Positions 1 through 64,000 of a DNA stretch of 64,000 bases are shown in pieces (the stretch's first letter is position 1; the number at the start of each line of letters is the position of its first letter). A model generated the notes under the pieces. The model had not been told where the DNA came from, searched no databases, and was given only the letters and a program-made list of their open reading frames with translations. The position numbers and the translations under genes were made by a program. Source of the stretch: Patescibacteria group bacterium (GTDB taxonomy: Bacteria > Patescibacteriota > Minisyncoccia > Phycocordibacterales > CSBR16-119). The stretch covers positions 52,383 to 116,382 of the forward strand of contig JBPOJJ010000003.1 in the NCBI GenBank assembly GCA_052033715.1. The letters are read 5' to 3'.

Positions 1-113
1 CATATATTTTATCGCTTTTCGTTGTTAACACTGCGATCGCCGCTAGAGACAGTGTTGAGCAAATTTCAGTTACAGGATTTCATTTTAATCCTGGGCACTT
101 CGATCCGTTTTTC

Positions 114-326
114 TTGTCGACTGGCGGCCAGACTTTTGTCATTATTCTCCTTTACTTGTTCTTGTTTGTCTCCATCTCGATTGGCCGAAAAATGGTCTAT
201 GGCCGCCACGGGGTTGACTATTACACGATTCCGTTTATGATCATCTTTAATCTAATCGCGCCTTTCTGGATACTCAAAGCCTTGTATAACTCGGTTTTTG
301 TCCGAAAAGGTGTCGCCTGGAGATAA
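114..326 (+). CDS. possible small two-TM membrane protein (TTG start), abutting next gene
   Basis: ORF with two hydrophobic helices; in-frame stop at 45-47 so not a run-in gene; no homology recognised. Confidence 0.25.
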   Translation: MSTGGQTFVIILLYLFLFVSISIGRKMVYGRHGVDYYTIPFMIIFNLIAPFWILKALYNSVFVRKGVAWR

Positions 327-331
327 CCTGT

Positions 332-1084
332 ATGAGACCCAATACTGACTGGAAGAGATATTTAGTAGCATTCTTAATCACAGCCTTCTTGTTTGCGATG
401 GCCTTTTTCTTGTCGAATTTCTTCAATAACCGAAAGATCCAAGAAATCAGATCAATCCAAGACTCCATCGCTGTCGACATCCTTTCGTCAGAGACTCAAT
501 ACAATTTACTCTCGGAGCTTTCTTGTAGCAACGTTGACGATTCGCTTCTTTCTCAGGAGCTAAACGAACTTGCAGCCAAGATTGAATACGGCGAAGAGAA
601 CAGTATCGGTTCCAAAGAAGAACTTATGTCACTACGAAAATATTATTCTTTGCTCCAGATCAAGGACTATCTTCTTATGAAAAAGACTCAGGAGAAATGT
701 GATCTCAAAGTCACTTCAATAATTTATTTCTACTCGAACAAAGACGGTTGTGCTGATTGTGAAAAACAAGGCTACATCCTGACTGATATCCGTCAGAATT
801 ATCCAAATGTTCGCGTTTATGCTTTTGACTACAATCTAGATTTGTCGGCTCTCTCGGCTCTAAAATCTATCTATAAAATCCGTGAACCAGAACGCCTACC
901 CGCGCTTATCATAAACGGTAGGGTTTATTACGGTCTCCAGGAATTCGAAGATATTCAAAAAATTGCGCCAACCGTCTTTATTGTCGCAGAAGAGAATGCT
1001 TCAAGTACGAAATCGACAATCAGTCCGAAGAGCTTGAAAGCCACTGATGCGAAAGAGACCGCGACAACAACTCCAGTCAACTAA
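332..1084 (+). CDS. membrane-anchored thioredoxin-fold-like protein (CxxC) of unknown function
   Basis: N-terminal TM helix; C-terminal CADC motif within a thioredoxin/DsbA-like pattern (IIYFYSNKDGCADC...PALIINGRV). Confidence 0.5.
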   Translation: MRPNTDWKRYLVAFLITAFLFAMAFFLSNFFNNRKIQEIRSIQDSIAVDILSSETQYNLLSELSCSNVDDSLLSQELNELAAKIEYGEENSIGSKEELMSLRKYYSLLQIKDYLLMKKTQEKCDLKVTSIIYFYSNKDGCADCEKQGYILTDIRQNYPNVRVYAFDYNLDLSALSALKSIYKIREPERLPALIINGRVYYGLQEFEDIQKIAPTVFIVAEENASSTKSTISPKSLKATDAKETATTTPVN

Positions 1085-1093
1085 AACAAAAAC

Positions 1094-1447
1094 ATGAAGA
1101 AAAGTCCCGTTCTAAAAAAGGGAATGAAAAATTATCTCATCGATATCGACGGGACTATTACAGACGATGTGCCGAACGAGGAGCCGAAGCGAATGGTGAC
1201 ATGTTTGCCGTACGTTGGTGCACGTGAAGCAATCAACAAACTCTTTGATGCAGGACACAGAATTACATTTTTTACTTCACGTACTACCAAAGAACACAAA
1301 AAGATTACCATCACGTGGCTCAAGAAACACGGCTTCAAATACCATGCGCTTCTCATGGATAAACCTCGGGGAGGGAACTATCACTGGATCGATAATCATC
1401 CTGTTAAAACGACGCTTTTCAAGAAAAGCTGGAAGGGGATTAGGTAA
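1094..1447 (+). CDS. HAD-superfamily hydrolase (small, nucleotidase-like)
   Basis: HAD motif I LIDIDGTIT near the N-terminus; 117 aa. Confidence 0.6.
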   Translation: MKKSPVLKKGMKNYLIDIDGTITDDVPNEEPKRMVTCLPYVGAREAINKLFDAGHRITFFTSRTTKEHKKITITWLKKHGFKYHALLMDKPRGGNYHWIDNHPVKTTLFKKSWKGIR

Positions 1448-1449
1448 AT

Positions 1450-1478
1450 CAAAAGCCCCGCGAAGGGGCTTTTGATTT
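1450..1478. terminator. bidirectional rho-independent terminator between the HAD gene and tRNA-Thr
   Basis: aaaagccccgcgaaggggctttt perfect hairpin flanked by A-run and T-run. Confidence 0.6.
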
Positions 1479-1553
1479 TGGAGCCGGAAGAGGGACTTGA
1501 ACCCACAACCTACTGTTTACAAAACAGTTGCTCTACCGTTGAGCTATTCCGGC
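1479..1553 (-). tRNA. tRNA-Thr (anticodon UGU), 3' CCA encoded
   Basis: Reverse complement folds as a cloverleaf: acceptor GCCGGAA/TTCCGGC, anticodon stem ACTGT/ACAGT with loop TTTGTAA, T-loop GGTTCAAGTCC, terminal CCA. Confidence 0.85.
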
Positions 1554-2053
1554 TTGTCTGCCTGTGCAGGCAATTTCGACTCATCAATTGTATTCATATC
1601 TGTCGTATTGTCAACTGAAGGAGTCGATTCTTCAGCGATGCGTGGGCGAGGCAATTCTTCTTCTACGGCCCCTTTGAGTTTTTTGATTTCTTTCTTATAC
1701 GTTTTGATTGTAGTCAAGAAAATCGATTGCTTCACTTCGCCGTTTCCGTCTTTTTGCTCTTGCTTGATCATCTGCTGTTCGACGCGACGTATGCCTTTAT
1801 GAAACCATGTACCGATATGATGTGTCAGTCTGGCCCAGAATTTACTCAATACGATGGCTGTAGAATGGATGAACTCAAGCCAAAGTTTTCTAGCTTTCTC
1901 GTTCAATAATTTGAAGTTCTCATAAGACAAATCCTTCGAAGGGAAGGCGTCGTGAAGACGGTCTTCACGACGCAATCTTTTCGCCTGTGAAGCAAACATC
2001 CAAACGATGCCGATGAGTGCCAAGAAGAAAATTATAATTGAAACGTCGAACAT
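1544..2053 (-). CDS. hypothetical membrane-anchored protein downstream of tsf
   Basis: ORF trimmed to the internal Met (MFDVSIIIFF...) so it no longer overlaps tsf; single N-terminal TM; the 3' end overlaps the tRNA by ~10 nt, so the true stop and extent are uncertain. Confidence 0.4.
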   Translation of the reverse strand: MFDVSIIIFFLALIGIVWMFASQAKRLRREDRLHDAFPSKDLSYENFKLLNEKARKLWLEFIHSTAIVLSKFWARLTHHIGTWFHKGIRRVEQQMIKQEQKDGNGEVKQSIFLTTIKTYKKEIKKLKGAVEEELPRPRIAEESTPSVDNTTDMNTIDESKLPAQADKPE

Positions 2054-2054
2054 T

Positions 2055-2828
2055 TTAGATTTGTTGTATCTTGAATGATACGATTTCATTATTAGCTTCC
2101 TTCAAAAGTTGGGCGATTGTCTTTGACGGGTCTTTGATGAAAGCTTGATTCAAAAGAATCTGCTCTTTGAAGTAAGAAGCGATTTTCCCATCAAGGATCT
2201 TGGCTTTCATGTCTTCTGGTTTTCCAGCCGCTTGTTCCTCGACTTCTTTAGCAAGTACTGATTTTGCGTTTTCTTTGTCGGTATCTGGAATGTCTCCTTC
2301 TGTCATGTAAGTTGGTCGCATGGCCGTCGCGTGCATAGCAATGTCTTTCGCCAACTCAGCGTTGTTTTCTTTCAAAACAACGATTGCGGCGAAGTGTCCA
2401 TTGTGATTGTAGACACCAGTGTTTCCAGAGGATATTTCAACGACCTCGCCAAGCTTGATGTTCTCACCAACCTTTTGCATAAGTCCATTCAATCCATCAA
2501 GTTCCCCCTCGAGAGAATCTTTGCCAGAAGATAGAACTTTCTCAGCCAAAGATTTGGCCATATTTACGAAGTCATCGTTTTTGGCGACAAAGTCGGTTTC
2601 AGAGAGAAGTGTGAGCATTACCGCTTTGTCTGCATTTTGAGCGGTAACGATAATACCGGCGCCGAGTTCTCGATCAGCCTTTTTAGCTGCGACGTCACCT
2701 GATTTCTTCTTTAGAATTACGCGAGCTTTTTCTATATCGCCACCCGCTTCTTCGAGAGCTTTTTTACATTGCATGACAGAAATACCTGTCTCGTCTCGCA
2801 AAGTTTTTAATTGTTCGGTTGTAATCAT
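2055..2828 (-). CDS. tsf: elongation factor Ts
   Basis: N-terminal UBA-like TEQLKTLRDETGISVMQCKKALEEAGGDIEKA; lies downstream of rpsB. Confidence 0.9.
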   Translation of the reverse strand: MITTEQLKTLRDETGISVMQCKKALEEAGGDIEKARVILKKKSGDVAAKKADRELGAGIIVTAQNADKAVMLTLLSETDFVAKNDDFVNMAKSLAEKVLSSGKDSLEGELDGLNGLMQKVGENIKLGEVVEISSGNTGVYNHNGHFAAIVVLKENNAELAKDIAMHATAMRPTYMTEGDIPDTDKENAKSVLAKEVEEQAAGKPEDMKAKILDGKIASYFKEQILLNQAFIKDPSKTIAQLLKEANNEIVSFKIQQI

Positions 2829-2891
2829 ATTTTTGTAGATTAAAGATAAAGAACGGTTAAGATGGGCTTGGCTATTATACCAAACTTCTAT

Positions 2892-3563
2892 TTAGGCTTT
2901 GTAGGCTTCGACAATCTTGTCGACGAAGAACTGCACACTCGTTCGAGAGGCGTCATTGGCGACAATGGGGTAGTCAACCTCGCGGATATCGTTGTCAGTA
3001 TTTACCAAAGCGACAACCGGGATTTTCATCATTTTGGCTTCGGTTAGGGCAATGCGTTCCTTCTTGGCATCGACGATAAATACTGCGTCAGGCTTTCGTG
3101 TCATGGTCGAAAGACCGCCGAAATTCTTCTGCATTTTTTCAATCTGGCGAGCAAAGTCAGACTGCTCTTTCTTTGTGTATTTTGCTAGATCACCTTTTTC
3201 TTGCTTGGCTTTTAGATCTGCCAACACAAGGATTCTTTTGTTGATTTGGGAAAAGTTTGTAAGCGTTCCGCCGATCCATCGATTCTCGACATAAGGCATT
3301 TTCAAATCTTTGGCGGCCGCTTCGATTATCTTCTTGGCTTCAGGCTTTGAACTTAGGAAAAGAATTGTTTTCTTCTCCTCCGCCAAACCTTTGACGAACT
3401 TCAATGCGTTCTCGAGCATACTTGCTGTCTGAGTCACATCGATGATGTCAGAATTGTTCTTGGTGCTAAAAACGTAGCTTTTGGTTGAAGGATGTCGTTT
3501 GGTCTTTGAATATCCAAAATGTCCTCCAGCCGCTAAAATATCGTTAATTAATTTGCTTTCCAT
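2892..3563 (-). CDS. rpsB: 30S ribosomal protein S2
   Basis: Conserved S2 sequence (GGHFGYSKTKRHPSTKSYVF...NRWIGGTLTNF). Confidence 0.95.
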   Translation of the reverse strand: MESKLINDILAAGGHFGYSKTKRHPSTKSYVFSTKNNSDIIDVTQTASMLENALKFVKGLAEEKKTILFLSSKPEAKKIIEAAAKDLKMPYVENRWIGGTLTNFSQINKRILVLADLKAKQEKGDLAKYTKKEQSDFARQIEKMQKNFGGLSTMTRKPDAVFIVDAKKERIALTEAKMMKIPVVALVNTDNDIREVDYPIVANDASRTSVQFFVDKIVEAYKA

Positions 3564-3599
3564 ATAAGTGTTCCCTTATCTGCACAAAAGCCTTGTTTA

Positions 3600-3700
3600 T
3601 AATAATGGCTTTCGTTTGACCCGCGGTGACTGCCGTGGGCATCCCGAGCTTTCCCGGTAGGGAGGCCCGAAGGATTAGAACAGATAGGGATATATTACAT
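3600..3700 (-). promoter_or_regulatory. GC-rich structured element in the rpsB 5' region (candidate leader or small RNA)
   Basis: ~60% GC block in AT-rich spacer; several short hairpins (ccgcgg-tgactg-ccgtgg; atcc...ggat). Confidence 0.3.
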
Positions 3701-3721
3701 GAAAAAGGGGGTTAGTCAACG

Positions 3722-3758
3722 CCCAAAAAGCGAAGACCCCGGAACAAGTTCCGGGGTC
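3722..3758 (-). terminator. rho-independent terminator of the 3780-4157 gene
   Basis: gaccccggaac-aa-gttccggggtc 11 bp perfect stem followed by a T-run on the minus strand. Confidence 0.6.
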
Positions 3759-3779
3759 GCGCGATGCGTGGTTTGGGCG

Positions 3780-4157
3780 CTAGGAGACTAGTCGTTTCCA
3801 AAGCCCTTCGTGAAAGATGAAGGTTGCCTTCCCGTTACGACCGGCGATTTTGCTGGTGTAGTTCACAACAAGCTCGTTGCCAAGGAGCTCTATGTTCAGG
3901 ATGCTGCGAGCTTGTCCCCACATGTATTCACCAAGTGGCAGTTCTTTCTTCTGGCCGTCGGTGTCGAGGTAAAATACACGATCGAAAGGATCCCTGTTGG
4001 CGCCGGCGTAATCGACGCTGTGGTAGGAGGTTTCGATCGTGAACCCCAGGTCTCCAACACGTATGTTCTTGGTGGTGACTTGGCTTTGGCAACACGCCTG
4101 AGCATTGATGTTCAGGGAAACGGCGATGAACGCCAGGAAGGTGACGATGGTTCTCAT
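3780..4157 (-). CDS. small secreted hypothetical protein (GC-rich orphan)
   Basis: Signal peptide MRTIVTFLAFIAVSLNINAQA; ~52% GC versus ~40% background; own terminator. Confidence 0.55.
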   Translation of the reverse strand: MRTIVTFLAFIAVSLNINAQACCQSQVTTKNIRVGDLGFTIETSYHSVDYAGANRDPFDRVFYLDTDGQKKELPLGEYMWGQARSILNIELLGNELVVNYTSKIAGRNGKATFIFHEGLWKRLVS

Positions 4158-4243
4158 GGATCAGGGTTTGGGTATATAGTACCATATTCAGGTACTATTG
4201 TCAAGCATAGTAAAAACCCCTAATTTCCAGTAATATAGAGCCC

Positions 4244-5500
4244 ATGAGACAAACAAAACTATTTACCAAGACCCGCAAAGAGGCCCCAGCGGATGAGACT
4301 TCAAAGAATGCCGAACTTTTGATCCGCGCTGGTTTCGTGCACAAAGAGATGGCTGGGGCCTATTCATATTTACCGCTTGGTCTCAGGGTTCTCAAAAATA
4401 TAGAAAAAATAATCCGCGAAGAAATGGATGCGATCGGCGGACAAGAACTTATCATGACAGCTTTGCAGAGGAAAGACGTTTGGGAAAAAGTTGGCCGATG
4501 GGACGATAATCTCGTCGATGTGTGGTTCAAAACGAAATTAAAAGATGGCGCTGATTTGGGTCTCGGCTTTACTCATGATGAGCAGGTTGTAAATCTGCTG
4601 ACTGAATATGTAAATTCGTATAAAGATTTGCCTCTATACGTCTATCAGATCCAGACAAAGTTTCGAAACGAACTTCGTGCCAAATCAGGCGTTATGCGCG
4701 GTCGCGAGTTTGTGATGAAAGATTTGTATTCTTTTGATACGAGCGAGGAGGCGCAGGACATGTTCTACGAAAAAGTAAAAAAAGCCTACATGAAAATCTA
4801 TTCCCGTTGCGGGATTGGCCACAAGACTTACATCACTCTTGCGACTGGCGGAACTTTTTCGCAATACTCTCATGAATTCCAAACCATATCTGAAGCCGGC
4901 GAGGACGTTATATTCTTGGACGAAGAAAAAAATATAGCAGTCAATCAGGAAATCACCACGGACGAGGAGCTTGCGAAGCTCGGTATCGAGAAAAAGAACT
5001 TGGTTGAACACAAATCCGTTGAGGTTGGAAACATATTCAAGCAGGGCACAAAATTTACAGATCCTTTTGATCTGAAATACAAAGACAGCGACGGAGAAAT
5101 AAAATCTATTTACATGGGAGGTTATGGTATTGGTGTTACGCGCTTGATTGGCGTTATCGCCGAAGTTTTATCAGACGACAAAGGAATGATCTGGCCAAAG
5201 GAAATCGCGCCGTTTGCTGTGCATTTGATTGCGGCTGGAAATGATGAAAACGTTTTAAAGACCGCCGAAGAAATTTACACTAATCTGACGAATGCTGGAA
5301 TCGAAGTTCTGTTTGACGATCGTGACACGGGCGCAGGAGAGAAATTCAATGACTCGGATTTAATCGGCATCCCCGTCCGCGTTGTTGTCGGAAAGAGATC
5401 TCTAGAAGCTGGCGAAGTCGAGATTAAAGAACGCCGTGATGAGAAGACGAAGATGGTCAAGATCGAAAGTATTGTAGAAGAATTAAAAAATTATGTTTGA
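4244..5500 (+). CDS. proS: prolyl-tRNA synthetase (short bacterial form without editing insertion)
   Basis: Class II aaRS ProRS motifs (YSYLPLGLRVLKNIEKIIREEMDAIGGQE...FRNELRAKSGVMRGREF). Confidence 0.9.
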   Translation: MRQTKLFTKTRKEAPADETSKNAELLIRAGFVHKEMAGAYSYLPLGLRVLKNIEKIIREEMDAIGGQELIMTALQRKDVWEKVGRWDDNLVDVWFKTKLKDGADLGLGFTHDEQVVNLLTEYVNSYKDLPLYVYQIQTKFRNELRAKSGVMRGREFVMKDLYSFDTSEEAQDMFYEKVKKAYMKIYSRCGIGHKTYITLATGGTFSQYSHEFQTISEAGEDVIFLDEEKNIAVNQEITTDEELAKLGIEKKNLVEHKSVEVGNIFKQGTKFTDPFDLKYKDSDGEIKSIYMGGYGIGVTRLIGVIAEVLSDDKGMIWPKEIAPFAVHLIAAGNDENVLKTAEEIYTNLTNAGIEVLFDDRDTGAGEKFNDSDLIGIPVRVVVGKRSLEAGEVEIKERRDEKTKMVKIESIVEELKNYV

Positions 5501-6522
5501 AAGATTCTATAAATTATTTTCAAATGACATCGGGATAGACTTGGGTACTGCAAATACCCTTGTTTACTTGAAGGGCAAAGGCATCGTCATCTCCGAGCCG
5601 TCGGTTGTCGCCGTGAACAAGAAAACAGGAACGATTGTCGCTGTCGGTGGCGAAGCTAAACAAATGCTCGGTCGAACCCCTCCGCATATAAAAGCCGTCC
5701 GTCCGCTTGTCGATGGTGTTATTTCTGATTACGAAGTTACCGAAGAAATGCTCGGCTATCTCATCAACAAGATTGAGAAAATGTCACCGAAGTTTTTCCG
5801 TCCGCGTGTGGTCATCGGCGTGCCATCAGCCATTACCTCCGTCGAAACACGCGCTGTTTATGACGCAGCCAAATCTGCTGGCGCGCGCGAAGTTTACATC
5901 GTCGAAGAGCCAACGGCCGCAGCGGTTGGCATCCGACTTCCAATTCACGACCCAGTCGGTTCGATGATTGTCGACATTGGCGGAGGCACAACTGACATTG
6001 CCGTCATTTCGCTCGGTGGAATCGTTCAATCAAAAAATCTCACCATCGCTGGCGATAAACTAAACACCGACATCATGTCTTACTTCAAAGACCAATTTAA
6101 ACTTTTGATCGGCGAGAAAACGGCCGAAAATATCAAGATCGCGATTGGTTCAGCGATTCCGTTTGGCGACACTGTCGAGATAGAAGTTAGAGGAAGGGAT
6201 TTGGTCACCGGACTCCCGCGAGAAGTTTTGGTCAACGACGACGATATTCGCGAAGCTATGGCTACGTCCATCAATTCTCTTGTTGAAGGTATTCGTGAAG
6301 TTTTAGAAAATACTCCACCGGAAATTCTGGCCGACATCATGCATCGTGGAATCGTCCTTGTGGGTGGTGGGGCAATGATAAAAGGTCTCGACAAGCTTCT
6401 TCATCAGAAAGTCAAAATGCCGATTCACATTGCCGAAGATCCGATTACGGCTGTGGCGCGTGGTACTGGTGTTGTTCTAGAAAATTTGGAAAAATACAAA
6501 GACATTCTAATTGATACTCAGT

Positions 6523-6542
<20 letters not shown>
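5493..6542 (+). CDS. mreB: rod shape-determining protein MreB
   Basis: Actin-like GIDLGTANTLVY...DIGGGTTDIAV. Confidence 0.95.
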
Positions 6543-8512
<1,970 letters not shown>

Positions 8513-8513
8513 T

Positions 8514-8813
8514 ATGCAAAGACCAGAACCGGGATTTTATTATCACTACAAACATAACCCCGAAGATATTTTTGATCATGCGTATGAAATCGTAAATATT
8601 TCTAGACACACCGAAACCGAAGAATACTTGGTGGTCTATAGACCATTCTATAAATCAGATTTTCTAGAACACGCCGATGCGAGCGCGAGACCTATTGATA
8701 TGTTTGTTGATATGGTGACCAAAGACGGCAAAACTTTTCCAAGATTTCAGAAAATCACCGATCCGGAAATAATCAAAAAGTTGGAGCAAAAAAGAGACGA
8801 GATGTATTCTTGA
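8514..8813 (+). CDS. DUF1653-family protein
   Basis: YYHYKHN...EIVNISRHTETEEYLVVYRPFY...RPIDMFV pattern typical of DUF1653; start trimmed to the Met after the tgt stop. Confidence 0.6.
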   Translation: MQRPEPGFYYHYKHNPEDIFDHAYEIVNISRHTETEEYLVVYRPFYKSDFLEHADASARPIDMFVDMVTKDGKTFPRFQKITDPEIIKKLEQKRDEMYS

Positions 8814-8937
8814 TACTCAAGGTCGAACCTCGGTTAAACACGTAATTTAAAAACATATGTTCAAAAAGTACGTGAAGTGAGATATTTAAAACAGATGAAG
8901 CCCCGTGAGGGGGCTCCGTCGTTCTGTCGAGTTGTTT

Positions 8938-9276
8938 TTAATCCCTCGTCTTGTTGTGTTTTTGCATTTGGTTTATGGTGTATACACCATTTGTCCAAAA
9001 GCAACCCTGTATGAAGATCAGGCCACCAGCGAGATCTTCCACTTTCACATTCTCGGCTTGTTTTCGCATGGCCCGTATCACTTGGAGGCAGTGACCCAAG
9101 ACAAGGTTCCTGCTTTCCATACGATGTATGGTGCGGCTCAAGCTTACTTCCATTGGTGTACGATGACCAAGCCTCGCAAGCCTCTTTTCGTAGGTGTCGA
9201 GCAGCTCAAGGAATTGTTGCTTCTCCATGATGTCCGTGTTTTCCGCCATACTAAAACTAATCCGGAAAGTTGTCAA
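8938..9276 (-). CDS. hypothetical protein (mildly GC-rich orphan; likely starts at internal MAEN/MEKQ)
   Basis: Helical-looking ORF; TTGACA-17-TAGTAT promoter-like element immediately upstream of the internal ATG; hairpin plus T-run downstream; competing + strand ORF judged less plausible. Confidence 0.35.
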   Translation of the reverse strand: MTTFRISFSMAENTDIMEKQQFLELLDTYEKRLARLGHRTPMEVSLSRTIHRMESRNLVLGHCLQVIRAMRKQAENVKVEDLAGGLIFIQGCFWTNGVYTINQMQKHNKTRD

Positions 9277-9390
9277 TCTTGGTCGAAAACAATATAATCA
9301 TCACGTGTCATTTAATCTCAAATCCGCCCCAGTCAGAAATCACGGACTTTAGAAAGTCCTATTTCTAACGGGGTAAAAATACAAGCCAGT

Positions 9391-11430
9391 ATGCCAAAAT
9401 TCAAACTTCAAAGTGAATACGTTCCTGCGGGAGATCAACCACGAGCAATTTCGGGGCTTTTGGATGGGCTTAAAAAAGGCTTCAAGAAACAGACGCTTCT
9501 AGGGGTTACAGGCTCTGGCAAGACTTTTACAGCGGCTAACGTCATTCAAAAAATCGGTAAACCAACTCTCGTGATCGCTCACAACAAAACTCTAGCGGCG
9601 CAGTTGGCGCAGGAGTTCAAAGAATTTTTCCCTGACAACGCCGTGCATTATTTCGTTTCGTACTACGACTACTATCAGCCGGAAGCCTACATTCCGCACT
9701 CGGATACGTACATTGAAAAAGACGCGAGCATTAACGAAGAAATCGACAGGCTTCGCCACGCCTCGACCCAATCATTACTCACACGAAATGACGTCATCAT
9801 AGTGGCGTCGGTATCGTGCATTTACGGTCTCGGATCTCCAGAAGAATACAAGACCAGCAACATGCTCATCAAAGTCGGTGACAAGCTCGGCCGAACTGAG
9901 ATTATGAAACGTCTTGTCGCTATTCACTATGAACGCACCAATGCCGATCTCAATTCTGGCGATTTTCGAAGCATCGGATCAAGCATGGTAGAAGTAATGC
10001 CAATATCAGAAAATTATGTGTATCGACTCGTGCTCGAGGGCGACATTATCAAAGAAATTTTGCTCATCGATCCAGTTAGTTCAAAAATTCTCGAGAAGCC
10101 GGCCCAAGTTTTCATCTTTCCAGCGAAACATTTCCTCACTGATGGCGCAAAGAAAGAAGCGGCAATCAAATCAATCAAAGCTGAACTGAAAGTTCAGTTG
10201 GCAAAATTAGAAAAAGCCGGACTTGTTCTCGAAGCCGAACGTCTGAAACGCCGAACGAATTATGACTTGGCTATGATCAAGGAAGTCGGATATTGCTCTG
10301 GTATTGAAAATTATTCCCGACATTTATCAGGCAAACTTCCGGGTGATCCGCCAGAAACATTACTTTCATATTTCCCACACGATAAAAAGGGCAATCCAGA
10401 ATTCCTGACCATTATCGACGAGTCGCACGTAACTCTGCCACAGCTTCGCGGGATGTACGCCGGAGATGCGTCGCGCAAAGAAACGCTCGTCAAATATGGT
10501 TTCCGACTGCCTAGCGCCAAAGACAACCGTCCTTTGCGTTATGAAGAATTCGAAGAACGCATTGGCCAAGTTATTTACACGTCGGCGACACCGAGCGAAT
10601 ATGAACTTACAAATAGTGAAAACGTGGCTGAACAGATCGTCCGTCCGACGGGACTCGTTGACCCGAAACTCGAAGTCAGATCCATCCTTGAAAACTTGGA
10701 TGCGGATTTCCCGGGTCAGGTGCAAGATTTTATAAACGAAGCTGAAAAAGAAATTGCCAAGGGTGGGAGAGTGCTCGCGACAACATTGACCAAGAAAATG
10801 GCCGAAGATCTGGCGTCGTATCTGAAAGAGCGCAAAATCAAATCCGAATACATTCACAGTGATATCAAAACAATCGAACGAATTAAAATTCTGACACAGT
10901 TTCGCAAAGGTGAATTTGATATTCTCGTCGGCGTAAACTTGCTTCGCGAGGGACTTGATCTGCCTGAAGTGTCACTCATCGGAATTCTCGATGCGGACAA
11001 AGAAGGATTTTTGCGCTCGGAAACTTCGCTTATCCAGACGATTGGACGCGCAGCGCGAAATGTCGATGGGCGAGTAATTCTCTACGCTGACAACATCACC
11101 GGTTCGATGGAGCGCGCAATGGGTGAGACGAATCGTCGTCGTGAAAAACAAGTTGCGTACAATCTAGCGAATGGCATCACGCCAAAATCAATCAAGAAAA
11201 AGATTCAGGACATTACCGAGCTTATGGATTCGGAACATGACAAAGCTGTGGCGCGGGAACTCGAAGTTGATTCAGCGGTGTTTAAAATTTCTGATCCGAA
11301 AAAACGTCGTTCGCAAATAAACAAACTTATAACATTGAAAAAAAGAGAAATGAATGAAGCGGTCAAAGAACTAGACTTTGAAACTGCGGCGATACTACGT
11401 GATGAAATAAAAGTTTTGGAAAATAAGTAA
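9391..11430 (+). CDS. uvrB: excinuclease ABC subunit B
   Basis: Helicase motifs GVTGSGKTF, beta-hairpin YYDYYQPEAY, C-terminal UVR domain. Confidence 0.95.
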   Translation: MPKFKLQSEYVPAGDQPRAISGLLDGLKKGFKKQTLLGVTGSGKTFTAANVIQKIGKPTLVIAHNKTLAAQLAQEFKEFFPDNAVHYFVSYYDYYQPEAYIPHSDTYIEKDASINEEIDRLRHASTQSLLTRNDVIIVASVSCIYGLGSPEEYKTSNMLIKVGDKLGRTEIMKRLVAIHYERTNADLNSGDFRSIGSSMVEVMPISENYVYRLVLEGDIIKEILLIDPVSSKILEKPAQVFIFPAKHFLTDGAKKEAAIKSIKAELKVQLAKLEKAGLVLEAERLKRRTNYDLAMIKEVGYCSGIENYSRHLSGKLPGDPPETLLSYFPHDKKGNPEFLTIIDESHVTLPQLRGMYAGDASRKETLVKYGFRLPSAKDNRPLRYEEFEERIGQVIYTSATPSEYELTNSENVAEQIVRPTGLVDPKLEVRSILENLDADFPGQVQDFINEAEKEIAKGGRVLATTLTKKMAEDLASYLKERKIKSEYIHSDIKTIERIKILTQFRKGEFDILVGVNLLREGLDLPEVSLIGILDADKEGFLRSETSLIQTIGRAARNVDGRVILYADNITGSMERAMGETNRRREKQVAYNLANGITPKSIKKKIQDITELMDSEHDKAVARELEVDSAVFKISDPKKRRSQINKLITLKKREMNEAVKELDFETAAILRDEIKVLENK

Positions 11431-12015
11431 AAAAAGAGGGCCGCCATTCTGGCGACCCCCTAGACGATGATCAACATTCCCTCCCAGGAATTGGTCTCAA
11501 AGACCAGTTGAACATCGGACAATTTTTCTGCCGTCCCGCGTTATGCTAGGCGGCCTGTGCTTCTCCGTCTGAAGATTCTCCCGAATCCTTTTGCCAGACG
11601 TTCACGTGGCATTCCTTTTCCGCTCGGAACCATGCTGATGCCAAAGGCAGCAACAATAACGCTTATGAAAGGTATGTATTCCATTAGCGGTTCCAGAGTT
11701 TTACTGGTTCACCATTTTGGCCTCCGCTGCGGAGTGCCCACACTACTATGGATGGCGCTACGCCAAAACATAGTACATAAAACGCTATTGTCAGTAACAT
11801 ACGGTTTTTTACGTGTTGTTGCATGTTTTGTGAGCCCGTTTGTTTTAAATGGTCGGTACCCTATGCCATTTCAACAATACTTCAAAGAACGAGTCCATAG
11901 AGTAAACCAGATTACAACTTTTGTCAAATTGGGGATTATCGACTCAGAATCATAAGATTTTGTATGTTTGACAGCATTGTCTGCAAAAAGTAGTATTGGC
12001 ACAAAAGACGAAGTC

Positions 12016-12270
12016 ATGACAACCAGAACAATACCAACAGCAGAACAGTGGGCCAAGGGAGCCCGCTTTTCTCCCGAAGGGTGTCCAAACCCCGATTCGC
12101 CCAAGAAAGGTGAGACTTACGCCGAGTATCGTGCCCGCGTCGATAAGTACGTGGAGGAAACGAGTTTCGACATTGGAGACCTCGGAAAACATGAATGGGA
12201 GGTCTATTGCATGGGCAGCGGACATTTCGAAGGTGTCAATTCGAATGATCTGATCTACCCCAAGAGGTAG
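12016..12270 (+). CDS. small hypothetical protein in the uvrB-uvrA spacer
   Basis: Balanced composition ORF (…EQWAKGARFSPEGCPNPDSPKKGETYAEYRARVDKY…); no homology recognised. Confidence 0.3.
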   Translation: MTTRTIPTAEQWAKGARFSPEGCPNPDSPKKGETYAEYRARVDKYVEETSFDIGDLGKHEWEVYCMGSGHFEGVNSNDLIYPKR

Positions 12271-12389
12271 AGACGCGCAATCTGTGGGGAGCGCCTTTCA
12301 ATGATGGAAGGCGCTTTCGCTTTTACTACGGAGTTCATGCTATATTATTTGTACTTACCCCCTACAAACTTCGACGGGGGATTTAGAAT

Positions 12390-15056
12390 ATGAATAAAAA
12401 AATTAATAAAAACGTCGATTACGGCGAAATAGTAGTGAAGGGCGCCAGAACACATAATTTGAAAAATGTGTCTGTTTCAATGCCTCGAAACAAGATGATC
12501 GTCTTTACGGGTCTTTCAGGATCGGGTAAGTCATCTCTCGCGTTCGACACAATTTTCGCTGAAGGCCAGCGTCGATATGTGGAGTCTCTTTCTTCTTACG
12601 CGCGCCAGTTTCTGTCTCAAATGCCGAAGCCTGATGTCGACGAGATCACGGGACTTTCGCCAGCAATTTCGATCGATCAAAAATCTCGCTCGAATAACCC
12701 GCGTTCGACTGTGGCGACGATTACAGAAATTTACGACTACTTGCGTGTACTCTATGCGCGCGTCGGCCGACCCTACAGTCCGATCTCGGGATTGGAAATC
12801 AAAAAACTTTCCAACCAAGAAATTTCTGAATTTATCAAAAATAAAGTTTCTGATCTTTCGAAAAAAGGAAACAATAAGAAAGTAATGGGCGCCGAATGGA
12901 ATGACACCCAGATTCACATCTTCTCGCCGGTTGTGCGCGGAAGAAAGGGTGAATACTATCAGTATCTCTACGATTTACTCGGCAAAGGTTACACCCAGAT
13001 ACGAATTGATGGTCGGATGAAAAATCTGCGCGAATCGATCGAGCTTTCCAAGAACAAGAAACATGAAATCGATTTACTCGTCGACTCTTTTGCAGTGCAC
13101 GAGATGCGTGATAACGGTCAAGACTTTGAAATGCGTTTGGGTGAAGCGATTGAGCGCGCCATTACCGAGTCCGAGGGCTTCATCAGAATTGTCGTTGGCG
13201 AACCTGATGTGGTCAAAGCCGAGAAGCTCGCTGACAAGCACGAAGAAACTTTGCTTTCAGCTAAACTTATTTGTCCAGAAGATGGTTATGTTTTTCCAGA
13301 AATCGAACCGAGACTTTTCTCTTTCAACTCGCCATACGGCGCATGTCCGGCATGTAATGGTCTGGGCACGAAACATCTTTTTGGTACTGAACCATGTGCG
13401 ACCTGCAACGGCGCCAGACTTCGCGAGGAAGCTCTAAACGTATTTCTGGGTGGAAAGCAGAAGGGCGTAAACATTGTCACATTTACCGGTATGACCATCC
13501 GTGATGCGTATGAATTTATTTCAACGGTTCCACTCACCGCCAAGGAACGCGAAATCTCCGCAGTGATCATCAAAGAGATCGAAGATCGTCTGAAATTCAT
13601 GCTAAACGTCGGACTCGATTATTTGGCGCTTGAACGTCGAGCCAACACGTTATCGGGCGGAGAAGCTCAGCGAATTCGCCTGGCGTCACAGCTCGGTTCC
13701 AGACTTGTCGGTGCGATGTACGTTCTCGATGAGCCGACAATCGGACTTCATCAGCGTGACAACGATCGGCTGATCAAGACTCTAGAAGAATTACGTGATC
13801 TTGGAAACACTATCGTCGTTGTTGAGCATGACGAAGATACTATTTATGCATCAGATTATATCGTCGACATTGGTCCAAAAGCTGGCGTCCATGGTGGGGA
13901 AATAATCGTGGCGGATTATCTCGATGAATTGCTCACTGCCAAGACGAATAAGTCAAAGTCGAGAACGCTCGCGTACTTGCGCGAAGAAGAATTTATTCCG
14001 ATTCCAGAATCTCGTCGTGAGGCCGATAAGGGCTGGATCAAAATTCGCGGAGGCAAAATTTTCAACATTGATAACCTAAACGTCGATGTGCCACTGGGTC
14101 GCATGACCGTCATTACAGGTGTGTCGGGTTCCGGAAAATCCTCTTTCATGTACGAAATACTCGACAAGAATTTGCGCGCCAGATTTGATCGTCGCTATCG
14201 AAGTGCCCAAACTTTCAATTGCGCTTCGTTTGCTGGAGCCGAATCTGTTTCGCGTTCGATTCTTATTGATCAATCACCAATTGGCCGAACACCGCGCTCG
14301 AATGTAGCGACTTATACTGGCGCATGGGGACATATCCGTGACATGTTTGCCGAGAGTGAAGAAGCCAGACTTCGTGGTTGGAAAGCGAATCGATTTTCAT
14401 TCAATGTCAAAGGTGGACGTTGTGAAGCCTGCGAGGGTCGCGGACTCGTGGCAGTGGAGATGCATTTCTTGCCGACAGTTTATGTGAAGTGCGATATCTG
14501 CGATGGCAAAAGATTCGACAAAGAAACTCTAAAAGTAAAATACAAAGGCAAAAATATTCACGACATTTTGAAAATGACCGTCGAAGACGGATTGAAATTC
14601 TTTGAAGATATCCCGGCTATTGCTGATCGGCTCGTGACGCTTGATGACGTTGGACTTGGTTATATCGAAATCGGTCAACCAGCAACGACGCTTTCGGGCG
14701 GGGAAGCCCAGCGTGTAAAAATATCATCTGAACTTTACAGACCGATGACAGAGCGAACAATTTATCTACTCGACGAACCAACTGTCGGGCTTCACTACGA
14801 CGACGTGGCGAAACTTATCGAAGTTTTAAACAAGCTCGTTGTCCGTGGAAATTCTGTCGTCATCATTGAACACAATCTAGATCTCATCAAAGTCGCGGAC
14901 TACATCATCGATCTTGGGCCCGAGGGCGGGGAATTGGGAGGCAAACTCATAGCCAAAGGCACGCCCGAAGAAGTCGCAAACACGGAAAAATCACATACCG
15001 GAAAATATTTGAAGAAAGTTTTGGTTAAGACGAAAAAGGTAATGAAAAATACATAG
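12390..15056 (+). CDS. uvrA: excinuclease ABC subunit A
   Basis: Two ABC ATPase modules (GLSGSGKSSLAFDTIFAEGQRRYVESLSSYARQF; second Walker A GVSGSGKSS), zinc fingers. Confidence 0.95.
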   Translation: MNKKINKNVDYGEIVVKGARTHNLKNVSVSMPRNKMIVFTGLSGSGKSSLAFDTIFAEGQRRYVESLSSYARQFLSQMPKPDVDEITGLSPAISIDQKSRSNNPRSTVATITEIYDYLRVLYARVGRPYSPISGLEIKKLSNQEISEFIKNKVSDLSKKGNNKKVMGAEWNDTQIHIFSPVVRGRKGEYYQYLYDLLGKGYTQIRIDGRMKNLRESIELSKNKKHEIDLLVDSFAVHEMRDNGQDFEMRLGEAIERAITESEGFIRIVVGEPDVVKAEKLADKHEETLLSAKLICPEDGYVFPEIEPRLFSFNSPYGACPACNGLGTKHLFGTEPCATCNGARLREEALNVFLGGKQKGVNIVTFTGMTIRDAYEFISTVPLTAKEREISAVIIKEIEDRLKFMLNVGLDYLALERRANTLSGGEAQRIRLASQLGSRLVGAMYVLDEPTIGLHQRDNDRLIKTLEELRDLGNTIVVVEHDEDTIYASDYIVDIGPKAGVHGGEIIVADYLDELLTAKTNKSKSRTLAYLREEEFIPIPESRREADKGWIKIRGGKIFNIDNLNVDVPLGRMTVITGVSGSGKSSFMYEILDKNLRARFDRRYRSAQTFNCASFAGAESVSRSILIDQSPIGRTPRSNVATYTGAWGHIRDMFAESEEARLRGWKANRFSFNVKGGRCEACEGRGLVAVEMHFLPTVYVKCDICDGKRFDKETLKVKYKGKNIHDILKMTVEDGLKFFEDIPAIADRLVTLDDVGLGYIEIGQPATTLSGGEAQRVKISSELYRPMTERTIYLLDEPTVGLHYDDVAKLIEVLNKLVVRGNSVVIIEHNLDLIKVADYIIDLGPEGGELGGKLIAKGTPEEVANTEKSHTGKYLKKVLVKTKKVMKNT

Positions 15057-15064
15057 CGAGTGAT

Positions 15065-15108
15065 GGCTAAAAACAGAAAACCCACACGGAGTGAGTTTCC
15101 CGTGCGGG
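15065..15108 (-). terminator. candidate terminator for the small minus-strand gene
   Basis: cccgcacgg / ccgtgtggg imperfect hairpin followed by a T-run on the minus strand. Confidence 0.4.
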
Positions 15109-15118
15109 CTGTAGTTGC

Positions 15119-15280
15119 TTATTTGTTCTGGTGGTTCGAGATGTCTATGGTCAACAGGGCGCAGAATGCCGCGCATCCGAAGCAGAGAGCGCTAAGGAAT
15201 TTCTCTGACTCAAAGTAGACTCCCAAGAACACAGCTGCGCCGGTGTAAAGTGCTAGTATTGCCAAGCCTGACTTTTTCAT
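15119..15280 (-). CDS. small two-TM membrane protein (~53 aa from MKKSGL)
   Basis: Two hydrophobic helices; terminator downstream. Confidence 0.35.
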   Translation of the reverse strand: MKKSGLAILALYTGAAVFLGVYFESEKFLSALCFGCAAFCALLTIDISNHQNK

Positions 15281-15393
15281 GTCTCGTTTTGTTGTTGGTC
15301 CGAAGACCAAGGTTGGGTTTCAACTGAACTCTGATTACAACTATATACTAATATCTCAGTTTTGTCAAGCTCTAAAAACCCGACATTTTCTTG

Positions 15394-15422
15394 ATAAAAT
15401 AAAAGAACCCCGCTAGAGCGGG
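15394..15422 (-). terminator. terminator of the 49-aa ORF
   Basis: cccgctagagcggg hairpin then TTCTTTTATTTT on the minus strand. Confidence 0.4.
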
Positions 15423-15446
15423 ACCTTCTATTTCCGGAAAGGTGTG

Positions 15447-15596
15447 TTACTTTTCCTTGGGCACGAAGCGCTTTATTACAGCGCTGAACAAAGAACTGAA
15501 TGTCAGGCACACCAATGCTCCCAGTAGGAGAAGTTTCGTGTTTTCTGTCATGTCGTCGCGTGTTGCGACGTCGAGAATCGTTTTTTCTGTGATCAT
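15447..15596 (-). CDS. 49-aa single-TM protein (below the ORF-track cutoff)
   Basis: Hand translation MITEKTILDVATRDDMTENTKLLLLGALVCLTFSSLFSAVIKRFVPKEK; own terminator; no clear SD. Confidence 0.3.
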   Translation of the reverse strand: MITEKTILDVATRDDMTENTKLLLLGALVCLTFSSLFSAVIKRFVPKEK

Positions 15597-15673
15597 TTGG
15601 TAAGAGTTCGGCAACACTATAGCTTTTTATTCTAGATTGGTCAAAATGTGGAAAACCAAGTAAGATAAAAATC

Positions 15674-16873
15674 ATGAAAAGGAAAGGAATTCCAAAACTA
15701 CCTGACAAACCAGGCGTCTATATATTCAAGTCTGGTAACAAGGTTCTGTATGTCGGCCGGGCGACGTCTCTTCGCGATCGAGTGCGGAGCTATTTCGGCG
15801 ATGACCTGATCGATACTCGCGGACCGCTCCTGGTCGACATGATTACAACATCAAAAACGCTAGAACACCTAACTACAGATTCAGTCCTCGAAGCAATCAT
15901 CTTGGAAGCCAATCTAATAAAAAAATATCAGCCAATTTATAACACCAAAGAAAAAGATGACAAGAGTTTTTATAATGTCGTTATTACAGAAGAGGGTTTC
16001 CCAAAAGTTTTATTGGAACGTGAAAGCGACCTACGCACTACGCACTACGAGCTACGCGCTAGCTTTGGGCCCTTTCCAAACGGCCCGGCTATTCGTGAAG
16101 GGTTGAAAATAATTAGAAAAATTTTCCCATTTCATGATGGTAGCTCAATAAAGAAAGACCAATTCACTTTTTACCGACAACTCGGTCTTGCACCGGACAC
16201 TAGTAATGTTGACGCACAAAAGTCTTATAACAAAAATATTGAAAATATCATTTTGTTTTTCAAGGGCAAGAAAAAAGAACTTTTGAAGAATTTGGAAAAA
16301 GAGATGATGATGTTGGCACGAAGCCAAGAATTTGAAAAAGCGAGTCTTGTTAGAAACAAGATTAGTGCGCTCCAACACATTCGCGACGTGTCTCTCATCA
16401 AGCGCGAAGAATTGCTTAGAAAAAGCGGGAACTTTCGTATCGAAGCGTATGATATTTCTCACATATCAGGGAAGTCGATGGTCGGCGTGATGACGGTCGT
16501 GACTGATGGTGTGGCGGATAAGAACGAGTATAGGAAATTCCGCATTCGCGGATACGACACCTCAAATGACGTCGGTGCTCTAGCCGAAGTCATCAAGCGT
16601 CGACTCGGACATCCAGAATGGCTGTATCCAAACTTGGTTGTTGTTGACGGATCGGTCGCCCAGAAGAGGAAAGTGGAAACTATTTTCAACGAACTTGGTG
16701 TGCAAATTCCAGTCGTGGCAGTGGTGAAAAATGAACGTCATAAACCAAAGGCAATTCTCGGGAATAAGAAAATTACTATCGAGCATGAAAAAGACATCAT
16801 TTTGGCTAATGCCGAGTCACACAGATTCGCTTTGCGATATCACCAGGATAGACGAAGCCAATTTCTTAAATAA
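15674..16873 (+). CDS. uvrC: excinuclease ABC subunit C, short form lacking C-terminal HhH
   Basis: GIY-YIG (GVYIFKS...VLYVGRA), UVR-like segment, RNase H-like endonuclease domain (IEAYDISHISG...VVVDGSVAQ). Confidence 0.85.
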   Translation: MKRKGIPKLPDKPGVYIFKSGNKVLYVGRATSLRDRVRSYFGDDLIDTRGPLLVDMITTSKTLEHLTTDSVLEAIILEANLIKKYQPIYNTKEKDDKSFYNVVITEEGFPKVLLERESDLRTTHYELRASFGPFPNGPAIREGLKIIRKIFPFHDGSSIKKDQFTFYRQLGLAPDTSNVDAQKSYNKNIENIILFFKGKKKELLKNLEKEMMMLARSQEFEKASLVRNKISALQHIRDVSLIKREELLRKSGNFRIEAYDISHISGKSMVGVMTVVTDGVADKNEYRKFRIRGYDTSNDVGALAEVIKRRLGHPEWLYPNLVVVDGSVAQKRKVETIFNELGVQIPVVAVVKNERHKPKAILGNKKITIEHEKDIILANAESHRFALRYHQDRRSQFLK

Positions 16874-16888
16874 TGATAAAATATCTTC

Positions 16889-17884
16889 ATGTTAAATGGA
16901 GATAAAACTCGCGTCGGGGTTTTGCGCGGTGGCGTGGGACCGGAATACAATGTTTCTCTAGAAACTGGCTCTTATGTGCTGGCGCATATTTCGCGCGACA
17001 AATATAGAGCCATCGACATATTGATTGATCGAGACGGTGTCTGGCATCAAAACGGCATACCAATGAGTCCGGACGATATTGGAATTCATATTGACGTGGT
17101 TTTTAATTGCTTACACGGATCAGATGGCGAAGACGGCCGGATCCAGAAATTCCTCGAAAGTAGAGATATTCCATTTGTGGGATCAGACACTCTCTCGTCG
17201 GCTCTGACCGGAAACAAAACCGCCACCAAAGAACGTTTAAAATCGATTGGTTACAAGACTCCACGATATGTCGTCCTCCAAGACCTGGGTCGATTCACCG
17301 ACGAGACCGAAAAATTAAATCATATCCGACGTAAAGCGATGGAAGTTTTTAAAAAACTCGGCGGTTCGTGGATCGTCAAACCTATTTTGGGAAGTGCTTC
17401 GACCCACACGTATCTCGTCACAAGTTTCTCCGAGCTTATTTCCATACTGCATCACTTGGCGGACATGTTTAATGAAATTTTGATTGAAGAATACGTCGAA
17501 GGCAAAGAAGTCGTCTCGGCAATTCTCGAAGGCTACAGAAATGAAAATCATTATGCGATGCCGACCCACGAAGTTATGTCGCGCGAGAACATGCCAAAGG
17601 CTGGGCCGAAACCGATGGGTTTGCACCGTGTGTACGTCGTCGGTAAAGACAGCGTCCAGAAAAAGAAAATTGAAGACATGACTCGTGAAATTCATCGTGA
17701 ATTTGGTCTTGCTGATTTTTCACTTGTCGAATACATCATTTCTCCAAAAGAAGAAATTTATGTAATCGAAGTCGACTCGGTGCCGATTCTCGGTCGCGGT
17801 ATGCCAGTACATAGCTTGCTTGAGTCAGTTGGGGTGTCCGAAGCTGATTTCATCGATCACCTGATTTCGAGGAATATAAAATGA
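16889..17884 (+). CDS. ddl: D-alanine--D-alanine ligase (ATP-grasp)
   Basis: RVGVLRGGVGPEYNVSL...NCLHGSDGEDGRIQ...WIVKP ATP-grasp pattern. Confidence 0.75.
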   Translation: MLNGDKTRVGVLRGGVGPEYNVSLETGSYVLAHISRDKYRAIDILIDRDGVWHQNGIPMSPDDIGIHIDVVFNCLHGSDGEDGRIQKFLESRDIPFVGSDTLSSALTGNKTATKERLKSIGYKTPRYVVLQDLGRFTDETEKLNHIRRKAMEVFKKLGGSWIVKPILGSASTHTYLVTSFSELISILHHLADMFNEILIEEYVEGKEVVSAILEGYRNENHYAMPTHEVMSRENMPKAGPKPMGLHRVYVVGKDSVQKKKIEDMTREIHREFGLADFSLVEYIISPKEEIYVIEVDSVPILGRGMPVHSLLESVGVSEADFIDHLISRNIK

Positions 17885-18450
17885 AGAAATTGAAACGTTG
17901 TGCTTGGCCGGGGGAAGACAAGTTGATACAGAAGTATCACGACACCGAGTGGGGCAAACCAGAGCGTCGGGACGATAAAATTTTTCGTGCAATCATTCTC
18001 GATACTTTCCAAGCCGGACTTTCGTGGAAAATAATTTTGCACAAGAGAGATAACTTCGCCAAAGCATTTGATAATTTTGATTACGAGAAAATTGCGAAAT
18101 ACGGCGAAGCGAAGAAAGCGAAACTTTTAAAAGACGCCGGAATCATCAGAAATCGTTTGAAAATAAATGGCGCGGTCGAAAATGCCAAAGCCTTCATTCG
18201 TGTGCGTAAAGAATTTGGAACATTTTCGAAATACATTTGGGGATTCGTCGGCAACAAACCGATCAATAATAAATACAAAACTCATTCGCACATTGCCGCA
18301 CGAACAGAACTATCAGATAAAATCGCTCTCGACATGAAATCGCGAGGATTTAAATTTTGCGGTTCGACGGTCACATATGCCTTCATGCAGGGAATCGGGA
18401 TGGTGAATGATCATTTGACGAATTGTTTTCGATATAAAGAATTGAAATGA
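17881..18450 (+). CDS. tag: DNA-3-methyladenine glycosylase I
   Basis: YHDTEWGKPE...LDTFQAGLSWKIIL pattern of Tag. Confidence 0.88.
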   Translation: MKKLKRCAWPGEDKLIQKYHDTEWGKPERRDDKIFRAIILDTFQAGLSWKIILHKRDNFAKAFDNFDYEKIAKYGEAKKAKLLKDAGIIRNRLKINGAVENAKAFIRVRKEFGTFSKYIWGFVGNKPINNKYKTHSHIAARTELSDKIALDMKSRGFKFCGSTVTYAFMQGIGMVNDHLTNCFRYKELK

Positions 18451-18457
18451 AAATGAG

Positions 18458-18482
18458 AAGACCCGCTGTGCAGCGGGCCTTT
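18458..18482. terminator. bidirectional terminator (tag / 18504-18842 gene)
   Basis: gacccgctg-tgc-cagcgggc hairpin between convergent genes. Confidence 0.5.
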
Positions 18483-18503
18483 CATGTTTCGTGGAGCTGT
18501 TCC

Positions 18504-18842
18504 TCAAAGAGAGAGGTCGATCCCGTCCGAGGCGAGCTGGGAGATGATGCGGAAGTTGATGTTGATCCGCTGCCCAAATCGTCCCCCGAACTTCTTTTTG
18601 AGTCCCGAGCGCTTTTCCCGGCAGTATTTCTGCCAGCCTTCGATACCACCGACGACCTCTTGGATGTATACCACGGTGTCGTCGCTGTCTTCCTCGCCGA
18701 TCCTGAGGAGTTTGTCCAGCACCTTTGGACCGCCGGCTTCTTCCACTTCGGGGTAATGATCGGTGTCGAGCCAGAGCTGGTCTTGTTCGCTGTAATCCTT
18801 GTGAAGGCCTAGTGTGGTGACGATGAAATATCGCTTAGCCAT
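18504..18842 (-). CDS. hypothetical protein (GC-rich orphan)
   Basis: Protein-like composition; local GC ~55%; chosen over overlapping + strand ORFs. Confidence 0.4.
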   Translation of the reverse strand: MAKRYFIVTTLGLHKDYSEQDQLWLDTDHYPEVEEAGGPKVLDKLLRIGEEDSDDTVVYIQEVVGGIEGWQKYCREKRSGLKKKFGGRFGQRININFRIISQLASDGIDLSL

Positions 18843-18961
18843 GGCAGGGTGTTTTATGAGCTCTCGCTCGAGTTCGTTTAAAGATTACACCGAAGTCTGG
18901 AAATGTCAAACCGCCTTTGCAAAAGATCAAAAATTGTATAGAATATTGCCTGTTACTATTT

Positions 18962-19034
18962 GGGCCCTTAGCTTAGTTGGTAGAGCGCCGCTTTTGCAAA
19001 GCGGAGGTCAGGAGTTCGAATCTCCTAGGGTCCA
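18962..19034 (+). tRNA. tRNA-Ala (anticodon UGC), no encoded CCA
   Basis: GGGCCCT acceptor with G3:U70 Ala identity pair, anticodon loop TTTGCAA, T-loop GGAGTTCGAATCTCC, discriminator A. Confidence 0.9.
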
Positions 19035-19045
19035 CGCGTTGAAAA

Positions 19046-19078
19046 AAGAGCCCACTTTTTGAGTGGGCCTTTTTTCTT
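19046..19078 (+). terminator. rho-independent terminator after tRNA-Ala
   Basis: gcccact-ttttg-agtgggc followed by cttttttc. Confidence 0.6.
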
Positions 19079-19154
19079 GCGTGGACCCGTAAAGTAGGCA
19101 AACTGCTTTGCCTGCGGGGAGATTCGAAAGCCGCAACGATGTCGCTTGCGACAA

Positions 19155-19242
19155 GTGAGGCGGGGTCGCGAGTACTTTTGAGCGTAGCGAATTAGTAACT
19201 CGTGACCGAACCCTAGGGTCCACAAAAGACACAAAGTCCCAA
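19155..19242. repeat. repeat unit 1 (ggggtcgcg...agtaactcgtgaccgaaccctagggtccac...), contains 12 bp identical to the tRNA-Ala 3' end
   Basis: Direct comparison with 19327-19431; palindrome accctagggt; followed by a 13 bp-stem hairpin. Confidence 0.6.
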
Positions 19243-19326
19243 CTGCTTGGGATTTTGTGCTTTTGTGGAAGGCGCAGCGTTGTTTTTGTTTGAGTCCGCC
19301 CGAGGTGGACGAAAGGCAAAAACCGC

Positions 19327-19431
19327 GAGCCGGGGTCGCGCAAAATTACCGTCAGGTAATTTATGTGTGACCACAAAAACTCAGTAACTCGTGACCGAAC
19401 CCCGGGGTCCATCCAAGACACAAAACCCAGA
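19327..19431. repeat. repeat unit 2 (ggggtcgcg...agtaactcgtgaccgaaccccggggtcca...)
   Basis: ~85% identity to unit 1 over the 48 bp core; palindrome changed ccctaggg to ccccgggg (symmetry preserved). Confidence 0.6.
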
Positions 19432-19462
19432 TTTATTTATAGTATAATAAACAGACTGAAAC

Positions 19463-22462
19463 ATGACTTTTCCAATCAAAAAAGTATTTGTTTTTGCTAT
19501 CCTATTTTTCTTTGTGGGTTTTTTGGACGTACAAGCGGCTACGATTACCGTTACTGACTCTACTGAAGCAGACACCGATAACGGACTATGTTCTATAGTC
19601 GAAGCGATTGCGAACGCAAATACTGATAGTCAGTCCGGCTCCGTTGATTGTGCTTCTGGATCTGGAACAGACACGATTAGTTTAGACACAGACGTCGTCT
19701 TGGACGCAGCCTTCAACAATGGCGGGGACATGAGCACTGCTACTCCAAATATAACCGGCTCTCTAACAGTTGACGGTGAAGGCAACACGATTACGCTCAC
19801 TGGAGATTTCAGGGCTTTTTATTCTGCGGCGGCCATTGATCTTGCGATAGTAGATATAGTCATATCCGGTGATGATACGGCTAATGCTGCGGCCGGAGGG
19901 GTCATGTATATTGATGGCGTTAACTCTCTTTCATTAAATGATGCAATAATTGATTCCCATTTGGCTGGCAATGGCGGAGTGATTTATGCCGAAGTTGATT
20001 CAAGTTCGACAGTCTCTATCGAAGATTCGAGTTTTATTGGAAATGAGGGGGGTGATGGTGGAGTTTTGTATGTAAACGATACTGTTAACTTAGCAAACAT
20101 ATCTATTGATAATTCTTATTTTTCTTTAAGTCTCGCTGGTTCTGGCGGAGTCTTCTATTTTAATGACGTTTTTAACGTAGACATAACGAGTTCAGTATTT
20201 TATGCCAACGAGAGCTTTTTAAAGGGAGGAGTCATAGATTTAAATGGAAATTTTGCCTCAGAGTTAAATATCACGAACAATTTTTTTGTCGCTAATATGG
20301 GTGGTGGTGGAGTTGGTGATGGCGGTGTCTTGTTTATGACTGGAGGAGATTATTCTATAAACGCAGCACACAATACTTTTCTGGGTAACGGACAAAGCGC
20401 TACCATTAAGGTCAGCGGGACTAATTCGGCGCCATCATTCTTTGAGAATAATATTTTTACCGAGGCCGGAGACTGTGAGGGGGATTTTACAAATTTTACT
20501 TTTACAAACAATCTCGCAGAAGACTCTGATTGTGGCAGTACAACTGAGGTTACAAACATGGACACAAGTCTCGCTGACAACGGTGGGTTATGGGACAGCA
20601 TAGCTTTGCAGGCGGGTAGTAATGCCATCGATGCTGGTGTTGCGGGAACTCTAGGCTGTCCGACAACTGACGCGAGAAGCGTGACTAGGCCCGTGGGAGC
20701 CGCTTGTGACATTGGAGCTTTTGAATTAGGTGTAGACGCCATCACCGTGACTCAGTCTGGCGGTAGTACGGCGGTTACTGAAGATGGTGCGACGGACACA
20801 TTTACACTCTATCTTGAGAACTTTCCGTCCGCTAGCGTTACTATAAATCTTACCGACGACAATCAGACAAATGTCTCACCGACCTCGGTTACATTCTTGC
20901 AGGCTGATTGGCCAGAGACGAAAACTGTAACTGTCTCAGCCGTTGATGATAGTGAGAACGAAGACGATACACACACAGGCTCCATTTCTTTTTCTGTGAC
21001 CTCAGGTGACGCCGGTTATAACAATTATTCTCTTTCTAATATTTCTGTTTCTGTGGCAGACAATGATTCTTCTGGGAGCAGCGGTAGTAGTGGGCCAGTT
21101 AATCCGCCACCGCCCCCACCACCAACTCCAATTCCGGGATGTACGAATCCTATCGCCCTCAATTACAACAGTGGTGCGAATACTGACAATGGATCATGTA
21201 CGTATCCTCCAGTGACGGTTCTCGGGTGTACTGATTCTTCAGCTACTAATTACAATCCATTGGCTAATCAAAACAATGGCTCGTGTACGTTTCCGCCAAC
21301 AGTAATTCTCGGATGTACCGATTCGTCCGCGACAAACTATGATTCTAGCGCAAATACTGACAATGGATCATGCATGTATCCTGTTTTGGAATTGGAAGAA
21401 GAGGTAATTCCTGTTGTCGAAGAGAGCATTCCGGTTGTTAGCGATGGCACAAAACCGGAACTTCCGGTCGCTGTAAAACATGTTTTTAATGGTTTGGTGC
21501 TCGGATTACCAGAAGTGCTTCAGGAGATCCCAAAAAACTTAGTCGACGCGATTTCTGTTGCCGGACTTGCCTTGCCTACTCTACTCGTTCTTACTACACA
21601 ACCAGCCACAGTTGCTTCTATCCCGCTTCGTTTGTGGAATCTTATCCCAACACTCTTAGGCTTCCGTCGGAAGAAGCGTCCGTGGGGAACAGTTTATGAT
21701 TCTGTTACCAAACAGCCGCTCGATCCGGTTTACGTCAAGCTTACTGATATGCGGGGTCGGGAAGTCGCTACGACCATTACTGATATTGATGGACGTTTCG
21801 GCTTCTTGGTTGCTCCGGGCACATATCGTTTGAGTGCCAACAAAGACAATTATGTTTTTCCATCACAAAGACTTGCCGGGAAAGATCATGACGAGCTTTA
21901 TGACAATCTGTATTTTCAAGAAGAGGTAACCATCAGCAACCAAGACGATCTTTTAATTAGAAACATTCCGATGGATTCGCAGAGTTTCAATTGGAATGAA
22001 TTTGAAAAAGCCAAGAACAAAAATCTGATGAAGTTTTATTCCAGAAGAGATTTATTCTTGGCGAAAACGGCAAGCGTTCTATTTATTCTCGGTATTGTTT
22101 CGTCTCTCGTCCTCATGTTTATGACACCCGTGCCGATCAATTTTATTATCCTCTGCTTCTACGGAGTTGTTTTGATTCTGCGAGCCTTTGGAGTGCGACC
22201 GAAAAAACCGGGGTATGTTATTGAAAAAGAAACGGGTTTTCCACTTTCTTTTGGTATTATTAAAATATTCAGTGCAGAGATTGGTCGGGAAGTCGCTCAT
22301 GTCGTTATCGGTAAAACCGGTAAGTACTACACCCTGGTTCCAAATGGGGAATATTACATGCAGATTATGAAAAAGACTGGCGAAGATACTTACGAGAAAG
22401 TTTTTCAGGGCGAGGATTTTGCTGTTAGAGGAGGATATATTGGAAAAGTTTTTAAGGTATAG
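19463..22462 (+). CDS. large surface protein with four parts: CSLREA-like N-terminal motif plus parallel beta-helix repeats; three Cys-framed ~30-aa repeats; a polyproline linker; C-terminal TM helices with two carboxypeptidase-regulatory-like domains
   Basis: Signal peptide; GLCSIVEAIANAN; Gly/Asn-rich beta-helix repeats; CDIGAFE motif; PPPPPPPTPIP; hydrophobic helices near the C-terminus. Confidence 0.85.
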   Translation: MTFPIKKVFVFAILFFFVGFLDVQAATITVTDSTEADTDNGLCSIVEAIANANTDSQSGSVDCASGSGTDTISLDTDVVLDAAFNNGGDMSTATPNITGSLTVDGEGNTITLTGDFRAFYSAAAIDLAIVDIVISGDDTANAAAGGVMYIDGVNSLSLNDAIIDSHLAGNGGVIYAEVDSSSTVSIEDSSFIGNEGGDGGVLYVNDTVNLANISIDNSYFSLSLAGSGGVFYFNDVFNVDITSSVFYANESFLKGGVIDLNGNFASELNITNNFFVANMGGGGVGDGGVLFMTGGDYSINAAHNTFLGNGQSATIKVSGTNSAPSFFENNIFTEAGDCEGDFTNFTFTNNLAEDSDCGSTTEVTNMDTSLADNGGLWDSIALQAGSNAIDAGVAGTLGCPTTDARSVTRPVGAACDIGAFELGVDAITVTQSGGSTAVTEDGATDTFTLYLENFPSASVTINLTDDNQTNVSPTSVTFLQADWPETKTVTVSAVDDSENEDDTHTGSISFSVTSGDAGYNNYSLSNISVSVADNDSSGSSGSSGPVNPPPPPPPTPIPGCTNPIALNYNSGANTDNGSCTYPPVTVLGCTDSSATNYNPLANQNNGSCTFPPTVILGCTDSSATNYDSSANTDNGSCMYPVLELEEEVIPVVEESIPVVSDGTKPELPVAVKHVFNGLVLGLPEVLQEIPKNLVDAISVAGLALPTLLVLTTQPATVASIPLRLWNLIPTLLGFRRKKRPWGTVYDSVTKQPLDPVYVKLTDMRGREVATTITDIDGRFGFLVAPGTYRLSANKDNYVFPSQRLAGKDHDELYDNLYFQEEVTISNQDDLLIRNIPMDSQSFNWNEFEKAKNKNLMKFYSRRDLFLAKTASVLFILGIVSSLVLMFMTPVPINFIILCFYGVVLILRAFGVRPKKPGYVIEKETGFPLSFGIIKIFSAEIGREVAHVVIGKTGKYYTLVPNGEYYMQIMKKTGEDTYEKVFQGEDFAVRGGYIGKVFKV

Positions 22463-22503
22463 AATCCCTGCACTGATTTGACAAATCATTAAAACTATGT
22501 AAT

Positions 22504-23970
22504 ATGGAGATACTTATGAAAATAAAATTCTTGATTTTTGTCGCACTATTCTTTTTAGTTTCGGCTAGAGCTTCGGCTGCCACGATAAATACAGGTCCAG
22601 ATTGTCCGCTTTTGGACGCTGTTATTTCGGCTCAGACAAATACCTCTTCATCGGGATGCGTTGCTGGTTTTGGGGCGGACACAATCAATATTACCCAAGA
22701 TGAAACAATTTCTTCCGAATACGATTCTTCTGGCAATTCTTTTCCTGTTATAACTGAACCTCTTACGATAAATGGAAACGGTTACACTATAATTCACGAA
22801 AATCCCGGCTTCAATCTCGTGCGCCTTTTTCAGGTTGTTGGCACAGATTTCACTTTGGATAACATTAAATTCGAACACACATACGGCTTTACTGCAGACG
22901 ACGGTGGCATGATTCACGCCACGGATTCCGTCGTTACTCTTAAGAGATCAGATTTTTCTTCCTTTAACGCGGGAGCCAAGGGCGGTGTTATTTATATACA
23001 AAATGGAAATCTTGTCATCCAAAAGAGCAATTTCAGCGGGAATTGGGCCTATGACGGTGGAGCCATATATATAGATAATGGAAACTTAAACATTCAATCA
23101 GGTAATTTTAGTGGCAATAGTTGTTGGAACGAAGGATGTGCTGTTATGACCGAGGGTCAGGTTAGCACAACTATTTCATCTTCTGTTTTTTTTCAAAACA
23201 TTGGAGCTCGGGCTGCCGCCATAAGTGCGGGCGCTAATTCAAATGGAAAATCTCTCACCGTGATAGATTCGGAATTTATAGAAAATAGTGTGATTAATGG
23301 AAATGATAGTGGTGCTGTGATTTGGAAAGGAGAAAATGGAACCGTAAAGATAACCAGGACAACCTTTTTTGGTAATCAGGGGTCAGGTTTTGGTGCAGGG
23401 TTCTACAACGAAGGAAGCTCGTCGAATGTTATTGTGATCAATTCAACGTTCTCGGATAACCACACCAATGGTCCGGGCTCGGCGATATTAAATGTTGCCG
23501 AAGGCGTCAGATTGGATGTCGCGTACAATACCTTCATCAACAATGACTCTTTCACAATTGAAGGAGCGCTTTCGATCACTGGTCCGCAGCTAGTTGATTC
23601 TGTTGTAGAAAACAATATTTTTACTAACAACGACGGCGATTGTAATTTTGCTTCTCATTTGGGAGTTAATTTTGTTAACAATCTTTCTGATGACGGAAGC
23701 TGTAGTTCTGTTGTCGCGACAAACATATCTTCAGTCCTCGCCCATAATGGCGGCCCCACTAGGACGCACGCGCTTTTGGCGGGAAGTAACGCTGTCGACA
23801 CAGCGGTGACTGATATGTTGTTGGTCCGAAACCCTTGTCCAAAAGGAGATCAAAGAATATATCCTCGAATGATCGATGGAAATAATGACGGAATTTTGAA
23901 ATGTGATATCGGAGCATACGAAAGACAAAAGAAAATCGCTCAAACTGTCCTAAAGCCATTTAGGCCGTAA
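22504..23970 (+). CDS. secreted CSLREA / beta-helix repeat protein (paralogous architecture; likely starts at MKIKF, 22516)
   Basis: Signal peptide; DCPLLDAVISA; NGN/GGA beta-helix repeats; C-terminal CDIGAYE motif; TTGACA-16-TAATAT promoter abutting the start. Confidence 0.85.
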   Translation: MEILMKIKFLIFVALFFLVSARASAATINTGPDCPLLDAVISAQTNTSSSGCVAGFGADTINITQDETISSEYDSSGNSFPVITEPLTINGNGYTIIHENPGFNLVRLFQVVGTDFTLDNIKFEHTYGFTADDGGMIHATDSVVTLKRSDFSSFNAGAKGGVIYIQNGNLVIQKSNFSGNWAYDGGAIYIDNGNLNIQSGNFSGNSCWNEGCAVMTEGQVSTTISSSVFFQNIGARAAAISAGANSNGKSLTVIDSEFIENSVINGNDSGAVIWKGENGTVKITRTTFFGNQGSGFGAGFYNEGSSSNVIVINSTFSDNHTNGPGSAILNVAEGVRLDVAYNTFINNDSFTIEGALSITGPQLVDSVVENNIFTNNDGDCNFASHLGVNFVNNLSDDGSCSSVVATNISSVLAHNGGPTRTHALLAGSNAVDTAVTDMLLVRNPCPKGDQRIYPRMIDGNNDGILKCDIGAYERQKKIAQTVLKPFRP

Positions 23971-24072
23971 AAACTCCAAACCCAGCTTTCAAATTGTTTC
24001 AATTTTTGTACGGGCCCAGTAAAATTCTTCTTCCACACTCTAAAAACAGCCTAGTCTGTTAAAATTAGATCA

Positions 24073-25983
24073 ATGAAACATTTTTTGGTTTTTCTTTTTG
24101 TTATTTTTTGTGCTGGGATTGTTGGGCATTTTGTTTTTGCCGATCAGGTTGAAAGGGTAAGTGTGACTACTTCTGGTACCCAAGGAAATGGGACCTCTTT
24201 TGGAGCACAAATGTCTTCGGATAATGAATATATTGTCTTCACTTCTTCCGCTTCTAACTTGGTAGATGGAGACACGAACGGCGTGGCCGATGTGTTCGTC
24301 TATAGTAGAGATACGGGCGTAATCGAGAGAGTCAGCCTTGATAGTTTGGGTACTCAAGGAAATGGTGCTCCAATTTATGAACCAGCTATTTCTGCCGACG
24401 GACGGTATGTCGCTTTTGATTCCGAAGCAATAAATTTTGATTTAAGTGACACGAATGGTTTATCAGATATCTTTGTCTATGACCGTCAAACCGACACCAT
24501 TGAACGGGTGAGTGTTGACGATGTGGGCACGGAAGCAGATGGTGCGTCGTACATTGTCTCAATGTCTTCTGATGGAAGGTATGTCGCATTCAATTCCGAC
24601 GCAACCAATCTTGTGGCGGGAGACACGAACGGTGTCGCCGATGTTTTTGTCTATGACCGTCAAACCGACACCATTGAACGGGTGAGTGTTGACGATGTGG
24701 GCACGGAAGCAGACCTTGGTACTATAAATTACCTTGATATTTCCGATGACGGACAATATGTCACTTTTGATTCCGACGCAACCAATCTTGTGGCGGGAGA
24801 CACGAACGGTGTCGCCGATGTTTTTGTCTATGACCGTCAAGCCGACACCATTGAACGGGTGAGTGTTGACGATGTGGGCACGGAAGCAGATGGTGGTTCG
24901 TTGTTTCCATCTTTGTCGGGAGATGGTCGGTATGTGGCTTTTCTTTCCTTGGCAACGAATCTTGTTTCTGGAGATACAAATGGCACATTTGATATTTTCG
25001 TTTATGACCGTCAAACCGACACTATTGAACGGGTGAGTGTAAACAGCCAGGGTCAGCAAGCAAACAATGCATCTTCTTATTATTCTTCAATTTCTTTTGA
25101 TGGACGATATGTCATTTTCAATTCTATAGCCACAAATCTTGTGGCAAATGATACCAACGGCAAGGCAGATATCTTTGTTCGTGATCGAACACTTGGTACC
25201 ACTGAACGTATAAGTGTTGGAGAAAATGGTGTCGAAGCAAATGACCACTCCTTCTTTCGTGCAAATGTTTCCACTGACGGTCGGTATGTTTTGTTTCCTT
25301 CACTCGCATCAAATCTTGTTTCCGGAGACACGAACGCCGCAATAGACGTATTTGTTTACGATAGAGAGTATGAAGAAGTCGAGGCGGCTGTTGTTTCAGG
25401 TGGGGTAAATAGTTCTGGATTTTTGCAGCCTCACATAAGTCTAGAAAATTATGCAACACAGACGTCGAGTCAGACGGTCAATTTAGTTGCGCATATTCCT
25501 GTAACAACTACTTTTTATGAGATTTCCAATACGTCTGATTTCGCTAATCGACAGATTTTCATCCGGGACGGTTTGGAAAAAATTCTACAGTGGGATATTT
25601 GTAATAATTTAAAAACTTGCGAACCCGGACAAAAAAAGATTTACGCGCGTTTTTATAATCAAGAGAGGATGATTTCGGAACAGATTTTGGAAATAAATTA
25701 CTTGCAGACGAGAGAGTGTCCGTATTTCAAGCAATACTTACGAATGGGCTCCAACAAGAATAACCCAGATGAGGTTATAAAGATGCAAGCATTTTTGAAT
25801 GCATATATGGGAGAGAATCTTTCCGTCGACGGCTATTTTGGCCGATCTACCGACAGGGCCGTTAGAAGATTTCAAGAGAAATATCCAGACCAAATAATCC
25901 GTCCATGGCCGACACTCGACCGCTCGACCGGTTGGTGGTACATCACCACTTCCGGCTACGCTAACGTTTTGGTTGGGTGCTAG
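24073..25983 (+). CDS. secreted PD40/TolB-like beta-propeller repeat protein with C-terminal peptidoglycan-binding-like domain
   Basis: Signal peptide; >7 repeats of (DTNGVADVFVYDRQTDTIERVSVD...SDGRYVAF); C-terminal GYFGRSTDRAVRRFQ motif. Confidence 0.85.
   Translation: MKHFLVFLFVIFCAGIVGHFVFADQVERVSVTTSGTQGNGTSFGAQMSSDNEYIVFTSSASNLVDGDTNGVADVFVYSRDTGVIERVSLDSLGTQGNGAPIYEPAISADGRYVAFDSEAINFDLSDTNGLSDIFVYDRQTDTIERVSVDDVGTEADGASYIVSMSSDGRYVAFNSDATNLVAGDTNGVADVFVYDRQTDTIERVSVDDVGTEADLGTINYLDISDDGQYVTFDSDATNLVAGDTNGVADVFVYDRQADTIERVSVDDVGTEADGGSLFPSLSGDGRYVAFLSLATNLVSGDTNGTFDIFVYDRQTDTIERVSVNSQGQQANNASSYYSSISFDGRYVIFNSIATNLVANDTNGKADIFVRDRTLGTTERISVGENGVEANDHSFFRANVSTDGRYVLFPSLASNLVSGDTNAAIDVFVYDREYEEVEAAVVSGGVNSSGFLQPHISLENYATQTSSQTVNLVAHIPVTTTFYEISNTSDFANRQIFIRDGLEKILQWDICNNLKTCEPGQKKIYARFYNQERMISEQILEINYLQTRECPYFKQYLRMGSNKNNPDEVIKMQAFLNAYMGENLSVDGYFGRSTDRAVRRFQEKYPDQIIRPWPTLDRSTGWWYITTSGYANVLVGC
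24476..24900 (+). repeat. near-identical ~174-180 bp in-frame tandem repeats inside the PD40 gene (3 copies)
   Basis: gtctatgaccgtcaaaccgacaccattgaacgggtgagtgttgacgatgtgggcacggaagcaga recurs at ~24476, ~24650, ~24830 with 1-2 mismatches. Confidence 0.8.
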
Positions 25984-26064
25984 ATATCAAAAGGTTTACA
26001 AAAAACAAGTTTTTGTTTATAGTCTTTCGTGAACCAGGAACAAACCATATAAACCCGCAAGGTC

Positions 26065-26421
26065 ATGCACACCGCAGCAATGAAAATTCCAGTGTCTGTG
26101 CCTTTAGCCAGACCCGAGGAGGTCGAGTCCCCAACTGACCCGATGTCTCAAAGGACAAAAAGGCAAAGGCAGATCTACGACAACGGCTCCTACCAATTCA
26201 GGCACCTTATCCTTGTTGTCCTCAAAACCAACAAGAGAGGCAGGGCTGGATACGACACCACAACCCACTTTGTGCTCAGGGATTACCCAGATCTGAGGTG
26301 GGAAGAAGAGAAGGAGTTCGTGCGTGAGCTGCTCAAGAAGCACCATCCTGGACTCTATAAGCGTCTGGAGACCAATAAGTGGATATGGGTGAAGCCTGAA
26401 CCAAAGAAGAAACTCGCTTAA
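26065..26421 (+). CDS. hypothetical protein (GC-rich orphan; start uncertain)
   Basis: ~52% GC; strong terminator immediately downstream; no recognisable domain. Confidence 0.4.
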   Translation: MHTAAMKIPVSVPLARPEEVESPTDPMSQRTKRQRQIYDNGSYQFRHLILVVLKTNKRGRAGYDTTTHFVLRDYPDLRWEEEKEFVRELLKKHHPGLYKRLETNKWIWVKPEPKKKLA

Positions 26422-26437
26422 CCGTGTCCTTTCGTCG

Positions 26438-26481
26438 TAAAGCGCCCCCTGACCTCACCAGTCGGGGGCGCTTATCGTTTT
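26438..26481 (+). terminator. rho-independent terminator
   Basis: aagcgccccc...gggggcgctt long stem followed by atcgtttt. Confidence 0.6.
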
Positions 26482-26521
26482 AAATAAGGTTTTTTAAAAT
26501 TTATCTCGATAAAAAGTCGTT

Positions 26522-26603
26522 TTGACAGCCAAATCAAAAAAAGTAGAATTAACGAAAATGTTGGGGTAGATTGCTTGACAAATGAAATGTCTTGCCGTAT
26601 AAT
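26522..26603 (+). promoter_or_regulatory. two tandem sigma70-like promoters (TTGACA-16-TAGAAT and TTGACA-17-TATAAT) with ~150 nt leader
   Basis: Exact consensus hexamers at 26575-26580 / 26598-26603; weaker pair at 26522-26527 / 26544-26549. Confidence 0.5.
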
Positions 26604-26761
26604 CCCGCCATAAAGATTCGAACGTCTTTTTCGCTCGAATTTGTAAAAAAGATTGTTTGATGAGATGGGAGGCTTGAAACCTTTCGAATAATCTTGTCTG
26701 GCAACCAATGTAGTTCAATTCGTTTATTAATTTTGCGTTTATTACTAAAAAATATTTTATT

Positions 26762-29416
26762 ATGAAGAATTTTAAGATTAAAAATCTATCGAAAAGAGCG
26801 CTTCTCGGCGTCTTTGTTTTTCAGTTTGCAGTAACAACCTCTTTCGCCCCGATAATCGCGCGAGCTCAGGTGGTAACCGAAGAGATGGCCGTTGATACGG
26901 TGGAAACTGTGGCTGAACCTGTAGAAATCAGTACCTCTGAAGAAGTTGTCGTAGAAGAAACAACTACAGACGTACCTGAAGGCGAAACAACAACTCCTTC
27001 CGGTGAGGAAACCACCGAACCAGAGGCAAAGACCGAAGAAAAGTCATTTTCTGTTGTTGGTGGCGGCGGACACGATCCCGTTGATATCTGCCACGCAGCC
27101 GGCCAGAGCGGTAATTACATTTTTCTTACAGTCGACGACGATGGTGCATACGGAGGACATGGCGGTCATGAAAATGACATCTTGCCAATTACTGATGTCA
27201 ATGGTGACAGGGAAATCAATCAAGCCGATTGTGATTATCAGGCTCCGGAAGAAGAATCTTGCGATGCTTCAATAAACCTATTTGATAACTCGGGATTTGA
27301 AAATCCGGTTCTTCCTGGATCTTGGAACATCTATGCTGATGGAACATCTGGTTTGGCTTGGGATGTCGAGTGGCAAGCTGGCTCTGGCGACAACACTCCT
27401 GCCAAAGCCGAATTGCAACAGATCTACACTGCTCACTCTGGCGAACAATATTTAGAACTAGATTCTGATTTTGATGGACCAGGGGGATCAATTTCAAACG
27501 AAGAAGCTTCTACTCGAATCTCCCAAACTATTACGACTGTTCCTGGACAAGAATACGAAATCTCATACTTCTATTCTGCTCGACCTGGATATGGATACGA
27601 TGACAACAAGGTTGGTCTATATATTGATGGGTTCCCTTGGGATCTTTCTGTAACGACTAATGGCGTTGGTGACTCAGATACTTTTTGGGCACAGAAATTC
27701 AATCATTTTACAGCTGATAGCACTTCTCACACGATAACTTTTGCTGATCTTGGAACAGCTAATTCTTTTGGAATGTTTCTAGATGATATGCGTGTAAATT
27801 GTGTCGAAGAAGATGGCGGTGGTGACGACGACAAGAATACTCCTCCAGACATTGATGTCGTTCCAGAAATTATCGAAGTTTTCATCGGTTCAGTTTGTGA
27901 CGAAGCGCTTATAATGGGTGGCGTTACGGCTGATGACCTTGAAGACGGTAATCTAACAAATGAAATCGAATATGCTGGAACTGTCAATTGTAATGTTCTG
28001 GGCGACTATCCAGTGACTTACAATGTCGAAGATTCCGAAGGGCTCCCAGCCGAAGAGGAAACTCGTATTATTCGCGTTGTAAATAATGACGACGAAGAAG
28101 AAAATCCTTCTTGTGATTCACAGGCAATTTGGGCTCGAGTCGTCGTTACTTCATACTCAAATGTCGGTGCGGGTGATATGACCAACACTATCTACCTCGG
28201 TTCTTCGATCAACACTGTCACTACAGGAGAATGGTTCCCGGTTTCTCCGGCAGATGTTCAGAATATAGAAAACTTCGCGGACGTATCAGGACTCGCTGTT
28301 AAAAGACGAGTAGACAACAAGATCGTTCTTGAACTTCACGGAAGTCATCTTCCAAAAGGAACTGGTAAGGAATACGCCGATGGGTATATTGAATTCTTTA
28401 ATGCTGTACCAAGCGTTCTTGTGGGTGCAACTGGTCAGAATAAACTAGAACTCAATGGAGATAATGAAATTGGCCACCAGGATATTGTTTGGATTGATGG
28501 AGATAAGGCAAATTTCAATCTCGGAGTCGGGACAGCCGATGATCGATTCTCTACAACCTATACATATTCTCTAGACGAAGAGTGCGATGACGATGGCGGT
28601 GGAGACAATAACAATCCTCCGGCTATCGTTTTGGCTGACGAGTGTATCCTTTGGTCAGAAGAATCTTTCAATTTCACATCTGGCGTTACAACATCAGATG
28701 CTGACGGAGATACAGTTAACCTTACTTACGTAGTTAGCCCTGATCCAATAGTTTTTGGTCAAGATGGAACTTATACAATCACTTATACTGCTGATGACGG
28801 AGAAGACACCACGGTCGTCTCAAAGACTCTAACCATTGATGAAGATTGTGAAGAGGACAATGGGGGTGGCGGAGGTGATGACGAAGAGGACAATGGCGGC
28901 GGAGGCGGTGGAGGTAGTTCAGGAAGTATTCTTGGCGGCGGAGGTTCAAACAGACAAGGTGAAGTCTTGGGTGCCACAACTGCGGCTTGTGCACAATTCA
29001 CTCAGTATCACGATACTGGAAGTACTCAGAGCGAAGTCAGAGCTCTCCAGACATTCCTAAACGAATACATGGATGCGGGACTTACAGTGAACGGAACTTA
29101 CGACTGGGCAACGACTCAGGCAATACATGACTTCCAGGCTTTGCACTGGGATGCCATCATCAAACCATGGCTTGGTTCACCAAGTAAAATCAGTCCGAAC
29201 ACAACTGGCCGAACCCGACAGACGACAACTCAGGCTTTGAACTTCATCATCAACTGTCCAAATGATGCCATGTATCTAGAAGATCCTCAGATTTTCTACA
29301 AACTTACTGAAATCAAAAACAAAAAAGAATTTTCCGCGGATCAAATTATGAAGATAACGAATATCTTGGATGAAGTTCACGGAATAGTTCTCGGAGCTGA
29401 GGCAATGGAAAAATAA
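26762..29416 (+). CDS. large secreted protein with five parts: acidic Thr/Glu-rich linker; Cys/His N-module plus jelly-roll-like domain; two Ig-like (DUF5011-like) domains; Gly-rich linker; C-terminal peptidoglycan-binding-like domain
   Basis: Signal peptide; VDICHAAG...H..H motif; LFDNSGFENPV...FLDDMRVNCVEE; TADDLEDGNLT; GGGGG runs; ALQTFLNEY...DGTYDWATTQAIHDFQ. Confidence 0.85.
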   Translation: MKNFKIKNLSKRALLGVFVFQFAVTTSFAPIIARAQVVTEEMAVDTVETVAEPVEISTSEEVVVEETTTDVPEGETTTPSGEETTEPEAKTEEKSFSVVGGGGHDPVDICHAAGQSGNYIFLTVDDDGAYGGHGGHENDILPITDVNGDREINQADCDYQAPEEESCDASINLFDNSGFENPVLPGSWNIYADGTSGLAWDVEWQAGSGDNTPAKAELQQIYTAHSGEQYLELDSDFDGPGGSISNEEASTRISQTITTVPGQEYEISYFYSARPGYGYDDNKVGLYIDGFPWDLSVTTNGVGDSDTFWAQKFNHFTADSTSHTITFADLGTANSFGMFLDDMRVNCVEEDGGGDDDKNTPPDIDVVPEIIEVFIGSVCDEALIMGGVTADDLEDGNLTNEIEYAGTVNCNVLGDYPVTYNVEDSEGLPAEEETRIIRVVNNDDEEENPSCDSQAIWARVVVTSYSNVGAGDMTNTIYLGSSINTVTTGEWFPVSPADVQNIENFADVSGLAVKRRVDNKIVLELHGSHLPKGTGKEYADGYIEFFNAVPSVLVGATGQNKLELNGDNEIGHQDIVWIDGDKANFNLGVGTADDRFSTTYTYSLDEECDDDGGGDNNNPPAIVLADECILWSEESFNFTSGVTTSDADGDTVNLTYVVSPDPIVFGQDGTYTITYTADDGEDTTVVSKTLTIDEDCEEDNGGGGGDDEEDNGGGGGGGSSGSILGGGGSNRQGEVLGATTAACAQFTQYHDTGSTQSEVRALQTFLNEYMDAGLTVNGTYDWATTQAIHDFQALHWDAIIKPWLGSPSKISPNTTGRTRQTTTQALNFIINCPNDAMYLEDPQIFYKLTEIKNKKEFSADQIMKITNILDEVHGIVLGAEAMEK

Positions 29417-29430
29417 TAAATTAAAAGAAA

Positions 29431-29470
29431 GAGAAAATCCCCCGCGTCTGACGTGGGGGATTTTCTCTTG
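29431..29470 (+). terminator. strong rho-independent terminator
   Basis: gagaaaatcccccgcg-tctga-cgtgggggattttctc. Confidence 0.65.
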
Positions 29471-29486
29471 CTCCTATCATAAACAC

Positions 29487-29495
29487 TGGTATAAT
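29487..29495 (+). promoter_or_regulatory. extended -10 element TGGTATAAT
   Basis: TGnTATAAT match ~20 nt upstream of the 29516 start. Confidence 0.4.
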
Positions 29496-29515
29496 TTAAC
29501 CAAGTCAAATATTTC

Positions 29516-30019
29516 ATGCAAACTCAAAGCTTCCATCGAAGTAAATACAATATCTGTTGGATCTCCGTACTGGTGATCTTTGTCGGTACGATTATTTATC
29601 CGATTAGTTTTGAGCGCGCAGATAAAAAAAGCCATACTCCTGTCGTCCAGTCTGTCACGCCGACTTTTTCGTTTCCGACAGTAGAAGTTACTCCAATAAG
29701 AAATTATCCAACCACTGTCAAAACTGAAACCATAAAACCGGTAACTTCATCCAAACTAATTTTTACTCGCGATCTGAAAATAGGGGACAAGGGCCCAGAC
29801 GTGAAAAAACTTCAGCAATATTTGAATCAGCGCGGATTTATCGTAGCAACCTCTGGTAATGGTTCTCCGGGACAAGAAAGTGAATTATTCGGTCCAGGAA
29901 CACAAAACGCACTCAAGCGTTTTCAGGAAAGTTATGCAGAGATACTTCTCAAGCCCTACGGATTATCAGAAGGGACGGGATTTTTCGGGGAAGTTACGCG
30001 AAAATTCGTTAATTCATAA
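29516..30019 (+). CDS. membrane-anchored protein with peptidoglycan-binding-like domain
   Basis: N-terminal TM; GDKGPDVKKLQQYLNQRGF...FGPGTQNALKRFQ. Confidence 0.7.
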   Translation: MQTQSFHRSKYNICWISVLVIFVGTIIYPISFERADKKSHTPVVQSVTPTFSFPTVEVTPIRNYPTTVKTETIKPVTSSKLIFTRDLKIGDKGPDVKKLQQYLNQRGFIVATSGNGSPGQESELFGPGTQNALKRFQESYAEILLKPYGLSEGTGFFGEVTRKFVNS

Positions 30020-30029
30020 AGATTATTTC

Positions 30030-31253
30030 ATGAAGGATTTTCTAAAAATTTTAGTTGTTATGTCGATAATCTGCCCGACATTTCTGTTGGCGCAGACACC
30101 CACTGTTCCAGACGCTCCTTTGAATTTACTGGGTCGTTCGGCAGCTAAAGAAATTTACGTTCAGTGGGATGTTCCATTAAGTGACGGCGGTTCAGCCATA
30201 GACGGATATAACTTAAATTACAGAGAAGGGAATAGCGGTGTCTGGATGTCGTCGTTTACAACACTGACAAACTATACACTATCGAGTTTGACACAGAACA
30301 CAGAGTATCAGATTTTTGTCACGGCGGTTAATATCGTAGGAGAAAGTCGGCCGTCGGAAACCATAAACATACAGCTTGGCCCGTTTGATGAAGAAGATAC
30401 GGTGTCCCCGGTTGTAGTTGGAGAGATTGTCGTATCAAATATTTCCAACGATGGAGCGACAATTACTTGGACCACAGACGAACCGACCACCTCGGCAATT
30501 TATTATGATGTTCATCGCGAAGATCAACATGGTCTTGTTATCGGTGCAACATTAACGACCGAACATCAGATTGATTTGTCGGGGCTGATTTCTTGCTCAG
30601 AGTATTTCTTTGTTGTTGGAGGAGAAGATGCGAGCGAAAATTTTTACACGAGTAGCGTAGAAGAATTTGAAACATCTGGTTGTGTTGGGCAAGTTACATC
30701 CCAGGATGTTGGAGATCTTGTTCCGCCAGATAGTGTGAATACGTTTTCTTTTGAAAATGCCAAAGTTGAAATCGTTGCTGGTCCTGGAATAGTCGATCGA
30801 GATGCTGTATTTCAAGTAAAAAGATTGAGTGTCTCTTCTGTTGACGGAGAAGTGGGTTGTCCAGTCGATGCAAAACCACTGGGAGAGAATATTTATGACA
30901 TAAAACTCTTAGATAATTATGATTCTGTGGCGAGTATTCGAGAACCCGTCACCGTAACGATAGATTATGGCGATGAGGACATAGATAATATAAAAGAAGA
31001 AAGCTTGTCACTCTATCATTATGCCGAAGGTGTGGGTTGGCAAAAACTAAATTCTTGCTCGGTAAACAAAGAAGAGAAAAAAATAACTTGTGAGGTTCAG
31101 AATTTCTCAAAATTTATGGTTGCCGTAGAAGAAAATTGTGATTCAGAACAAAATAACTGGTTTTTTTCTAAATTTGATTCGTTTTTTTCCAAAATAGACC
31201 ATAAAATAAAGACTTTTTTCTGGGGAAAGATAATGGGCATGAAGGTATTTTAG
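30030..31253 (+). CDS. secreted fibronectin-type-III repeat protein
   Basis: Signal peptide MKDFLKILVVMSIICPTFLLAQT; FN3-like segments (PDAPLNL...YQIFVTAVN; ATITWTTDEPTTSAIYY); start reassigned from overlapping ORF. Confidence 0.75.
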   Translation: MKDFLKILVVMSIICPTFLLAQTPTVPDAPLNLLGRSAAKEIYVQWDVPLSDGGSAIDGYNLNYREGNSGVWMSSFTTLTNYTLSSLTQNTEYQIFVTAVNIVGESRPSETINIQLGPFDEEDTVSPVVVGEIVVSNISNDGATITWTTDEPTTSAIYYDVHREDQHGLVIGATLTTEHQIDLSGLISCSEYFFVVGGEDASENFYTSSVEEFETSGCVGQVTSQDVGDLVPPDSVNTFSFENAKVEIVAGPGIVDRDAVFQVKRLSVSSVDGEVGCPVDAKPLGENIYDIKLLDNYDSVASIREPVTVTIDYGDEDIDNIKEESLSLYHYAEGVGWQKLNSCSVNKEEKKITCEVQNFSKFMVAVEENCDSEQNNWFFSKFDSFFSKIDHKIKTFFWGKIMGMKVF

Positions 31254-31287
31254 TCCTTGATTTTTAAATCTTTCATGTTATAATATA

Positions 31288-32352
31288 GTGGTGAAAAAAA
31301 CCTTAAAGAAATATTTTATCCCACACGCGGAGAATGAACACAAACCGCATATTTTGCGCGAACGCGCCGTTTTGTCGATAGCACTTGTCGTCGTCGTGCT
31401 CTTTGCGGCCTCAGTCCTCGGTACTTATGCGGTAAAAAATATAAAATTTTTGGCCGCCATCCAATCAGCTTTTCTTGTCGATCTGGCCAATGAAGACCGT
31501 GCCGATCTTGGCCTCAAACAACTTGCCATAAACGATAAACTTGTAAATGCCGCTACCCTCAAAGCCGCCGACATGGCCGAAAAAAGTTATTTTGCACACA
31601 TCAGTCCAGAAGGTAGAACGCCTTGGTACTGGATTCAGCAAGCTGGCTACACATACATTTATGCCGGCGAAAATTTGGCTGTGAATTTCGATGACTCGGA
31701 AGATGTCGAGCGCGCTTGGATGAATTCACCTACTCACAAGGCGAACATTTTAAATAATAGATACACCGAAATCGGCATCTCGACCGCCGTTGGAACCTAT
31801 AAGGGCAAAAAGACAACTTTTGTCGTCCAGATGTTTGGTACCCCGAGGAAATCAGTGATCAGTAATATTGAAACAAGCTTATCTCCGAGGGTTGCCGAGG
31901 CCTCAGAGACTAGACCCGCAATAAACCCTGAAAGCAACACCGCTTCTATAGTGGTCGTAAAGGTTCCGGAAGAAGAACCTGTTCCAGAAGCTATTGTCAC
32001 GGCCCAGGAAGCTACTTCTGTAGAGGAAGGAAATTTTATGTCTTTCACCAATCCAGAAGTATCTCCCGAAGAACTTGCTCAAGTCGAAGAAGTGGATAGT
32101 ACCGATCAAAAAGTAACTTATACTAATTGGTTCGAGCGCGTCCTTGTGTCGCCTTCGGTTGTAGTTAAAAATATCTATTTCGTTCTTGTCGCCCTCATAA
32201 TTTTCTCTCTGATATTGAAAATATTTATCGAGATTCGTCTTCAACATCCAAGGAATATTGCTTATGGAGTAATACTACTTGCCATAATACTAATTTTTAT
32301 GTATTTAAATTCTAGCGTGGGACCCGCTACCACCATTGTCGTCGCATCTTAG
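31288..32352 (+). CDS. CAP/SCP (YkwD-like) domain protein with N- and C-terminal TM helices (GTG start)
   Basis: YFAHISPEG...AWMNSPTHKANILNNRYTEIGIS CAP signature. Confidence 0.75.
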   Translation: MVKKTLKKYFIPHAENEHKPHILRERAVLSIALVVVVLFAASVLGTYAVKNIKFLAAIQSAFLVDLANEDRADLGLKQLAINDKLVNAATLKAADMAEKSYFAHISPEGRTPWYWIQQAGYTYIYAGENLAVNFDDSEDVERAWMNSPTHKANILNNRYTEIGISTAVGTYKGKKTTFVVQMFGTPRKSVISNIETSLSPRVAEASETRPAINPESNTASIVVVKVPEEEPVPEAIVTAQEATSVEEGNFMSFTNPEVSPEELAQVEEVDSTDQKVTYTNWFERVLVSPSVVVKNIYFVLVALIIFSLILKIFIEIRLQHPRNIAYGVILLAIILIFMYLNSSVGPATTIVVAS

Positions 32353-32479
32353 GATAATTGAAATAAGGCCTTGTTTTTTGCGTCATAAGGGGTAGACTAG
32401 TAATGATTTTATTGGTCTTTTTAAGGGCCAATTTTAAGGGGTTTTACTAAGTAGATTATCATTAAAAAATAAGAACATT

Positions 32480-33886
32480 ATGAAAAATATTTTATCAAAA
32501 GGTTTTGGGGTATTGGTTATGTTTGCGATGACTTTCAACGTCGCCTTGGCCACACCCTCTTCGCAAATTACTATTTGTCATTTTCCACCAGGAAATCCTA
32601 ATAATCCGCAGACGATAACCATAAGCGCTAATTCCTGGAACGCGCATCAGTCGCACGGTGATTATCAGGGAGAATGCGAGGGGGAAGAAAATATTCCGGT
32701 TTGTGATATCGAAGAAAATTTGATTTACAACGGTGGTTTCGAGTCTCCGGTCGTAACGGCTGGTCAGGGCTGGGATGTTTATCCAAACGGCACTGCTGGA
32801 CTTGGATGGAGTGTCGCTTGGAACGGGGTTTTTGCTGGTGCACCGGCCGTAGCAAATCTTGAACTTCATCGGGGGGTGAATGCTTGGGTGCATGATGAGG
32901 GTATGCAGCATGCAGAACTTGATACTGACTGGGTTGCCGGAGGTTCAGAACAAGCATCAGTTGTAATTTCTCAAGACATCGCAACGATACCCGGAGCAAC
33001 ATATGAATTGTCTTATGCATTCTCTCCACGACCAGGAACCGGAGCCGCAGAAAATGTTTTAGAAGTTTTGGTTGATGGATCACTCGTCCAAACCCAAGGT
33101 CCTGTTGCTGGAGGAGGAAATACATCTTGGACAACACATACTTACAATTTTGTTGCAGATGGTTCGACAACAACGATTGCTCTACGAGATGCCGGAACAC
33201 CGAATACACTTGGAACTTTCCTTGACGACGTTTCTGTTCGATGTGTCGAAGAACCAGAAGAATGCGAATTGTTGTATGCTCGCATTAGAACTGCTGAACG
33301 TGGGTGGTGGAACAATTGGGGGACTGGAAATTTGGGCGCCTGGAATACAAAGGGTGTAGCCAATCCTCCGGTTTATGTTGGAGGAAATAATCTTCTACAC
33401 AATTCTCTTGGCGGAGACGGTTACACATCACAAGAATGGTTCCCGCTCGTCGATGAAGAAACTTGTGAAGCAATTGTTGATGAAGAATTCAACTTTGACC
33501 TTCCTGGTCTTGCCGTTCAAAGACTTGACGGATCACTTCGAGTTGTCCTTTACGGATCACATGACGCTGGTGAAGATCCAGCACGTCTTCTGAATCGAGA
33601 GTTCGCAAGAGGATACATTGAACTTTCAAAAGACATGGTTACGAAATTGACGGGGGCATGGGACAAGTCAAACGGTTGGGTTGATCCAGTGGATACCTAC
33701 ACTCGTATTCATGATCCTCTTGTAAATGATGCTGCTAATCCAATGGATGCACGCGGTTCATTTAATGGCTCTATTCACATACACCATCCACTCTATGATA
33801 ATGTAAAGGTTTTGGGCGATTTGTTTAGATTCCATCTCGTTGTTACTACTGGAAATGATGGATTCTACGCAAAATACAATAACTAA
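32480..33886 (+). CDS. secreted protein paralogous to the N-terminal half of the 26762 gene product (Cys/His module plus jelly-roll-like domain)
   Basis: Signal peptide; ITICHFPPGNPNNP...H..HGD; LIYNGGFESPV...FLDDVSVRCVEE. Confidence 0.8.
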   Translation: MKNILSKGFGVLVMFAMTFNVALATPSSQITICHFPPGNPNNPQTITISANSWNAHQSHGDYQGECEGEENIPVCDIEENLIYNGGFESPVVTAGQGWDVYPNGTAGLGWSVAWNGVFAGAPAVANLELHRGVNAWVHDEGMQHAELDTDWVAGGSEQASVVISQDIATIPGATYELSYAFSPRPGTGAAENVLEVLVDGSLVQTQGPVAGGGNTSWTTHTYNFVADGSTTTIALRDAGTPNTLGTFLDDVSVRCVEEPEECELLYARIRTAERGWWNNWGTGNLGAWNTKGVANPPVYVGGNNLLHNSLGGDGYTSQEWFPLVDEETCEAIVDEEFNFDLPGLAVQRLDGSLRVVLYGSHDAGEDPARLLNREFARGYIELSKDMVTKLTGAWDKSNGWVDPVDTYTRIHDPLVNDAANPMDARGSFNGSIHIHHPLYDNVKVLGDLFRFHLVVTTGNDGFYAKYNN

Positions 33887-33904
33887 TACCTAAAGTTATG
33901 CTAA

Positions 33905-33935
33905 AAACTCCGGCCCTGGTCGGGGTTTTTAGTTT
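33905..33935 (+). terminator. candidate terminator
   Basis: ctccggccctggtcgggg imperfect hairpin followed by ttttt. Confidence 0.4.
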
Positions 33936-33970
33936 TGGAAAAAGCCTTATTTTGCGGTATTATCTAGGCT

Positions 33971-35794
33971 ATGGCAGATACTTACGACCACAAATCCATC
34001 GAAGCTAAATGGCGAGAAATATGGGCCAAAGACGGGATTTACAAGACTTCCGAATCTTTCTCCAAACCTAAAAAATATGTTCTTGATATGTACCCTTATC
34101 CGTCCGGAGAGGGTCTTCATGTCGGTCATCCAAAAGGCTATATTGCTACCGACGTTTACGCGCGAATGTCGCGTATGCAGGGCTTTAATGTTCTTCATCC
34201 AATGGGCTGGGATGCCTTTGGACTTCCAGCCGAACAATTTGCGCTCAAAAATAAGGTACATCCGAAAATTTCTGTTGCCAAAAATATTGCACGTTACAAA
34301 GAACAGCTTCAAATGGTTGGGCTTGATTACGATTGGTCGCGAGAGATAAATACAACGGATTCGGAATATTATAAATGGACACAATGGTGTTTCGTCAAAA
34401 TGTTTGAAAAAGGTTTAGTCTATCAGTCTAATGAACCGATTAATTGGTGTCCTTCTTGTAAAACCGGTCTTGCAAACGAAGACTTAGAGGATGGTAAATG
34501 TGAACGATGCGGATCAGAAATTGAACAGAAGCCTTTGGCCCAGTGGGTTATTCGCATCACCGATTATCGTGATCGCTTGGTTGAAGATTTAAATTTACTT
34601 CCAAAATGGCCGGAGTATGTTAAAACAAGCCAGAAAAATTGGTTGGCCAATCTTCGCGACTGGGTTTTTGCCAGACAGCGTTATTGGGGTGAGCCAATAC
34701 CCCTTATTCACTGTGAGAAATGTGGAACTGTCGCCGTGCCAGAAAAAGATTTACCAGTCAGACTTCCAGAAGTTGTCAATTACGAACCAACTGGCACGGG
34801 CGAGTCGCCGCTTGCTGGGATAACAGATTGGGTGAATACAACTTGTCCGAAGTGTGACGGAGTAGCCAAGCGTGAGACAAACACGATGCCACAATGGGCG
34901 GGCAGTTCTTGGTATTACTTGCGTTACATGGATCCGAAAAATTCTGATGCCATTGTCGACAAAGAAAAAGAAAAATATTGGAACAGTGTTGATGTGTATG
35001 TCGGGGGCATGGAACACGCAACTAGACATCTCATATATGCTCGTTTTTGGCACAAATTCCTTTATGACATTGGAGTCGTGTCGACCAAAGAACCATTCGA
35101 GGAACTTCACACCGTAGGGCTTATCCAGGCCTCTGATGGACGCAAGATGTCCAAACGTTGGGGCAATGTTGTCAATCCAGACGAGATGGTGGAACGTTTT
35201 GGCGCCGACGCATTTCGACTTTATGAAATGTTTATGGGGCCATTTGAACAATCAGTTGCTTGGAATACCGATGGAGTCGTCGGCACAAAAAGATTTTTAG
35301 AGAGGGTTTGGAAGATGAGAGAAAATCTTAGTGACTCGAACGAGGAAAATCACACAAACCTTCAAAAGATGATAAAAAAAGTCGGTGAAGATATCGTTAA
35401 CTTCAAATTTAATACGGCCGTTTCAACCATGATGATTTTTTTAAATTCTTCATCCGATATTTCTGCTTTAGATTATAAAGATTTTATAAAAATTCTTGCA
35501 CCGTTTGCACCGCATTTGACCGAAGAAATCTGGTATGGGCTTGGCGAAACAGAATCAATTCACGTATCAGATTGGCCACGATACGACGAATCAAAAATCA
35601 AAGACGACAAAGTAAAAATCGTTATACAGGTTAATGGCAAGCTCCGTGACGAGATAGAAGTTGATGTTGGAACTTCTGAAGACGAGGTGAAAAGTCTTGT
35701 TTTAGCGCGAGAAAAAGTTGTAGAGAAAATCGCTGGAGCATCAATCAAGAAATTTATCTATATCGAGAACAAGCTCGCTAATATCGTCATCTAA
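33971..35794 (+). CDS. leuS: leucyl-tRNA synthetase, CP1 editing domain absent
   Basis: HVGH (GLHVGHPKGY), zinc knuckle, KMSKR; sequence runs from NWLANLRDW directly into FARQRYWGEPIP with no ~190-aa CP1 insert; 607 aa. Confidence 0.9.
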   Translation: MADTYDHKSIEAKWREIWAKDGIYKTSESFSKPKKYVLDMYPYPSGEGLHVGHPKGYIATDVYARMSRMQGFNVLHPMGWDAFGLPAEQFALKNKVHPKISVAKNIARYKEQLQMVGLDYDWSREINTTDSEYYKWTQWCFVKMFEKGLVYQSNEPINWCPSCKTGLANEDLEDGKCERCGSEIEQKPLAQWVIRITDYRDRLVEDLNLLPKWPEYVKTSQKNWLANLRDWVFARQRYWGEPIPLIHCEKCGTVAVPEKDLPVRLPEVVNYEPTGTGESPLAGITDWVNTTCPKCDGVAKRETNTMPQWAGSSWYYLRYMDPKNSDAIVDKEKEKYWNSVDVYVGGMEHATRHLIYARFWHKFLYDIGVVSTKEPFEELHTVGLIQASDGRKMSKRWGNVVNPDEMVERFGADAFRLYEMFMGPFEQSVAWNTDGVVGTKRFLERVWKMRENLSDSNEENHTNLQKMIKKVGEDIVNFKFNTAVSTMMIFLNSSSDISALDYKDFIKILAPFAPHLTEEIWYGLGETESIHVSDWPRYDESKIKDDKVKIVIQVNGKLRDEIEVDVGTSEDEVKSLVLAREKVVEKIAGASIKKFIYIENKLANIVI

Positions 35795-35796
35795 TC

Positions 35797-37521
35797 ATGG
35801 TCAAACGAGTTTTTAATCTTTTAAATCGCGAGTTCAAAAACATCAACCAGGCAGCGATAATTTTGGGGTTTTTCACGCTACTATCTCAGATTCTTGGGCT
35901 TGTCAGAGATAGATCTTTTGCGCACTTTCTTGGGCCATCATCAAGCCTGGACGTTTACTATGCGGCATTTAAAGTGCCAGATTTTATTTTTATGTCAGTG
36001 GCTTCGCTTGCCTCAGTTACTGTCATACTGCCGTTTTTGGTAGATAAACTCGGTGTTCGAGAAGATGGGGAACTAAACGGTAATTCTGTCGCAGCAAAAA
36101 AATTCTTAAGCGAAACATTCACCGTGTTTTTGATTGCGATGATTTTGGTTTCCATGGTCGCTTTTATCTTTATGCCAAGCCTAGTCAAACTTGTGGCGCC
36201 TGGATTTTCTGGTGCGGAACTTAAAGACCTGGTGATGCTAAGTCGCATCATGGTGCTCTCTCCCATATTTTTAGGACTTTCAAATCTATTTGGTTCGGTC
36301 ACGCAAATGTTCAAAAAGTTTTTCGTCTTTGCCCTTAGTCCTTTGTTCTATAACTTGGGAATTATTCTGGGAGTAATTATCTTCTATCCAATTTTTGGAC
36401 TTCCTGGACTTGCTTATGGAGTTGTTTTGGGCGCCCTTTTGCATCTTTTTATCCAATTTCCGGTATTGGCTAAACAGGGATTTTTGCCGAAAATTTCTTT
36501 AAAGATTTCTTGGAAAGACCTGCGAGAGATGGTTGTGATTTCTCTCCCGAGAACCATTGGATTGTCGCTGTCAACACTTTCTCTTATCGCGATCGTAGCC
36601 ATTGCTTCGCTTATTGGAACTGGTTCAATTTCCATTTTCCAGTTCTCATTAAATCTCCAAAACGTACCGCTCGGTATCATCGGTATTTCGTATTCGGTTG
36701 CGGCTTTTCCGACGCTCGCTCGGTTTTTCTCCTCTGATCGGATCAAAGATTTCGTCGAGTATATTGCTGTGGCAGCCAGACAAATAATGTTCTGGTCCCT
36801 TCCGGTGATGTTTCTTTTTATCGTCTTACGTGCCCAAATCGTGCGTGTCATTTTAGGAACTGGTAATTTCTCTTGGGACGATACCCGTTTGGTTGCAGCC
36901 TCGCTTGCGCTTTTCGCCATCTCCATTACGGCTCAGAGTCTGATCCTACTTTTCACTCGTGGGTATTACGCGGCAGGCAATACCAAGCGTCCACTTTTTA
37001 TAAATTTTTTCTCTACCGCCGTAACAATTGTCTGCGCTTTTTGGTTCGTCGATATTTTTCGAACAATTCCTACTATTCAATATTTCTTTGAGTCACTTTT
37101 ACGTATTGAAAATATTAAACATGCGGAGATTGTAATGCTTCCGCTCGCATATTCTGTCGGCGCAATTTTAAATGCCTTCTTGCTTTGGTTTTATTTCCGT
37201 CGGGACTTCAAGATCGAAAACAAAAAAGAGTCTTTCTTGGCTAAATCTTTTTTTCAGAGTTTCGTGGCGGCGTTTTTCGTTGGAGATATTGCCTACGTAT
37301 TTCTTGGGGTGTTCGATAATGTTTTTGATATAAATAAATTCTGGGGTATTTTGGGTCAAGGATTTTTTGCTGGAATTATCGGAATTTTCGCCGGATATAT
37401 AATTCTCAAAGTTTTGGATAACGAACAGATTGAGCAAATAGAAAAAGCTTTCAAGATAAAGAGATTCTGGAAAACCGACGTTGTTAAAGAAAGCGAGGAT
37501 GAACTCCACACCTTGTCATAA
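35797..37521 (+). CDS. murJ: lipid II flippase MurJ/MviN
   Basis: 14-TM profile; MurJ N-terminal LLSQILGLVRDRSFAHFLG. Confidence 0.88.
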   Translation: MVKRVFNLLNREFKNINQAAIILGFFTLLSQILGLVRDRSFAHFLGPSSSLDVYYAAFKVPDFIFMSVASLASVTVILPFLVDKLGVREDGELNGNSVAAKKFLSETFTVFLIAMILVSMVAFIFMPSLVKLVAPGFSGAELKDLVMLSRIMVLSPIFLGLSNLFGSVTQMFKKFFVFALSPLFYNLGIILGVIIFYPIFGLPGLAYGVVLGALLHLFIQFPVLAKQGFLPKISLKISWKDLREMVVISLPRTIGLSLSTLSLIAIVAIASLIGTGSISIFQFSLNLQNVPLGIIGISYSVAAFPTLARFFSSDRIKDFVEYIAVAARQIMFWSLPVMFLFIVLRAQIVRVILGTGNFSWDDTRLVAASLALFAISITAQSLILLFTRGYYAAGNTKRPLFINFFSTAVTIVCAFWFVDIFRTIPTIQYFFESLLRIENIKHAEIVMLPLAYSVGAILNAFLLWFYFRRDFKIENKKESFLAKSFFQSFVAAFFVGDIAYVFLGVFDNVFDINKFWGILGQGFFAGIIGIFAGYIILKVLDNEQIEQIEKAFKIKRFWKTDVVKESEDELHTLS

Positions 37522-37599
37522 AATACAAAAACCACACGGGTGTGCGGGTCGTACATAATCAAATCATGAATTCGCGAGTTCTCCAACAAAGAAACGGGT

Positions 37600-37900
37600 T
37601 TTGGTCTCCGATCGAGTCCAGGTTTTTTAGACCAGGACCGACCGGAGACCACCAAACCCCCAAGGAGGCTACTGTCCAGGTACCCCTTGGAAGAGAATCG
37701 CCAAACAAATAGACAGAGATTTGGGCACATCTTTTGCCCGTTGTCTCACCTATTTTGTTTGGCAACGCGTTAGATCAATGTTATTCCGGCTCGCAAGGAG
37801 CACAGCGTCGAGGTAGGGAGGGCAAGCTACTGCTTTTGGGCGTTTCCTGCCTTTGGGCCTAGTGGTCCTCGAGCTGTGTCCCTGCGAGGGGCCGGTTCTT
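37600..37900. ncRNA. candidate structured RNA region in the convergent murJ/topA spacer (identity unresolved)
   Basis: GC-rich (~55%) 415 bp spacer; ggtctccg...cggagacc, ccaagg...ccttgg, and a long imperfect inverted repeat 37789-37812 / 37866-37890. Confidence 0.2.
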
Positions 37901-37937
37901 CATTTGGTAGTCTATAACACCCATGCTTGGTTGTCAA

Positions 37938-40151
37938 TTATTTCTTCTCAATTCTATGAGGATTATGATTTGGGCAGGATTTATCGCTACATCTCGTCGG
38001 TATGGTTTTTGTGCCTTCCATCATCAGTTTGCCACAAGTCGGACACAGATCGCCGGTCGGCTTGGCTTTGATGGCGCTTTTACAATTTGGATAATTCGAG
38101 CAACTATAGAAAATTCCAAATCTTCCACGGCGCTCCACCATCTCGCCGTCTTTACACTCGGTGCATTTCACACCCGTGCGTTTCTTGGCAGCCTCTTCCT
38201 CGGATTCTTTAATGAATTTACATTTTGGATATCGAGAGCACGAGATGAAAAGTCCGAAACGACCTTCGCGTTGGACAAGCTTGCCCTCGTTTTTATCTCC
38301 ACACTTCGGACACATCTCGCCGATTTCTTTTGGTGGCTCTAACTCCTTACCTTCGGCGTTTCTGGCGCCGACACAATTCGGGAAATCTGAGCAACTCATG
38401 AACTTTCCATTCTTAGAGAGTTTGAAAACCATTTCTTTGCCACAAATTGGGCAAGGGAATTCTTTTGGCGCGATACCGATGTTGGTGAGTTTCTCAATCT
38501 TGTCTTTGCTCTTCAGATCCTTGGTAAATGGCCCATAGAAATCTTTCAGAGTTTTCAAGTAGGTTGTGGTGCCTTCGGCGATTTCGTCCAAATGTCCTTC
38601 CATCTCGGCGGTGAAGGAATCTGAAATGTATTCGCCGAAATTATTTTCAATGAAAGTCGAAACAACGTCGCCGGTTTCGGTTGGGAAAAGGGTTCGGCCT
38701 TCCTTGGTTACATAGCCACGTTCTTCGATGGTGCGAATAATAGAAGCATAGGTTGATGGTCGACCGATGTCGCGTTTCTCAAGCTCTTTGATGAGACCAG
38801 CTTCGGTGTAACGATCTGGCGGAAGAGTTTGTTTTTCTTCAGAGTTTATTTTTATTGTATCTAATGCATCACCTTCTTTTAGCTTTGGAACTTCGGTGTC
38901 TTCTCCGCGCGCACGGGTGTCCACCGCGAGCCATCCGGGGAAAAGTACGCGTGAGCCGTTAATTGAAAAGTTTGGAATAGAGTTTGATTCGGTATTGGCC
39001 GAGACTTTGGTCTTTAGCACTTTAGCTGGAGACATTTGTGAAGAAATCGCACGTTCCCAAATTAGACGATAGAGTTTTTGCTCATCATCATTTGCGGAAA
39101 TATTTTTTTCGAGCGGATGTGTTGGGCGGATTGCTTCGTGAGCTTCTTGAGCGTTTTTGGATTTCTTGGCGAAGAAATTGGCTTGAGCGTATTCTTTACC
39201 CAAGTTTTTCTCTACCCATGAGAGCATTTCACTTTGTGCACCTTTGGATAGATTCACACTATCGGTTCGCATGTAGGTGATAAAGCCTTTTTCGTACAAT
39301 TTCTGTGCGACGCCCATGGTGCGTGATGGCGCGAAGCCAAGACGTGTCGAAGCAACCTGCTGAAGGGTGGAAGTGGTAAACGGTGGACGAGCAACGCGGT
39401 TCTGTTCACTTTCTTTTACTGAGATTACGGACCATTTTTCTTTTTCTGCAACATCAACAATTCGTTCAGCTTCCTTTCTGTCAAAAATTTCTTTGTCGCA
39501 AGTAAAAAGCATCTCGTCGCCATCACGCTTTAAAAGTGCGCTCAATATGTAGTAGTCTTCTGGCTTGAAAGCGCGGATTTCTCTTTCTCGCTCCATGATT
39601 ATACGCAGAGCCGGTGACTGAACACGTCCCGCAGAAAGTCCATAACGAACTTTTTTCCAGATGAGACCAGACAGATCGTAACCGAAAAGTCTGTCGAGCA
39701 CACGACGCGCTTCTTGTGCGTTTTTTAAATTATCATCAATCATGCGCGGATGCTTGAGCGCTTCTTTGATTGCTGTTTCAGTAATTTCGTTAAAAACAAT
39801 TCGCTTTGGATTTTTGAGACCCAAAGCTTCTGATAGGTGCCAGGCGATAGCCTCGCCTTCGCGGTCGAGATCGGTTGCGAGTATTACTTCGGACGCTTTC
39901 TTAGAAAGAGTCTTCAATTCTGAGACGACTTTGACTTTCAATGGAGAAATCTCGTAATGGGGAATAAATCCACCCTCAATGTCGACGGCTTTTTTGTTTG
40001 ATTTTGGCAGGTCACGAATGTGGCCGACAGAAGCGCGTACCGTATACGCGCCATCCAAATATTTCTCTATAGTTTTGGCCTTTGAGGGCGACTCGACGAT
40101 AAGTAACTTCATAATCCTAATAGTAATACTATGGATTTTCAATTTTTGCAA
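37938..40151 (-). CDS. topA: DNA topoisomerase I (alternative start at 40112, MKLLIVESPSKAKTI)
   Basis: TOPRIM, active-site region, C-terminal C4 zinc ribbons. Confidence 0.93.
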   Translation of the reverse strand: MQKLKIHSITIRIMKLLIVESPSKAKTIEKYLDGAYTVRASVGHIRDLPKSNKKAVDIEGGFIPHYEISPLKVKVVSELKTLSKKASEVILATDLDREGEAIAWHLSEALGLKNPKRIVFNEITETAIKEALKHPRMIDDNLKNAQEARRVLDRLFGYDLSGLIWKKVRYGLSAGRVQSPALRIIMEREREIRAFKPEDYYILSALLKRDGDEMLFTCDKEIFDRKEAERIVDVAEKEKWSVISVKESEQNRVARPPFTTSTLQQVASTRLGFAPSRTMGVAQKLYEKGFITYMRTDSVNLSKGAQSEMLSWVEKNLGKEYAQANFFAKKSKNAQEAHEAIRPTHPLEKNISANDDEQKLYRLIWERAISSQMSPAKVLKTKVSANTESNSIPNFSINGSRVLFPGWLAVDTRARGEDTEVPKLKEGDALDTIKINSEEKQTLPPDRYTEAGLIKELEKRDIGRPSTYASIIRTIEERGYVTKEGRTLFPTETGDVVSTFIENNFGEYISDSFTAEMEGHLDEIAEGTTTYLKTLKDFYGPFTKDLKSKDKIEKLTNIGIAPKEFPCPICGKEMVFKLSKNGKFMSCSDFPNCVGARNAEGKELEPPKEIGEMCPKCGDKNEGKLVQREGRFGLFISCSRYPKCKFIKESEEEAAKKRTGVKCTECKDGEMVERRGRFGIFYSCSNYPNCKSAIKAKPTGDLCPTCGKLMMEGTKTIPTRCSDKSCPNHNPHRIEKK

Positions 40152-40162
40152 ATTTCATGTTT

Positions 40163-41023
40163 TTAAATCTTCCTTATTTCTCCCATTGTTTCTTGTATGT
40201 GGCCTTTGATTTCGAGAAGGGAAAGAAACATATTGAGGTCGGTTACGGAGCCCGGATATTTTTGCATCAAGAGTTCTTTCGGCATTGGTTCGTAGAGTAA
40301 TTCGAGGATGACAACTTCTTCGGGCGTACAATTGTCATAGTTCTTACCGACATTTTCTTGGGCCTTGAATCCGAGGATTTCCAAAACCTCTTTGGCCCCG
40401 AGACATGGATGCGCACCTTCTTTGAGAAGCTTGTTGGTGCCGATGGATGTAGGGCTTCCTATGTCGCCTGGTACGACCAAGACGTCGCGGTTGTAATCCA
40501 TGGCGAGCCTTGCCGTGATTAGGGTTCCGGACTTTTCTTCGGCCTCTATTAATAGAACCGCGTCAGCGAGTCCCGCCATGATGCGATTGCGACGTGGAAA
40601 AGTCCACTCGGCCGCGATAGTTTTTGGTGGAAGTTCCGAAATCAAGCACCCGTCTTTTTTCAAAATCTCTTTGGCTAAAGCGAAGTTGCTTTTTGGATAC
40701 AAGAATTTCTCATCAAGTCCGGATCCGGGAACTGAAAGTGTTACAAGTCCATTACGAATCGCCGTCTCATGAGCAATGGTGTCGATTCCGAGTGCCAATC
40801 CTGAGACTATGACGATCGGATATCCAGCGAGTCCTTGGATAATTTTTTCACAAGCCGCTCGGCCGTAATTGCTATGCTTTCTTGATCCGACCACAGCCAA
40901 AAACTTCACTTCCGGGTCATCAAAGTCGGGAAGCTTGCCTGAAAAATATAGTTCCTTTGGGGGGTCTGGGATTTCTCCCAAGCGTTTAGGAATCGACGAG
41001 AGTTTTTTAATCTCGTAGGACAT
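40163..41023 (-). CDS. dprA: DNA processing protein DprA/Smf
   Basis: Rossmann-like LAVVGSRKHS...GIDTIAHETA...VLLIEAEEKSGTLITA. Confidence 0.88.
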   Translation of the reverse strand: MSYEIKKLSSIPKRLGEIPDPPKELYFSGKLPDFDDPEVKFLAVVGSRKHSNYGRAACEKIIQGLAGYPIVIVSGLALGIDTIAHETAIRNGLVTLSVPGSGLDEKFLYPKSNFALAKEILKKDGCLISELPPKTIAAEWTFPRRNRIMAGLADAVLLIEAEEKSGTLITARLAMDYNRDVLVVPGDIGSPTSIGTNKLLKEGAHPCLGAKEVLEILGFKAQENVGKNYDNCTPEEVVILELLYEPMPKELLMQKYPGSVTDLNMFLSLLEIKGHIQETMGEIRKI

Positions 41024-41058
41024 TGGCCTTAATTATAGCAATTTTGTATAATAGCGAA

Positions 41059-42321
41059 ATGTTAGATATCAAATTTATTCGGGAAAACAAAGACATCGTC
41101 ATCTCTGGAGCCAAGAAAAAATTGGTCAAAATTGATATTGATGAACTCATAAAGATTGATGACAAGCGTCTGGCTCTTCTTTCAGAAGTCGAAACTTTGC
41201 GTGCCAAACAAAATTCTGTTTCTGATCGAATGTCTCAACTCACAAATCCTTCCGAAAAAGCCGAACTCATCAAATCAATGCAAGTTCACAAAGAAGATTT
41301 GAAGGCTAAAGAAGAAGAACTAAAAGCGATCATGGAAACTTGGCGAGATTTAATGTTACGAGTTCCGAATATCCCAGAACCAACTTCTCCAGAGGGTGCA
41401 TCCGAAGAAGAGAACGTCGAGATTCGCTCGTGGGGGGTTAAGCCAGAATTTGATTTCACTCCGAAAGGCCATGTGGAAATAATGACGGCACTCGGGATGT
41501 TAGATGTTGATCGCGGAACAAAAGTTCACGGATTTCGCGGATACTTTTTGACTGGCGATGGAGTACGATTGTGTTTTGCAATTTGGAATTATGCGCTCGA
41601 CTTTTGGAGCAAGCGTGGATTCAATCCGATTATGCCACCGATAAATGTCAGGCGCGAGCCATTACTCGGCTGCGCATTTATCCCACAGGGTGAAGCAGAT
41701 ATTTATAAAGCCCAAGACGAAAGTTATTTTGTCGGGACTTCCGAGGTTCCGCTTATGGGGATGTATATGAATGAAATTTTGGACGGTTCGACATTGCCGA
41801 TAAAGATGCTTGGCTTTTCTCCATGCTTTCGTCTCGAAGCTGGAAGTCACTCCAAAGACATCAAAGGTCTTATCCGTGTTCATGAATTTTACAAGTTTGA
41901 ACAAGTCGTTTTGTGCGCTGGTAGTCACGAAGAATCCGTTAAACATCACGAAGACATCCAGAAGAATATTGAAGAATTCATCCAGTCGTTTGGCATTCCG
42001 TACCAAGTGGTTGATGCTTGTACCGGAGATATGGGGTTTGCTAAGGTTCGTATGTACGACACGAACTTATGGGTCCCGCAGGAACAGAAATATCGTGAGA
42101 TTTCTTCGGCCTCATATTTTCACGATTTTCAGACTCGCCGATTGGGAATTCGTTACCGCGATGCAGAAGGCAAAACAAACTTCGCTCACTCACTAAACTG
42201 CACTGCCATCCCGACTCCACGAATCCTCGTATCACTCATCGAGAATTTCCAGACTGCCGACGGACATATCCGCATTCCGGAAGCTCTACAAAAATACTTC
42301 GGCAAAGATTTAATCTCTTAA
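41059..42321 (+). CDS. serS: seryl-tRNA synthetase
   Basis: N-terminal coiled-coil arm, class II motifs; start trimmed to MLDIKFIREN. Confidence 0.92.
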   Translation: MLDIKFIRENKDIVISGAKKKLVKIDIDELIKIDDKRLALLSEVETLRAKQNSVSDRMSQLTNPSEKAELIKSMQVHKEDLKAKEEELKAIMETWRDLMLRVPNIPEPTSPEGASEEENVEIRSWGVKPEFDFTPKGHVEIMTALGMLDVDRGTKVHGFRGYFLTGDGVRLCFAIWNYALDFWSKRGFNPIMPPINVRREPLLGCAFIPQGEADIYKAQDESYFVGTSEVPLMGMYMNEILDGSTLPIKMLGFSPCFRLEAGSHSKDIKGLIRVHEFYKFEQVVLCAGSHEESVKHHEDIQKNIEEFIQSFGIPYQVVDACTGDMGFAKVRMYDTNLWVPQEQKYREISSASYFHDFQTRRLGIRYRDAEGKTNFAHSLNCTAIPTPRILVSLIENFQTADGHIRIPEALQKYFGKDLIS

Positions 42322-42327
42322 TAATTT

Positions 42328-43197
42328 ATGAGGCCATCCCTAAGCTCTCCGACACCCTTAAAAAAAGTTAGGCGTAATCGAGCGTTGTCTCGATTTATTT
42401 GGACGCTTGTGGTACTTGTTGTCTTGTTTGTCGGACTCGGACTTTTGTCACATATTTCAAAGGTGATGATTGGAGAAGTAAATGTTTCTGGTACGAAAGT
42501 TTTGAAAGGCGAAGAAGTTTCGCAGGGTGTACAAGAATATCTCACTGGCAACGTTGCGCTCTTCTATGCTCGAGGCAATATTTTCTTGTACTCGAAGAAT
42601 AAATTAGAGACTTTTGTCTTGGAAAGATTTCCAAGAGTTTATCAAGTTGTTGAAATTACTCGTGACGGCAGAAAATTGAATATTGTGCTCGAAGAACGTC
42701 AGGCGGCGTTTACTTGGTGTGGTCTCGAGGCCCCAGTTTACGTATCTAGGTTCGAGAAAAGAGAATGTTATTTCTTGGATCAGACAGGATTTATTTTTGA
42801 TCGTTCACCCTTTTTTACTCCGGGGGTATATTTGTCTTTTTACGGTGGGATCAAGTCTGGTGTTGAAGTAATAGGTCAAACTCTCGCGACTAAAAACAGT
42901 ATTATGGATTTCGGACATCTTTCCAGAGTCTTTGATCAGCTAGGCCTCCCGATCCACTCAGTCATCATAAAATCAGACGGACAAAATGAGTTCTTGCTCG
43001 ATATTTTTACGACAACCGGGGATTATGCCAAAATTCTCTTCAATGAAGATGTCGATCTAAAAGACATCGAAGCCAAGATCACTTCTGCCGTAGTCGAAGA
43101 ATCTTTTATCGAACAATTTTCTGATAGTGGCTCTGACCTCGAATACATTGACACTCGATTCAGCAATAGAGTATTCTACAAATTCAAAGAAATTTAA
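42328..43197 (+). CDS. FtsQ/DivIB-like POTRA-domain cell-division protein
   Basis: N-terminal TM then POTRA-like IGEVNVSGTKVLKGEEV... Confidence 0.7.
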   Translation: MRPSLSSPTPLKKVRRNRALSRFIWTLVVLVVLFVGLGLLSHISKVMIGEVNVSGTKVLKGEEVSQGVQEYLTGNVALFYARGNIFLYSKNKLETFVLERFPRVYQVVEITRDGRKLNIVLEERQAAFTWCGLEAPVYVSRFEKRECYFLDQTGFIFDRSPFFTPGVYLSFYGGIKSGVEVIGQTLATKNSIMDFGHLSRVFDQLGLPIHSVIIKSDGQNEFLLDIFTTTGDYAKILFNEDVDLKDIEAKITSAVVEESFIEQFSDSGSDLEYIDTRFSNRVFYKFKEI

Positions 43198-44235
43198 ATG
43201 TGGCTTTCTAAATTATTCAAGAAAAAACCGGTTTCCTCCGAGCCGATTAATATGGGATTTTGGGCAAGTTTTACCAAGCCCCTGTTTGTGCTGGCGCCGA
43301 TGGCTGATGTTACTGATTGTGCTTTCCGGAAATTGATTGCTAAGTACGGCAAGCCCGATGTCTTGTGGACAGAGTTTGTCTCGGCTGATGGGTTGGCTTC
43401 ACGTGGACGGGAAGCACTATTGGTAGATTTGCGTTTTGATTTATCTGAACACCCGATTGTCGCGCAGCTCTTTGGTTCGAATCCAGAAAGTATGGAAGTG
43501 GCCGCCAAACTAGTCGTCGAACTTGGTTTCGATGGAATCGACATCAATATGGGTTGTCCTGATCGTTCGATAGAAAAATCAAAAAGTGGAGCGTATTGTA
43601 TTAAAGACCCAAAGCTTGCGAAGAAAATTGTTGAAGCCGCTCGTCGTGGCGCCGGAAATTTACCTGTTTCAGTCAAAACAAGACTCGGCTACAATTCGGT
43701 CGAGTGGGATTGGATAAAAGAAGTTTTGTCTTGGAGGCTTCCGCTCGTTACGTTTCATCTGCGTACCAGAAAAGAAATGTCTCTCGTCGAAGCGCATTGG
43801 GACATTATGCCGAAAATCATCGAGCTTCGAAATGAAATTTCTCCTGATACAATCGTTCTTGGAAATGGCGACGTGAAAGATTTGGCAGACGGAAATGAAA
43901 AAGTTTCTACATCTGGCGCAGATGGTGCTATGCTCGGTCGGGCGATATTTGGGAACCCTTGGTTATTCTCTAATTCGCGCGAATTAGAGAATAGTTACGT
44001 TCCAAATATAAAAGAAAAACTTACTGTAATGCTTGAACATACAAAACTATTTCTAGATATGCTCGGGGACTACAAAAATTTTGCCATCATGAAGAAGCAT
44101 TACAAGGCATACGTAAATGGTTTTCCTGGCGCCAAAGAACTTCGAGTCGAACTTATGAATGCCACGACTTACGAAGAAATTGAAAAACTGACTCGGGAAT
44201 TCCTACAAGGTTTTAGCGAAGAAAAAGTATCTTGA
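43198..44235 (+). CDS. dus: tRNA-dihydrouridine synthase
   Basis: LAPMADVTDCAFR...IDINMGCP TIM-barrel Dus motifs. Confidence 0.88.
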   Translation: MWLSKLFKKKPVSSEPINMGFWASFTKPLFVLAPMADVTDCAFRKLIAKYGKPDVLWTEFVSADGLASRGREALLVDLRFDLSEHPIVAQLFGSNPESMEVAAKLVVELGFDGIDINMGCPDRSIEKSKSGAYCIKDPKLAKKIVEAARRGAGNLPVSVKTRLGYNSVEWDWIKEVLSWRLPLVTFHLRTRKEMSLVEAHWDIMPKIIELRNEISPDTIVLGNGDVKDLADGNEKVSTSGADGAMLGRAIFGNPWLFSNSRELENSYVPNIKEKLTVMLEHTKLFLDMLGDYKNFAIMKKHYKAYVNGFPGAKELRVELMNATTYEEIEKLTREFLQGFSEEKVS

Positions 44236-44306
44236 CACTAAAAGACGTCGGTTGTTATAATTTTCATGTGATTTTCGGATCACGCTTATCATTAACTTTC
44301 AATAAT

Positions 44307-44453
44307 ATGGTTCTAGAGGATCTAAAACTAATCGGCCTTAACGCAGTAGTTGCTGATATGGATGAAGACACTGGTGAGGAAAAGGACATGGAAGAAAACG
44401 ATGAAGAGAACGGTGATGATAACGGCATGGACGGAGACGACGAATTACTTTAA
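44307..44453 (+). CDS. small highly acidic protein (48 aa)
   Basis: DMDEDTGEEKDMEENDEENGDDNGMDGDDELL; followed by a perfect terminator. Confidence 0.3.
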   Translation: MVLEDLKLIGLNAVVADMDEDTGEEKDMEENDEENGDDNGMDGDDELL

Positions 44454-44462
44454 TTTAAACGG

Positions 44463-44496
44463 CAAAAGCGGCTAGAAATAGCCGCTTTTGCTTTAT
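44463..44496 (+). terminator. rho-independent terminator
   Basis: aaaagcggcta-gaaa-tagccgctttt plus T-run. Confidence 0.7.
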
Positions 44497-44511
44497 GCTA
44501 GAATATAGGCC

Positions 44512-45537
44512 ATGAGTGAAGCTTTATACCGAAAATATCGTCCAGCAGCCTTTGACGAGGTCTTGGGCCAAGAGCATATCGTCCGGGTTCTAAAAGGCGC
44601 TATTTCGCTTGGTAATATTTCGCATTCATATCTTCTGCACGGATCGCGCGGTACAGGCAAGACGACGATTGCCAGAATCATTGCTCGGGAATTAGAAACA
44701 TCGGACGAAGACATTTTTGAAATAGATGCGGCTTCGAACCGCGGGATTGACGACATCCGAGAACTTCGCGAAGGCGTCTCGAGCGCGCCGTTTAATTCGA
44801 AATACAAAGTTTACATCATTGACGAGGTGCACATGTTGACCAAGGAAGCCTGGAACGCTCTTTTGAAAACACTCGAAGAGCCACCAGCTCACGTCATCTT
44901 TATTTTGGCCACCACTGAGCTTGAGAAAGTTCCTGAAACGATCGTGTCTCGTTGCCAAGTTTTTTCTTTTAAAAAGCCGTCACTTGCTGTGCTCAAAGAG
45001 CTTGTCCAAAACATTGTCAAAAAAGAAGGTTTCAAAATCGATGCGGCCGGAACCGAGCTTGTCGCTATCTTGGGTGACGGATCTTTCCGTGATACGCATG
45101 GAATTTTGCAGAAGATTATGTCGTATTCCAAAGACAAAAATATTGATGCCAAAGAAATTGCTCTGGTAACTGGCGCGCCGCAAACGTCTCTGGTCAACGA
45201 ATTTTTACAAAGTCTGGCGGAAAAGAATCTCGAGAAAGGTCTTCAGGCTATTCAAAAAGCGGGCATTGAAAATATTGACATGGCGCTTTTCTCGAAACTT
45301 ATTTTAATGAAACTTCGAACCGCGCTATTACTGCGTTATGCGCCAGAAATGAAAAATACTTTGATGGAAGTACAGACCCTTGATGACAGGGAATTTGTTT
45401 TGGGAATTTTGAAAGAAAAAGGTGGCGCCATTAATTCCAAATCTCTCGAAATTCTACTCGAGGCTGGCGAGACTCTAAAATACGCTTCAGTCAAAGAACT
45501 CCCTCTCGAACTTGCGCTTATAAAAATTTTAATGTAA
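44512..45537 (+). CDS. dnaX: DNA polymerase III gamma/tau subunit (short form)
   Basis: YRKYRPAAFDEVLGQEH...GSRGTGKTT Walker A, sensor motifs. Confidence 0.85.
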   Translation: MSEALYRKYRPAAFDEVLGQEHIVRVLKGAISLGNISHSYLLHGSRGTGKTTIARIIARELETSDEDIFEIDAASNRGIDDIRELREGVSSAPFNSKYKVYIIDEVHMLTKEAWNALLKTLEEPPAHVIFILATTELEKVPETIVSRCQVFSFKKPSLAVLKELVQNIVKKEGFKIDAAGTELVAILGDGSFRDTHGILQKIMSYSKDKNIDAKEIALVTGAPQTSLVNEFLQSLAEKNLEKGLQAIQKAGIENIDMALFSKLILMKLRTALLLRYAPEMKNTLMEVQTLDDREFVLGILKEKGGAINSKSLEILLEAGETLKYASVKELPLELALIKILM

Positions 45538-45552
45538 AAAATAGAAAACCCC

Positions 45553-45870
45553 TTGATCATGGCAGAGTTCGTCAAAGTGCATGGCTTTCGGCCCAGAGGC
45601 CGCGACCAACAACATGACTATTTCCCCGCATCCGACAGGCGAGGGGAAAACCCCATCCTTGATGGGAAGATCGTCCAGGTGCACGAAGTAGGCGGCCCAA
45701 AGACGGTGCATGCGAACATCACTTTCGAGGTTCGCCGGTATGGCAATGGACATGTCGAGCTTTGGCTTACGGACGCAGAAGCTCGCGGCAGAACAGCTTG
45801 GTGGATGAATAAGCCACTCTCCAACACTGAGCTCGATCGTCTGCGTTTCGATCTTTCTAACCTGGATTGA
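45553..45870 (+). CDS. hypothetical protein, first gene of the GC-rich islet
   Basis: GC-rich coding region; hairpin plus T-run terminator 45893-45930. Confidence 0.35.
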   Translation: MIMAEFVKVHGFRPRGRDQQHDYFPASDRRGENPILDGKIVQVHEVGGPKTVHANITFEVRRYGNGHVELWLTDAEARGRTAWWMNKPLSNTELDRLRFDLSNLD

Positions 45871-45892
45871 TCATGATCATCCCAACATCCGT

Positions 45893-45930
45893 CAGGCGCA
45901 ATTCGAAAGAACGGCGCCTTTCGCTTTTTA
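45893..45930 (+). terminator. candidate terminator
   Basis: aggcgc...gcgcct hairpin followed by ttcgctttttt. Confidence 0.45.
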
Positions 45931-46005
45931 ATTTAGTTTCTTAATGATTTTCCAATTTTCTCCCGACGCCTCTCTACTAGTCTTGCACTACTTAGCTTTA
46001 TTCGT

Positions 46006-46024
46006 GCTGCGGGACTAGGACTCG
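46006..46024. repeat. 19 bp direct repeat of the tRNA-Gln 3' end (att-like core)
   Basis: gctgcgggactaggactcg identical at 46006-46024 and at the tRNA 3' end (46190-46208). Confidence 0.6.
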
Positions 46025-46191
46025 GTCACAAATCACTAAGTCTTTTATTTCGCTTCGCTCATAAAATCCAAAGTGTTCGCGACCCCGTCTCGGCACTTCA
46101 TCCTGCTTTGGCAGGCGTGCCTGCGATCTTCTCGTCCTTCAGAAACAGTCATGTAAATTTTGCTGGAATAGCCCAGACAAAATTTTCATAG

Positions 46192-46262
46192 CTGCGGGAC
46201 TAGGACTCGAACCTAGATACCCAGGACCAAAACCTGGTGTCCTACCATTAGACGATCCCGCA
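46192..46262 (-). tRNA. tRNA-Gln (anticodon UUG), U1:A72, discriminator G73, no encoded CCA
   Basis: Reverse complement TGCGGGA...CCAGG-TTTTGGT-CCTGG...CTAGG-TTCGAGT-CCTAG-TCCCGCA-G cloverleaf. Confidence 0.88.
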
Positions 46263-46362
46263 ATTCGTTTATTTTGCCTCAAAATTATCTTTTAATCAAG
46301 AAAAAAGTAACTCTTGCCAAAAACTGTTTCAGGGCGTAGATTGAATACGAAAAACAACACTG

Positions 46363-46827
46363 ATGCCCAAACCAAACAGCCCAGGTTATGTCGTGGTTTC
46401 TTTCCTTGAGGATGAACCACCGCGTTTTTTCCTAAAGGGTGATTGGCCACTTCATGTGACCATCGCGCCACCTTTCGTCTTCTCGAGGGACTTTCAGAAG
46501 CTCGTCTTTCTGCTCGAAGAGGTCTCAGTTGGCCTAGCCCCATTTCGGACAGTCGGAATTCGTCGCGATCTATTCGGCAAGAACAAGGACGTGCCGGTCA
46601 CGTTGGTCGAAAGCGTTCCTTCGCTGGTGACCTTGAACAGGAAATTCATTGGAACTGCTTCATTGTGGGTCGAGTTTCGAGGGATAGATCACGGAGGGTA
46701 TCGGCCGCATGTTTCAGATCAGTTGTGTGGAAGACTGGACGTCGGGCAATCGATCATACTCGGCTCTGTCTCGCTAGTCGAGATGCGGCGAGACGAACGT
46801 CGTATTGCTCACACACTGGTGTTCTGA
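46363..46827 (+). CDS. 2H phosphoesterase superfamily protein (LigT / 2'-5' RNA ligase-like)
   Basis: Two H-x-T/S-x motifs (PLHVTIAPPF and YRPHVSDQL) about 90 aa apart. Confidence 0.5.
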   Translation: MPKPNSPGYVVVSFLEDEPPRFFLKGDWPLHVTIAPPFVFSRDFQKLVFLLEEVSVGLAPFRTVGIRRDLFGKNKDVPVTLVESVPSLVTLNRKFIGTASLWVEFRGIDHGGYRPHVSDQLCGRLDVGQSIILGSVSLVEMRRDERRIAHTLVF

Positions 46828-46844
46828 TTGTCCGCTCGCATCAA

Positions 46845-46890
46845 GGTAGCCCCGCCGTATTCTCGGCGGGGCTTCCGTGTTTTATGCAAG
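46845..46890 (+). terminator. rho-independent terminator
   Basis: agccccgccg-tattct-cggcggggct then tccgtgtttt. Confidence 0.6.
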
Positions 46891-46943
46891 CTAATTTCCG
46901 CGCACAATGTTACACTGAAATTAAACGAACACAGGACATAAAC

Positions 46944-47996
46944 ATGGCACAGCCATCAACATCAGCAGCATTTCTCAAAGACCTGGAAGATTGTCGAGCC
47001 TCGCTCGTCAGCAACAGGTACGGCAACACAAGCCTTTACATCAAGGGCTTGGTACTCGCAGCAGCATTTGTCGTTTGCTGGAGCACACTCGTATTCTTCT
47101 TGCCCGAGCATTCGCTTCTTGCGATTGCTCCCGGCATGGCGCTCGGTTTCGTGATTGCACTCCTTGGCTTCAACGTCTTCCACGACGTCGGCCACGGTAG
47201 CTTCTTCAGAACTCCGAGAATGAACAAGCGCATGCATTGGCCTCTCGGAGTATTCCTGGGCGCAAGCATCCTCGTTTGGAATCCGCAGCACAACTTGCAT
47301 CATCGACATCCGAACAGCGAGACTGATACGGACATCGATGTGCCGGGAGTGAGAATGCATCCGGGACAGCCATGGAAGTGGTATCACCGCTTCCAAGCTT
47401 TCTATGCGCCTCTCATCTACTCGCTCGGATACTTCGCATGGATCTGGCGAGACCTACGCCGGTCTATGGCAAACCGTGTCGGAACTGTCGAGATCGGTAT
47501 GAAGCCGAGAGACAAAGTAGAGCTTTGGATTCAGAAGGTGCTCTACATCGGTCTCGTTATTACTCCCATCGTTGTGGTGAATGGAGCGGCGGCGATTGTG
47601 CCACTGGTAGCGATGTATCTGACGGCCGGCATCGTGCTCGCGATTGTATTCCAGTGCGCGCACGTTGTTGAGGTGAGTGAATTCCCGAACGCAGAACGAA
47701 TGGGGGAGATTGATAATGCGGAGCATCAACTACGCACGACCGTCGACTTCAGCACCGGGAATAACTTGTCGAGCCGGGTGTTTCGATGGTTTGTCGGAGG
47801 TCTCAATTTCCAGGTGCTTCATCATTTGCGCCCGGACATCAGTCACGTACATTACGCCAAGCTTCATGGACCAGTCCAGAAGCTCACCGCCAAGTACGGT
47901 TTGCCTTACCGACAGATGTCGTACCTCCAAGCTCTTTGGTCACACCTCACGACCCTTTATCGCAATGGAAGGAAACCTTCCGTCCTTGCGGTGTGA
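46944..47996 (+). CDS. membrane fatty-acid desaturase family protein
   Basis: Three His boxes HDVGH, HNLHHRH, QVLHH with multiple TM helices; SD AGGA 6 nt upstream of ATG; ORF-track N-terminal extension rejected. Confidence 0.85.
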   Translation: MAQPSTSAAFLKDLEDCRASLVSNRYGNTSLYIKGLVLAAAFVVCWSTLVFFLPEHSLLAIAPGMALGFVIALLGFNVFHDVGHGSFFRTPRMNKRMHWPLGVFLGASILVWNPQHNLHHRHPNSETDTDIDVPGVRMHPGQPWKWYHRFQAFYAPLIYSLGYFAWIWRDLRRSMANRVGTVEIGMKPRDKVELWIQKVLYIGLVITPIVVVNGAAAIVPLVAMYLTAGIVLAIVFQCAHVVEVSEFPNAERMGEIDNAEHQLRTTVDFSTGNNLSSRVFRWFVGGLNFQVLHHLRPDISHVHYAKLHGPVQKLTAKYGLPYRQMSYLQALWSHLTTLYRNGRKPSVLAV

Positions 47997-48002
47997 AGTA
48001 AC

Positions 48003-48045
48003 GCGGCCCTGTCATAGAGCAGGGCCGCTCTTCTTTTTAAATATA
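48003..48045 (+). terminator. terminator of the desaturase gene
   Basis: gcggccctg-tcatagag-cagggccgc then tcttcttttt. Confidence 0.6.
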
Positions 48046-48047
48046 AA

Positions 48048-48085
48048 AATGAAGAAGCCCCGCCAAGGCGGGGCTTCCGTTCGAA
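48048..48085 (-). terminator. terminator of the 48091-48498 gene
   Basis: gaagccccgcc-aag-ggcggggcttc perfect 11 bp stem; T-run on the minus strand. Confidence 0.6.
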
Positions 48086-48090
48086 CAGGC

Positions 48091-48498
48091 TCATGCTTGG
48101 CCTGCAAGCTCTCGTTCGCAGAGCTTGATCCATTCGTCCATGTTCTGGTCGATGTAGGCGACACCAATGTAGGCGCACCGATCAGTGATCGCGGGGATGA
48201 GTTTGGTCCAGCCTATGAACAAATCAACCTCGTCCTTCATCGTCATGACGCTTTTTCCAGCATGGTTTTGCTTGAGGTGTTCGAGTATCTGCGGGAGCAG
48301 GGGCCTGCCGATCTTCTTGAGCTCTTGACGAGCTTTGGAGCGATCGAATTTCTTGTTCGGCGACATGTTATTCTTGGCCAACATGTCTTTTTCGAACTGC
48401 AAAATCAGGGCAAGGTGTTCAGGCACGGGAGTTATTGGGAGCATGGTGGTGGAGTTGGGTTCGGTCAAGATATTACGATAAAAATGCGGTAGCGTCAA
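48091..48498 (-). CDS. hypothetical protein (GC-rich islet)
   Basis: Protein-like ORF with own terminator; no recognised domain. Confidence 0.5.
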   Translation of the reverse strand: MTLPHFYRNILTEPNSTTMLPITPVPEHLALILQFEKDMLAKNNMSPNKKFDRSKARQELKKIGRPLLPQILEHLKQNHAGKSVMTMKDEVDLFIGWTKLIPAITDRCAYIGVAYIDQNMDEWIKLCERELAGQA

Positions 48499-48600
48499 AT
48501 AAATTTTTTAGCTATTCTCATTTAGGCTGACGCCGCCGCACGTTAGGCTTTGATGAAAGAATAATTTATAAATTAATAAATAACTTTGTGAAAAGTGAGA

Positions 48601-48632
48601 AGGCCACCGCGTAACGGTGGCCTTCGTCATCC
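48601..48632 (-). terminator. terminator of the 48645-49250 gene
   Basis: aaggccaccg-cgtaa-cggtggcctt perfect 10 bp stem. Confidence 0.55.
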
Positions 48633-48644
48633 AAAGGATCTTCG

Positions 48645-49250
48645 TCAATTCACTCCAGCTACTCTGCGACGTTCTCGAAGCAATTCAGCATCTCCTGGGT
48701 GGTTTAGTTCACAGAGTTGGTCACCTTCCACCGGTTCGGGGTGTGGGCCCTCGATCGGGGTGTCTTTGGTCCGAGGCTCTTCTTCACACAGCTGATCTCC
48801 CAAGGCCTTCTTGGTAAGCTCGGCGATCAACCTCTGGGCTGAAAACCTAGACCGAAGAGCACCAACAACCCCTTTGTCCTCGAGTCGACCATTGATGTAG
48901 TTGAGCCGGTGGTCAACAACTCGGAATTTCTCTCGGACGTAATCCTTGGAACGTTTGGCGGCCCGGGTGAAAAGGTGGTTGATCATGGACCACAGAAGGA
49001 GGAGTAACCCTCCCGCTATGATAATCGGCCAGCCGTTCTTGGAACCCAGAACATTGTGATTCAAATACAGGCCCAAGGTCAGGCACGCGCAGAAGATCAA
49101 CATCACCAGAAGCATGTACCAGGGGTTGTCTCGTACACGCTTCTTGAGCCAGGGGCCGGTCTCTGTCTGGATGTACAGTTCGATATCCATCCTGTCCTTC
49201 CGTTCTTGCCGGTTTTCGTTCTTGTGTTCTTGATGTGTCGTGGTTGTCAT
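48645..49250 (-). CDS. hypothetical two-TM membrane protein (start trimmed to MTTTTHQ)
   Basis: Two hydrophobic helices, charged tail; GC-rich. Confidence 0.5.
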   Translation of the reverse strand: MTTTTHQEHKNENRQERKDRMDIELYIQTETGPWLKKRVRDNPWYMLLVMLIFCACLTLGLYLNHNVLGSKNGWPIIIAGGLLLLLWSMINHLFTRAAKRSKDYVREKFRVVDHRLNYINGRLEDKGVVGALRSRFSAQRLIAELTKKALGDQLCEEEPRTKDTPIEGPHPEPVEGDQLCELNHPGDAELLRERRRVAGVN

Positions 49251-49403
49251 GGTGGTGGAATTGGTGATTTTTAGGGAGCGGGTTTCGTCAGACCTCTTTT
49301 TACACCAAAAACGGCTTTTGGTCAACCTGGGCTTTGCAATCAATGGAAAATAATGTATAGTGTTAGCCCATCCCACCTCGGGATTTATTTTTTCTCAAAT
49401 CAT

Positions 49404-51161
49404 ATGGAAATCCGAAATATCGCCATCATCGCTCACGTCGACCATGGCAAGACTACTCTTACTGACGCCATCATGCGCCAAACCGGCATGGTCACCGACG
49501 AGTCAATTTCAATGGACTCAAATGCTCTCGAAAAAGAGCGCGGCATTACTATTTACGCCAAAAACACTTCCGTGGATTACAAAGGCACGAAGATAAACAT
49601 TGTTGATACGCCAGGCCACGCCGACTTTGGTTCTGAGGTTGAGCGCGTGTTACGTTCTATCGACTCCGTGCTTCTCATCGTCGATGCTCAGGAAGGTCCG
49701 ATGCCACAAACTCGTTTCGTTTTGAAAAAGTCTCTCGAGATCGGCCACAAGCCAATCGTTGTTTTGAATAAAATTGATAAACCGGCAGCGGATGCCAAAC
49801 GCGCACACGACGAAGTCTTTGAACTATTTTTCGAGCTCGGCGCAACCGAAGAACAGCTAAACTTCACAACTGTTTACGCCATCGGCAAGCAGGGGGTCGC
49901 GATGCGAAATTTAGAAGATGAGAAGAAAGACATCACTCCGCTTCTAGATGTCGTTATCGAAAAAGTCGCACCGGCCAAAAGTGAGGCCACGCTTCCACTC
50001 AAAGCCCAGCCATTCAATCTCGGTTACGACAACTTCTTCGGACGTATGGCTGTTGGCCGAATTTACGAAGGAACTCTCAAAGATGGCCAGAATGTTTTTG
50101 TAAAGAAACATGATGGTACTGTGGACACTGGTCGTGTGACGAAGCTCTTCACCTTCTCAGGAACAACCAGAAAAGAGGTCAAAGAGGTTACGGCTGGAGA
50201 CATCTTTATGGTTGCTGGTCTTCCGGAAATTTATATCGGTGACACCATTTGTGATTCCAAAGATACTGAACCACTTCCAACAATCAAAGTCGACGAACCA
50301 ACGATTGCTCTAAACTTCCTCGTCAACAATTCACCGTTCGGCGGACGCGAAGGTAAATTTGTTACGTCTCGCCAGATTCGTGAAAGACTTTTAAAAGAGC
50401 TTGAGATAAACGTCGGACTTCGTGTCGACTTCGAGGGCGACAACATGAAAGTGTTTGGTCGTGGAGAATTGCATGTCGCAATCCTAATTGAGAATATGCG
50501 ACGCGAAGGTTACGAACTTCAGGTCTCTCAGCCACAGGTCATCATCAAAGAAGAAGGCGGTGAGAAAACCGAACCTTACGAAGAAGTTACGATTGAAATT
50601 CCAGAAGATTCCCAGGGTGCTGTCATCGACAAACTTTCTCGTCGTGGGGTGCATGTTACAAACATCAAACCCGAAGAGGGAAATCGTGTACGCATGATGC
50701 TCGAAGGTCCGACTCGCGGACTTTTGGGATACAGGGGACAGTTTATGGTTGATACCAAAGGCGAGGGAATTTTCGCATCGCGCGTGATTGGATTCAAACC
50801 ATACGCAGGAGCTATCGAAAAGCGCGCAGTGGGATCAATGGTCTCAATGGCGACAGGCAAGGCGCTTGGCTACTCGCTCTGGAATCTTCAGGATCGCGGA
50901 ACTCTATATATTGGTGCCAACACCGAAGTCTACGAAGGAATGGTTCTCGGCAACACTTCCAAGGGTGAAGAGATGATGGTCAATCCAACCAAAGGTAAGA
51001 ACCTCACAAATGTTCGTTCGTCTGGAAACGACGAAGCGATTACGCTCGTTCCGCCGCTTTTGCTGACAATCGAACGCGGACTCGAAATTATGTCTGACGA
51101 TGAGTATCTAGAAGTTACGCCAATATCTGTGCGACTCAGGAAGCAAGTATTAAAAAGATAA
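49404..51161 (+). CDS. typA: translational GTPase TypA/BipA
   Basis: IRNIAIIAHVDHGKTTL G1, DTPGHADF G3, NKIDK G4; EF-G-like domains. Confidence 0.93.
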   Translation: MEIRNIAIIAHVDHGKTTLTDAIMRQTGMVTDESISMDSNALEKERGITIYAKNTSVDYKGTKINIVDTPGHADFGSEVERVLRSIDSVLLIVDAQEGPMPQTRFVLKKSLEIGHKPIVVLNKIDKPAADAKRAHDEVFELFFELGATEEQLNFTTVYAIGKQGVAMRNLEDEKKDITPLLDVVIEKVAPAKSEATLPLKAQPFNLGYDNFFGRMAVGRIYEGTLKDGQNVFVKKHDGTVDTGRVTKLFTFSGTTRKEVKEVTAGDIFMVAGLPEIYIGDTICDSKDTEPLPTIKVDEPTIALNFLVNNSPFGGREGKFVTSRQIRERLLKELEINVGLRVDFEGDNMKVFGRGELHVAILIENMRREGYELQVSQPQVIIKEEGGEKTEPYEEVTIEIPEDSQGAVIDKLSRRGVHVTNIKPEEGNRVRMMLEGPTRGLLGYRGQFMVDTKGEGIFASRVIGFKPYAGAIEKRAVGSMVSMATGKALGYSLWNLQDRGTLYIGANTEVYEGMVLGNTSKGEEMMVNPTKGKNLTNVRSSGNDEAITLVPPLLLTIERGLEIMSDDEYLEVTPISVRLRKQVLKR

Positions 51162-51167
51162 AAATTC

Positions 51168-51192
51168 GAAAGGGGCTGGAAGGCCCCTTTCA
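51168..51192 (+). terminator. rho-independent terminator
   Basis: ggggc-tggaag-gcccc then tttcac. Confidence 0.5.
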
Positions 51193-51423
51193 CTTGGTCA
51201 GAAGACCGGCGTGGAATTACACAGAATTCTGGAATTTTTGAAGCAGGAAAAGAAGGCCAAGAGATTATCCAAATACAAGAACTCTAAAGGTGAAATAAAT
51301 GTCGTTTTTTGTAGTAGCCGACACAATGTTTCCTTATATCGAGAATTATTTCGAAGTTTTGGGAAAAAATCTATAATTTAGGGGTATTTTTACGCCCTGG
51401 AATTCGTGATATAATGGCGTTAT

Positions 51424-52167
51424 ATGAATACAAGAAAAATATTTGAAACCCCAAACAGTATTCCAGCGACAATTCTCGGAATCGCCTTTATTATAGCCAT
51501 TATCATTGCCGGAGGATTTGCTCTCTCGGCCAAGAATTCAGGCAATACTCTAACCTCGACTGGTTCGGCTAAGACAAGCGTGGTATCTGACTCAGCCAAG
51601 TTTTCTGGCTCAATTATCGCTTACGGCGCGCAGTATGAACTCCCACAAAAGTATCGCGACATGGAAGTCCATACCGCTCGAGTCAAAAAATATTTGTTGG
51701 ATAATGGTGTAACCGAAGAAGAATTGACCATCTCTCCTGTAACACAATTCGAACAATACAATTACAACAACAATGATGCCAATCAGCCAAAACAATTCCA
51801 ACTTTCACAAACCGTCTCGGTTGATTCGACAGACGTGGAAAAAATTACCAAGATCTCAAACGGCGTTTCCGAAATCGCCAAGGCTGGAGTATTGTTCCAG
51901 ACCAACGGCGCTCAGTATTTCTACTCGAAACTTGCTGATCTCCGAGTGTCGCTTTTGGGCGAGGCTGTTATCGATGCCAAGGCCCGCGCCCGCGAAATCG
52001 CCAAAGCGTCTGGTGGCAATGTCGGTAAACTGAAATCTGCAACCTCTGGCGTCGTCCAAGTTCTGGCGCCAAATTCAATCGACACATCTGATTACGGCAC
52101 ATATGACACTTCGACCATAGAAAAAGACGTGATGGTGACTGTCCGCGCAACATTTATTATTAAATAG
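51424..52167 (+). CDS. SIMPL / DUF541 domain protein
   Basis: N-terminal TM; C-terminal ...VDAKARAREIAKASGGNVGKLKS... typical of DUF541. Confidence 0.8.
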   Translation: MNTRKIFETPNSIPATILGIAFIIAIIIAGGFALSAKNSGNTLTSTGSAKTSVVSDSAKFSGSIIAYGAQYELPQKYRDMEVHTARVKKYLLDNGVTEEELTISPVTQFEQYNYNNNDANQPKQFQLSQTVSVDSTDVEKITKISNGVSEIAKAGVLFQTNGAQYFYSKLADLRVSLLGEAVIDAKARAREIAKASGGNVGKLKSATSGVVQVLAPNSIDTSDYGTYDTSTIEKDVMVTVRATFIIK

Positions 52168-52168
52168 T

Positions 52169-52654
52169 ATGCAAATGACGCTTCTGAAAAATATTATTAT
52201 TGTAATCGTTGGAGCACTGGTGGTGTTCTTTGTATTATCCAAAGTAACGCACGCTCCTGTGCCTGTGGTTGAAGAACCAACACCTATTATTGATGCATTC
52301 GACAATGAGACCAAGCTTATATCGCTAAAAGGTGTTGAGATTTATATAAGTATGCCTCATCCGAATGAGGTTTCTGGAAGCCCGCTAAAAATTTCTGGAC
52401 GAGCTCCAGGTAATTGGTTCTTTGAAGCGAGCGCGCCGGTAACGCTTACGAATTGGGATGGACTTATTATTGGCGAGAGTTATGTCCAAGCACAAGGTGA
52501 ATGGATGACGACGAACTACGTGCCATTTGAAGGCGAGATTATTTTCCCAGAGGGTAATCTATACAACAGAGGATTCTTAATATTTAAAAAAGATAATCCT
52601 TCAGGATTGCCTGAAAACGATGACTCAGTCGAAATGATGATTAAAATCAAATAA
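52169..52654 (+). CDS. membrane-anchored Gmad2 Ig-like domain protein
   Basis: SPLKISGRAPGNWFFEASAPVTL...AQGEWMTTNYVPF pattern. Confidence 0.7.
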   Translation: MQMTLLKNIIIVIVGALVVFFVLSKVTHAPVPVVEEPTPIIDAFDNETKLISLKGVEIYISMPHPNEVSGSPLKISGRAPGNWFFEASAPVTLTNWDGLIIGESYVQAQGEWMTTNYVPFEGEIIFPEGNLYNRGFLIFKKDNPSGLPENDDSVEMMIKIK

Positions 52655-52735
52655 AACGACAGAGCTTGACCCAATTTGCCATAGGCTCGTCCATAGGTAT
52701 AATTGGTGTAAGATATTACTAGTTTAAATCTTTTT

Positions 52736-53278
52736 ATGACCACATTTGGAAAAATTTTAATCGGACTCATGCTCGCCACTGCGGCAGTCCTTATAATGAA
52801 AGGAGGGGACAAACCCTCAGAGACAGTTCTTGTCGAAGAGGTTCAGGACACCAGTACCCCAGCGACTTCAGCAGATGCTCCGAAAGAGGGAAAATTTAAT
52901 GGTTCAGTTAATGAACTCATTGCTCGCGGAGGAGACTATGAATGTAACTTCAGTCATACTACCGATGTGTCGGATACGATTGGCACGGTCTTCATCTCAG
53001 GCAAGAAAATGCGCGGAGATTTCAATTCATCAACCAAAGTTGGAACTAATATGAAAATCGAATCGCACATGATTTCTGATGGAGAATATTTGTACAACTG
53101 GTCGTCATCTGTGCCAATGGGATTCAAGGTTGCGATTGCCAAAACCGAAAACGCAACTTCAACACCAGGATCTTCTGGCCTAGATTATAATCAAAAGCTC
53201 GACTATGATTGCAAGGCTTGGACAGTTGATGCCAGCAAGTTTGTAATTCCAGCCGAGATTAAATTCACGACAATCTAA
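52736..53278 (+). CDS. secreted hypothetical protein
   Basis: Signal peptide; beta-rich composition. Confidence 0.6.
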   Translation: MTTFGKILIGLMLATAAVLIMKGGDKPSETVLVEEVQDTSTPATSADAPKEGKFNGSVNELIARGGDYECNFSHTTDVSDTIGTVFISGKKMRGDFNSSTKVGTNMKIESHMISDGEYLYNWSSSVPMGFKVAIAKTENATSTPGSSGLDYNQKLDYDCKAWTVDASKFVIPAEIKFTTI

Positions 53279-53280
53279 AC

Positions 53281-54600
53281 ATGTCTCAATTCTTCAAGAA
53301 AAATTGGAAAAGATTTTTGGGCGTTATCGTCCTGGTTGTTTTACTGATTGCGATTATTGGACGCAAGAAAGACGTTGTCTTAGCAACACACACTGTTGCG
53401 CGTCAGGATGTTTCAGACATATTGCTTTTGTCTGGTAAAGTTGAGCCGGTTGATCGTGTTGAGATGGCTTTTGCTGGAAGTGGTATTATCGATGGCGTTT
53501 TTAAACAAAATGGCGATACTGTCAGGTCTGGAGAAAAAATCGTTGAACTTGATAATGCATCACTGCGCGCAGATTTGGCCGACATCACTGCTGGATCTGT
53601 AAACAAAGAACAAGAGCTTTTGGTCGCTAATGCGCGCAAGAGACTTCTGAACGATGATTTGGCGGCCTATTTGGTTTCAAGCGGAGATAATGATTTGTCG
53701 GCGACCGTAACGGGCTCATATCAAAATCTTGAAGAAGGAACATATTATCTCAATGCTTATGCTTCAGCGGCTGATTCGGGTTTTTCTCTGAAAATTACCG
53801 GCCTTGAAAATGCGAGTGCTCCGGTTAATTTTAATTCTCCTGTTGCTGTCGGTAAGCGTGGGCTCTTTATTCAATTTAACGACTCAGAAGCCTCTTATGC
53901 CGGAAGTTCGTGGGTTATTGAAATTCCAAACAAACGTGGCTCCAACTATATTAGTAATCTAAATGCTTATGAGTCAGCTCAAAAAACGCGAGATATAGAA
54001 ATTGCGCAGACTTCAGCGCGCGTTGCTGGTATCCAGGCGGACATCGAAGCCAGAACTTTGCGTGCACCTTTTGATGGCGTGGTGTCGAAAGTTGACGCCC
54101 GAAAAGGCGAGATCGCAAGCGCGGGAGAAATTGTAGCGACAATAATTTCCAAAGATAAATTCCGTGTCAAAGTCCAGGTTCCAGAAGTAGATATCGTAAA
54201 TCTCCTACCAGGACTTGTGGCGGAGATCACGCTCGATGCTTATGGCAAAGATGTTGTTTTCCCAGCCAAAGTTATAGCTGTTGATCAATCCGAAACTAGA
54301 GTTGACGGAGTGTCTGTCTATGAAGCTGAAGTATTGTTCGACAATGTTGACCCTCGAATTCTCTCTGGTTTGTCGGCCAATGTCTCGATTTTGAAAAGCA
54401 AGAAAGAGGCGGTTCTCTGTGTGCCAGCGAGATTTATCGATAAAGATAGTACCGGAGAATTTGTTCTAATCCAAAATTTGGCCACCGAAACTAACGACAA
54501 GACTGCCGTCACAACAGCTCTTCAGGGTTCTGATGGCTGCGTCGAGATTTTGTCTGGAGTCAAAGAAGGAGACGTCGTCGTAGGTGATTTCGAAAAATAA
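53281..54600 (+). CDS. HlyD-family periplasmic adaptor (membrane fusion protein)
   Basis: N-terminal TM, coiled coil, beta-barrel / lipoyl-like segments (KFRVKVQVPEVDIV...). Confidence 0.8.
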   Translation: MSQFFKKNWKRFLGVIVLVVLLIAIIGRKKDVVLATHTVARQDVSDILLLSGKVEPVDRVEMAFAGSGIIDGVFKQNGDTVRSGEKIVELDNASLRADLADITAGSVNKEQELLVANARKRLLNDDLAAYLVSSGDNDLSATVTGSYQNLEEGTYYLNAYASAADSGFSLKITGLENASAPVNFNSPVAVGKRGLFIQFNDSEASYAGSSWVIEIPNKRGSNYISNLNAYESAQKTRDIEIAQTSARVAGIQADIEARTLRAPFDGVVSKVDARKGEIASAGEIVATIISKDKFRVKVQVPEVDIVNLLPGLVAEITLDAYGKDVVFPAKVIAVDQSETRVDGVSVYEAEVLFDNVDPRILSGLSANVSILKSKKEAVLCVPARFIDKDSTGEFVLIQNLATETNDKTAVTTALQGSDGCVEILSGVKEGDVVVGDFEK

Positions 54601-54603
54601 TTT

Positions 54604-55851
54604 ATGATGTCGGCGCTTCGCGTAGGATTACTTCTGGGTTTACGACAGATTAAAAGAGCCAATAAATGGACGACGGCTCTTATTGTATTTATCATGATGC
54701 TGACGTTTCTGAATCTCGTTGGAGTTTCTGGTATCTTGGTTGGACTCATCGAGGGCTCGGTCAAGGCCAACCGCGAACAATACAGTGGCAATGTTTTTCT
54801 AAGCACTCCAAAAGGCGAATCTTTCATCGAGCGTAGCCAAGAAATTCTCTCGACGATTGAGACAATTCCGGAAGTCAAAAATTATACTGCGCGATTTATC
54901 GAGTCAGCAAACATCGAAGCAAACTATCGAACACGACGTGACCCAGATGCTTTGCGCGATAGTATTGGCGGACAAGTCACTGGCATAAATTTGGTAAAAG
55001 AAAACGAAGTCACGAATCTCTCTAAATACGTGGCCGAAGGAGAATTTCTAGACGCGGGCGATGACGAATACGTGCTTATGGGTGCGAACATGATTCAGCG
55101 GTACGTGTCGGCTTTTGGTGAAGGCTTTGACACGCTTGATGATATTTTTCCTGGAACACGTATTAGGATTTCGGCAAACGGTAAGACCAAAGAGTACACA
55201 GTTAAAGGTATTGTCGATAGTAAGGTTGATCAAACGTCTTTTCGAATTTTTATGACCGAAGCCGAGTTTATTAGATTTTTTGATCGAACAAGTCTTAATA
55301 TTAATGAAATTGCCGTTCTCGCAGATGACGGAGTATCTGAAGACACACTTAAAAACATTTTTCTTCGAAGTGGATTCGATCGAACGGCAAAAATCCAGAC
55401 CTCGGCCGAAGCCATTCCGCAATTTTTGGTCGATATCAAACTCGCTTTCGGACTACTCGGTAACATTATTGGCGGTATCGGTATCATCGTTGCTTCGATT
55501 ACCATCTTCATCATTATCTTCATCAACGCTATTACTCGTAGGAAATACATCGGTATCTTGAAAGCTATTGGAATCGAAGCGCGTTCGATCAAATTTGCCT
55601 ATATCTTCCAGTCACTTTTTTACGCGGTCTCTGGCGCGCTTCTCGGGATGATCGTTTTGTATGGCGTTATGGTTCCAGGGTTCAATGCGCACCCGATAGA
55701 TTTTCCATTCTCTGACGGAATACTGGTTGCGCCCTTCGACAGTACGATGAGAAAATTTGTTTTACTTCTTGTTGTGACGTTCTTGGCTGGATATATTCCT
55801 GCGTCGATGATTATCAAAAAGAATACACTTGATTCGATTCTGGGAAGATAA
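54604..55851 (+). CDS. ABC transporter permease, FtsX/MacB-like
   Basis: N-terminal TM, large extracytoplasmic domain, C-terminal 3-TM FtsX fold. Confidence 0.85.
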   Translation: MMSALRVGLLLGLRQIKRANKWTTALIVFIMMLTFLNLVGVSGILVGLIEGSVKANREQYSGNVFLSTPKGESFIERSQEILSTIETIPEVKNYTARFIESANIEANYRTRRDPDALRDSIGGQVTGINLVKENEVTNLSKYVAEGEFLDAGDDEYVLMGANMIQRYVSAFGEGFDTLDDIFPGTRIRISANGKTKEYTVKGIVDSKVDQTSFRIFMTEAEFIRFFDRTSLNINEIAVLADDGVSEDTLKNIFLRSGFDRTAKIQTSAEAIPQFLVDIKLAFGLLGNIIGGIGIIVASITIFIIIFINAITRRKYIGILKAIGIEARSIKFAYIFQSLFYAVSGALLGMIVLYGVMVPGFNAHPIDFPFSDGILVAPFDSTMRKFVLLLVVTFLAGYIPASMIIKKNTLDSILGR

Positions 55852-55881
55852 TTTATCCGCCAAATTTTATGTATTAAATTT

Positions 55882-56592
55882 ATGATCTCAGTAAAAAATC
55901 TTACAAAAACATACACAAACGGCAAACTCGAGACACATGTCTTGAAAGGTATTGATCTTGAAATAAAGAAAGGCGAATTTGTGGCGATCATGGGGAAATC
56001 TGGCGCCGGTAAATCAACCCTTATGTATCAAATGAGCCTTCTTGATGAACCAACCACAGGAGAAATAATCGTCGATGGGGAAGAAGTTTTGAAACTATCA
56101 AACAAAAAAAGAACTCGTTTTCGACTGGATCGGCTTGGTTACGTCTTTCAAGATTATGCATTGGTACCGGAACTGACCGCTTCAGAAAACGTTTTGATTC
56201 CGCTTCTTATGAAAGGCAAATCTCCTGAAAATTCCAAGGTTATTGCCCTCAAAGCCTTGACCGAAGTTGGTTTGGCTCATCGTGAGAATAATCGACCAGC
56301 CCAGCTTTCTGGTGGAGAACAACAACGCGTCTCAATCGCTCGCGCCATTGCCGAAGACCCAAGAATTCTTTTTGCTGATGAACCGACGGCGAATCTCGAC
56401 TCTGCCTCCGGAACACACATCATCGAAGTCCTCCGAGATCTAAACAAGAAAGGTCAGACCATCGTTATGGTTACCCACGAAAAAGAATATACTCTCTATT
56501 GCGATCGAATAATTCATCTGGAGGATGGAAGGATTACGAGGGAAGAGACATTGCACTCCGTAAATAGCACCTCTTTGGAAAGACCAGAATAA
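55882..56592 (+). CDS. ABC transporter ATP-binding protein (MacB/LolD-type)
   Basis: Walker [10 protein letters not shown], signature [14 protein letters not shown], Walker B ILFADEPT. Confidence 0.92.
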
Positions 56593-56713
56593 CTTTTACT
56601 TGAGGGAAAAATTTTCTTCCACCTCGGATTTTTATAAACAAAAATCCTCTGGCGAGCCTTCTTTAAGTGGTCTGTTTGCTCCGCCAGGAGGTAAATAAGG
56701 TAAAATACTAATT

Positions 56714-57418
56714 ATGGAACAAATAAACATCATCACTTCATTTTTGGCAGGAATCTTTATGTTCTTGGCGCCGTGCACGCTTCCGTTGGTGCCGGGATTT
56801 GTCGCTTTTATCTCAGCCGGGGATCGATCAAAAGCAGTTAGAAATTCAGCATTGTTTTGTCTCGGATTTTTGATTACATTTCTAGTGTTTGGAATTTTGG
56901 CTGGAATTTTGGGACACGTGTTGTTGCCATACAAAATCATCCTTCAGAAGATTGGCGGACTTTTTATAATCTTCTTCGGGCTTTACATAATGGGACTTTT
57001 CCGGTTACCGTTTTTTGAGCAGAACTTTTCTCCGGCGCTTTTCCAGAAAATTTTGAAACACAAATATTCACCATTTATTTTTGGCGTGTCTTTTGCCTGT
57101 GGTTGGACGCCGTGCGTGGGGCCAGTGTTGGCCGGGATATTTTTCTACGCCGCCTTTAGTTTCAGCGTCCTGAAGGCGCTGTGGCTTTTCTTGTTCTTTG
57201 CGCTTGGATTTATCGTCCCGTTTTTGATCATTTCAGTTCTAGTCAAAAGAGGCAAGAATTTGTCTCTGCGCTCTTCTCGCTGGTTTTCTTTTCTCGCAGG
57301 AGTCTTGCTGATATTTGTTGGAGTATTGTTATTCGTAGACAACTTTAATGCGCTGTCTGTTTGGGCCTACAAACTATTTCAATTCTTAAATTACGAAGGA
57401 ATAAATAATTTACTTTAG
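56714..57418 (+). CDS. ccdA: cytochrome c-type biogenesis / thiol-disulfide transporter CcdA (DsbD core)
   Basis: Six TM; Cys motifs APCTLPL and CGWTPCVGP. Confidence 0.8.
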   Translation: MEQINIITSFLAGIFMFLAPCTLPLVPGFVAFISAGDRSKAVRNSALFCLGFLITFLVFGILAGILGHVLLPYKIILQKIGGLFIIFFGLYIMGLFRLPFFEQNFSPALFQKILKHKYSPFIFGVSFACGWTPCVGPVLAGIFFYAAFSFSVLKALWLFLFFALGFIVPFLIISVLVKRGKNLSLRSSRWFSFLAGVLLIFVGVLLFVDNFNALSVWAYKLFQFLNYEGINNLL

Positions 57419-58090
57419 TTTCTTTTTAGGTGTTTCTGGTGTTTTTATCTCGAGGCCTGGAATAATAGTCGGGATAAATTCTCCTATGCGGCGCAACCAG
57501 CTTATAAAATTTTTCTGAATATATCTAAGTACGACGATAGTGAAAACAATAAGCAGGCCAGTTAACAAATAATTTTTAAATCGGCCTACGCCTTCGGTGA
57601 TGATTTCAATCTGTTTGTGGAAATGATGTCCGAGTCCAAGAAAAATGTTTACATAGATAACCAGAGCCAAAAAATTATGCGTTAAAAAAGTCTTACGGTC
57701 GACTTTCAAGTACCCAGACATAACTGGTCCGATAAAACGCAAATAAACCAGAAATCTAGAAAAGAAAATAATCTTTTTGATATGTCGGCGAGTGTAGCCC
57801 TCGTTCTTTAGAAGACCTCTTTTTTGAAGTCTTTTAATAAATCCTCGAACTAGTCGACTGCCGCGTAAAGTTAAGCTGTATAGAGCGTAGTCTGAAATCA
57901 TTAGCCCTAAAATGAAAATACCCATAACCATTGGATACATAAATAATCCATTTCCTGACAAATATCCCATTACGACCAGAATCAGTTCTTCTGGAACCGG
58001 AATGAACATGTTTGATAACATAGCCAAAATAAGGACTCCAAAATAAGAAAGTCCTCCCAAAGAAGCTATTATGGCGTTTGAATCTTCCAT
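57410..58090 (-). CDS. DedA / SNARE-associated family membrane protein
   Basis: DedA signature ...FIPVPEELILVVMGYL... Confidence 0.85.
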   Translation of the reverse strand: MEDSNAIIASLGGLSYFGVLILAMLSNMFIPVPEELILVVMGYLSGNGLFMYPMVMGIFILGLMISDYALYSLTLRGSRLVRGFIKRLQKRGLLKNEGYTRRHIKKIIFFSRFLVYLRFIGPVMSGYLKVDRKTFLTHNFLALVIYVNIFLGLGHHFHKQIEIITEGVGRFKNYLLTGLLIVFTIVVLRYIQKNFISWLRRIGEFIPTIIPGLEIKTPETPKKKLK

Positions 58091-58182
58091 GTAGTTGTTA
58101 GTTAATTATACCAAAAAGGTATTTTTGCAAAAGTGCAAAGATGTTATAATTGATCTGCGAGATTAAATTTAATTTAAAAAAT

Positions 58183-58641
58183 ATGGAAAATAATAATACT
58201 TTTAAAACCTTGGCCTATATCATGCTTGGTGTTGCCGTTGTGATTGTCGCCATTGTTCTACTTACCAAGAACAAGAATTCCTCTGACGAGAACATGGTTA
58301 TCGGTACGGCCAACGTTGAAAGCATCGAAGTTACCAAAACAGACGCTTTTCCTGTCGCTGTGAATATCTTGGCCAAGGGATATTTGGAAGATTCGTGTAC
58401 ACAGTTGGGTGACACGAAACAAGCTTATGACAATGGAACATTTACTATCACTCTAGAATCAAAGAGGCCTCAAGACGCGGAAGTTTGTGCAGAAATGATT
58501 CAAAGCTTCGAGGAGAATATTTCTCTAGCCGGGGTTACTGGATTACCAAAAGGAACCTATAATGTTGAAGTTAATGGTGTAAAAGGGGCATTTACTCTAG
58601 GAGTAGATAACTTTATAAGCGGAAACGATCCGTTGAAATAG
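58183..58641 (+). CDS. membrane-anchored hypothetical protein
   Basis: N-terminal TM (TLAYIMLGVAVVIVAIVLL), beta-rich ectodomain with two Cys. Confidence 0.5.
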   Translation: MENNNTFKTLAYIMLGVAVVIVAIVLLTKNKNSSDENMVIGTANVESIEVTKTDAFPVAVNILAKGYLEDSCTQLGDTKQAYDNGTFTITLESKRPQDAEVCAEMIQSFEENISLAGVTGLPKGTYNVEVNGVKGAFTLGVDNFISGNDPLK

Positions 58642-58643
58642 TC

Positions 58644-59450
58644 ATGAAAGGTTTTTTATTGGCCATATCAATAATATTTTTTACGCCGCTGACGTCTTTT
58701 GCGACTACGGCTTCTCCGACCACTGGGTTTATCGATGGTTCGGTTTGGAGCGATTCGAACGTTGTCGTTGGCGAGAGGATAAAACTCTACGCGGCTGTTT
58801 TCAATGGCGAAAAATCTCGTGTTGATTTTGTCATCGAATTCCATGACGGCGCGACTGTTCTAGGTAAATCCGAAGTTTCTATTTGGCCCAAAGAAGCCAA
58901 AGCCGCATCGGTTGACTGGGTGGTGGAGAATGGCCGACACAATATTGTGGCCAAAATAACCTCGGCCAAACTTGATGAAGTGACACTTGATCTTGATCGA
59001 GTCGAGACCAAGAAAATGTCTTTCAATGTCAGTGAAGAAACCAAAGGAACCGATACTCCTGCTACCACAGAAAATTCTGAAACAGAAAGTTCGACAGAGC
59101 TCTCTGGTTTAATTGAAAAAATTTCTTTTAAAGATGGAAGCTTCGGTGATAAAGCCAAGAATTATACCATAAACGTTCTCGACAAAATTGATTCTTGGAG
59201 ATCGTTAACTAAATCACACCTATCTGAATCGATCGAAAAAATAAAGGATTCACGAAAAGACGTGGCAAATATGAAGCCAGAGACAAAAACCATGTCTTTC
59301 TTGCACCTCTGGGTAGTTCAGATACTTAAATTTATTTTCTCAGTAGGGGTGGTGTTCTACGGACTTGGGATAATTCTCTCCATTATAATCTTACGAAAAT
59401 TCTTTACCTTCTTGGGCTGGTTGTTCCGAAAAAGACCGGAAATGGCCTAA
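58644..59450 (+). CDS. secreted hypothetical protein with C-terminal TM anchor
   Basis: Signal peptide, Ig-like beta region, C-terminal hydrophobic helix. Confidence 0.55.
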   Translation: MKGFLLAISIIFFTPLTSFATTASPTTGFIDGSVWSDSNVVVGERIKLYAAVFNGEKSRVDFVIEFHDGATVLGKSEVSIWPKEAKAASVDWVVENGRHNIVAKITSAKLDEVTLDLDRVETKKMSFNVSEETKGTDTPATTENSETESSTELSGLIEKISFKDGSFGDKAKNYTINVLDKIDSWRSLTKSHLSESIEKIKDSRKDVANMKPETKTMSFLHLWVVQILKFIFSVGVVFYGLGIILSIIILRKFFTFLGWLFRKRPEMA

Positions 59451-59486
59451 TTTTGCCTCGTTACGAATAGGGGATATAATGTCGGG

Positions 59487-59759
59487 GTGAGATTCGCGTA
59501 TCTTAAAATCCCGACCGCTGTTTTAATAACTATTTCAGCTCTCTTTTTTCCTTTCTCTGTAACGGTTATTTTGTTTGTTCTTGGAACTTTCTTATTCAGG
59601 AATTTTTATTTTGGAATGTTTATACTATTTTTCATGGACGCGGTTTATGCTCTCGAGGGTATAAAATTTACGCCCTTTTATGGAATGATTACAGTTCTCG
59701 GAATTTTGGCTTTCCTTGCAATTTCTATGATCAAGGAAAGGATATTTAATCTCGAATAA
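59487..59759 (+). CDS. small 3-TM membrane protein immediately upstream of mrdA (possible MreD analogue)
   Basis: 90 aa, three hydrophobic helices; position only. Confidence 0.4.
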   Translation: MRFAYLKIPTAVLITISALFFPFSVTVILFVLGTFLFRNFYFGMFILFFMDAVYALEGIKFTPFYGMITVLGILAFLAISMIKERIFNLE

Positions 59760-59760
59760 G

Positions 59761-61479
59761 ATGGTCTTTAGGAAAAAAAGAAAACTAAATAGAACCGGAA
59801 TTGACTTTGATGAAATTTTGATGGATTCGAGGAATATTCCGTCTTTTGATACTCAGCAGTTTGAAGGACGTATCGAGAAAACAATTTCCAAAAAATCGAT
59901 TTTGGCTGTTGGTGTATTTTTTGTTGTAATTGTTTTTGTTTTCGTCTTACGATTGGGCGCGCTTCAGTTGAAACGTGGCGAGGAATATTTGGCTTTGTCG
60001 CAAAAAAATAGTTTTAATAGTCAAATAATATTTGCCGATCGTGGTGTCATCTTTGATCGTAATAACGTCGAACTCGCCTGGAATGAACGCACCGAAGAAA
60101 TGACAGAGTTTGATTTTTCTCATCGCGCTTATATCAAAACTCCCGGCAATACGCTTCTTTTGGGATACATAAAATATCCACAAAAAGACAAAGCCGGATT
60201 TTATTGGCAAAAATCTTTTATTGGGATGGACGGAATTGAGAAAGCCGAGAACAATATATTGAATGGTCAAAATGGTTCAAAGATTATTGAAACTGATGCG
60301 TTGGGCGAGATTTCATCTGAGAATATTGTAAATCCTCCGATTGACGGCAAGAACTTGGTTTTAACTGTTGACTCTCGTTTACAAACGGCCATGTATAATT
60401 CGATTAAAAGTCTTGCTGAAAGTGTAGGATATCAGGGCGGTGCTGGAGCTGTCATGGATATAAATACAGGTGAATTATTGGTGGCGACCAGTTATCCAGA
60501 ATACGATTCTCAAATTTTATCTGACGGAGACAATGTCGAAGCGATTAATGGTTATTTAAACTCCGAACAAAAACCTTTCATTAATCGATTGGTTTCTGGT
60601 CTTTATTCACCCGGTTCGACCATCAAACCTTTTATCGCCATGGGGGCACTAAACGATGGAATTGTGACGCCCTACACCACTGTCTTCTCCAAGGGTGCGA
60701 TTGAAATCCCAAATCCATACGACCCGAGTCAGTCAACAAAATTCCGTGATTGGAAAGAGGGCGGTCATGGGGTGACTGACATCAAAAAAGCCTTGGCCGA
60801 GTCCGTCAACACTTATTTTTATGCTATCGGCGGAGGATATCAGGGTCAAAAGGGTTTGGGAATTTCTGGTATCGAGAAGTACGTAAAACTTTTTGACATT
60901 GGTTCTAAAACAAAAGTCGACATCGAAGGTGAAGTTGCAGGAGTCGTTCCTTCGCCAGAATGGAAGAAAGTTAATTTTAAAAACGATCCAACCTGGCGAC
61001 TCGGAGACACTTATCACACGTCAATCGGTCAGTATGGATTCTTGGTAACACCGATTATGATGCTGCGGGCTATGTCGGCTATCGCGAACTCCGGAACGCT
61101 TGTAACAGCGCATGTCATGCAAGATTCACCGCTGACGTTCCAGAAAGTCGCCGAAGATTTACAGGGAGCTGATTACGAGGTTGTACGTGGGGGATTACGT
61201 TCGGTTATTACCGAAGGAACAGGTCAAATTCTAAATGTTCCGTATGTTCGAATTGCTGCCAAAACAGGTACCGCTCAAGCGGGTTTTAAAAACCAATTCG
61301 TTAATTCTTGGGTCATAGGATTTTTCCCTTATGATAAACCCAAATATGCTTTTGTTGTTCTAATGGAAAAGGGTCCTTCGGAAAGTGAAAGAAGTGCTTC
61401 CTTTGCCATGAGAACCTTTGTTGATTGGGTCAATCAAAATACCCCAGAGTATTTTGAAATAGATTCGCCAGAACTTTAG
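59761..61479 (+). CDS. mrdA: penicillin-binding protein 2 (elongasome transpeptidase)
   Basis: N-terminal TM, dimerisation domain, SxxK (STIKP), SxN, KTGT motifs. Confidence 0.9.
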   Translation: MVFRKKRKLNRTGIDFDEILMDSRNIPSFDTQQFEGRIEKTISKKSILAVGVFFVVIVFVFVLRLGALQLKRGEEYLALSQKNSFNSQIIFADRGVIFDRNNVELAWNERTEEMTEFDFSHRAYIKTPGNTLLLGYIKYPQKDKAGFYWQKSFIGMDGIEKAENNILNGQNGSKIIETDALGEISSENIVNPPIDGKNLVLTVDSRLQTAMYNSIKSLAESVGYQGGAGAVMDINTGELLVATSYPEYDSQILSDGDNVEAINGYLNSEQKPFINRLVSGLYSPGSTIKPFIAMGALNDGIVTPYTTVFSKGAIEIPNPYDPSQSTKFRDWKEGGHGVTDIKKALAESVNTYFYAIGGGYQGQKGLGISGIEKYVKLFDIGSKTKVDIEGEVAGVVPSPEWKKVNFKNDPTWRLGDTYHTSIGQYGFLVTPIMMLRAMSAIANSGTLVTAHVMQDSPLTFQKVAEDLQGADYEVVRGGLRSVITEGTGQILNVPYVRIAAKTGTAQAGFKNQFVNSWVIGFFPYDKPKYAFVVLMEKGPSESERSASFAMRTFVDWVNQNTPEYFEIDSPEL

Positions 61480-62996
61480 ATATCCAAATCATGTCTAAAT
61501 TTGCGAATTGTTATGGCTCTTGTTACGAGAACTATAATTATGATACCAGCAAGGAAAAAACCGACGAGTATTAGTATTGGAGAGTCGTTTATGTTTAGTG
61601 AAGAGAAGAATGAGTCACTCGCAACCCTTATCTCAACTGGCTTGGACCATTCGCTCTTGGCTCCTCGGATATCTGTTACCCTAAACGAGGCAAAGACAAT
61701 GCCTTTCTTTAGGCCTTCTTGTTCAAAAGTGAATTTACCCGAAGCACTTTGGAACTCTTCGCGGATCAAAAAGTTATTTCTCTTGCTTGTAATTTTCGCC
61801 TCGACGTTTCCATTTGGAATTGTTTCACCCTTGATGACTAATTTATCTCCAACATTTATCTCGGCCGGATAATCAACCACCTCTGGAACCTCTAGGGCCT
61901 TAACGGTTATTGGCAAGAACGCTTCATTTTTATTTCCGGCGCGATCGTATGTCGTGATCAAAAGTTCCCATTCGCCCGGTTCAATTGTTTCGAGTCGGAG
62001 ATTTCCATTTGGGAGCTTCTCATAATCCAATATCTCGCCATTCAATGAAAATTCAAAACTTTTAACACAAGAAATCTTGTCGTTTATGCTGAGTTTTATT
62101 ATTGGTTTCGGGTCTGTCAGATCTAGGCGAGAGACTTCAGAGGCTTCGATTATTGGAGGAGTGTGGTCGATTTTGATCTTAAAATGTTCCGTCTTGCTCC
62201 ATCCGGAATTATTCTGAAGTGACAAATGGAAGTACCAAATACCATCTTCGAGATTCTCGTATCGTTTCTCAACAATCGCTGGACTGTTAATTGTGGTTGG
62301 TTCGGTGTCAGGATTTTTATCAAAAGCTATTTTGCTTGCTAGCGTGTCTTTCTCTATATCCCACGAAAATGCGGCGGTATTTTCTCGTCTCCAGACAACT
62401 CCCGGATGTGTGGCGGAGCTTATGATGGAGTCCGGCTCACAAACTTCTTCTTTTACCACATCCTCTTCAACCGGTTTTAGATCGTCGAGTTTTATAACTT
62501 CTGGTTCTTTAACTTCGGCTTCTTTAATTACAAAACTTGCACCAGACACACTTTTTAAAATATTTGTTCCAATACCGTCGTTGGCCAAAACTGAAGACGA
62601 TGAAATGCTAATCCCGGCTGTTCCGACGGATTTGCCTTTGAAGTTAACCGTCAGGATTTTCCCAGCAGCACCCTGATATCCTGGAGTGAGCACGACACCT
62701 TCCATTTTTATTTCACCTGTTGCGTTTGAAAAACTCGGCTCTTGTGCCCAGAAATCAATTATTGATCCAGTTTTTGACACAGATACAACTTGTAATTTGT
62801 CGGCCGGGAACTTCACGGTCGCACCGGCTGCATTCATGGGCTGGTCCGGACTCGCGACATACACACCGACAGAGAAAGTTGCGTTCTTGTCGTAGGTTCC
62901 GGACGAAGGAGAAAAATGTAGGGTCGCGGCGAAAAGCGCGTTTGTGGAAATAAAAAACGCGAATAAAAAAACAAAAACTTTTACGAGTAATTTCAC
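61476..62996 (-). CDS. secreted surface protein with cohesin-like N-terminal domain and C-terminal TM anchor
   Basis: Signal peptide; TLHFSPSSGTYDKNATFSVGVYV...GATVKFPADKLQVVSV cohesin-like; C-terminal TM plus basic tail. Confidence 0.75.
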   Translation of the reverse strand: MKLLVKVFVFLFAFFISTNALFAATLHFSPSSGTYDKNATFSVGVYVASPDQPMNAAGATVKFPADKLQVVSVSKTGSIIDFWAQEPSFSNATGEIKMEGVVLTPGYQGAAGKILTVNFKGKSVGTAGISISSSSVLANDGIGTNILKSVSGASFVIKEAEVKEPEVIKLDDLKPVEEDVVKEEVCEPDSIISSATHPGVVWRRENTAAFSWDIEKDTLASKIAFDKNPDTEPTTINSPAIVEKRYENLEDGIWYFHLSLQNNSGWSKTEHFKIKIDHTPPIIEASEVSRLDLTDPKPIIKLSINDKISCVKSFEFSLNGEILDYEKLPNGNLRLETIEPGEWELLITTYDRAGNKNEAFLPITVKALEVPEVVDYPAEINVGDKLVIKGETIPNGNVEAKITSKRNNFLIREEFQSASGKFTFEQEGLKKGIVFASFRVTDIRGAKSEWSKPVEIRVASDSFFSSLNINDSPILILVGFFLAGIIIIVLVTRAITIRKFRHDLDI

Positions 62997-63089
62997 GCTT
63001 GGTTCATTATCTCATCTTTGCAAGATGAGTTCAAATACTTTTCAACATATTTTGTTGTAAAAAGGCCATTTTTTTAATAAAATAGGGAA

Positions 63090-64000
63090 GTGAAGTTTAA
63101 TCTAATCAAGATATTTGGCTCTGTTTTTTTAAACAAGAAGTTTTTTGTTTCTTTTCTTGTATTTTTAAGTTTAATACCTGGTAATTTTGCTAATGCGGTA
63201 ACTGGTGTTCCAGAAATTATTAGTCATCAGGGCCGATTGTTGAGTTCAGGGGGAACACTTCTTGGCGGGGCATCAGGAACAAATTATTGTTTTAAATTTT
63301 CTTTTTATGACGACGCTACTGTCGGTGGTGGAGATGTGAAGTTGTGGCCAGCTGGTGCGCCGTCGACCATGACGGTCAATGTCAAAAACGGAGTTTTCAA
63401 TGTTGGGATTGGCGATACATCGGTTGATGGAGACACGCTTGATTTTGATTTTGAATCAAACGATTCAGCGTATTTGAATACCGAGGTTGGTGCTCAAGTG
63501 GCGGGTTCTTGTGCTGGTGCATCTTTTGAAAATCTTTCTCCTCGCCAAAGAATTAATTCTTCTGGTTTCGCAATCAATGCTTCAACGGTCGGAGGATTTA
63601 CTCCTTCACAGTCAGCAGATGGTAATGATGTTGTGGCGTTAACTTCTGATGATCTCATCCTGGGCGGAGTAAATCCAGAAATTGCCGCAAGTGGATCGAA
63701 CACGCTTACTCTCCAAGGTGCTGGCGCTACCGGTAATTTGCAATTTTTTTCAAGTTCAAACTCGCTTTCGTCGACGGGTAATTTAGACGTAGCCGGAACA
63801 CTTCAATCTGGTTCTTCAAACGTGGCCTTAACGCTCGGTACTGGATTTTTGGATGCTGACGCGATTACTCTTGTTGCCTCCGGTACTACCGGCGTTGCCG
63901 GTTCAGCCTCTGGTCTAGAAGTAGTGTCTGATGGACTCTCACTTTTGCGTGGTTGTGCCAATAATGAAATTTTGAAATGGAACGATGTCGCCGGCACATG
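63090..64000 (+). CDS. partial gene (runs off the window end) for a secreted Gly/Ser/Thr-rich beta-rich protein
   Basis: Hand translation gives open frame of >300 codons with signal peptide (KIFGSVFLNKKFFVSFLVFLSLIPGNFANA); start codon uncertain (GTG at 63090); absent from the ORF track because it has no stop. Confidence 0.55.
   Translation, partial: MKFNLIKIFGSVFLNKKFFVSFLVFLSLIPGNFANAVTGVPEIISHQGRLLSSGGTLLGGASGTNYCFKFSFYDDATVGGGDVKLWPAGAPSTMTVNVKNGVFNVGIGDTSVDGDTLDFDFESNDSAYLNTEVGAQVAGSCAGASFENLSPRQRINSSGFAINASTVGGFTPSQSADGNDVVALTSDDLILGGVNPEIAASGSNTLTLQGAGATGNLQFFSSSNSLSSTGNLDVAGTLQSGSSNVALTLGTGFLDADAITLVASGTTGVAGSASGLEVVSDGLSLLRGCANNEILKWNDVAGT

Follow-up and report, generated by a model that had tools for sequence, protein, structure and literature searches.

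A conserved, structured tRNA-tail module in the variable dnaX-tRNA-Gln-typA interval of a Patescibacteria group bacterium

Folded single-strand attachment sites are known from CTX-phi attP(+) and integron attC, and Williams reportedly described, in 2002, sublocation classes of integrases. In Prochlorococcus, the tRNA-seeded genomic islands called tycheposons are built by integrase-carrying elements (preprint 10.1101/2020.12.28.424599). Bacterial RNAs that mimic tRNA include the tRNA-like domain of tmRNA and the YrlA Y RNAs (PMC4201824; PMC3985003). The locus analysed here, a GC-rich islet at tRNA-Gln within a stretch of 64,000 nucleotides (the window), resembles each of these in part. An earlier note on this DNA had taken the islet for a single decayed integrative element.

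Composition and genes of the islet

The islet (45540-49300) lies between two conserved anchor genes, and the features of the interval are as follows, in window coordinates.

44512..45537, + strand: dnaX, short gamma/tau clamp-loader subunit, left conserved anchor (Pfam DNA_pol3_delta2 and AAA)
45559..45870, + strand: ORF A, 103-aa soluble protein, GC 0.548, between dnaX and the distal repeat copy
46006-46024, - strand: distal repeat copy O2 of the tRNA-Gln 3' end, exact 19-mer, 3' end of the tRNA-tail module
46002..46190, - strand: tRNA-tail module (spacer S, 46025-46190, plus O2), structured and divergent within the R1-modelled family
Last 19 nt of tRNA-Gln, - strand: proximal repeat copy O1, exact repeat
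46191/2-46262, - strand: tRNA-Gln(UUG) (ARAGORN; Rfam tRNA, 60.9 bits)
46300..46886, + strand: ORF B cassette, with promoter-like site 46314-46342, ORF 46363-46827 (154 aa) and terminator 46848-46883
46906..48039, + strand: desaturase cassette, with conserved promoter region, ORF C 46944-47996 (350 aa) and terminator 48003-48038
48091..48498, - strand: ORF D, soluble protein of 117-135 aa, no Pfam family, own terminator 48078-48053
48645..49250, - strand: ORF E, 201-aa two-TM protein directly upstream of typA, two hydrophobic segments, terminator 48625-48599
49404..51161, + strand: typA/bipA, right conserved anchor (Pfam GTP_EFTU and BipA_C)

The GC content of the islet was 50.9%, against a mean of 43.4% (sd 1.7, maximum 46.5) in 106 other windows of equal size (z = 4.4), and GC3 was 0.56-0.66 in its five ORFs versus 0.43±0.065 in the remaining genes. 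The rise described in the earlier note, from ~40% to ~52-58% GC, is real, but its size was exaggerated, since the highest 500-bp window reached 54.8%. The tetranucleotide analysis proposed there gave a divided result: the raw distance of the islet was also high (z = 6.6), but the GC-corrected usage was no outlier (z = -1.4).

The genes themselves were largely as first described. ORF A and ORF D are soluble proteins without a Pfam family, and ORF E carries two TM-like segments. ORF A had no match (0) in Pfam, NCBIfam, PHROG or PADLOC and only seven relatives among 1.84 billion representative proteins. ORF C is a membrane fatty-acid desaturase of the front-end type (PF00487, E 6e-33), with His boxes HDVGH, HNLHH and QVLHH at residues 80, 116 and 290, the third of the QxxHH form, and four hydrophobic TM-like spans. 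Its best matches lie on two contigs, and the next-best homologues are below 40% identity (31-39% outside the small clade of close matches); the JGI name of the 80%-identical homologue is 'linoleoyl-CoA desaturase'. The general view is that the host lineage cannot synthesise its own fatty acids. For ORF B, called a LigT-like 2H-phosphoesterase in the earlier note, two HxT/S motifs spotted by eye and a match to PF13563 (24.2 bits, E 3.9e-5) agree with that assignment, but the score lies under the 27-bit cut-off and the predicted structure (pLDDT 31) is not usable; the sole match of ORF B among 5.8 billion proteins was itself. Terminator-like hairpins, said to be strong after every gene, are strong after B, C, D and E but weaker after A.

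The 19-bp repeat and the tRNA-tail module

The repeat GCTGCGGGACTAGGACTCG occurs at 46006-46024 and 46191-46209 as an exact 19/19 match in the same orientation, and extends within tRNA-Gln from T-loop position 56 to one base beyond the discriminator. No third copy with three or fewer mismatches was found, and none occurred in 100 shuffles. The claimed duplication of the tRNA 3' end is confirmed, with a gene-free gap of 166 nt (46025-46190; 165 bp in the earlier note) between the copies, but its reading as a footprint bounding a decayed element is not. On that reading, a single integrase-borne element would have inserted at the 3' end of tRNA-Gln and later shed its integrase, the 19-bp duplication being its att trace and the five GC-rich genes its cargo. 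Such an event would fit the genuine GC shift and the exact repetition of the classic segment running from the T loop to the 3' end; islands seeded at tRNA genes and carrying repeats of part of the tRNA are a familiar phenomenon (preprint 10.1101/2020.12.28.424599), and no integrase remains among the five ORFs (Pfam, NCBIfam, PHROG and PADLOC), as had been stated. The geometry of repeats and genes already contradicts such an element: the 166 bp between the copies hold 0/5 genes, ORF A lies outside the distal copy, and the other four genes, ORFs B, C, D and E, are all located 5' of tRNA-Gln. Moreover, the desaturase, ORF D and the positional counterpart of ORF E are common to congeners, A and B are separate indels, and conservation of the spacer is far above neutral expectation. 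We regard this origin as very improbable.

Spacer S is 94-95% identical to its counterparts in L081 and L087, whereas four-fold sites are only 48% identical (saturated), and it is therefore no decaying scar. The region between tRNA-Gln and the distal repeat forms, with that repeat, a module of ~185 nt on the 3' side of the tRNA, conserved as strongly as the tRNA itself. Its fold on the tRNA strand has a z of -5.1, with P4 (46024-46086) as the best-conserved helix; compared with the rest of the family, S is degenerate in its 5' half, and P1 and P2 are of low confidence. A covariance model (CM), R1, matches the module over its full length (46002-46170, E 1.9e-5 within the window), and nhmmer ties it to modules at 19156-19216 and 19325-19402, which belong to two further copies in the window.

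19078..19225, + strand: module Ala-1, well-preserved, downstream of tRNA-Ala (18962-19035), ending in the tRNA-Ala 3'-end copy CTAGGGTCCAC
19234..19413, + strand: module Ala-2, degenerate second tandem copy, ending in CGAACCCCGGGGTCCAT, with nhmmer and CM matches

Ala-1 is the seed of R1 (152 bits) and is ~85% identical to modules behind tRNA-Arg and tRNA-Gly in L010, a locus of another genus. Family members thus stand behind tRNA-Gln, tRNA-Ala (twice in the window), tRNA-Gly and tRNA-Arg, and every copy terminates in the 3' end of its neighbouring tRNA, stopping at discriminator+1 in all members. The family was found only in a few lineages (the window, L081/L087, L010 and L113) and was absent from the other ~200 loci searched; viral and phage collections gave no match, and no Rfam family matches it. 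Of 151 tRNAs, 11 had a 14-mer of their 3' end repeated, in direct or inverted orientation, within 400 nt downstream, and none (0/151) had one upstream.

In the well-preserved copies, the module consists, in order, of a hairpin following the tRNA, a strand complementary to the tRNA acceptor 3' strand, the conserved hairpin P2, the complement of the T-stem 3' strand followed by UCGAA, a conserved core of ~90 nt (P3-P4), and the copy of its own tRNA from the T loop to the 3' end. As a folded single strand, the module is predicted to rebuild the acceptor/T-arm duplex of the neighbouring tRNA gene. In its helices, 90% of cells are paired (76% in shuffles; 30-41% in slid controls) and 20 pairs have changed on both sides against 9.8±1.7 expected, a value reached in 0/500 shuffles, with ~5 effectively independent sequences in an alignment fitted to the model. 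Some of the G-U pairs are invariant.

These observations bear on whether the repeat and spacer are a neutral leftover with no present function, either a decayed tandem tRNA copy or the scar of a deleted element. Partial or degenerate downstream copies of tRNA-Gln behind tRNA-Gln are common among metagenome contigs, which is what such a leftover would resemble. Nevertheless, a stretch of 166 nt that stays 94-95% identical while the four-fold sites of the same lineages have reached saturation, the similarity of homologous modules across genera, and helices maintained through compensatory changes make this barely credible. The conservation of the spacer already contradicts it unless a very recent transfer carried the module from one lineage to the other, and such a transfer would itself make the module a mobile element.

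A weightier alternative, which is possible although we consider it doubtful, is that the module serves solely as a gene for a non-coding RNA, small and tRNA-shaped, that arose by duplication of the neighbouring tRNA, with no role in DNA recombination and with variable neighbours by coincidence. Its acceptor and T stems would be handles for processing or stability, P2 would replace the D and anticodon arms, and the P3-P4 domain would be inserted in the T loop. The constant position of the module downstream of the tRNA on the same strand, its tRNA-like level of conservation, the strand-specific compensatory changes and invariant G-U pairs, and the uniform stop at discriminator+1 all suit an RNA, and tRNA mimics such as tmRNA and the YrlA Y RNAs are known (PMC4201824). 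However, in well-preserved copies a canonical terminator-like hairpin stands between tRNA and module, with no room for a promoter, and the 5' strands of the module do not copy the tRNA 5' strand but are perfectly complementary to the tRNA 3' strand. The Ala module has A3-U70 instead of G3-U70, and the T stem of the Arg module is GCGGG instead of GUAGG. Furthermore, Rfam has no matching family, and in L081 and L087 copies of the module stand on both sides of inserted DNA. We read it as a module with a putative function in recombination or in tRNA mimicry.

Gene flux in the interval and the origin of the islet

The gene content between dnaX and typA differs among the window, L081/L083, L084, L001, L090, L091, L003, L005, L015 and L077, and L083 and L084, which are 99.7% identical, differ by a 2-kb block of five genes. 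The anchors are conserved: dnaX is 89% identical to that of L081 at the amino acid level and is syntenic in L003, L005, L077, L090 and L091, and typA is 97% identical to that of L001 and 95.5% to that of L081. The promoter-tRNA-trailer unit of tRNA-Gln is kept in L088, L090 and L091, and the promoter-tRNA unit occurs in inverted orientation in L091, L092, L088 and L015. Judged from these sequences, the interval appears to be a gene-flux hotspot with different genes in every relative examined, which agrees with the earlier claim of a site of gene gain.

The five genes, proposed to be the cargo of one element, have separate histories. The desaturase (80% amino acid identity) and ORF D (69% in L081-L085; 44% in L001, in the same position in each) stand at the same site in L081, the congener locus used for comparison, whose housekeeping proteins are 64-96% identical to those of the window; having diverged like housekeeping genes, both are older than that split. 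The two-TM gene stands directly upstream of typA in every relative where the region was read (L001, L081, L090 and L091); ORF E is 27% identical to its L001 counterpart, those in L081, L090 and L091 are non-alignable and occupy the same position, and the positional counterparts are thus hypervariable. ORF A gave no tblastn match in any fetched relative locus, its site spanning 468 bp in the window and 14 bp in L081, and the ORF B cassette was seen in none of the other fetched loci, L081 having ~45 bp in its place, an indel.

GC by itself is no proof of foreign origin, because D and E are GC-rich in several relatives: GC3 of D is 0.57-0.66 in the window, L081 and L001, and that of the two-TM gene is 0.56-0.60 in L081, L090 and L091 and 0.48 in L001. 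It might be argued that the genes are native, their GC being intrinsic or kept by selection or biased repair, and that variation reflects differential loss with rapid divergence. Raised GC3 of D and the two-TM gene (0.48-0.66 across L001, L081, L090 and L091), the unremarkable GC-corrected tetranucleotide usage (z = -1.4) and the housekeeping-like divergence of the desaturase and D fit that argument. We nevertheless find it unlikely, since the desaturase (81% amino acid identity) lies in an unrelated context in L086, with nucleotide similarity confined to the cassette (46906-48039) and stopping at its borders, whole cassettes are gained or lost as clear-cut indels between near-identical contigs, L081 switches abruptly between GC-rich and AT-rich blocks (0.53 / 0.36 / 0.53), and no relative has a counterpart of A or B. 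The earlier note had named a block identical in all relatives, with best protein hits in the same lineage, as evidence against insertion; no identical block was found and variants without the desaturase exist (L001, L090, L091, L003 and L005); of the two contigs with the best desaturase matches one is clearly a relative's, the other being L086, of unestablished affinity.

In L081, 196-bp direct repeats, 99% identical and composed of 4 nt of tRNA, spacer, repeat and 7 nt, enclose a 6-kb block whose inverted terminal repeats measure 167 bp, and the 19-mer is present in three copies. The same island junction was found independently in L087, a second assembly of the congener, and L209 contains a 3.5-kb block bounded by partial-tRNA copies. 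No recombinase was found in the islet, in the 64-kb window (crude motif search) or in the L081 and L209 islands, so no enzyme can be named.

Taken together, a hotspot in a Paceibacteria-like genus, a mosaic islet and a module used for DNA entry make up the reading that we favour, with confidence and doubt evenly balanced. The dnaX-tRNA-Gln-typA interval would be a long-standing gene-flux hotspot of this genus, and the islet a mosaic rather than a single decayed element. The desaturase cassette, ORF D and the hypervariable two-TM gene would be older GC-rich residents, common to congeners at the same place, whereas A and B, each with a terminator-like hairpin and in no other fetched locus, would be single-gene cassettes. 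The 19-bp repeat would be the 3' end of the structured module, not a border of the islet, and DNA would enter through the module, 3' of the tRNA, the module acting either as a folded attachment site that a trans-supplied recombinase uses or as portable homology; the window would then represent a vacant site with one module and nothing but ORF A beyond it. We infer both the participation of the module in recombination and the route of cassette entry on the tRNA 5' side. Against this reading, the 196-bp duplication in L081 could also be produced by plain homologous recombination or staggered-cut insertion, and it offers no mechanistic explanation for the entry of B, C, D and E on the 5' side. 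A module in such a variable spot may mark how these small-genome bacteria (Patescibacteria) acquire genes.

Comparison with known systems

ORF C resembles front-end fatty-acid desaturases (PF00487; DesD/Delta6-like and Bacillus Des/Delta5-like) in its three His boxes, with QxxHH as the third, and four spans, but differs in having only 31-39% identity to any homologue outside its small close clade.

Like the tRNA-mimicking RNAs tmRNA and YrlA, the module has 5' and 3' ends that form acceptor-like and T-arm-like helices around an inserted foreign domain, and tRNA finders do not call it a tRNA. In contrast to those RNAs, its acceptor and T stems belong to whichever tRNA gene directly precedes it (Gln, Ala, Gly or Arg), the extra domain interrupts the T loop rather than the anticodon position, a tag ORF is lacking and no Rfam family matches.

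With CTX-phi attP(+) and attC, the module shares an imperfect palindrome of ~100-180 nt whose arms pair into a duplex like the chromosomal target, strand-specific G-T/G-U pairs and bulges, and cargo units that each have their own hairpin. Its arms, however, reproduce the tRNA acceptor/T-arm region, not dif or an attI/attC core, and unlike in CTX-phi and integrons no Xer-type or IntI-type enzyme was identified.

The locus is also like the tRNA-seeded islands of Prochlorococcus (tycheposons) in its streamlined genome, its conserved tRNA-adjacent spot with cargo varying by relative, its direct repeats of part of the tRNA, from T loop to 3' end, its tandem partial-tRNA copies and its integrase-less islands. 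It differs from islands of the tycheposon type in that no integrase was seen in the islands examined here, and in that the repeats in the window enclose 166 bp with most of the cargo on the 5' side of the tRNA. Finally, a conserved structured module, shared across tRNA species, lies here between the tRNA and its partial copy, and is no described feature of those islands.

Genes, composition and repeats between dnaX and typA

The GC content of the islet between dnaX and typA (45540-49300) was 50.9%, compared with 43.4±1.7% (maximum 46.5%) in 106 other windows of equal size (z = 4.4), which means that the composition shift described in the earlier note is real but somewhat smaller than was stated there. 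The tetranucleotide comparison proposed in the same place gave a raw distance of z = 6.6, but GC-corrected usage was ordinary (z = -1.4). GC3 was 0.56-0.66 in the five islet ORFs and 0.43±0.065 in the remaining genes; a general minus-strand effect on GC3 was dropped as an explanation because the window's other minus-strand genes are not GC-rich. The composition of the islet is atypical, yet the counterparts of ORFs D and E are raised in GC3 in relatives too.

Features of the dnaX-typA interval
44512-45537: dnaX, left anchor of the interval
45559-45870: ORF A, 103 aa, without family match
46006-46024: distal copy of the 19-mer
46025-46190: spacer between the two 19-mer copies
46191-46209: 19-mer copy within tRNA-Gln
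46191/2-46262, minus strand: tRNA-Gln(UUG)
46363-46827: ORF B, 154 aa, weak 2H-phosphoesterase match below the Pfam cut-off
46944-47996: ORF C, membrane desaturase (PF00487, E 6e-33)
48091-48498, minus strand: ORF D, soluble, without family match
48645-49250, minus strand: ORF E, two TM-like segments
49404-51161: typA, right anchor of the interval

ORF C is a membrane fatty-acid desaturase, as had been called from the sequence, with a PF00487 match of 115.2 bits (cut-off 29.7), three His boxes (HDVGH at 80, HNLHH at 116 and QVLHH at 290) and four hydrophobic spans within 31-83 and 194-247. Beyond a small close clade its best homologues are less than 40% identical, and a literature search on desaturases of Patescibacteria returned nothing directly relevant. 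The 2H-phosphoesterase identity proposed for ORF B is weak: its translation carries two HxT/S motifs (HVTI and HVSD), but its match to PF13563, at 24.2 bits, lies under the 27-bit cut-off, its single-sequence AlphaFold model was unusable (pLDDT 31), and no homologue was found among 5.8 billion proteins, hence none for an alignment. The two orphan proteins (A and D) and the two-TM protein (E) agree with their first description. A terminator-like hairpin lies 3' of every islet ORF. Seven homologues of ORF A were found among 1.84 billion representatives. The family of this ORF (45559-45867) is rare, with only four relatives of ~100 aa at E <1e-10 in that collection, and two proteins (412 and 577 aa) repeat one and the same stretch of ~35 residues 4-6 times.

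The reported lack of an integrase is supported, since none of the five ORFs matched a recombinase, phage or defence protein in profile searches of Pfam, NCBIfam, PHROGs and PADLOC (the last two gave no matches at all), and a crude motif search for recombinases in the window was negative. The 19/19 duplication is also exact: the last 19 nt of tRNA-Gln recur at 46006-46024, 166 nt downstream on the same strand, and no further copy within three mismatches was found in the window, nor any in 100 shuffles. The observation itself is real. The two copies (46006-46024 and 46191-46209), however, bracket only 166 bp without a gene, with ORF A lying beyond the distal copy and ORFs B-E on the 5' side of tRNA-Gln. 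A repeat-flanked cargo of five genes is ruled out by this geometry because an element inserted at the tRNA 3' end would occupy 46025-46190, and the decayed integrative element with five cargo genes proposed in the earlier note was abandoned.

Gene turnover at the locus in relatives

Relative loci (L-numbers) were fetched via TypA, close desaturase homologues and DnaX homologues. The host is Paceibacteria-like; MAGs from this group account for all of its best TypA matches. The order dnaX ... tRNA-Gln ... typA is old (L003, L005, L077, L090, L091, L015), and the content between dnaX and typA is different in each lineage.

Gene content of the interval in selected relatives
L003, L005, L088, L091, dnaX side of the tRNA: sigma-70 gene and a gene of ~130 aa
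L090, between dnaX and typA: M23 peptidase, SDR, MIP and Ble-like genes
L091, between dnaX and typA: Exo_endo_phos, NUDIX, DoxX and glyoxalase genes
L001, between dnaX and typA: AT-rich three-gene block, then homologues of D and E

The search for an empty site gave a mixed answer, as the desaturase block is missing from L001, L090, L091, L003 and L005, yet other genes stand there. No relative carries an integrase-bearing version of the element, nor was an integrase seen in any version of the interval examined; the desaturase and D are present in L081 (JGI 3300045396, Ga0490029_000008), a congener with housekeeping proteins 64-96% identical to those of the window (DnaX 89%, TypA 95.5%). In L081 these two genes (80% and 69% identical) are at the same position as in the window, and an insertion of five AT-rich genes separates D from the two-TM gene. 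The sigma-70 gene shared by L003, L005, L088 and L091 has no homologue in the 64-kb window or in the L081 interval. In L001, the closest TypA relative (97% at the amino acid level), the three genes upstream of D (110-2010) have a GC content of 31-34%, compared with 41% for the locus; two of them encode paralogous proteins of ~170-180 aa, and the contig ends there.

The two-TM gene adjoins typA in L001, L081, L090 and L091, but its versions are mostly unalignable (27% identity between the window and L001); its GC3 is 0.56-0.60 in L081, L090 and L091 and 0.48 in L001, and that of D is high wherever D is present. ORFs A and B are absent from all fetched loci and form clean indels relative to L081. 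Because older shared residents stand beside two cassettes (A and B) seen only in this genome, the islet is a mosaic, in a spot that exchanges whole genes.

Whole-cassette indels occur between near-identical contigs as well. L084 is 99.7% identical to L083 and lacks the AT-rich five-gene block of 2 kb that is inserted between D and the two-TM gene. This block (L083 1761-3746 versus L084 1753-1760; 1,994 bp) consists of a gene of 107 aa, AdoMetDC, two small ORFs and CYTH; it joins directly after a GC hairpin plus CGTTT and ends in a second hairpin plus CGTTT. The hairpin tail matching the L083/L084 junction, GGCGGGGCTTCCGT, has exactly two copies in the window, at 46865-46878 and 48067-48080, which are cassette borders of the islet. 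The idea that GGCGGGGCTTCCGT is a genome-wide repeat was dropped, as both of these exact copies lie within the islet. The hairpin-CGTTT join of this indel is the only clue to how the cassettes on the 5' side of the tRNA (B, desaturase, D and L083 block) were inserted.

The desaturase cassette was also found in another context in L086, with 81% amino acid identity, and nucleotide similarity to the window is limited to the promoter-ORF-terminator unit (46906-48039). Directly upstream of the desaturase in L086 (8934-11053) is a KAS-III-like gene (weak PF08541 match) with a GC3 of 0.705, above that of the desaturase, on a contig of 45% GC; both genes may have been transferred jointly as a lipid-related pair. 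The desaturase is an oxygen-dependent membrane enzyme that is retained and exchanged among these bacteria, and its retention bears on the remodelling of borrowed lipids by lipid-scavenging cells.

The tRNA itself has been turned around repeatedly. The promoter-tRNA-trailer unit of tRNA-Gln (~130 bp) lies in reverse orientation with respect to dnaX and typA in L091/L092 (12829-12902), L088 (9451-9503) and L015 (8198-8269), which places the cargo on the 3' side of the tRNA; the tRNA-Gln of L091 is 100% identical to that of the window despite the inversion. L015 carries, between dnaX and the complete tRNA-Gln, a 5' fragment (22 nt, 8150-8171) from another tRNA-Gln of the TGCCCGG type.

In L081 the 19-mer is present three times, and a unit of 196 bp, composed of 7 nt, the 19-mer, a spacer of 165 nt and the last 4 nt of tRNA-Gln, is present twice at 99% identity, once adjoining dnaX (3406-3601) and once adjoining tRNA-Gln (9614-9809). 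The 6 kb between the two units encode a copper oxidase, an ArsR-like regulator, both ribonucleotide reductase subunits and a PNPOx protein, and are bounded by inverted terminal repeats of 167 bp (95% identity), 0-11 nt from the direct repeats. The same junction of dnaX, 19-mer-spacer and inverted repeat was found in L087, an independent Logan assembly (11041-11288), so that the duplication around an inserted island is seen in two assemblies of the congener. No transposase or integrase is among the called genes of the block, and, of the transposon hallmarks, inverted terminal repeats are present but the flanking duplication is 196 bp rather than a few bp. The block may have arisen by staggered-cut insertion, by site-specific recombination or by homologous recombination. 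Inside the island, ~500 GC-rich bp (3780-4295) hold no credible ORF and have no Rfam match; they contain a 22-nt inverted repeat (3877-3898 / 4143-4164) and may represent either a structured RNA or a dead gene. The outer end of the L081 inverted repeat has an 85% identical counterpart in L015, a 46-nt stretch located 20 nt after tRNA-Gln (8291-8336).

A structured module behind tRNA genes

The spacer of the window is 94-95% identical to the L081 copies, and tRNA-Gln is 97% identical, whereas four-fold degenerate sites of six shared genes are saturated (48% identical) and other intergenic regions are at most 84% identical. Because of this contrast with the four-fold sites, a neutral scar is not a tenable reading of the spacer. 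Its fold is stronger on the tRNA strand (z = -5.1) than on the opposite strand (z = -3.4). A 35-codon ORF on the tRNA strand of the spacer was rejected, since its changes relative to L081, read from the alignment, were four non-synonymous and one synonymous. RNAalifold on four spacer copies was uninformative because these are too alike to reveal covariation.

A profile of the spacer identified paralogues behind tRNA-Ala (18962-19035) in the window and a homologue in L010, which belongs to a different genus (TypA 74% identical). These share one layout, read along the tRNA strand. Behind the tRNA and a terminator-like hairpin comes a strand complementary to the acceptor 3' strand (GCGTGGACCC for Ala, TGCGGGTAG for Gly), and then the P2 hairpin (9-bp stem, conserved CAACUGCUUG). 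Next are a second strand, complementary to the 3' strand of the T stem and leading into UCGAA, and a conserved core of ~90 nt that contains AGCC, a P3 hairpin (AUGUCGCUCUGCGACAG) and the long P4 stem (GGGGUCGCGAGUAC...GUAACUCGUGACC). The module closes with CGA(N), the 3' strands of T stem and acceptor, the discriminator and a single further base. The "att-like" repeat corresponds to this last part.

Members of the tRNA-tail module family
tRNA-Ala, window: two tandem modules, Ala-1 and Ala-2 (19078-19225, 19234-19413)
tRNA-Gly and tRNA-Arg: L010
tRNA-Gln: window (46002-46190), L081, L087, L113

In every member the terminal strands fit the neighbouring tRNA. The tandem Ala modules (window 19036-19413, plus strand) end in copies of the tRNA-Ala 3' end, ...CTAGGGTCCAC and ...CCGGGGTCCAT, and are overlapped by a spurious GC-rich ORF of 137 aa on the minus strand (19008-19421). 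Ala-1 is ~85% identical to the L010 modules behind tRNA-Arg and tRNA-Gly. The 5' complementary strands and P2 with its CAACUGCUUG loop are clear in Ala-1, in the L010 Gly and Arg modules and in L113; in the Gln spacer of the window a degenerate anti-T segment (AGGACGAGAA) is all that can be recognised, and the alignment of P1 and P2 contains mismatches.

Since MAFFT and RNAalifold on five divergent modules gave a poor alignment, they were replaced by a covariance model, R1, built from Ala-1, Gly and Arg. R1 gave a full-length match to the Gln module (46002-46170; E 1.9e-5, calculated within the window) and also matched L113, and nhmmer with an Ala-1/Arg profile found the Gln module at E 4e-6. 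By placement, 3'-end copy and P3-P4 core, the Gln spacer and repeat belong to the family. In the model-guided alignment, 90% of paired cells can pair, compared with 76% after shuffling and 30-41% with partners slid, and both sides have changed in 20 of 38 pairs, compared with 9.8±1.7 in shuffles (reached in 0 of 500), in an alignment of about five independent sequences that is fitted to the model and in which the Gln module has a degenerate 5' third.

The main alternative to a role in recombination is that the module is a tRNA-derived RNA gene. Its placement on the same strand as the tRNA and the G-U pairs, some of which are invariant in the module alignment, agree with an RNA product. The terminator-like hairpins between tRNA and module speak mildly against it, as does the nature of the 5' strands, which are perfect complements of the tRNA 3' strand and not copies of its 5' strand: the Ala module has A3-U70 where the tRNA has G3-U70, and in Arg, GCGGG in the module stands against GUAGG in the T stem of the tRNA. 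ARAGORN called only the three true tRNAs and none of the modules; Rfam at E <= 1 returned only tRNAs in 45.4-49.5 kb, 18.4-19.6 kb and the L081 island, namely tRNA-Gln and tRNA-Ala in the two regions of the window; and no canonical tRNA, tmRNA or Y RNA identity of the module emerged from ARAGORN or from the Rfam tRNA, tmRNA and YrlA models. Hammerhead-like ribozyme motifs were sought by eye and in Rfam, and none was found.

Exact-pattern scans of IMG/VR viral contigs for the spacer, the 19-mer and two module cores were negative, as were blastn of both module regions against INPHARED phages and a search for the spacer in JGI metagenomes, a collection from which the samples holding L081 are evidently missing. 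Literature on CPR islands or integrases yielded nothing directly relevant. With no match in Rfam, the viral and phage collections or the literature searched, the family is apparently undescribed.

Among all loci examined, a direct or inverted 14-mer copy of the tRNA 3' end lies within 400 nt downstream of 11 of 151 tRNAs, and upstream of none (0/151). In a scan of metagenome contigs with the 19-mer, a partial or degenerate second copy followed tRNA-Gln in at least 10 unrelated contigs, and in L209 partial tRNA copies bound a block of 3.5 kb without an obvious integrase; a 303-aa ORF of this block appears Mrr-like by eye. In L118, L124, L126, L140, L168 and L209 a degenerate copy of the whole tRNA-Gln, with the 5' end GGCGGGGTGAAGTAGGAC, follows tRNA-Gln; it has a shortened D arm, and its anticodon loop, or else a part of its T arm, is replaced by a GC hairpin of 20-25 nt. 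Behind tRNA-Phe of L010 (12070-13033) lie a terminator and an inverted copy (13 nt) of the tRNA-Phe 3' end, and then an ORF of 247 aa with an N-terminus that is GIY-YIG-like by eye (YVYLLLD…FYVGKG).

Possible role of the module and comparison with known systems

The locus is a gene-flux hotspot and carries a member of a tRNA-linked structured module family, in which a conserved module, foldable as a single strand, reproduces the acceptor and T arm of the adjacent tRNA gene. We infer that DNA enters 3' of the tRNA by means of the module. The module would serve either a trans-supplied recombinase, as its folded attachment site, or as a portable homology of 196 bp for Campbell-type insertion of circles after DNA uptake; the window would then represent the single, unoccupied state, with only the ORF A segment beyond the module. 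The broadest form of this proposal is put forward tentatively and is in our judgement rather doubtful: tRNA-tail modules might be an undescribed tRNA-mimicking class in Patescibacteria which rebuilds the acceptor and T arm as a single strand (RNA or incoming ssDNA) and serves as a docking or attachment site for integrase-less cassettes and islands at tRNA genes.

How genes are acquired by Patescibacteria (CPR), with their tiny genomes and dependence on hosts, is poorly understood. At this locus whole genes turn over between close relatives, including those for the desaturase, a nitrite-reductase-like copper oxidase, ribonucleotide reductase, a NUDIX protein and a MIP channel, and a variable position is linked to a conserved structured module that copies the adjacent tRNA end. 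Docking modules, if real, would give naturally competent, streamlined symbionts a suitable way of gaining genes.

The closest precedent is the model of tRNA-seeded islands in Prochlorococcus (preprint 10.1101/2020.12.28.424599), from which the dnaX-typA interval differs in that no integrase was seen in any version. Should the module be an attachment or homology device, it would offer a concrete, testable mechanism of island formation and a sequence marker for such islands; if it is instead an RNA, it would represent a new tRNA-derived RNA family. Folded attachment sites with a comparable logic are the attP of CTX-phi and the attC of integrons; of the properties of such single-strand sites, the module shows only the palindromic architecture and the strand-specific pairs.

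Follow-up and report, generated by a model that had tools for sequence, protein, structure and literature searches.

Bacillus subtilis Des is a stand-alone membrane desaturase which acts on existing phospholipids and is not known to have a QXXHH third histidine box. Its grouping is with enzymes of the methyl-end type, and its topology comprises six helices (PMC5037126). The boxes HXXXH, HXXHH and QXXHH are typical of front-end desaturases (PMC5215697), and the delta-6 desaturase of Synechocystis as well as other prokaryotic members have no cytochrome b5 domain (PMC4728637, PMC5037126). Solved structures are available for mammalian stearoyl-CoA desaturase SCD1 and the membrane di-iron alkane monooxygenase AlkB, both with a histidine-coordinated di-metal centre, and in the beta-carotene ketolase CrtW, which belongs to the same Pfam superfamily, the third box reads HXXHH.

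The membranes of CPR/Patescibacteria are believed to be assembled from lipids of the host. According to published reports, Saccharibacteria cannot synthesise fatty acids but encode enzymes that interconvert lipids, and aerobic potential is described for some members from soil (PMC6031116, PMC10939385). A literature search for desaturases in Saccharibacteria, CPR or Patescibacteria returned nothing relevant, the matches being concerned with carotenoid desaturases or the gut microbiome.

The DNA analysed here, referred to as the window, is a stretch of 64,000 nt from a Patescibacteria group bacterium. Its closest GTDB genome is a MAG labelled Candidatus Saccharibacteria (L007), which has the same gene order and flanking proteins that are 64–96% identical, and the window genome appears to be Saccharibacteria-like (Patescibacteria). 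The window encodes EF-Ts, S2, MreBC, Tgt, UvrABC, Ddl, MurJ, TopA, DprA and SerS as well as Dus, a short DnaX, BipA, a MacB-type ABC system, a PBP and a run of large surface proteins. As an earlier note on this DNA had observed, lipid-biosynthesis genes are missing: no fab, acc, pls or phospholipid-synthesis gene was found among the ORFs of the 64-kb window, which says little about the whole genome. Ferredoxin, flavodoxin or another redox partner, and genes for lipid uptake or activation, were likewise absent from these 64 kb. The premise of a reduced genome is reasonable in the light of the reports on Saccharibacteria and was checked in this genome over the 64 kb of the window; that the genome as a whole has no fab/pls genes and that ferredoxin/flavodoxin is present in it is assumed from the phylum.

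Family membership and predicted structure

Positions 46944-47996(+) form a stop-free ORF, which translates into a 350-aa product. Residues 58-324 matched the Pfam profile PF00487 FA_desaturase with an E value of 5.7e-33 and 115.2 bits (cut-off, given as gathering score, 29.7), and profile positions 3-251 of 253 were covered. With such values the match lies far beyond chance, and at the level of sequence we regard the ORF as a confirmed member of the membrane FA_desaturase family. Three canonical histidine boxes had been claimed for it, and all of them were found in place: HDVGH at residues 80-84 (nt 47181-47195), HNLHHRH at residues 116-122 (nt 47289-47309) and QVLHH at residues 290-294 (nt 47811-47825). 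Written as a pattern they read H80-x3-H84, H116-x2-H119-H120 and Q290-x2-H293-H294 (HX3H, HX2HH and QX2HH).

We aligned the protein with 17 relatives. In this alignment of 18 sequences H80, H84, H116, H119, H120, H240, Q290, H293 and H294 occupy invariant columns, and the same is true for H301 and H334. Since the box residues fall on invariant columns, the spacing of the boxes is that of the FA_desaturase family; a spacing inconsistent with the family, which the earlier note had named as a refuting observation, was not found. The predicted metal-binding residues are all intact. The N-terminus MAQP(S/G)TS is kept in relatives.

The third box, QVLHH, is of the front-end type QXXHH. An N-terminal cytochrome b5 domain is lacking, PF00487 being the only Pfam domain in the protein; because such a domain is normally missing in prokaryotic members, the protein is still compatible with a prokaryotic front-end subgroup. 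Family relatives outside the clade described below resemble it in length (~350 aa), in carrying PF00487 only, in box pattern and spacing, in two hydrophobic hairpins and in the conservation of H240, H301 and H334. They are 30–41% identical over >90% of the length, 41% being the highest value reached outside the clade. In contrast to these relatives, the window protein belongs to a separate, strongly supported clade and its host to a group reported to lack fatty-acid synthesis. Members of this clade show QVLHHLRP around the third box where the family has Q[VI]EHHLFP, and HNLHHRHPN replaces the family motif HNxxHHxYTN. As the surroundings of the third box are altered, desaturase chemistry or regioselectivity may differ. 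It is conceivable that QVLHHLRP goes along with another regioselectivity or even another outcome of the oxidation, and the motif might be a sign of a new regioselectivity or head-group specificity.

Hydropathy analysis revealed two hydrophobic hairpins at residues ~31-80 and ~194-245. These are consistent with four transmembrane helices, and the layout is predicted to place the boxes on one membrane face. An AlphaFold2 model built from the 18-sequence alignment reached a pLDDT of 90.6 and a pTM of 0.89, with long helices at residues 29-51, 57-84 and 188-240. Judged by both sequence and model, the protein shows every hallmark of an active membrane di-iron desaturase, and di-iron catalysis dependent on O2 and an electron donor is predicted. 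B. subtilis Des may serve as a functional model for it, although Des differs in its grouping with methyl-end-type enzymes and in its topology. To SCD1 and AlkB the protein is similar in general architecture and in the histidine-coordinated di-metal centre; it has no sequence match to any PDB chain (a PDB sequence search with the family profile gave no match at E ≤ 1), and AlkB differs in helix number and chemistry.

A fold search against the PDB returned as its only significant matches two chains of the Chlamydomonas Ycf2/Orf2971-FtsHi motor complexes (TM 0.64–0.65) and AlkB (8f6t; TM 0.46, probability 1.00). SCD1 was absent from the significant matches of this search. The matches are generic membrane di-iron relatives and say nothing on substrate.

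Layout and composition of the locus

The locus was compared with related loci carrying L numbers, of which L001-L005 are JGI and Logan contigs. Its features in the window are the following:

45553..45870, + strand: orf105, GC-rich, function not assigned; window-specific insertion between dnaX and the att-like repeat
46006..46024, + strand: att-like scar, a perfect 19-nt copy of the tRNA-Gln 3' end (46191-46209)
46191..46262, - strand: tRNA-Gln(UUG), which adjoins the desaturase in L001-L005, L007 and L027
46363..46827, + strand: GC-rich ORF of 154 aa, 2H-phosphoesterase/LigT-like (PF13563, 24 bits, below cut-off)
46848..46873, + strand: terminator-like hairpin of 10 bp, 9 of them GC, followed by a T-run; closes the upstream gene and insulates the desaturase
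46933..46936, + strand: Shine-Dalgarno AGGA, 7 nt 5' of the ATG
46944..47996, + strand: desaturase CDS, 350 aa, based on PF00487, His boxes and model
48003..48028, + strand: terminator-like hairpin directly 3' of the desaturase stop, within the block shared with L006
48091..48498, - strand: orf135, convergent, GC-rich, function not assigned; 69% identity to a 115-aa ORF of L001-L005 and L007
48645..49253, - strand: GC-rich ORF with hydrophobic stretches (orf243), listed as 243 aa from GTG 49376

The good Shine-Dalgarno sequence described previously is thus present, and about 57 nt 5' of the desaturase ATG are conserved with L001, L007 and L027. With terminator-like hairpins on both sides the desaturase looks monocistronic. 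Orf135 is the only neighbour conserved together with it. Relative to the related loci the window contains three lineage-specific GC-rich insertions, namely orf105, the 2H-phosphoesterase-like ORF, which is inserted between tRNA-Gln and the desaturase, and the ORF with hydrophobic stretches. For the latter, ATG 49253 is the probable start, as the first 35 codons of the listed frame overlap the conserved bipA leader. Homology of orf243 to the L001 ORF in the same position was considered and rejected, the apparent N-terminal similarity being that of the conserved bipA leader.

The desaturase had been placed inside a GC-rich islet. This islet comprises five consecutive ORFs over 3.8 kb (45553-49376), all with raised GC3: GC ranges from 0.505 to 0.544 and GC3 from 0.555 to 0.662, compared to 0.429 ± 0.023 and 0.419 ± 0.044, respectively, in the other 42 ORFs of the window. 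The desaturase itself, with a GC3 of 0.62, lies ~4.6 SD above the remainder. A composition typical of the lineage, named beforehand as an observation that would speak against acquisition, was not seen. The gene is compositionally atypical in L001, L006, L007, L026, L028 and L029 as well.

Apart from composition we looked for other marks of a horizontally acquired islet. The distribution of the gene is patchy, while mobility signatures bounding the desaturase were not observed: no integrase or transposase was found, and comparison of all islet ORFs and their partners with PHROGs yielded nothing meaningful. We also considered the tRNA-Gln repeat as the boundary of a desaturase island. This was rejected, since relative to the tRNA the desaturase is on the 5' side and the repeat on the opposite, 3' side. 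Accessory genes collect at the tRNA-Gln/bipA region, a hot spot in these small genomes. In L001 an insertion adjoining the desaturase encodes, according to Pfam, a class I RNR small subunit, a multicopper oxidase and a PNPOx-like protein. We take these to be families of O2-using enzymes, and their position beside the desaturase fits an oxic lifestyle.

Distribution and inheritance

An exhaustive HMMER search of 1.84 billion representatives retrieved 3510 family members. Only a single cluster exceeded 50% identity, followed by P0126 (43%) and P0127 (39%). Close homologues with 70–83% identity are confined to a handful of clusters (P0001-P0006). In a neighbour-joining tree the window protein, P0002-P0005, P0007, P0008, P0126 and P0127 form one clade with a bootstrap of 100, for which the tree resolves no sister group. 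Outside the clade the score of the profile search falls sharply from 472 to 281 bits. Genes of the clade are found on Saccharibacteria contigs, on Pacebacteria-like contigs and on short contigs with no assigned host, and are always compositionally atypical. The P0126-type gene lies on AT-rich contigs (GC ~0.35), where the desaturase is GC-richer than its surroundings; DnaE of these contigs is, among named proteins, closest to Candidatus Pacebacteria with 62% identity.

Scanning of metagenome contigs with the clade profile added no close members to those above (best 39%). Viral contigs yielded no relatives, and phage GenBank records contained only DesA3-like genes of 24% identity. The nearest cultured relatives outside the clade are Bacteroidota with 32–36% identity, some of them plasmid-borne. 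An actinobacterial host as donor is unsupported, as actinobacterial homologues are only 24–25% identical.

The gene order dnaX – tRNA-Gln – des – orf115 – bipA recurs in independently assembled JGI, Logan and GTDB contigs, with the convergent 115-aa ORF and then bipA following downstream in L001-L004 and L007. At the tRNA-Gln/bipA locus the desaturase is present in at least three related lineages with protein identities of 80–83%. Comparison of six desaturase copies gave dN/dS values of 0.04 to 0.22, the dS values running from 0.05 up to saturation. When the window was compared with L007, dS was 0.89 for the desaturase and 1.06–1.80 for eight flanking housekeeping genes. The shared locus, the neighbour-like dS and the low dN/dS together indicate that these lineages received the gene from their common ancestor and that selection has maintained it. 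The desaturase is thus not a recent arrival, being vertically inherited within the lineage since an older transfer. The earlier description as an acquired gene is supported by the foreign composition; a recent acquisition is contradicted by the locus shared by these lineages, the dS and the purifying selection.

That the desaturase is an ordinary, vertically inherited gene of Saccharibacteria, its composition being due to gene-specific constraints, would agree with the syntenic locus and the dS comparable to that of its neighbours, and also with a GC3 of ~0.62 in all copies without strong drift towards AT. We nevertheless consider this distinctly unlikely. The spread is very patchy: 5.8 billion proteins contain only about seven clusters at 90% identity, and in GTDB a single species representative from Saccharibacteria was found. 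High GC3 is common to all five islet ORFs, including unrelated window-specific ones, and a Pacebacteria-like CPR host also carries a member of the clade, which there again stands out as GC-richer than its surroundings. Furthermore, L006 shares only the desaturase and ~40 nt on each side, in an otherwise different neighbourhood (mraY-ftsW-murG-gltX and further genes). The same cassette in a different context points to cassette mobility. Very improbable, in our judgement, is non-functional cargo, i.e. a decaying remnant of a transferred island: the L007 copy has an in-frame stop at codon 32 and there are no partner genes nearby, but low dN/dS persists across deep synonymous divergence, the metal-binding residues are all intact and ribosome-binding site and terminator are conserved. 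The L007 stop would make the gene dispensable in at least one population, unless it is a sequencing error. The abrupt change in composition could also reflect an assembly or binning artefact in which a GC-rich foreign fragment was joined to a Saccharibacteria contig. The probability of this is negligible, as the tRNA-Gln/des and des/orf115.../bipA junctions recur in L001-L005, L007 and L027, which come from different samples and pipelines, and the flanks are 78–95% identical at the nucleotide level.

The reading we prefer is an older horizontal transfer, by which the ancestor of a narrow Saccharibacteria lineage would have acquired the desaturase, followed by vertical inheritance under purifying selection. 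Within a small, GC-rich accessory islet between tRNA-Gln and bipA the gene would form a monocistronic cassette, equipped with a ribosome-binding site and a terminator of its own. One observation on base composition bears on this history. GC3 is ~0.62 in all five desaturase copies compared, which come from five independent contigs and show synonymous divergence near 1. Polarised lineage-specific synonymous changes comprise 30 GC>AT and 19 AT>GC, so that GC>AT is only mildly in excess. Such a stable GC3 is hard to reconcile with one old transfer and neutral amelioration since then. Exchange that continues between related lineages, or selection acting at synonymous sites, may explain it, and the stable high GC3 might result from continuing gene flow in a CPR-wide mobile gene pool.

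Chemistry and lipid source

No equivalog was assigned in NCBIfam, where DesA, DesB, CrtW and CrtR all scored far below their cut-offs. The best curated match was delta-5 DesA of Bacillus (NF052548) with 48.6 bits at an equivalog cut-off of 500 (E 6e-13). As no curated equivalog fits, regioselectivity and substrate are not transferable from a characterised enzyme. The lack of a characterised close relative counts against our explanation of the gene, which is O2-dependent desaturation of the acyl chains of scavenged lipids and which we favour with moderate confidence. Desaturating host-derived acyl chains is the most economical role, in view of the inability to make fatty acids that is reported for Saccharibacteria.

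An enzyme of the same di-iron superfamily could instead perform a different chemistry, or act on a different substrate, than desaturation of acyl chains in membrane glycerolipids; candidates are a hydroxylase, an acetylenase, a JamB-like carrier-bound desaturase, a modifier of sphingoid or other lipid tails and a carotenoid ketolase or hydroxylase. PF00487 also takes in ketolases and alkane monooxygenases (PMC5037126), and some Saccharibacteria are reported to possess carotenoid genes (PMC9948471). The ketolase option, already raised in the earlier note, is however weak: the match to CrtW (NF045690) reached 19.5 bits at a cut-off of 350 and is partial, being restricted to N-terminal residues 31-154, and CrtW has HXXHH in place of QXXHH. 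No alkane-hydroxylase model was hit at E ≤ 0.01 in the NCBIfam scan. The QXXHH box also occurs in bacterial polyyne/JamB-type desaturases, which act on ACP-bound acyl chains (PMC9828172), and in L006 a divergent, equally GC-rich gene for a FabH-like condensing enzyme is situated 152 nt upstream of the desaturase. Neither the window nor the other loci compared have this neighbour, which was seen in L006 alone, and no ACP, ligase or thioesterase gene is adjacent. Loss of the EHHLFP signature beside the third box in the clade again speaks for another chemistry, whereas the nearest large group of relatives is named acyl-CoA or linoleoyl-CoA desaturase, names which were given automatically. On balance we regard a different chemistry or substrate as unlikely, although it carries appreciable weight.

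According to the favoured explanation, i.e. desaturation of scavenged acyl chains, the gene would encode a functional integral-membrane, O2-dependent, di-iron acyl-chain desaturase without a fused cytochrome b5. We infer that its substrate is a lipid, that the outcome is desaturation and not hydroxylation, and that the lipids are scavenged: a double bond would be introduced into the acyl chains of host-derived lipids or fatty acids, the substrates being either intact phospholipids, following the Bacillus acyl-lipid model, or activated fatty acids. Desaturation could then tune membrane fluidity in oxic, possibly cold, habitats, and the gene could be a marker of adaptation to such oxic or cold conditions. 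This suggests that a host-dependent bacterium chemically remodels lipids taken from its host. The conserved, selected desaturase provides a concrete, cloneable candidate for lipid remodelling in CPR episymbionts. The protein is new and divergent within its enzyme family, and its host is unusual; as the family is well known, interest in it is ecological and physiological and not mechanistic.

A broader proposal is that of a Patescibacteria-specific desaturase clade, exchanged among Saccharimonadia and Pacebacteria-like episymbionts, which oxidatively remodels host-derived lipids in oxic habitats. We put this forward tentatively and think it somewhat unlikely to hold in full. If true, this would be the first time that an O2-dependent lipid-tailoring step is proposed for CPR bacteria.

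Electrons would be supplied by a separately encoded donor of the flavodoxin, ferredoxin or flavin-reductase type. In the Pacebacteria-like locus L031 an FMN-reductase/Flavodoxin_2 gene divergently adjoins the desaturase and is a plausible candidate for such an electron donor.

The tRNA-Gln repeat unit and insertions beside it

The 3' end of tRNA-Gln is repeated in the window as a perfect 19-nt copy 185 nt from the tRNA. The repeat and a 166-nt spacer, which had no match in Rfam, make up a unit of ~190 nt, which also occurs in two related loci where the desaturase lies directly beside tRNA-Gln(UUG), L001 and L007:

Window 46006-46209: tRNA-Gln repeat unit
L001 3413-3601 and 9621-9824: tRNA-Gln repeat units
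L007 9621-9824: tRNA-Gln repeat unit

Between genomes the unit is 94-95% conserved, against an identity of just 78-83% for their coding flanks. L001 has a third copy, bracketing 6.2 kb of inserted DNA that encodes a multicopper oxidase, ArsR, a class I ribonucleotide reductase and PNPOx. The arrangement resembles an att site and a hot spot of integration. The following window ORFs lie at the islet:

45553-45870: GC-rich 105-aa ORF with no assigned function
46363-46827: GC-rich 2H-phosphoesterase/LigT-like ORF (PF13563, below cut-off)
48645-49376 (-): ORF listed as 243 aa, its listed start falling within bipA

The first two are window-specific insertions, missing from L001, L007 and another related locus, L027, and show that small insertions have occurred repeatedly at this locus. 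Codons 1-35 of the third ORF merely mirror the conserved bipA leader, and its true start is probably the ATG at 49253, giving a protein of 202 aa; this shorter version (48645-49253(-)) has hydrophobic stretches. Homology to the L001 ORF at the equivalent position was considered and rejected, the two being unrelated.

Composition and integrity of the desaturase

GC3 is ~0.60-0.62 in every desaturase copy compared (window 46944-47996, L001, L006, L026 and L027) against a host GC3 of 0.38-0.44, despite a dS of ~0.9. Lineage-specific synonymous changes in the desaturase comprise 30 GC>AT and 19 AT>GC, so that the gene shows no clear amelioration. The copy in L007 (Saccharibacteria MAG CAZSFS01) carries an in-frame stop at codon 32 (Y32*, 10094-10096), is otherwise intact and shares 98% identity with the L001 copy; either this copy became a pseudogene recently or the stop is a sequencing error.

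Candidate partner genes in relatives

On the L006 contig the desaturase cassette is found in a genomic context (dcw cluster) different from that of the window, together with a further ORF:

L006 8934-9848: divergent FabH/KAS III-like ORF, GC 0.56

It lies 152 nt upstream of the cassette in the same orientation and scores 57-68 bits on the NCBIfam fabH models (cut-offs 249-292), with Cys, His and Asn motifs discernible. Such an ORF is absent from the window. The FabH-like ORF and the desaturase could be a small two-gene module related to lipids. In the sister subclade of the desaturase, on AT-rich Pacebacteria-like contigs, an FMN-reductase/Flavodoxin_2 gene adjoins the desaturase in divergent orientation (L031, 912-2686) or is located two genes from it (L029, 126-3153). 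Its product is a candidate electron donor for the desaturase.

Further genes of the window

57410-58090 (-): ORF matching the VTT domain, 31.7 bits, just below the Pfam cut-off of 33.9
33971-35794: class I aminoacyl-tRNA synthetase ORF, 607 aa (tRNA-synt_1 and Anticodon_1)
19463-33886: run of seven large co-oriented ORFs with PG_binding_1, fn3, CAP, Ig-like, beta-helix and DUF642 domains

The VTT domain is that of the DedA-type membrane protein family associated with lipid flipping. The first of these ORFs is, besides the desaturase, the only possibly lipid-related gene seen in the window. Synthetases for Ile, Leu or Val are expected to be longer than the 607 aa of the second. The seven large ORFs probably encode secreted or surface proteins, which may bear on host attachment.
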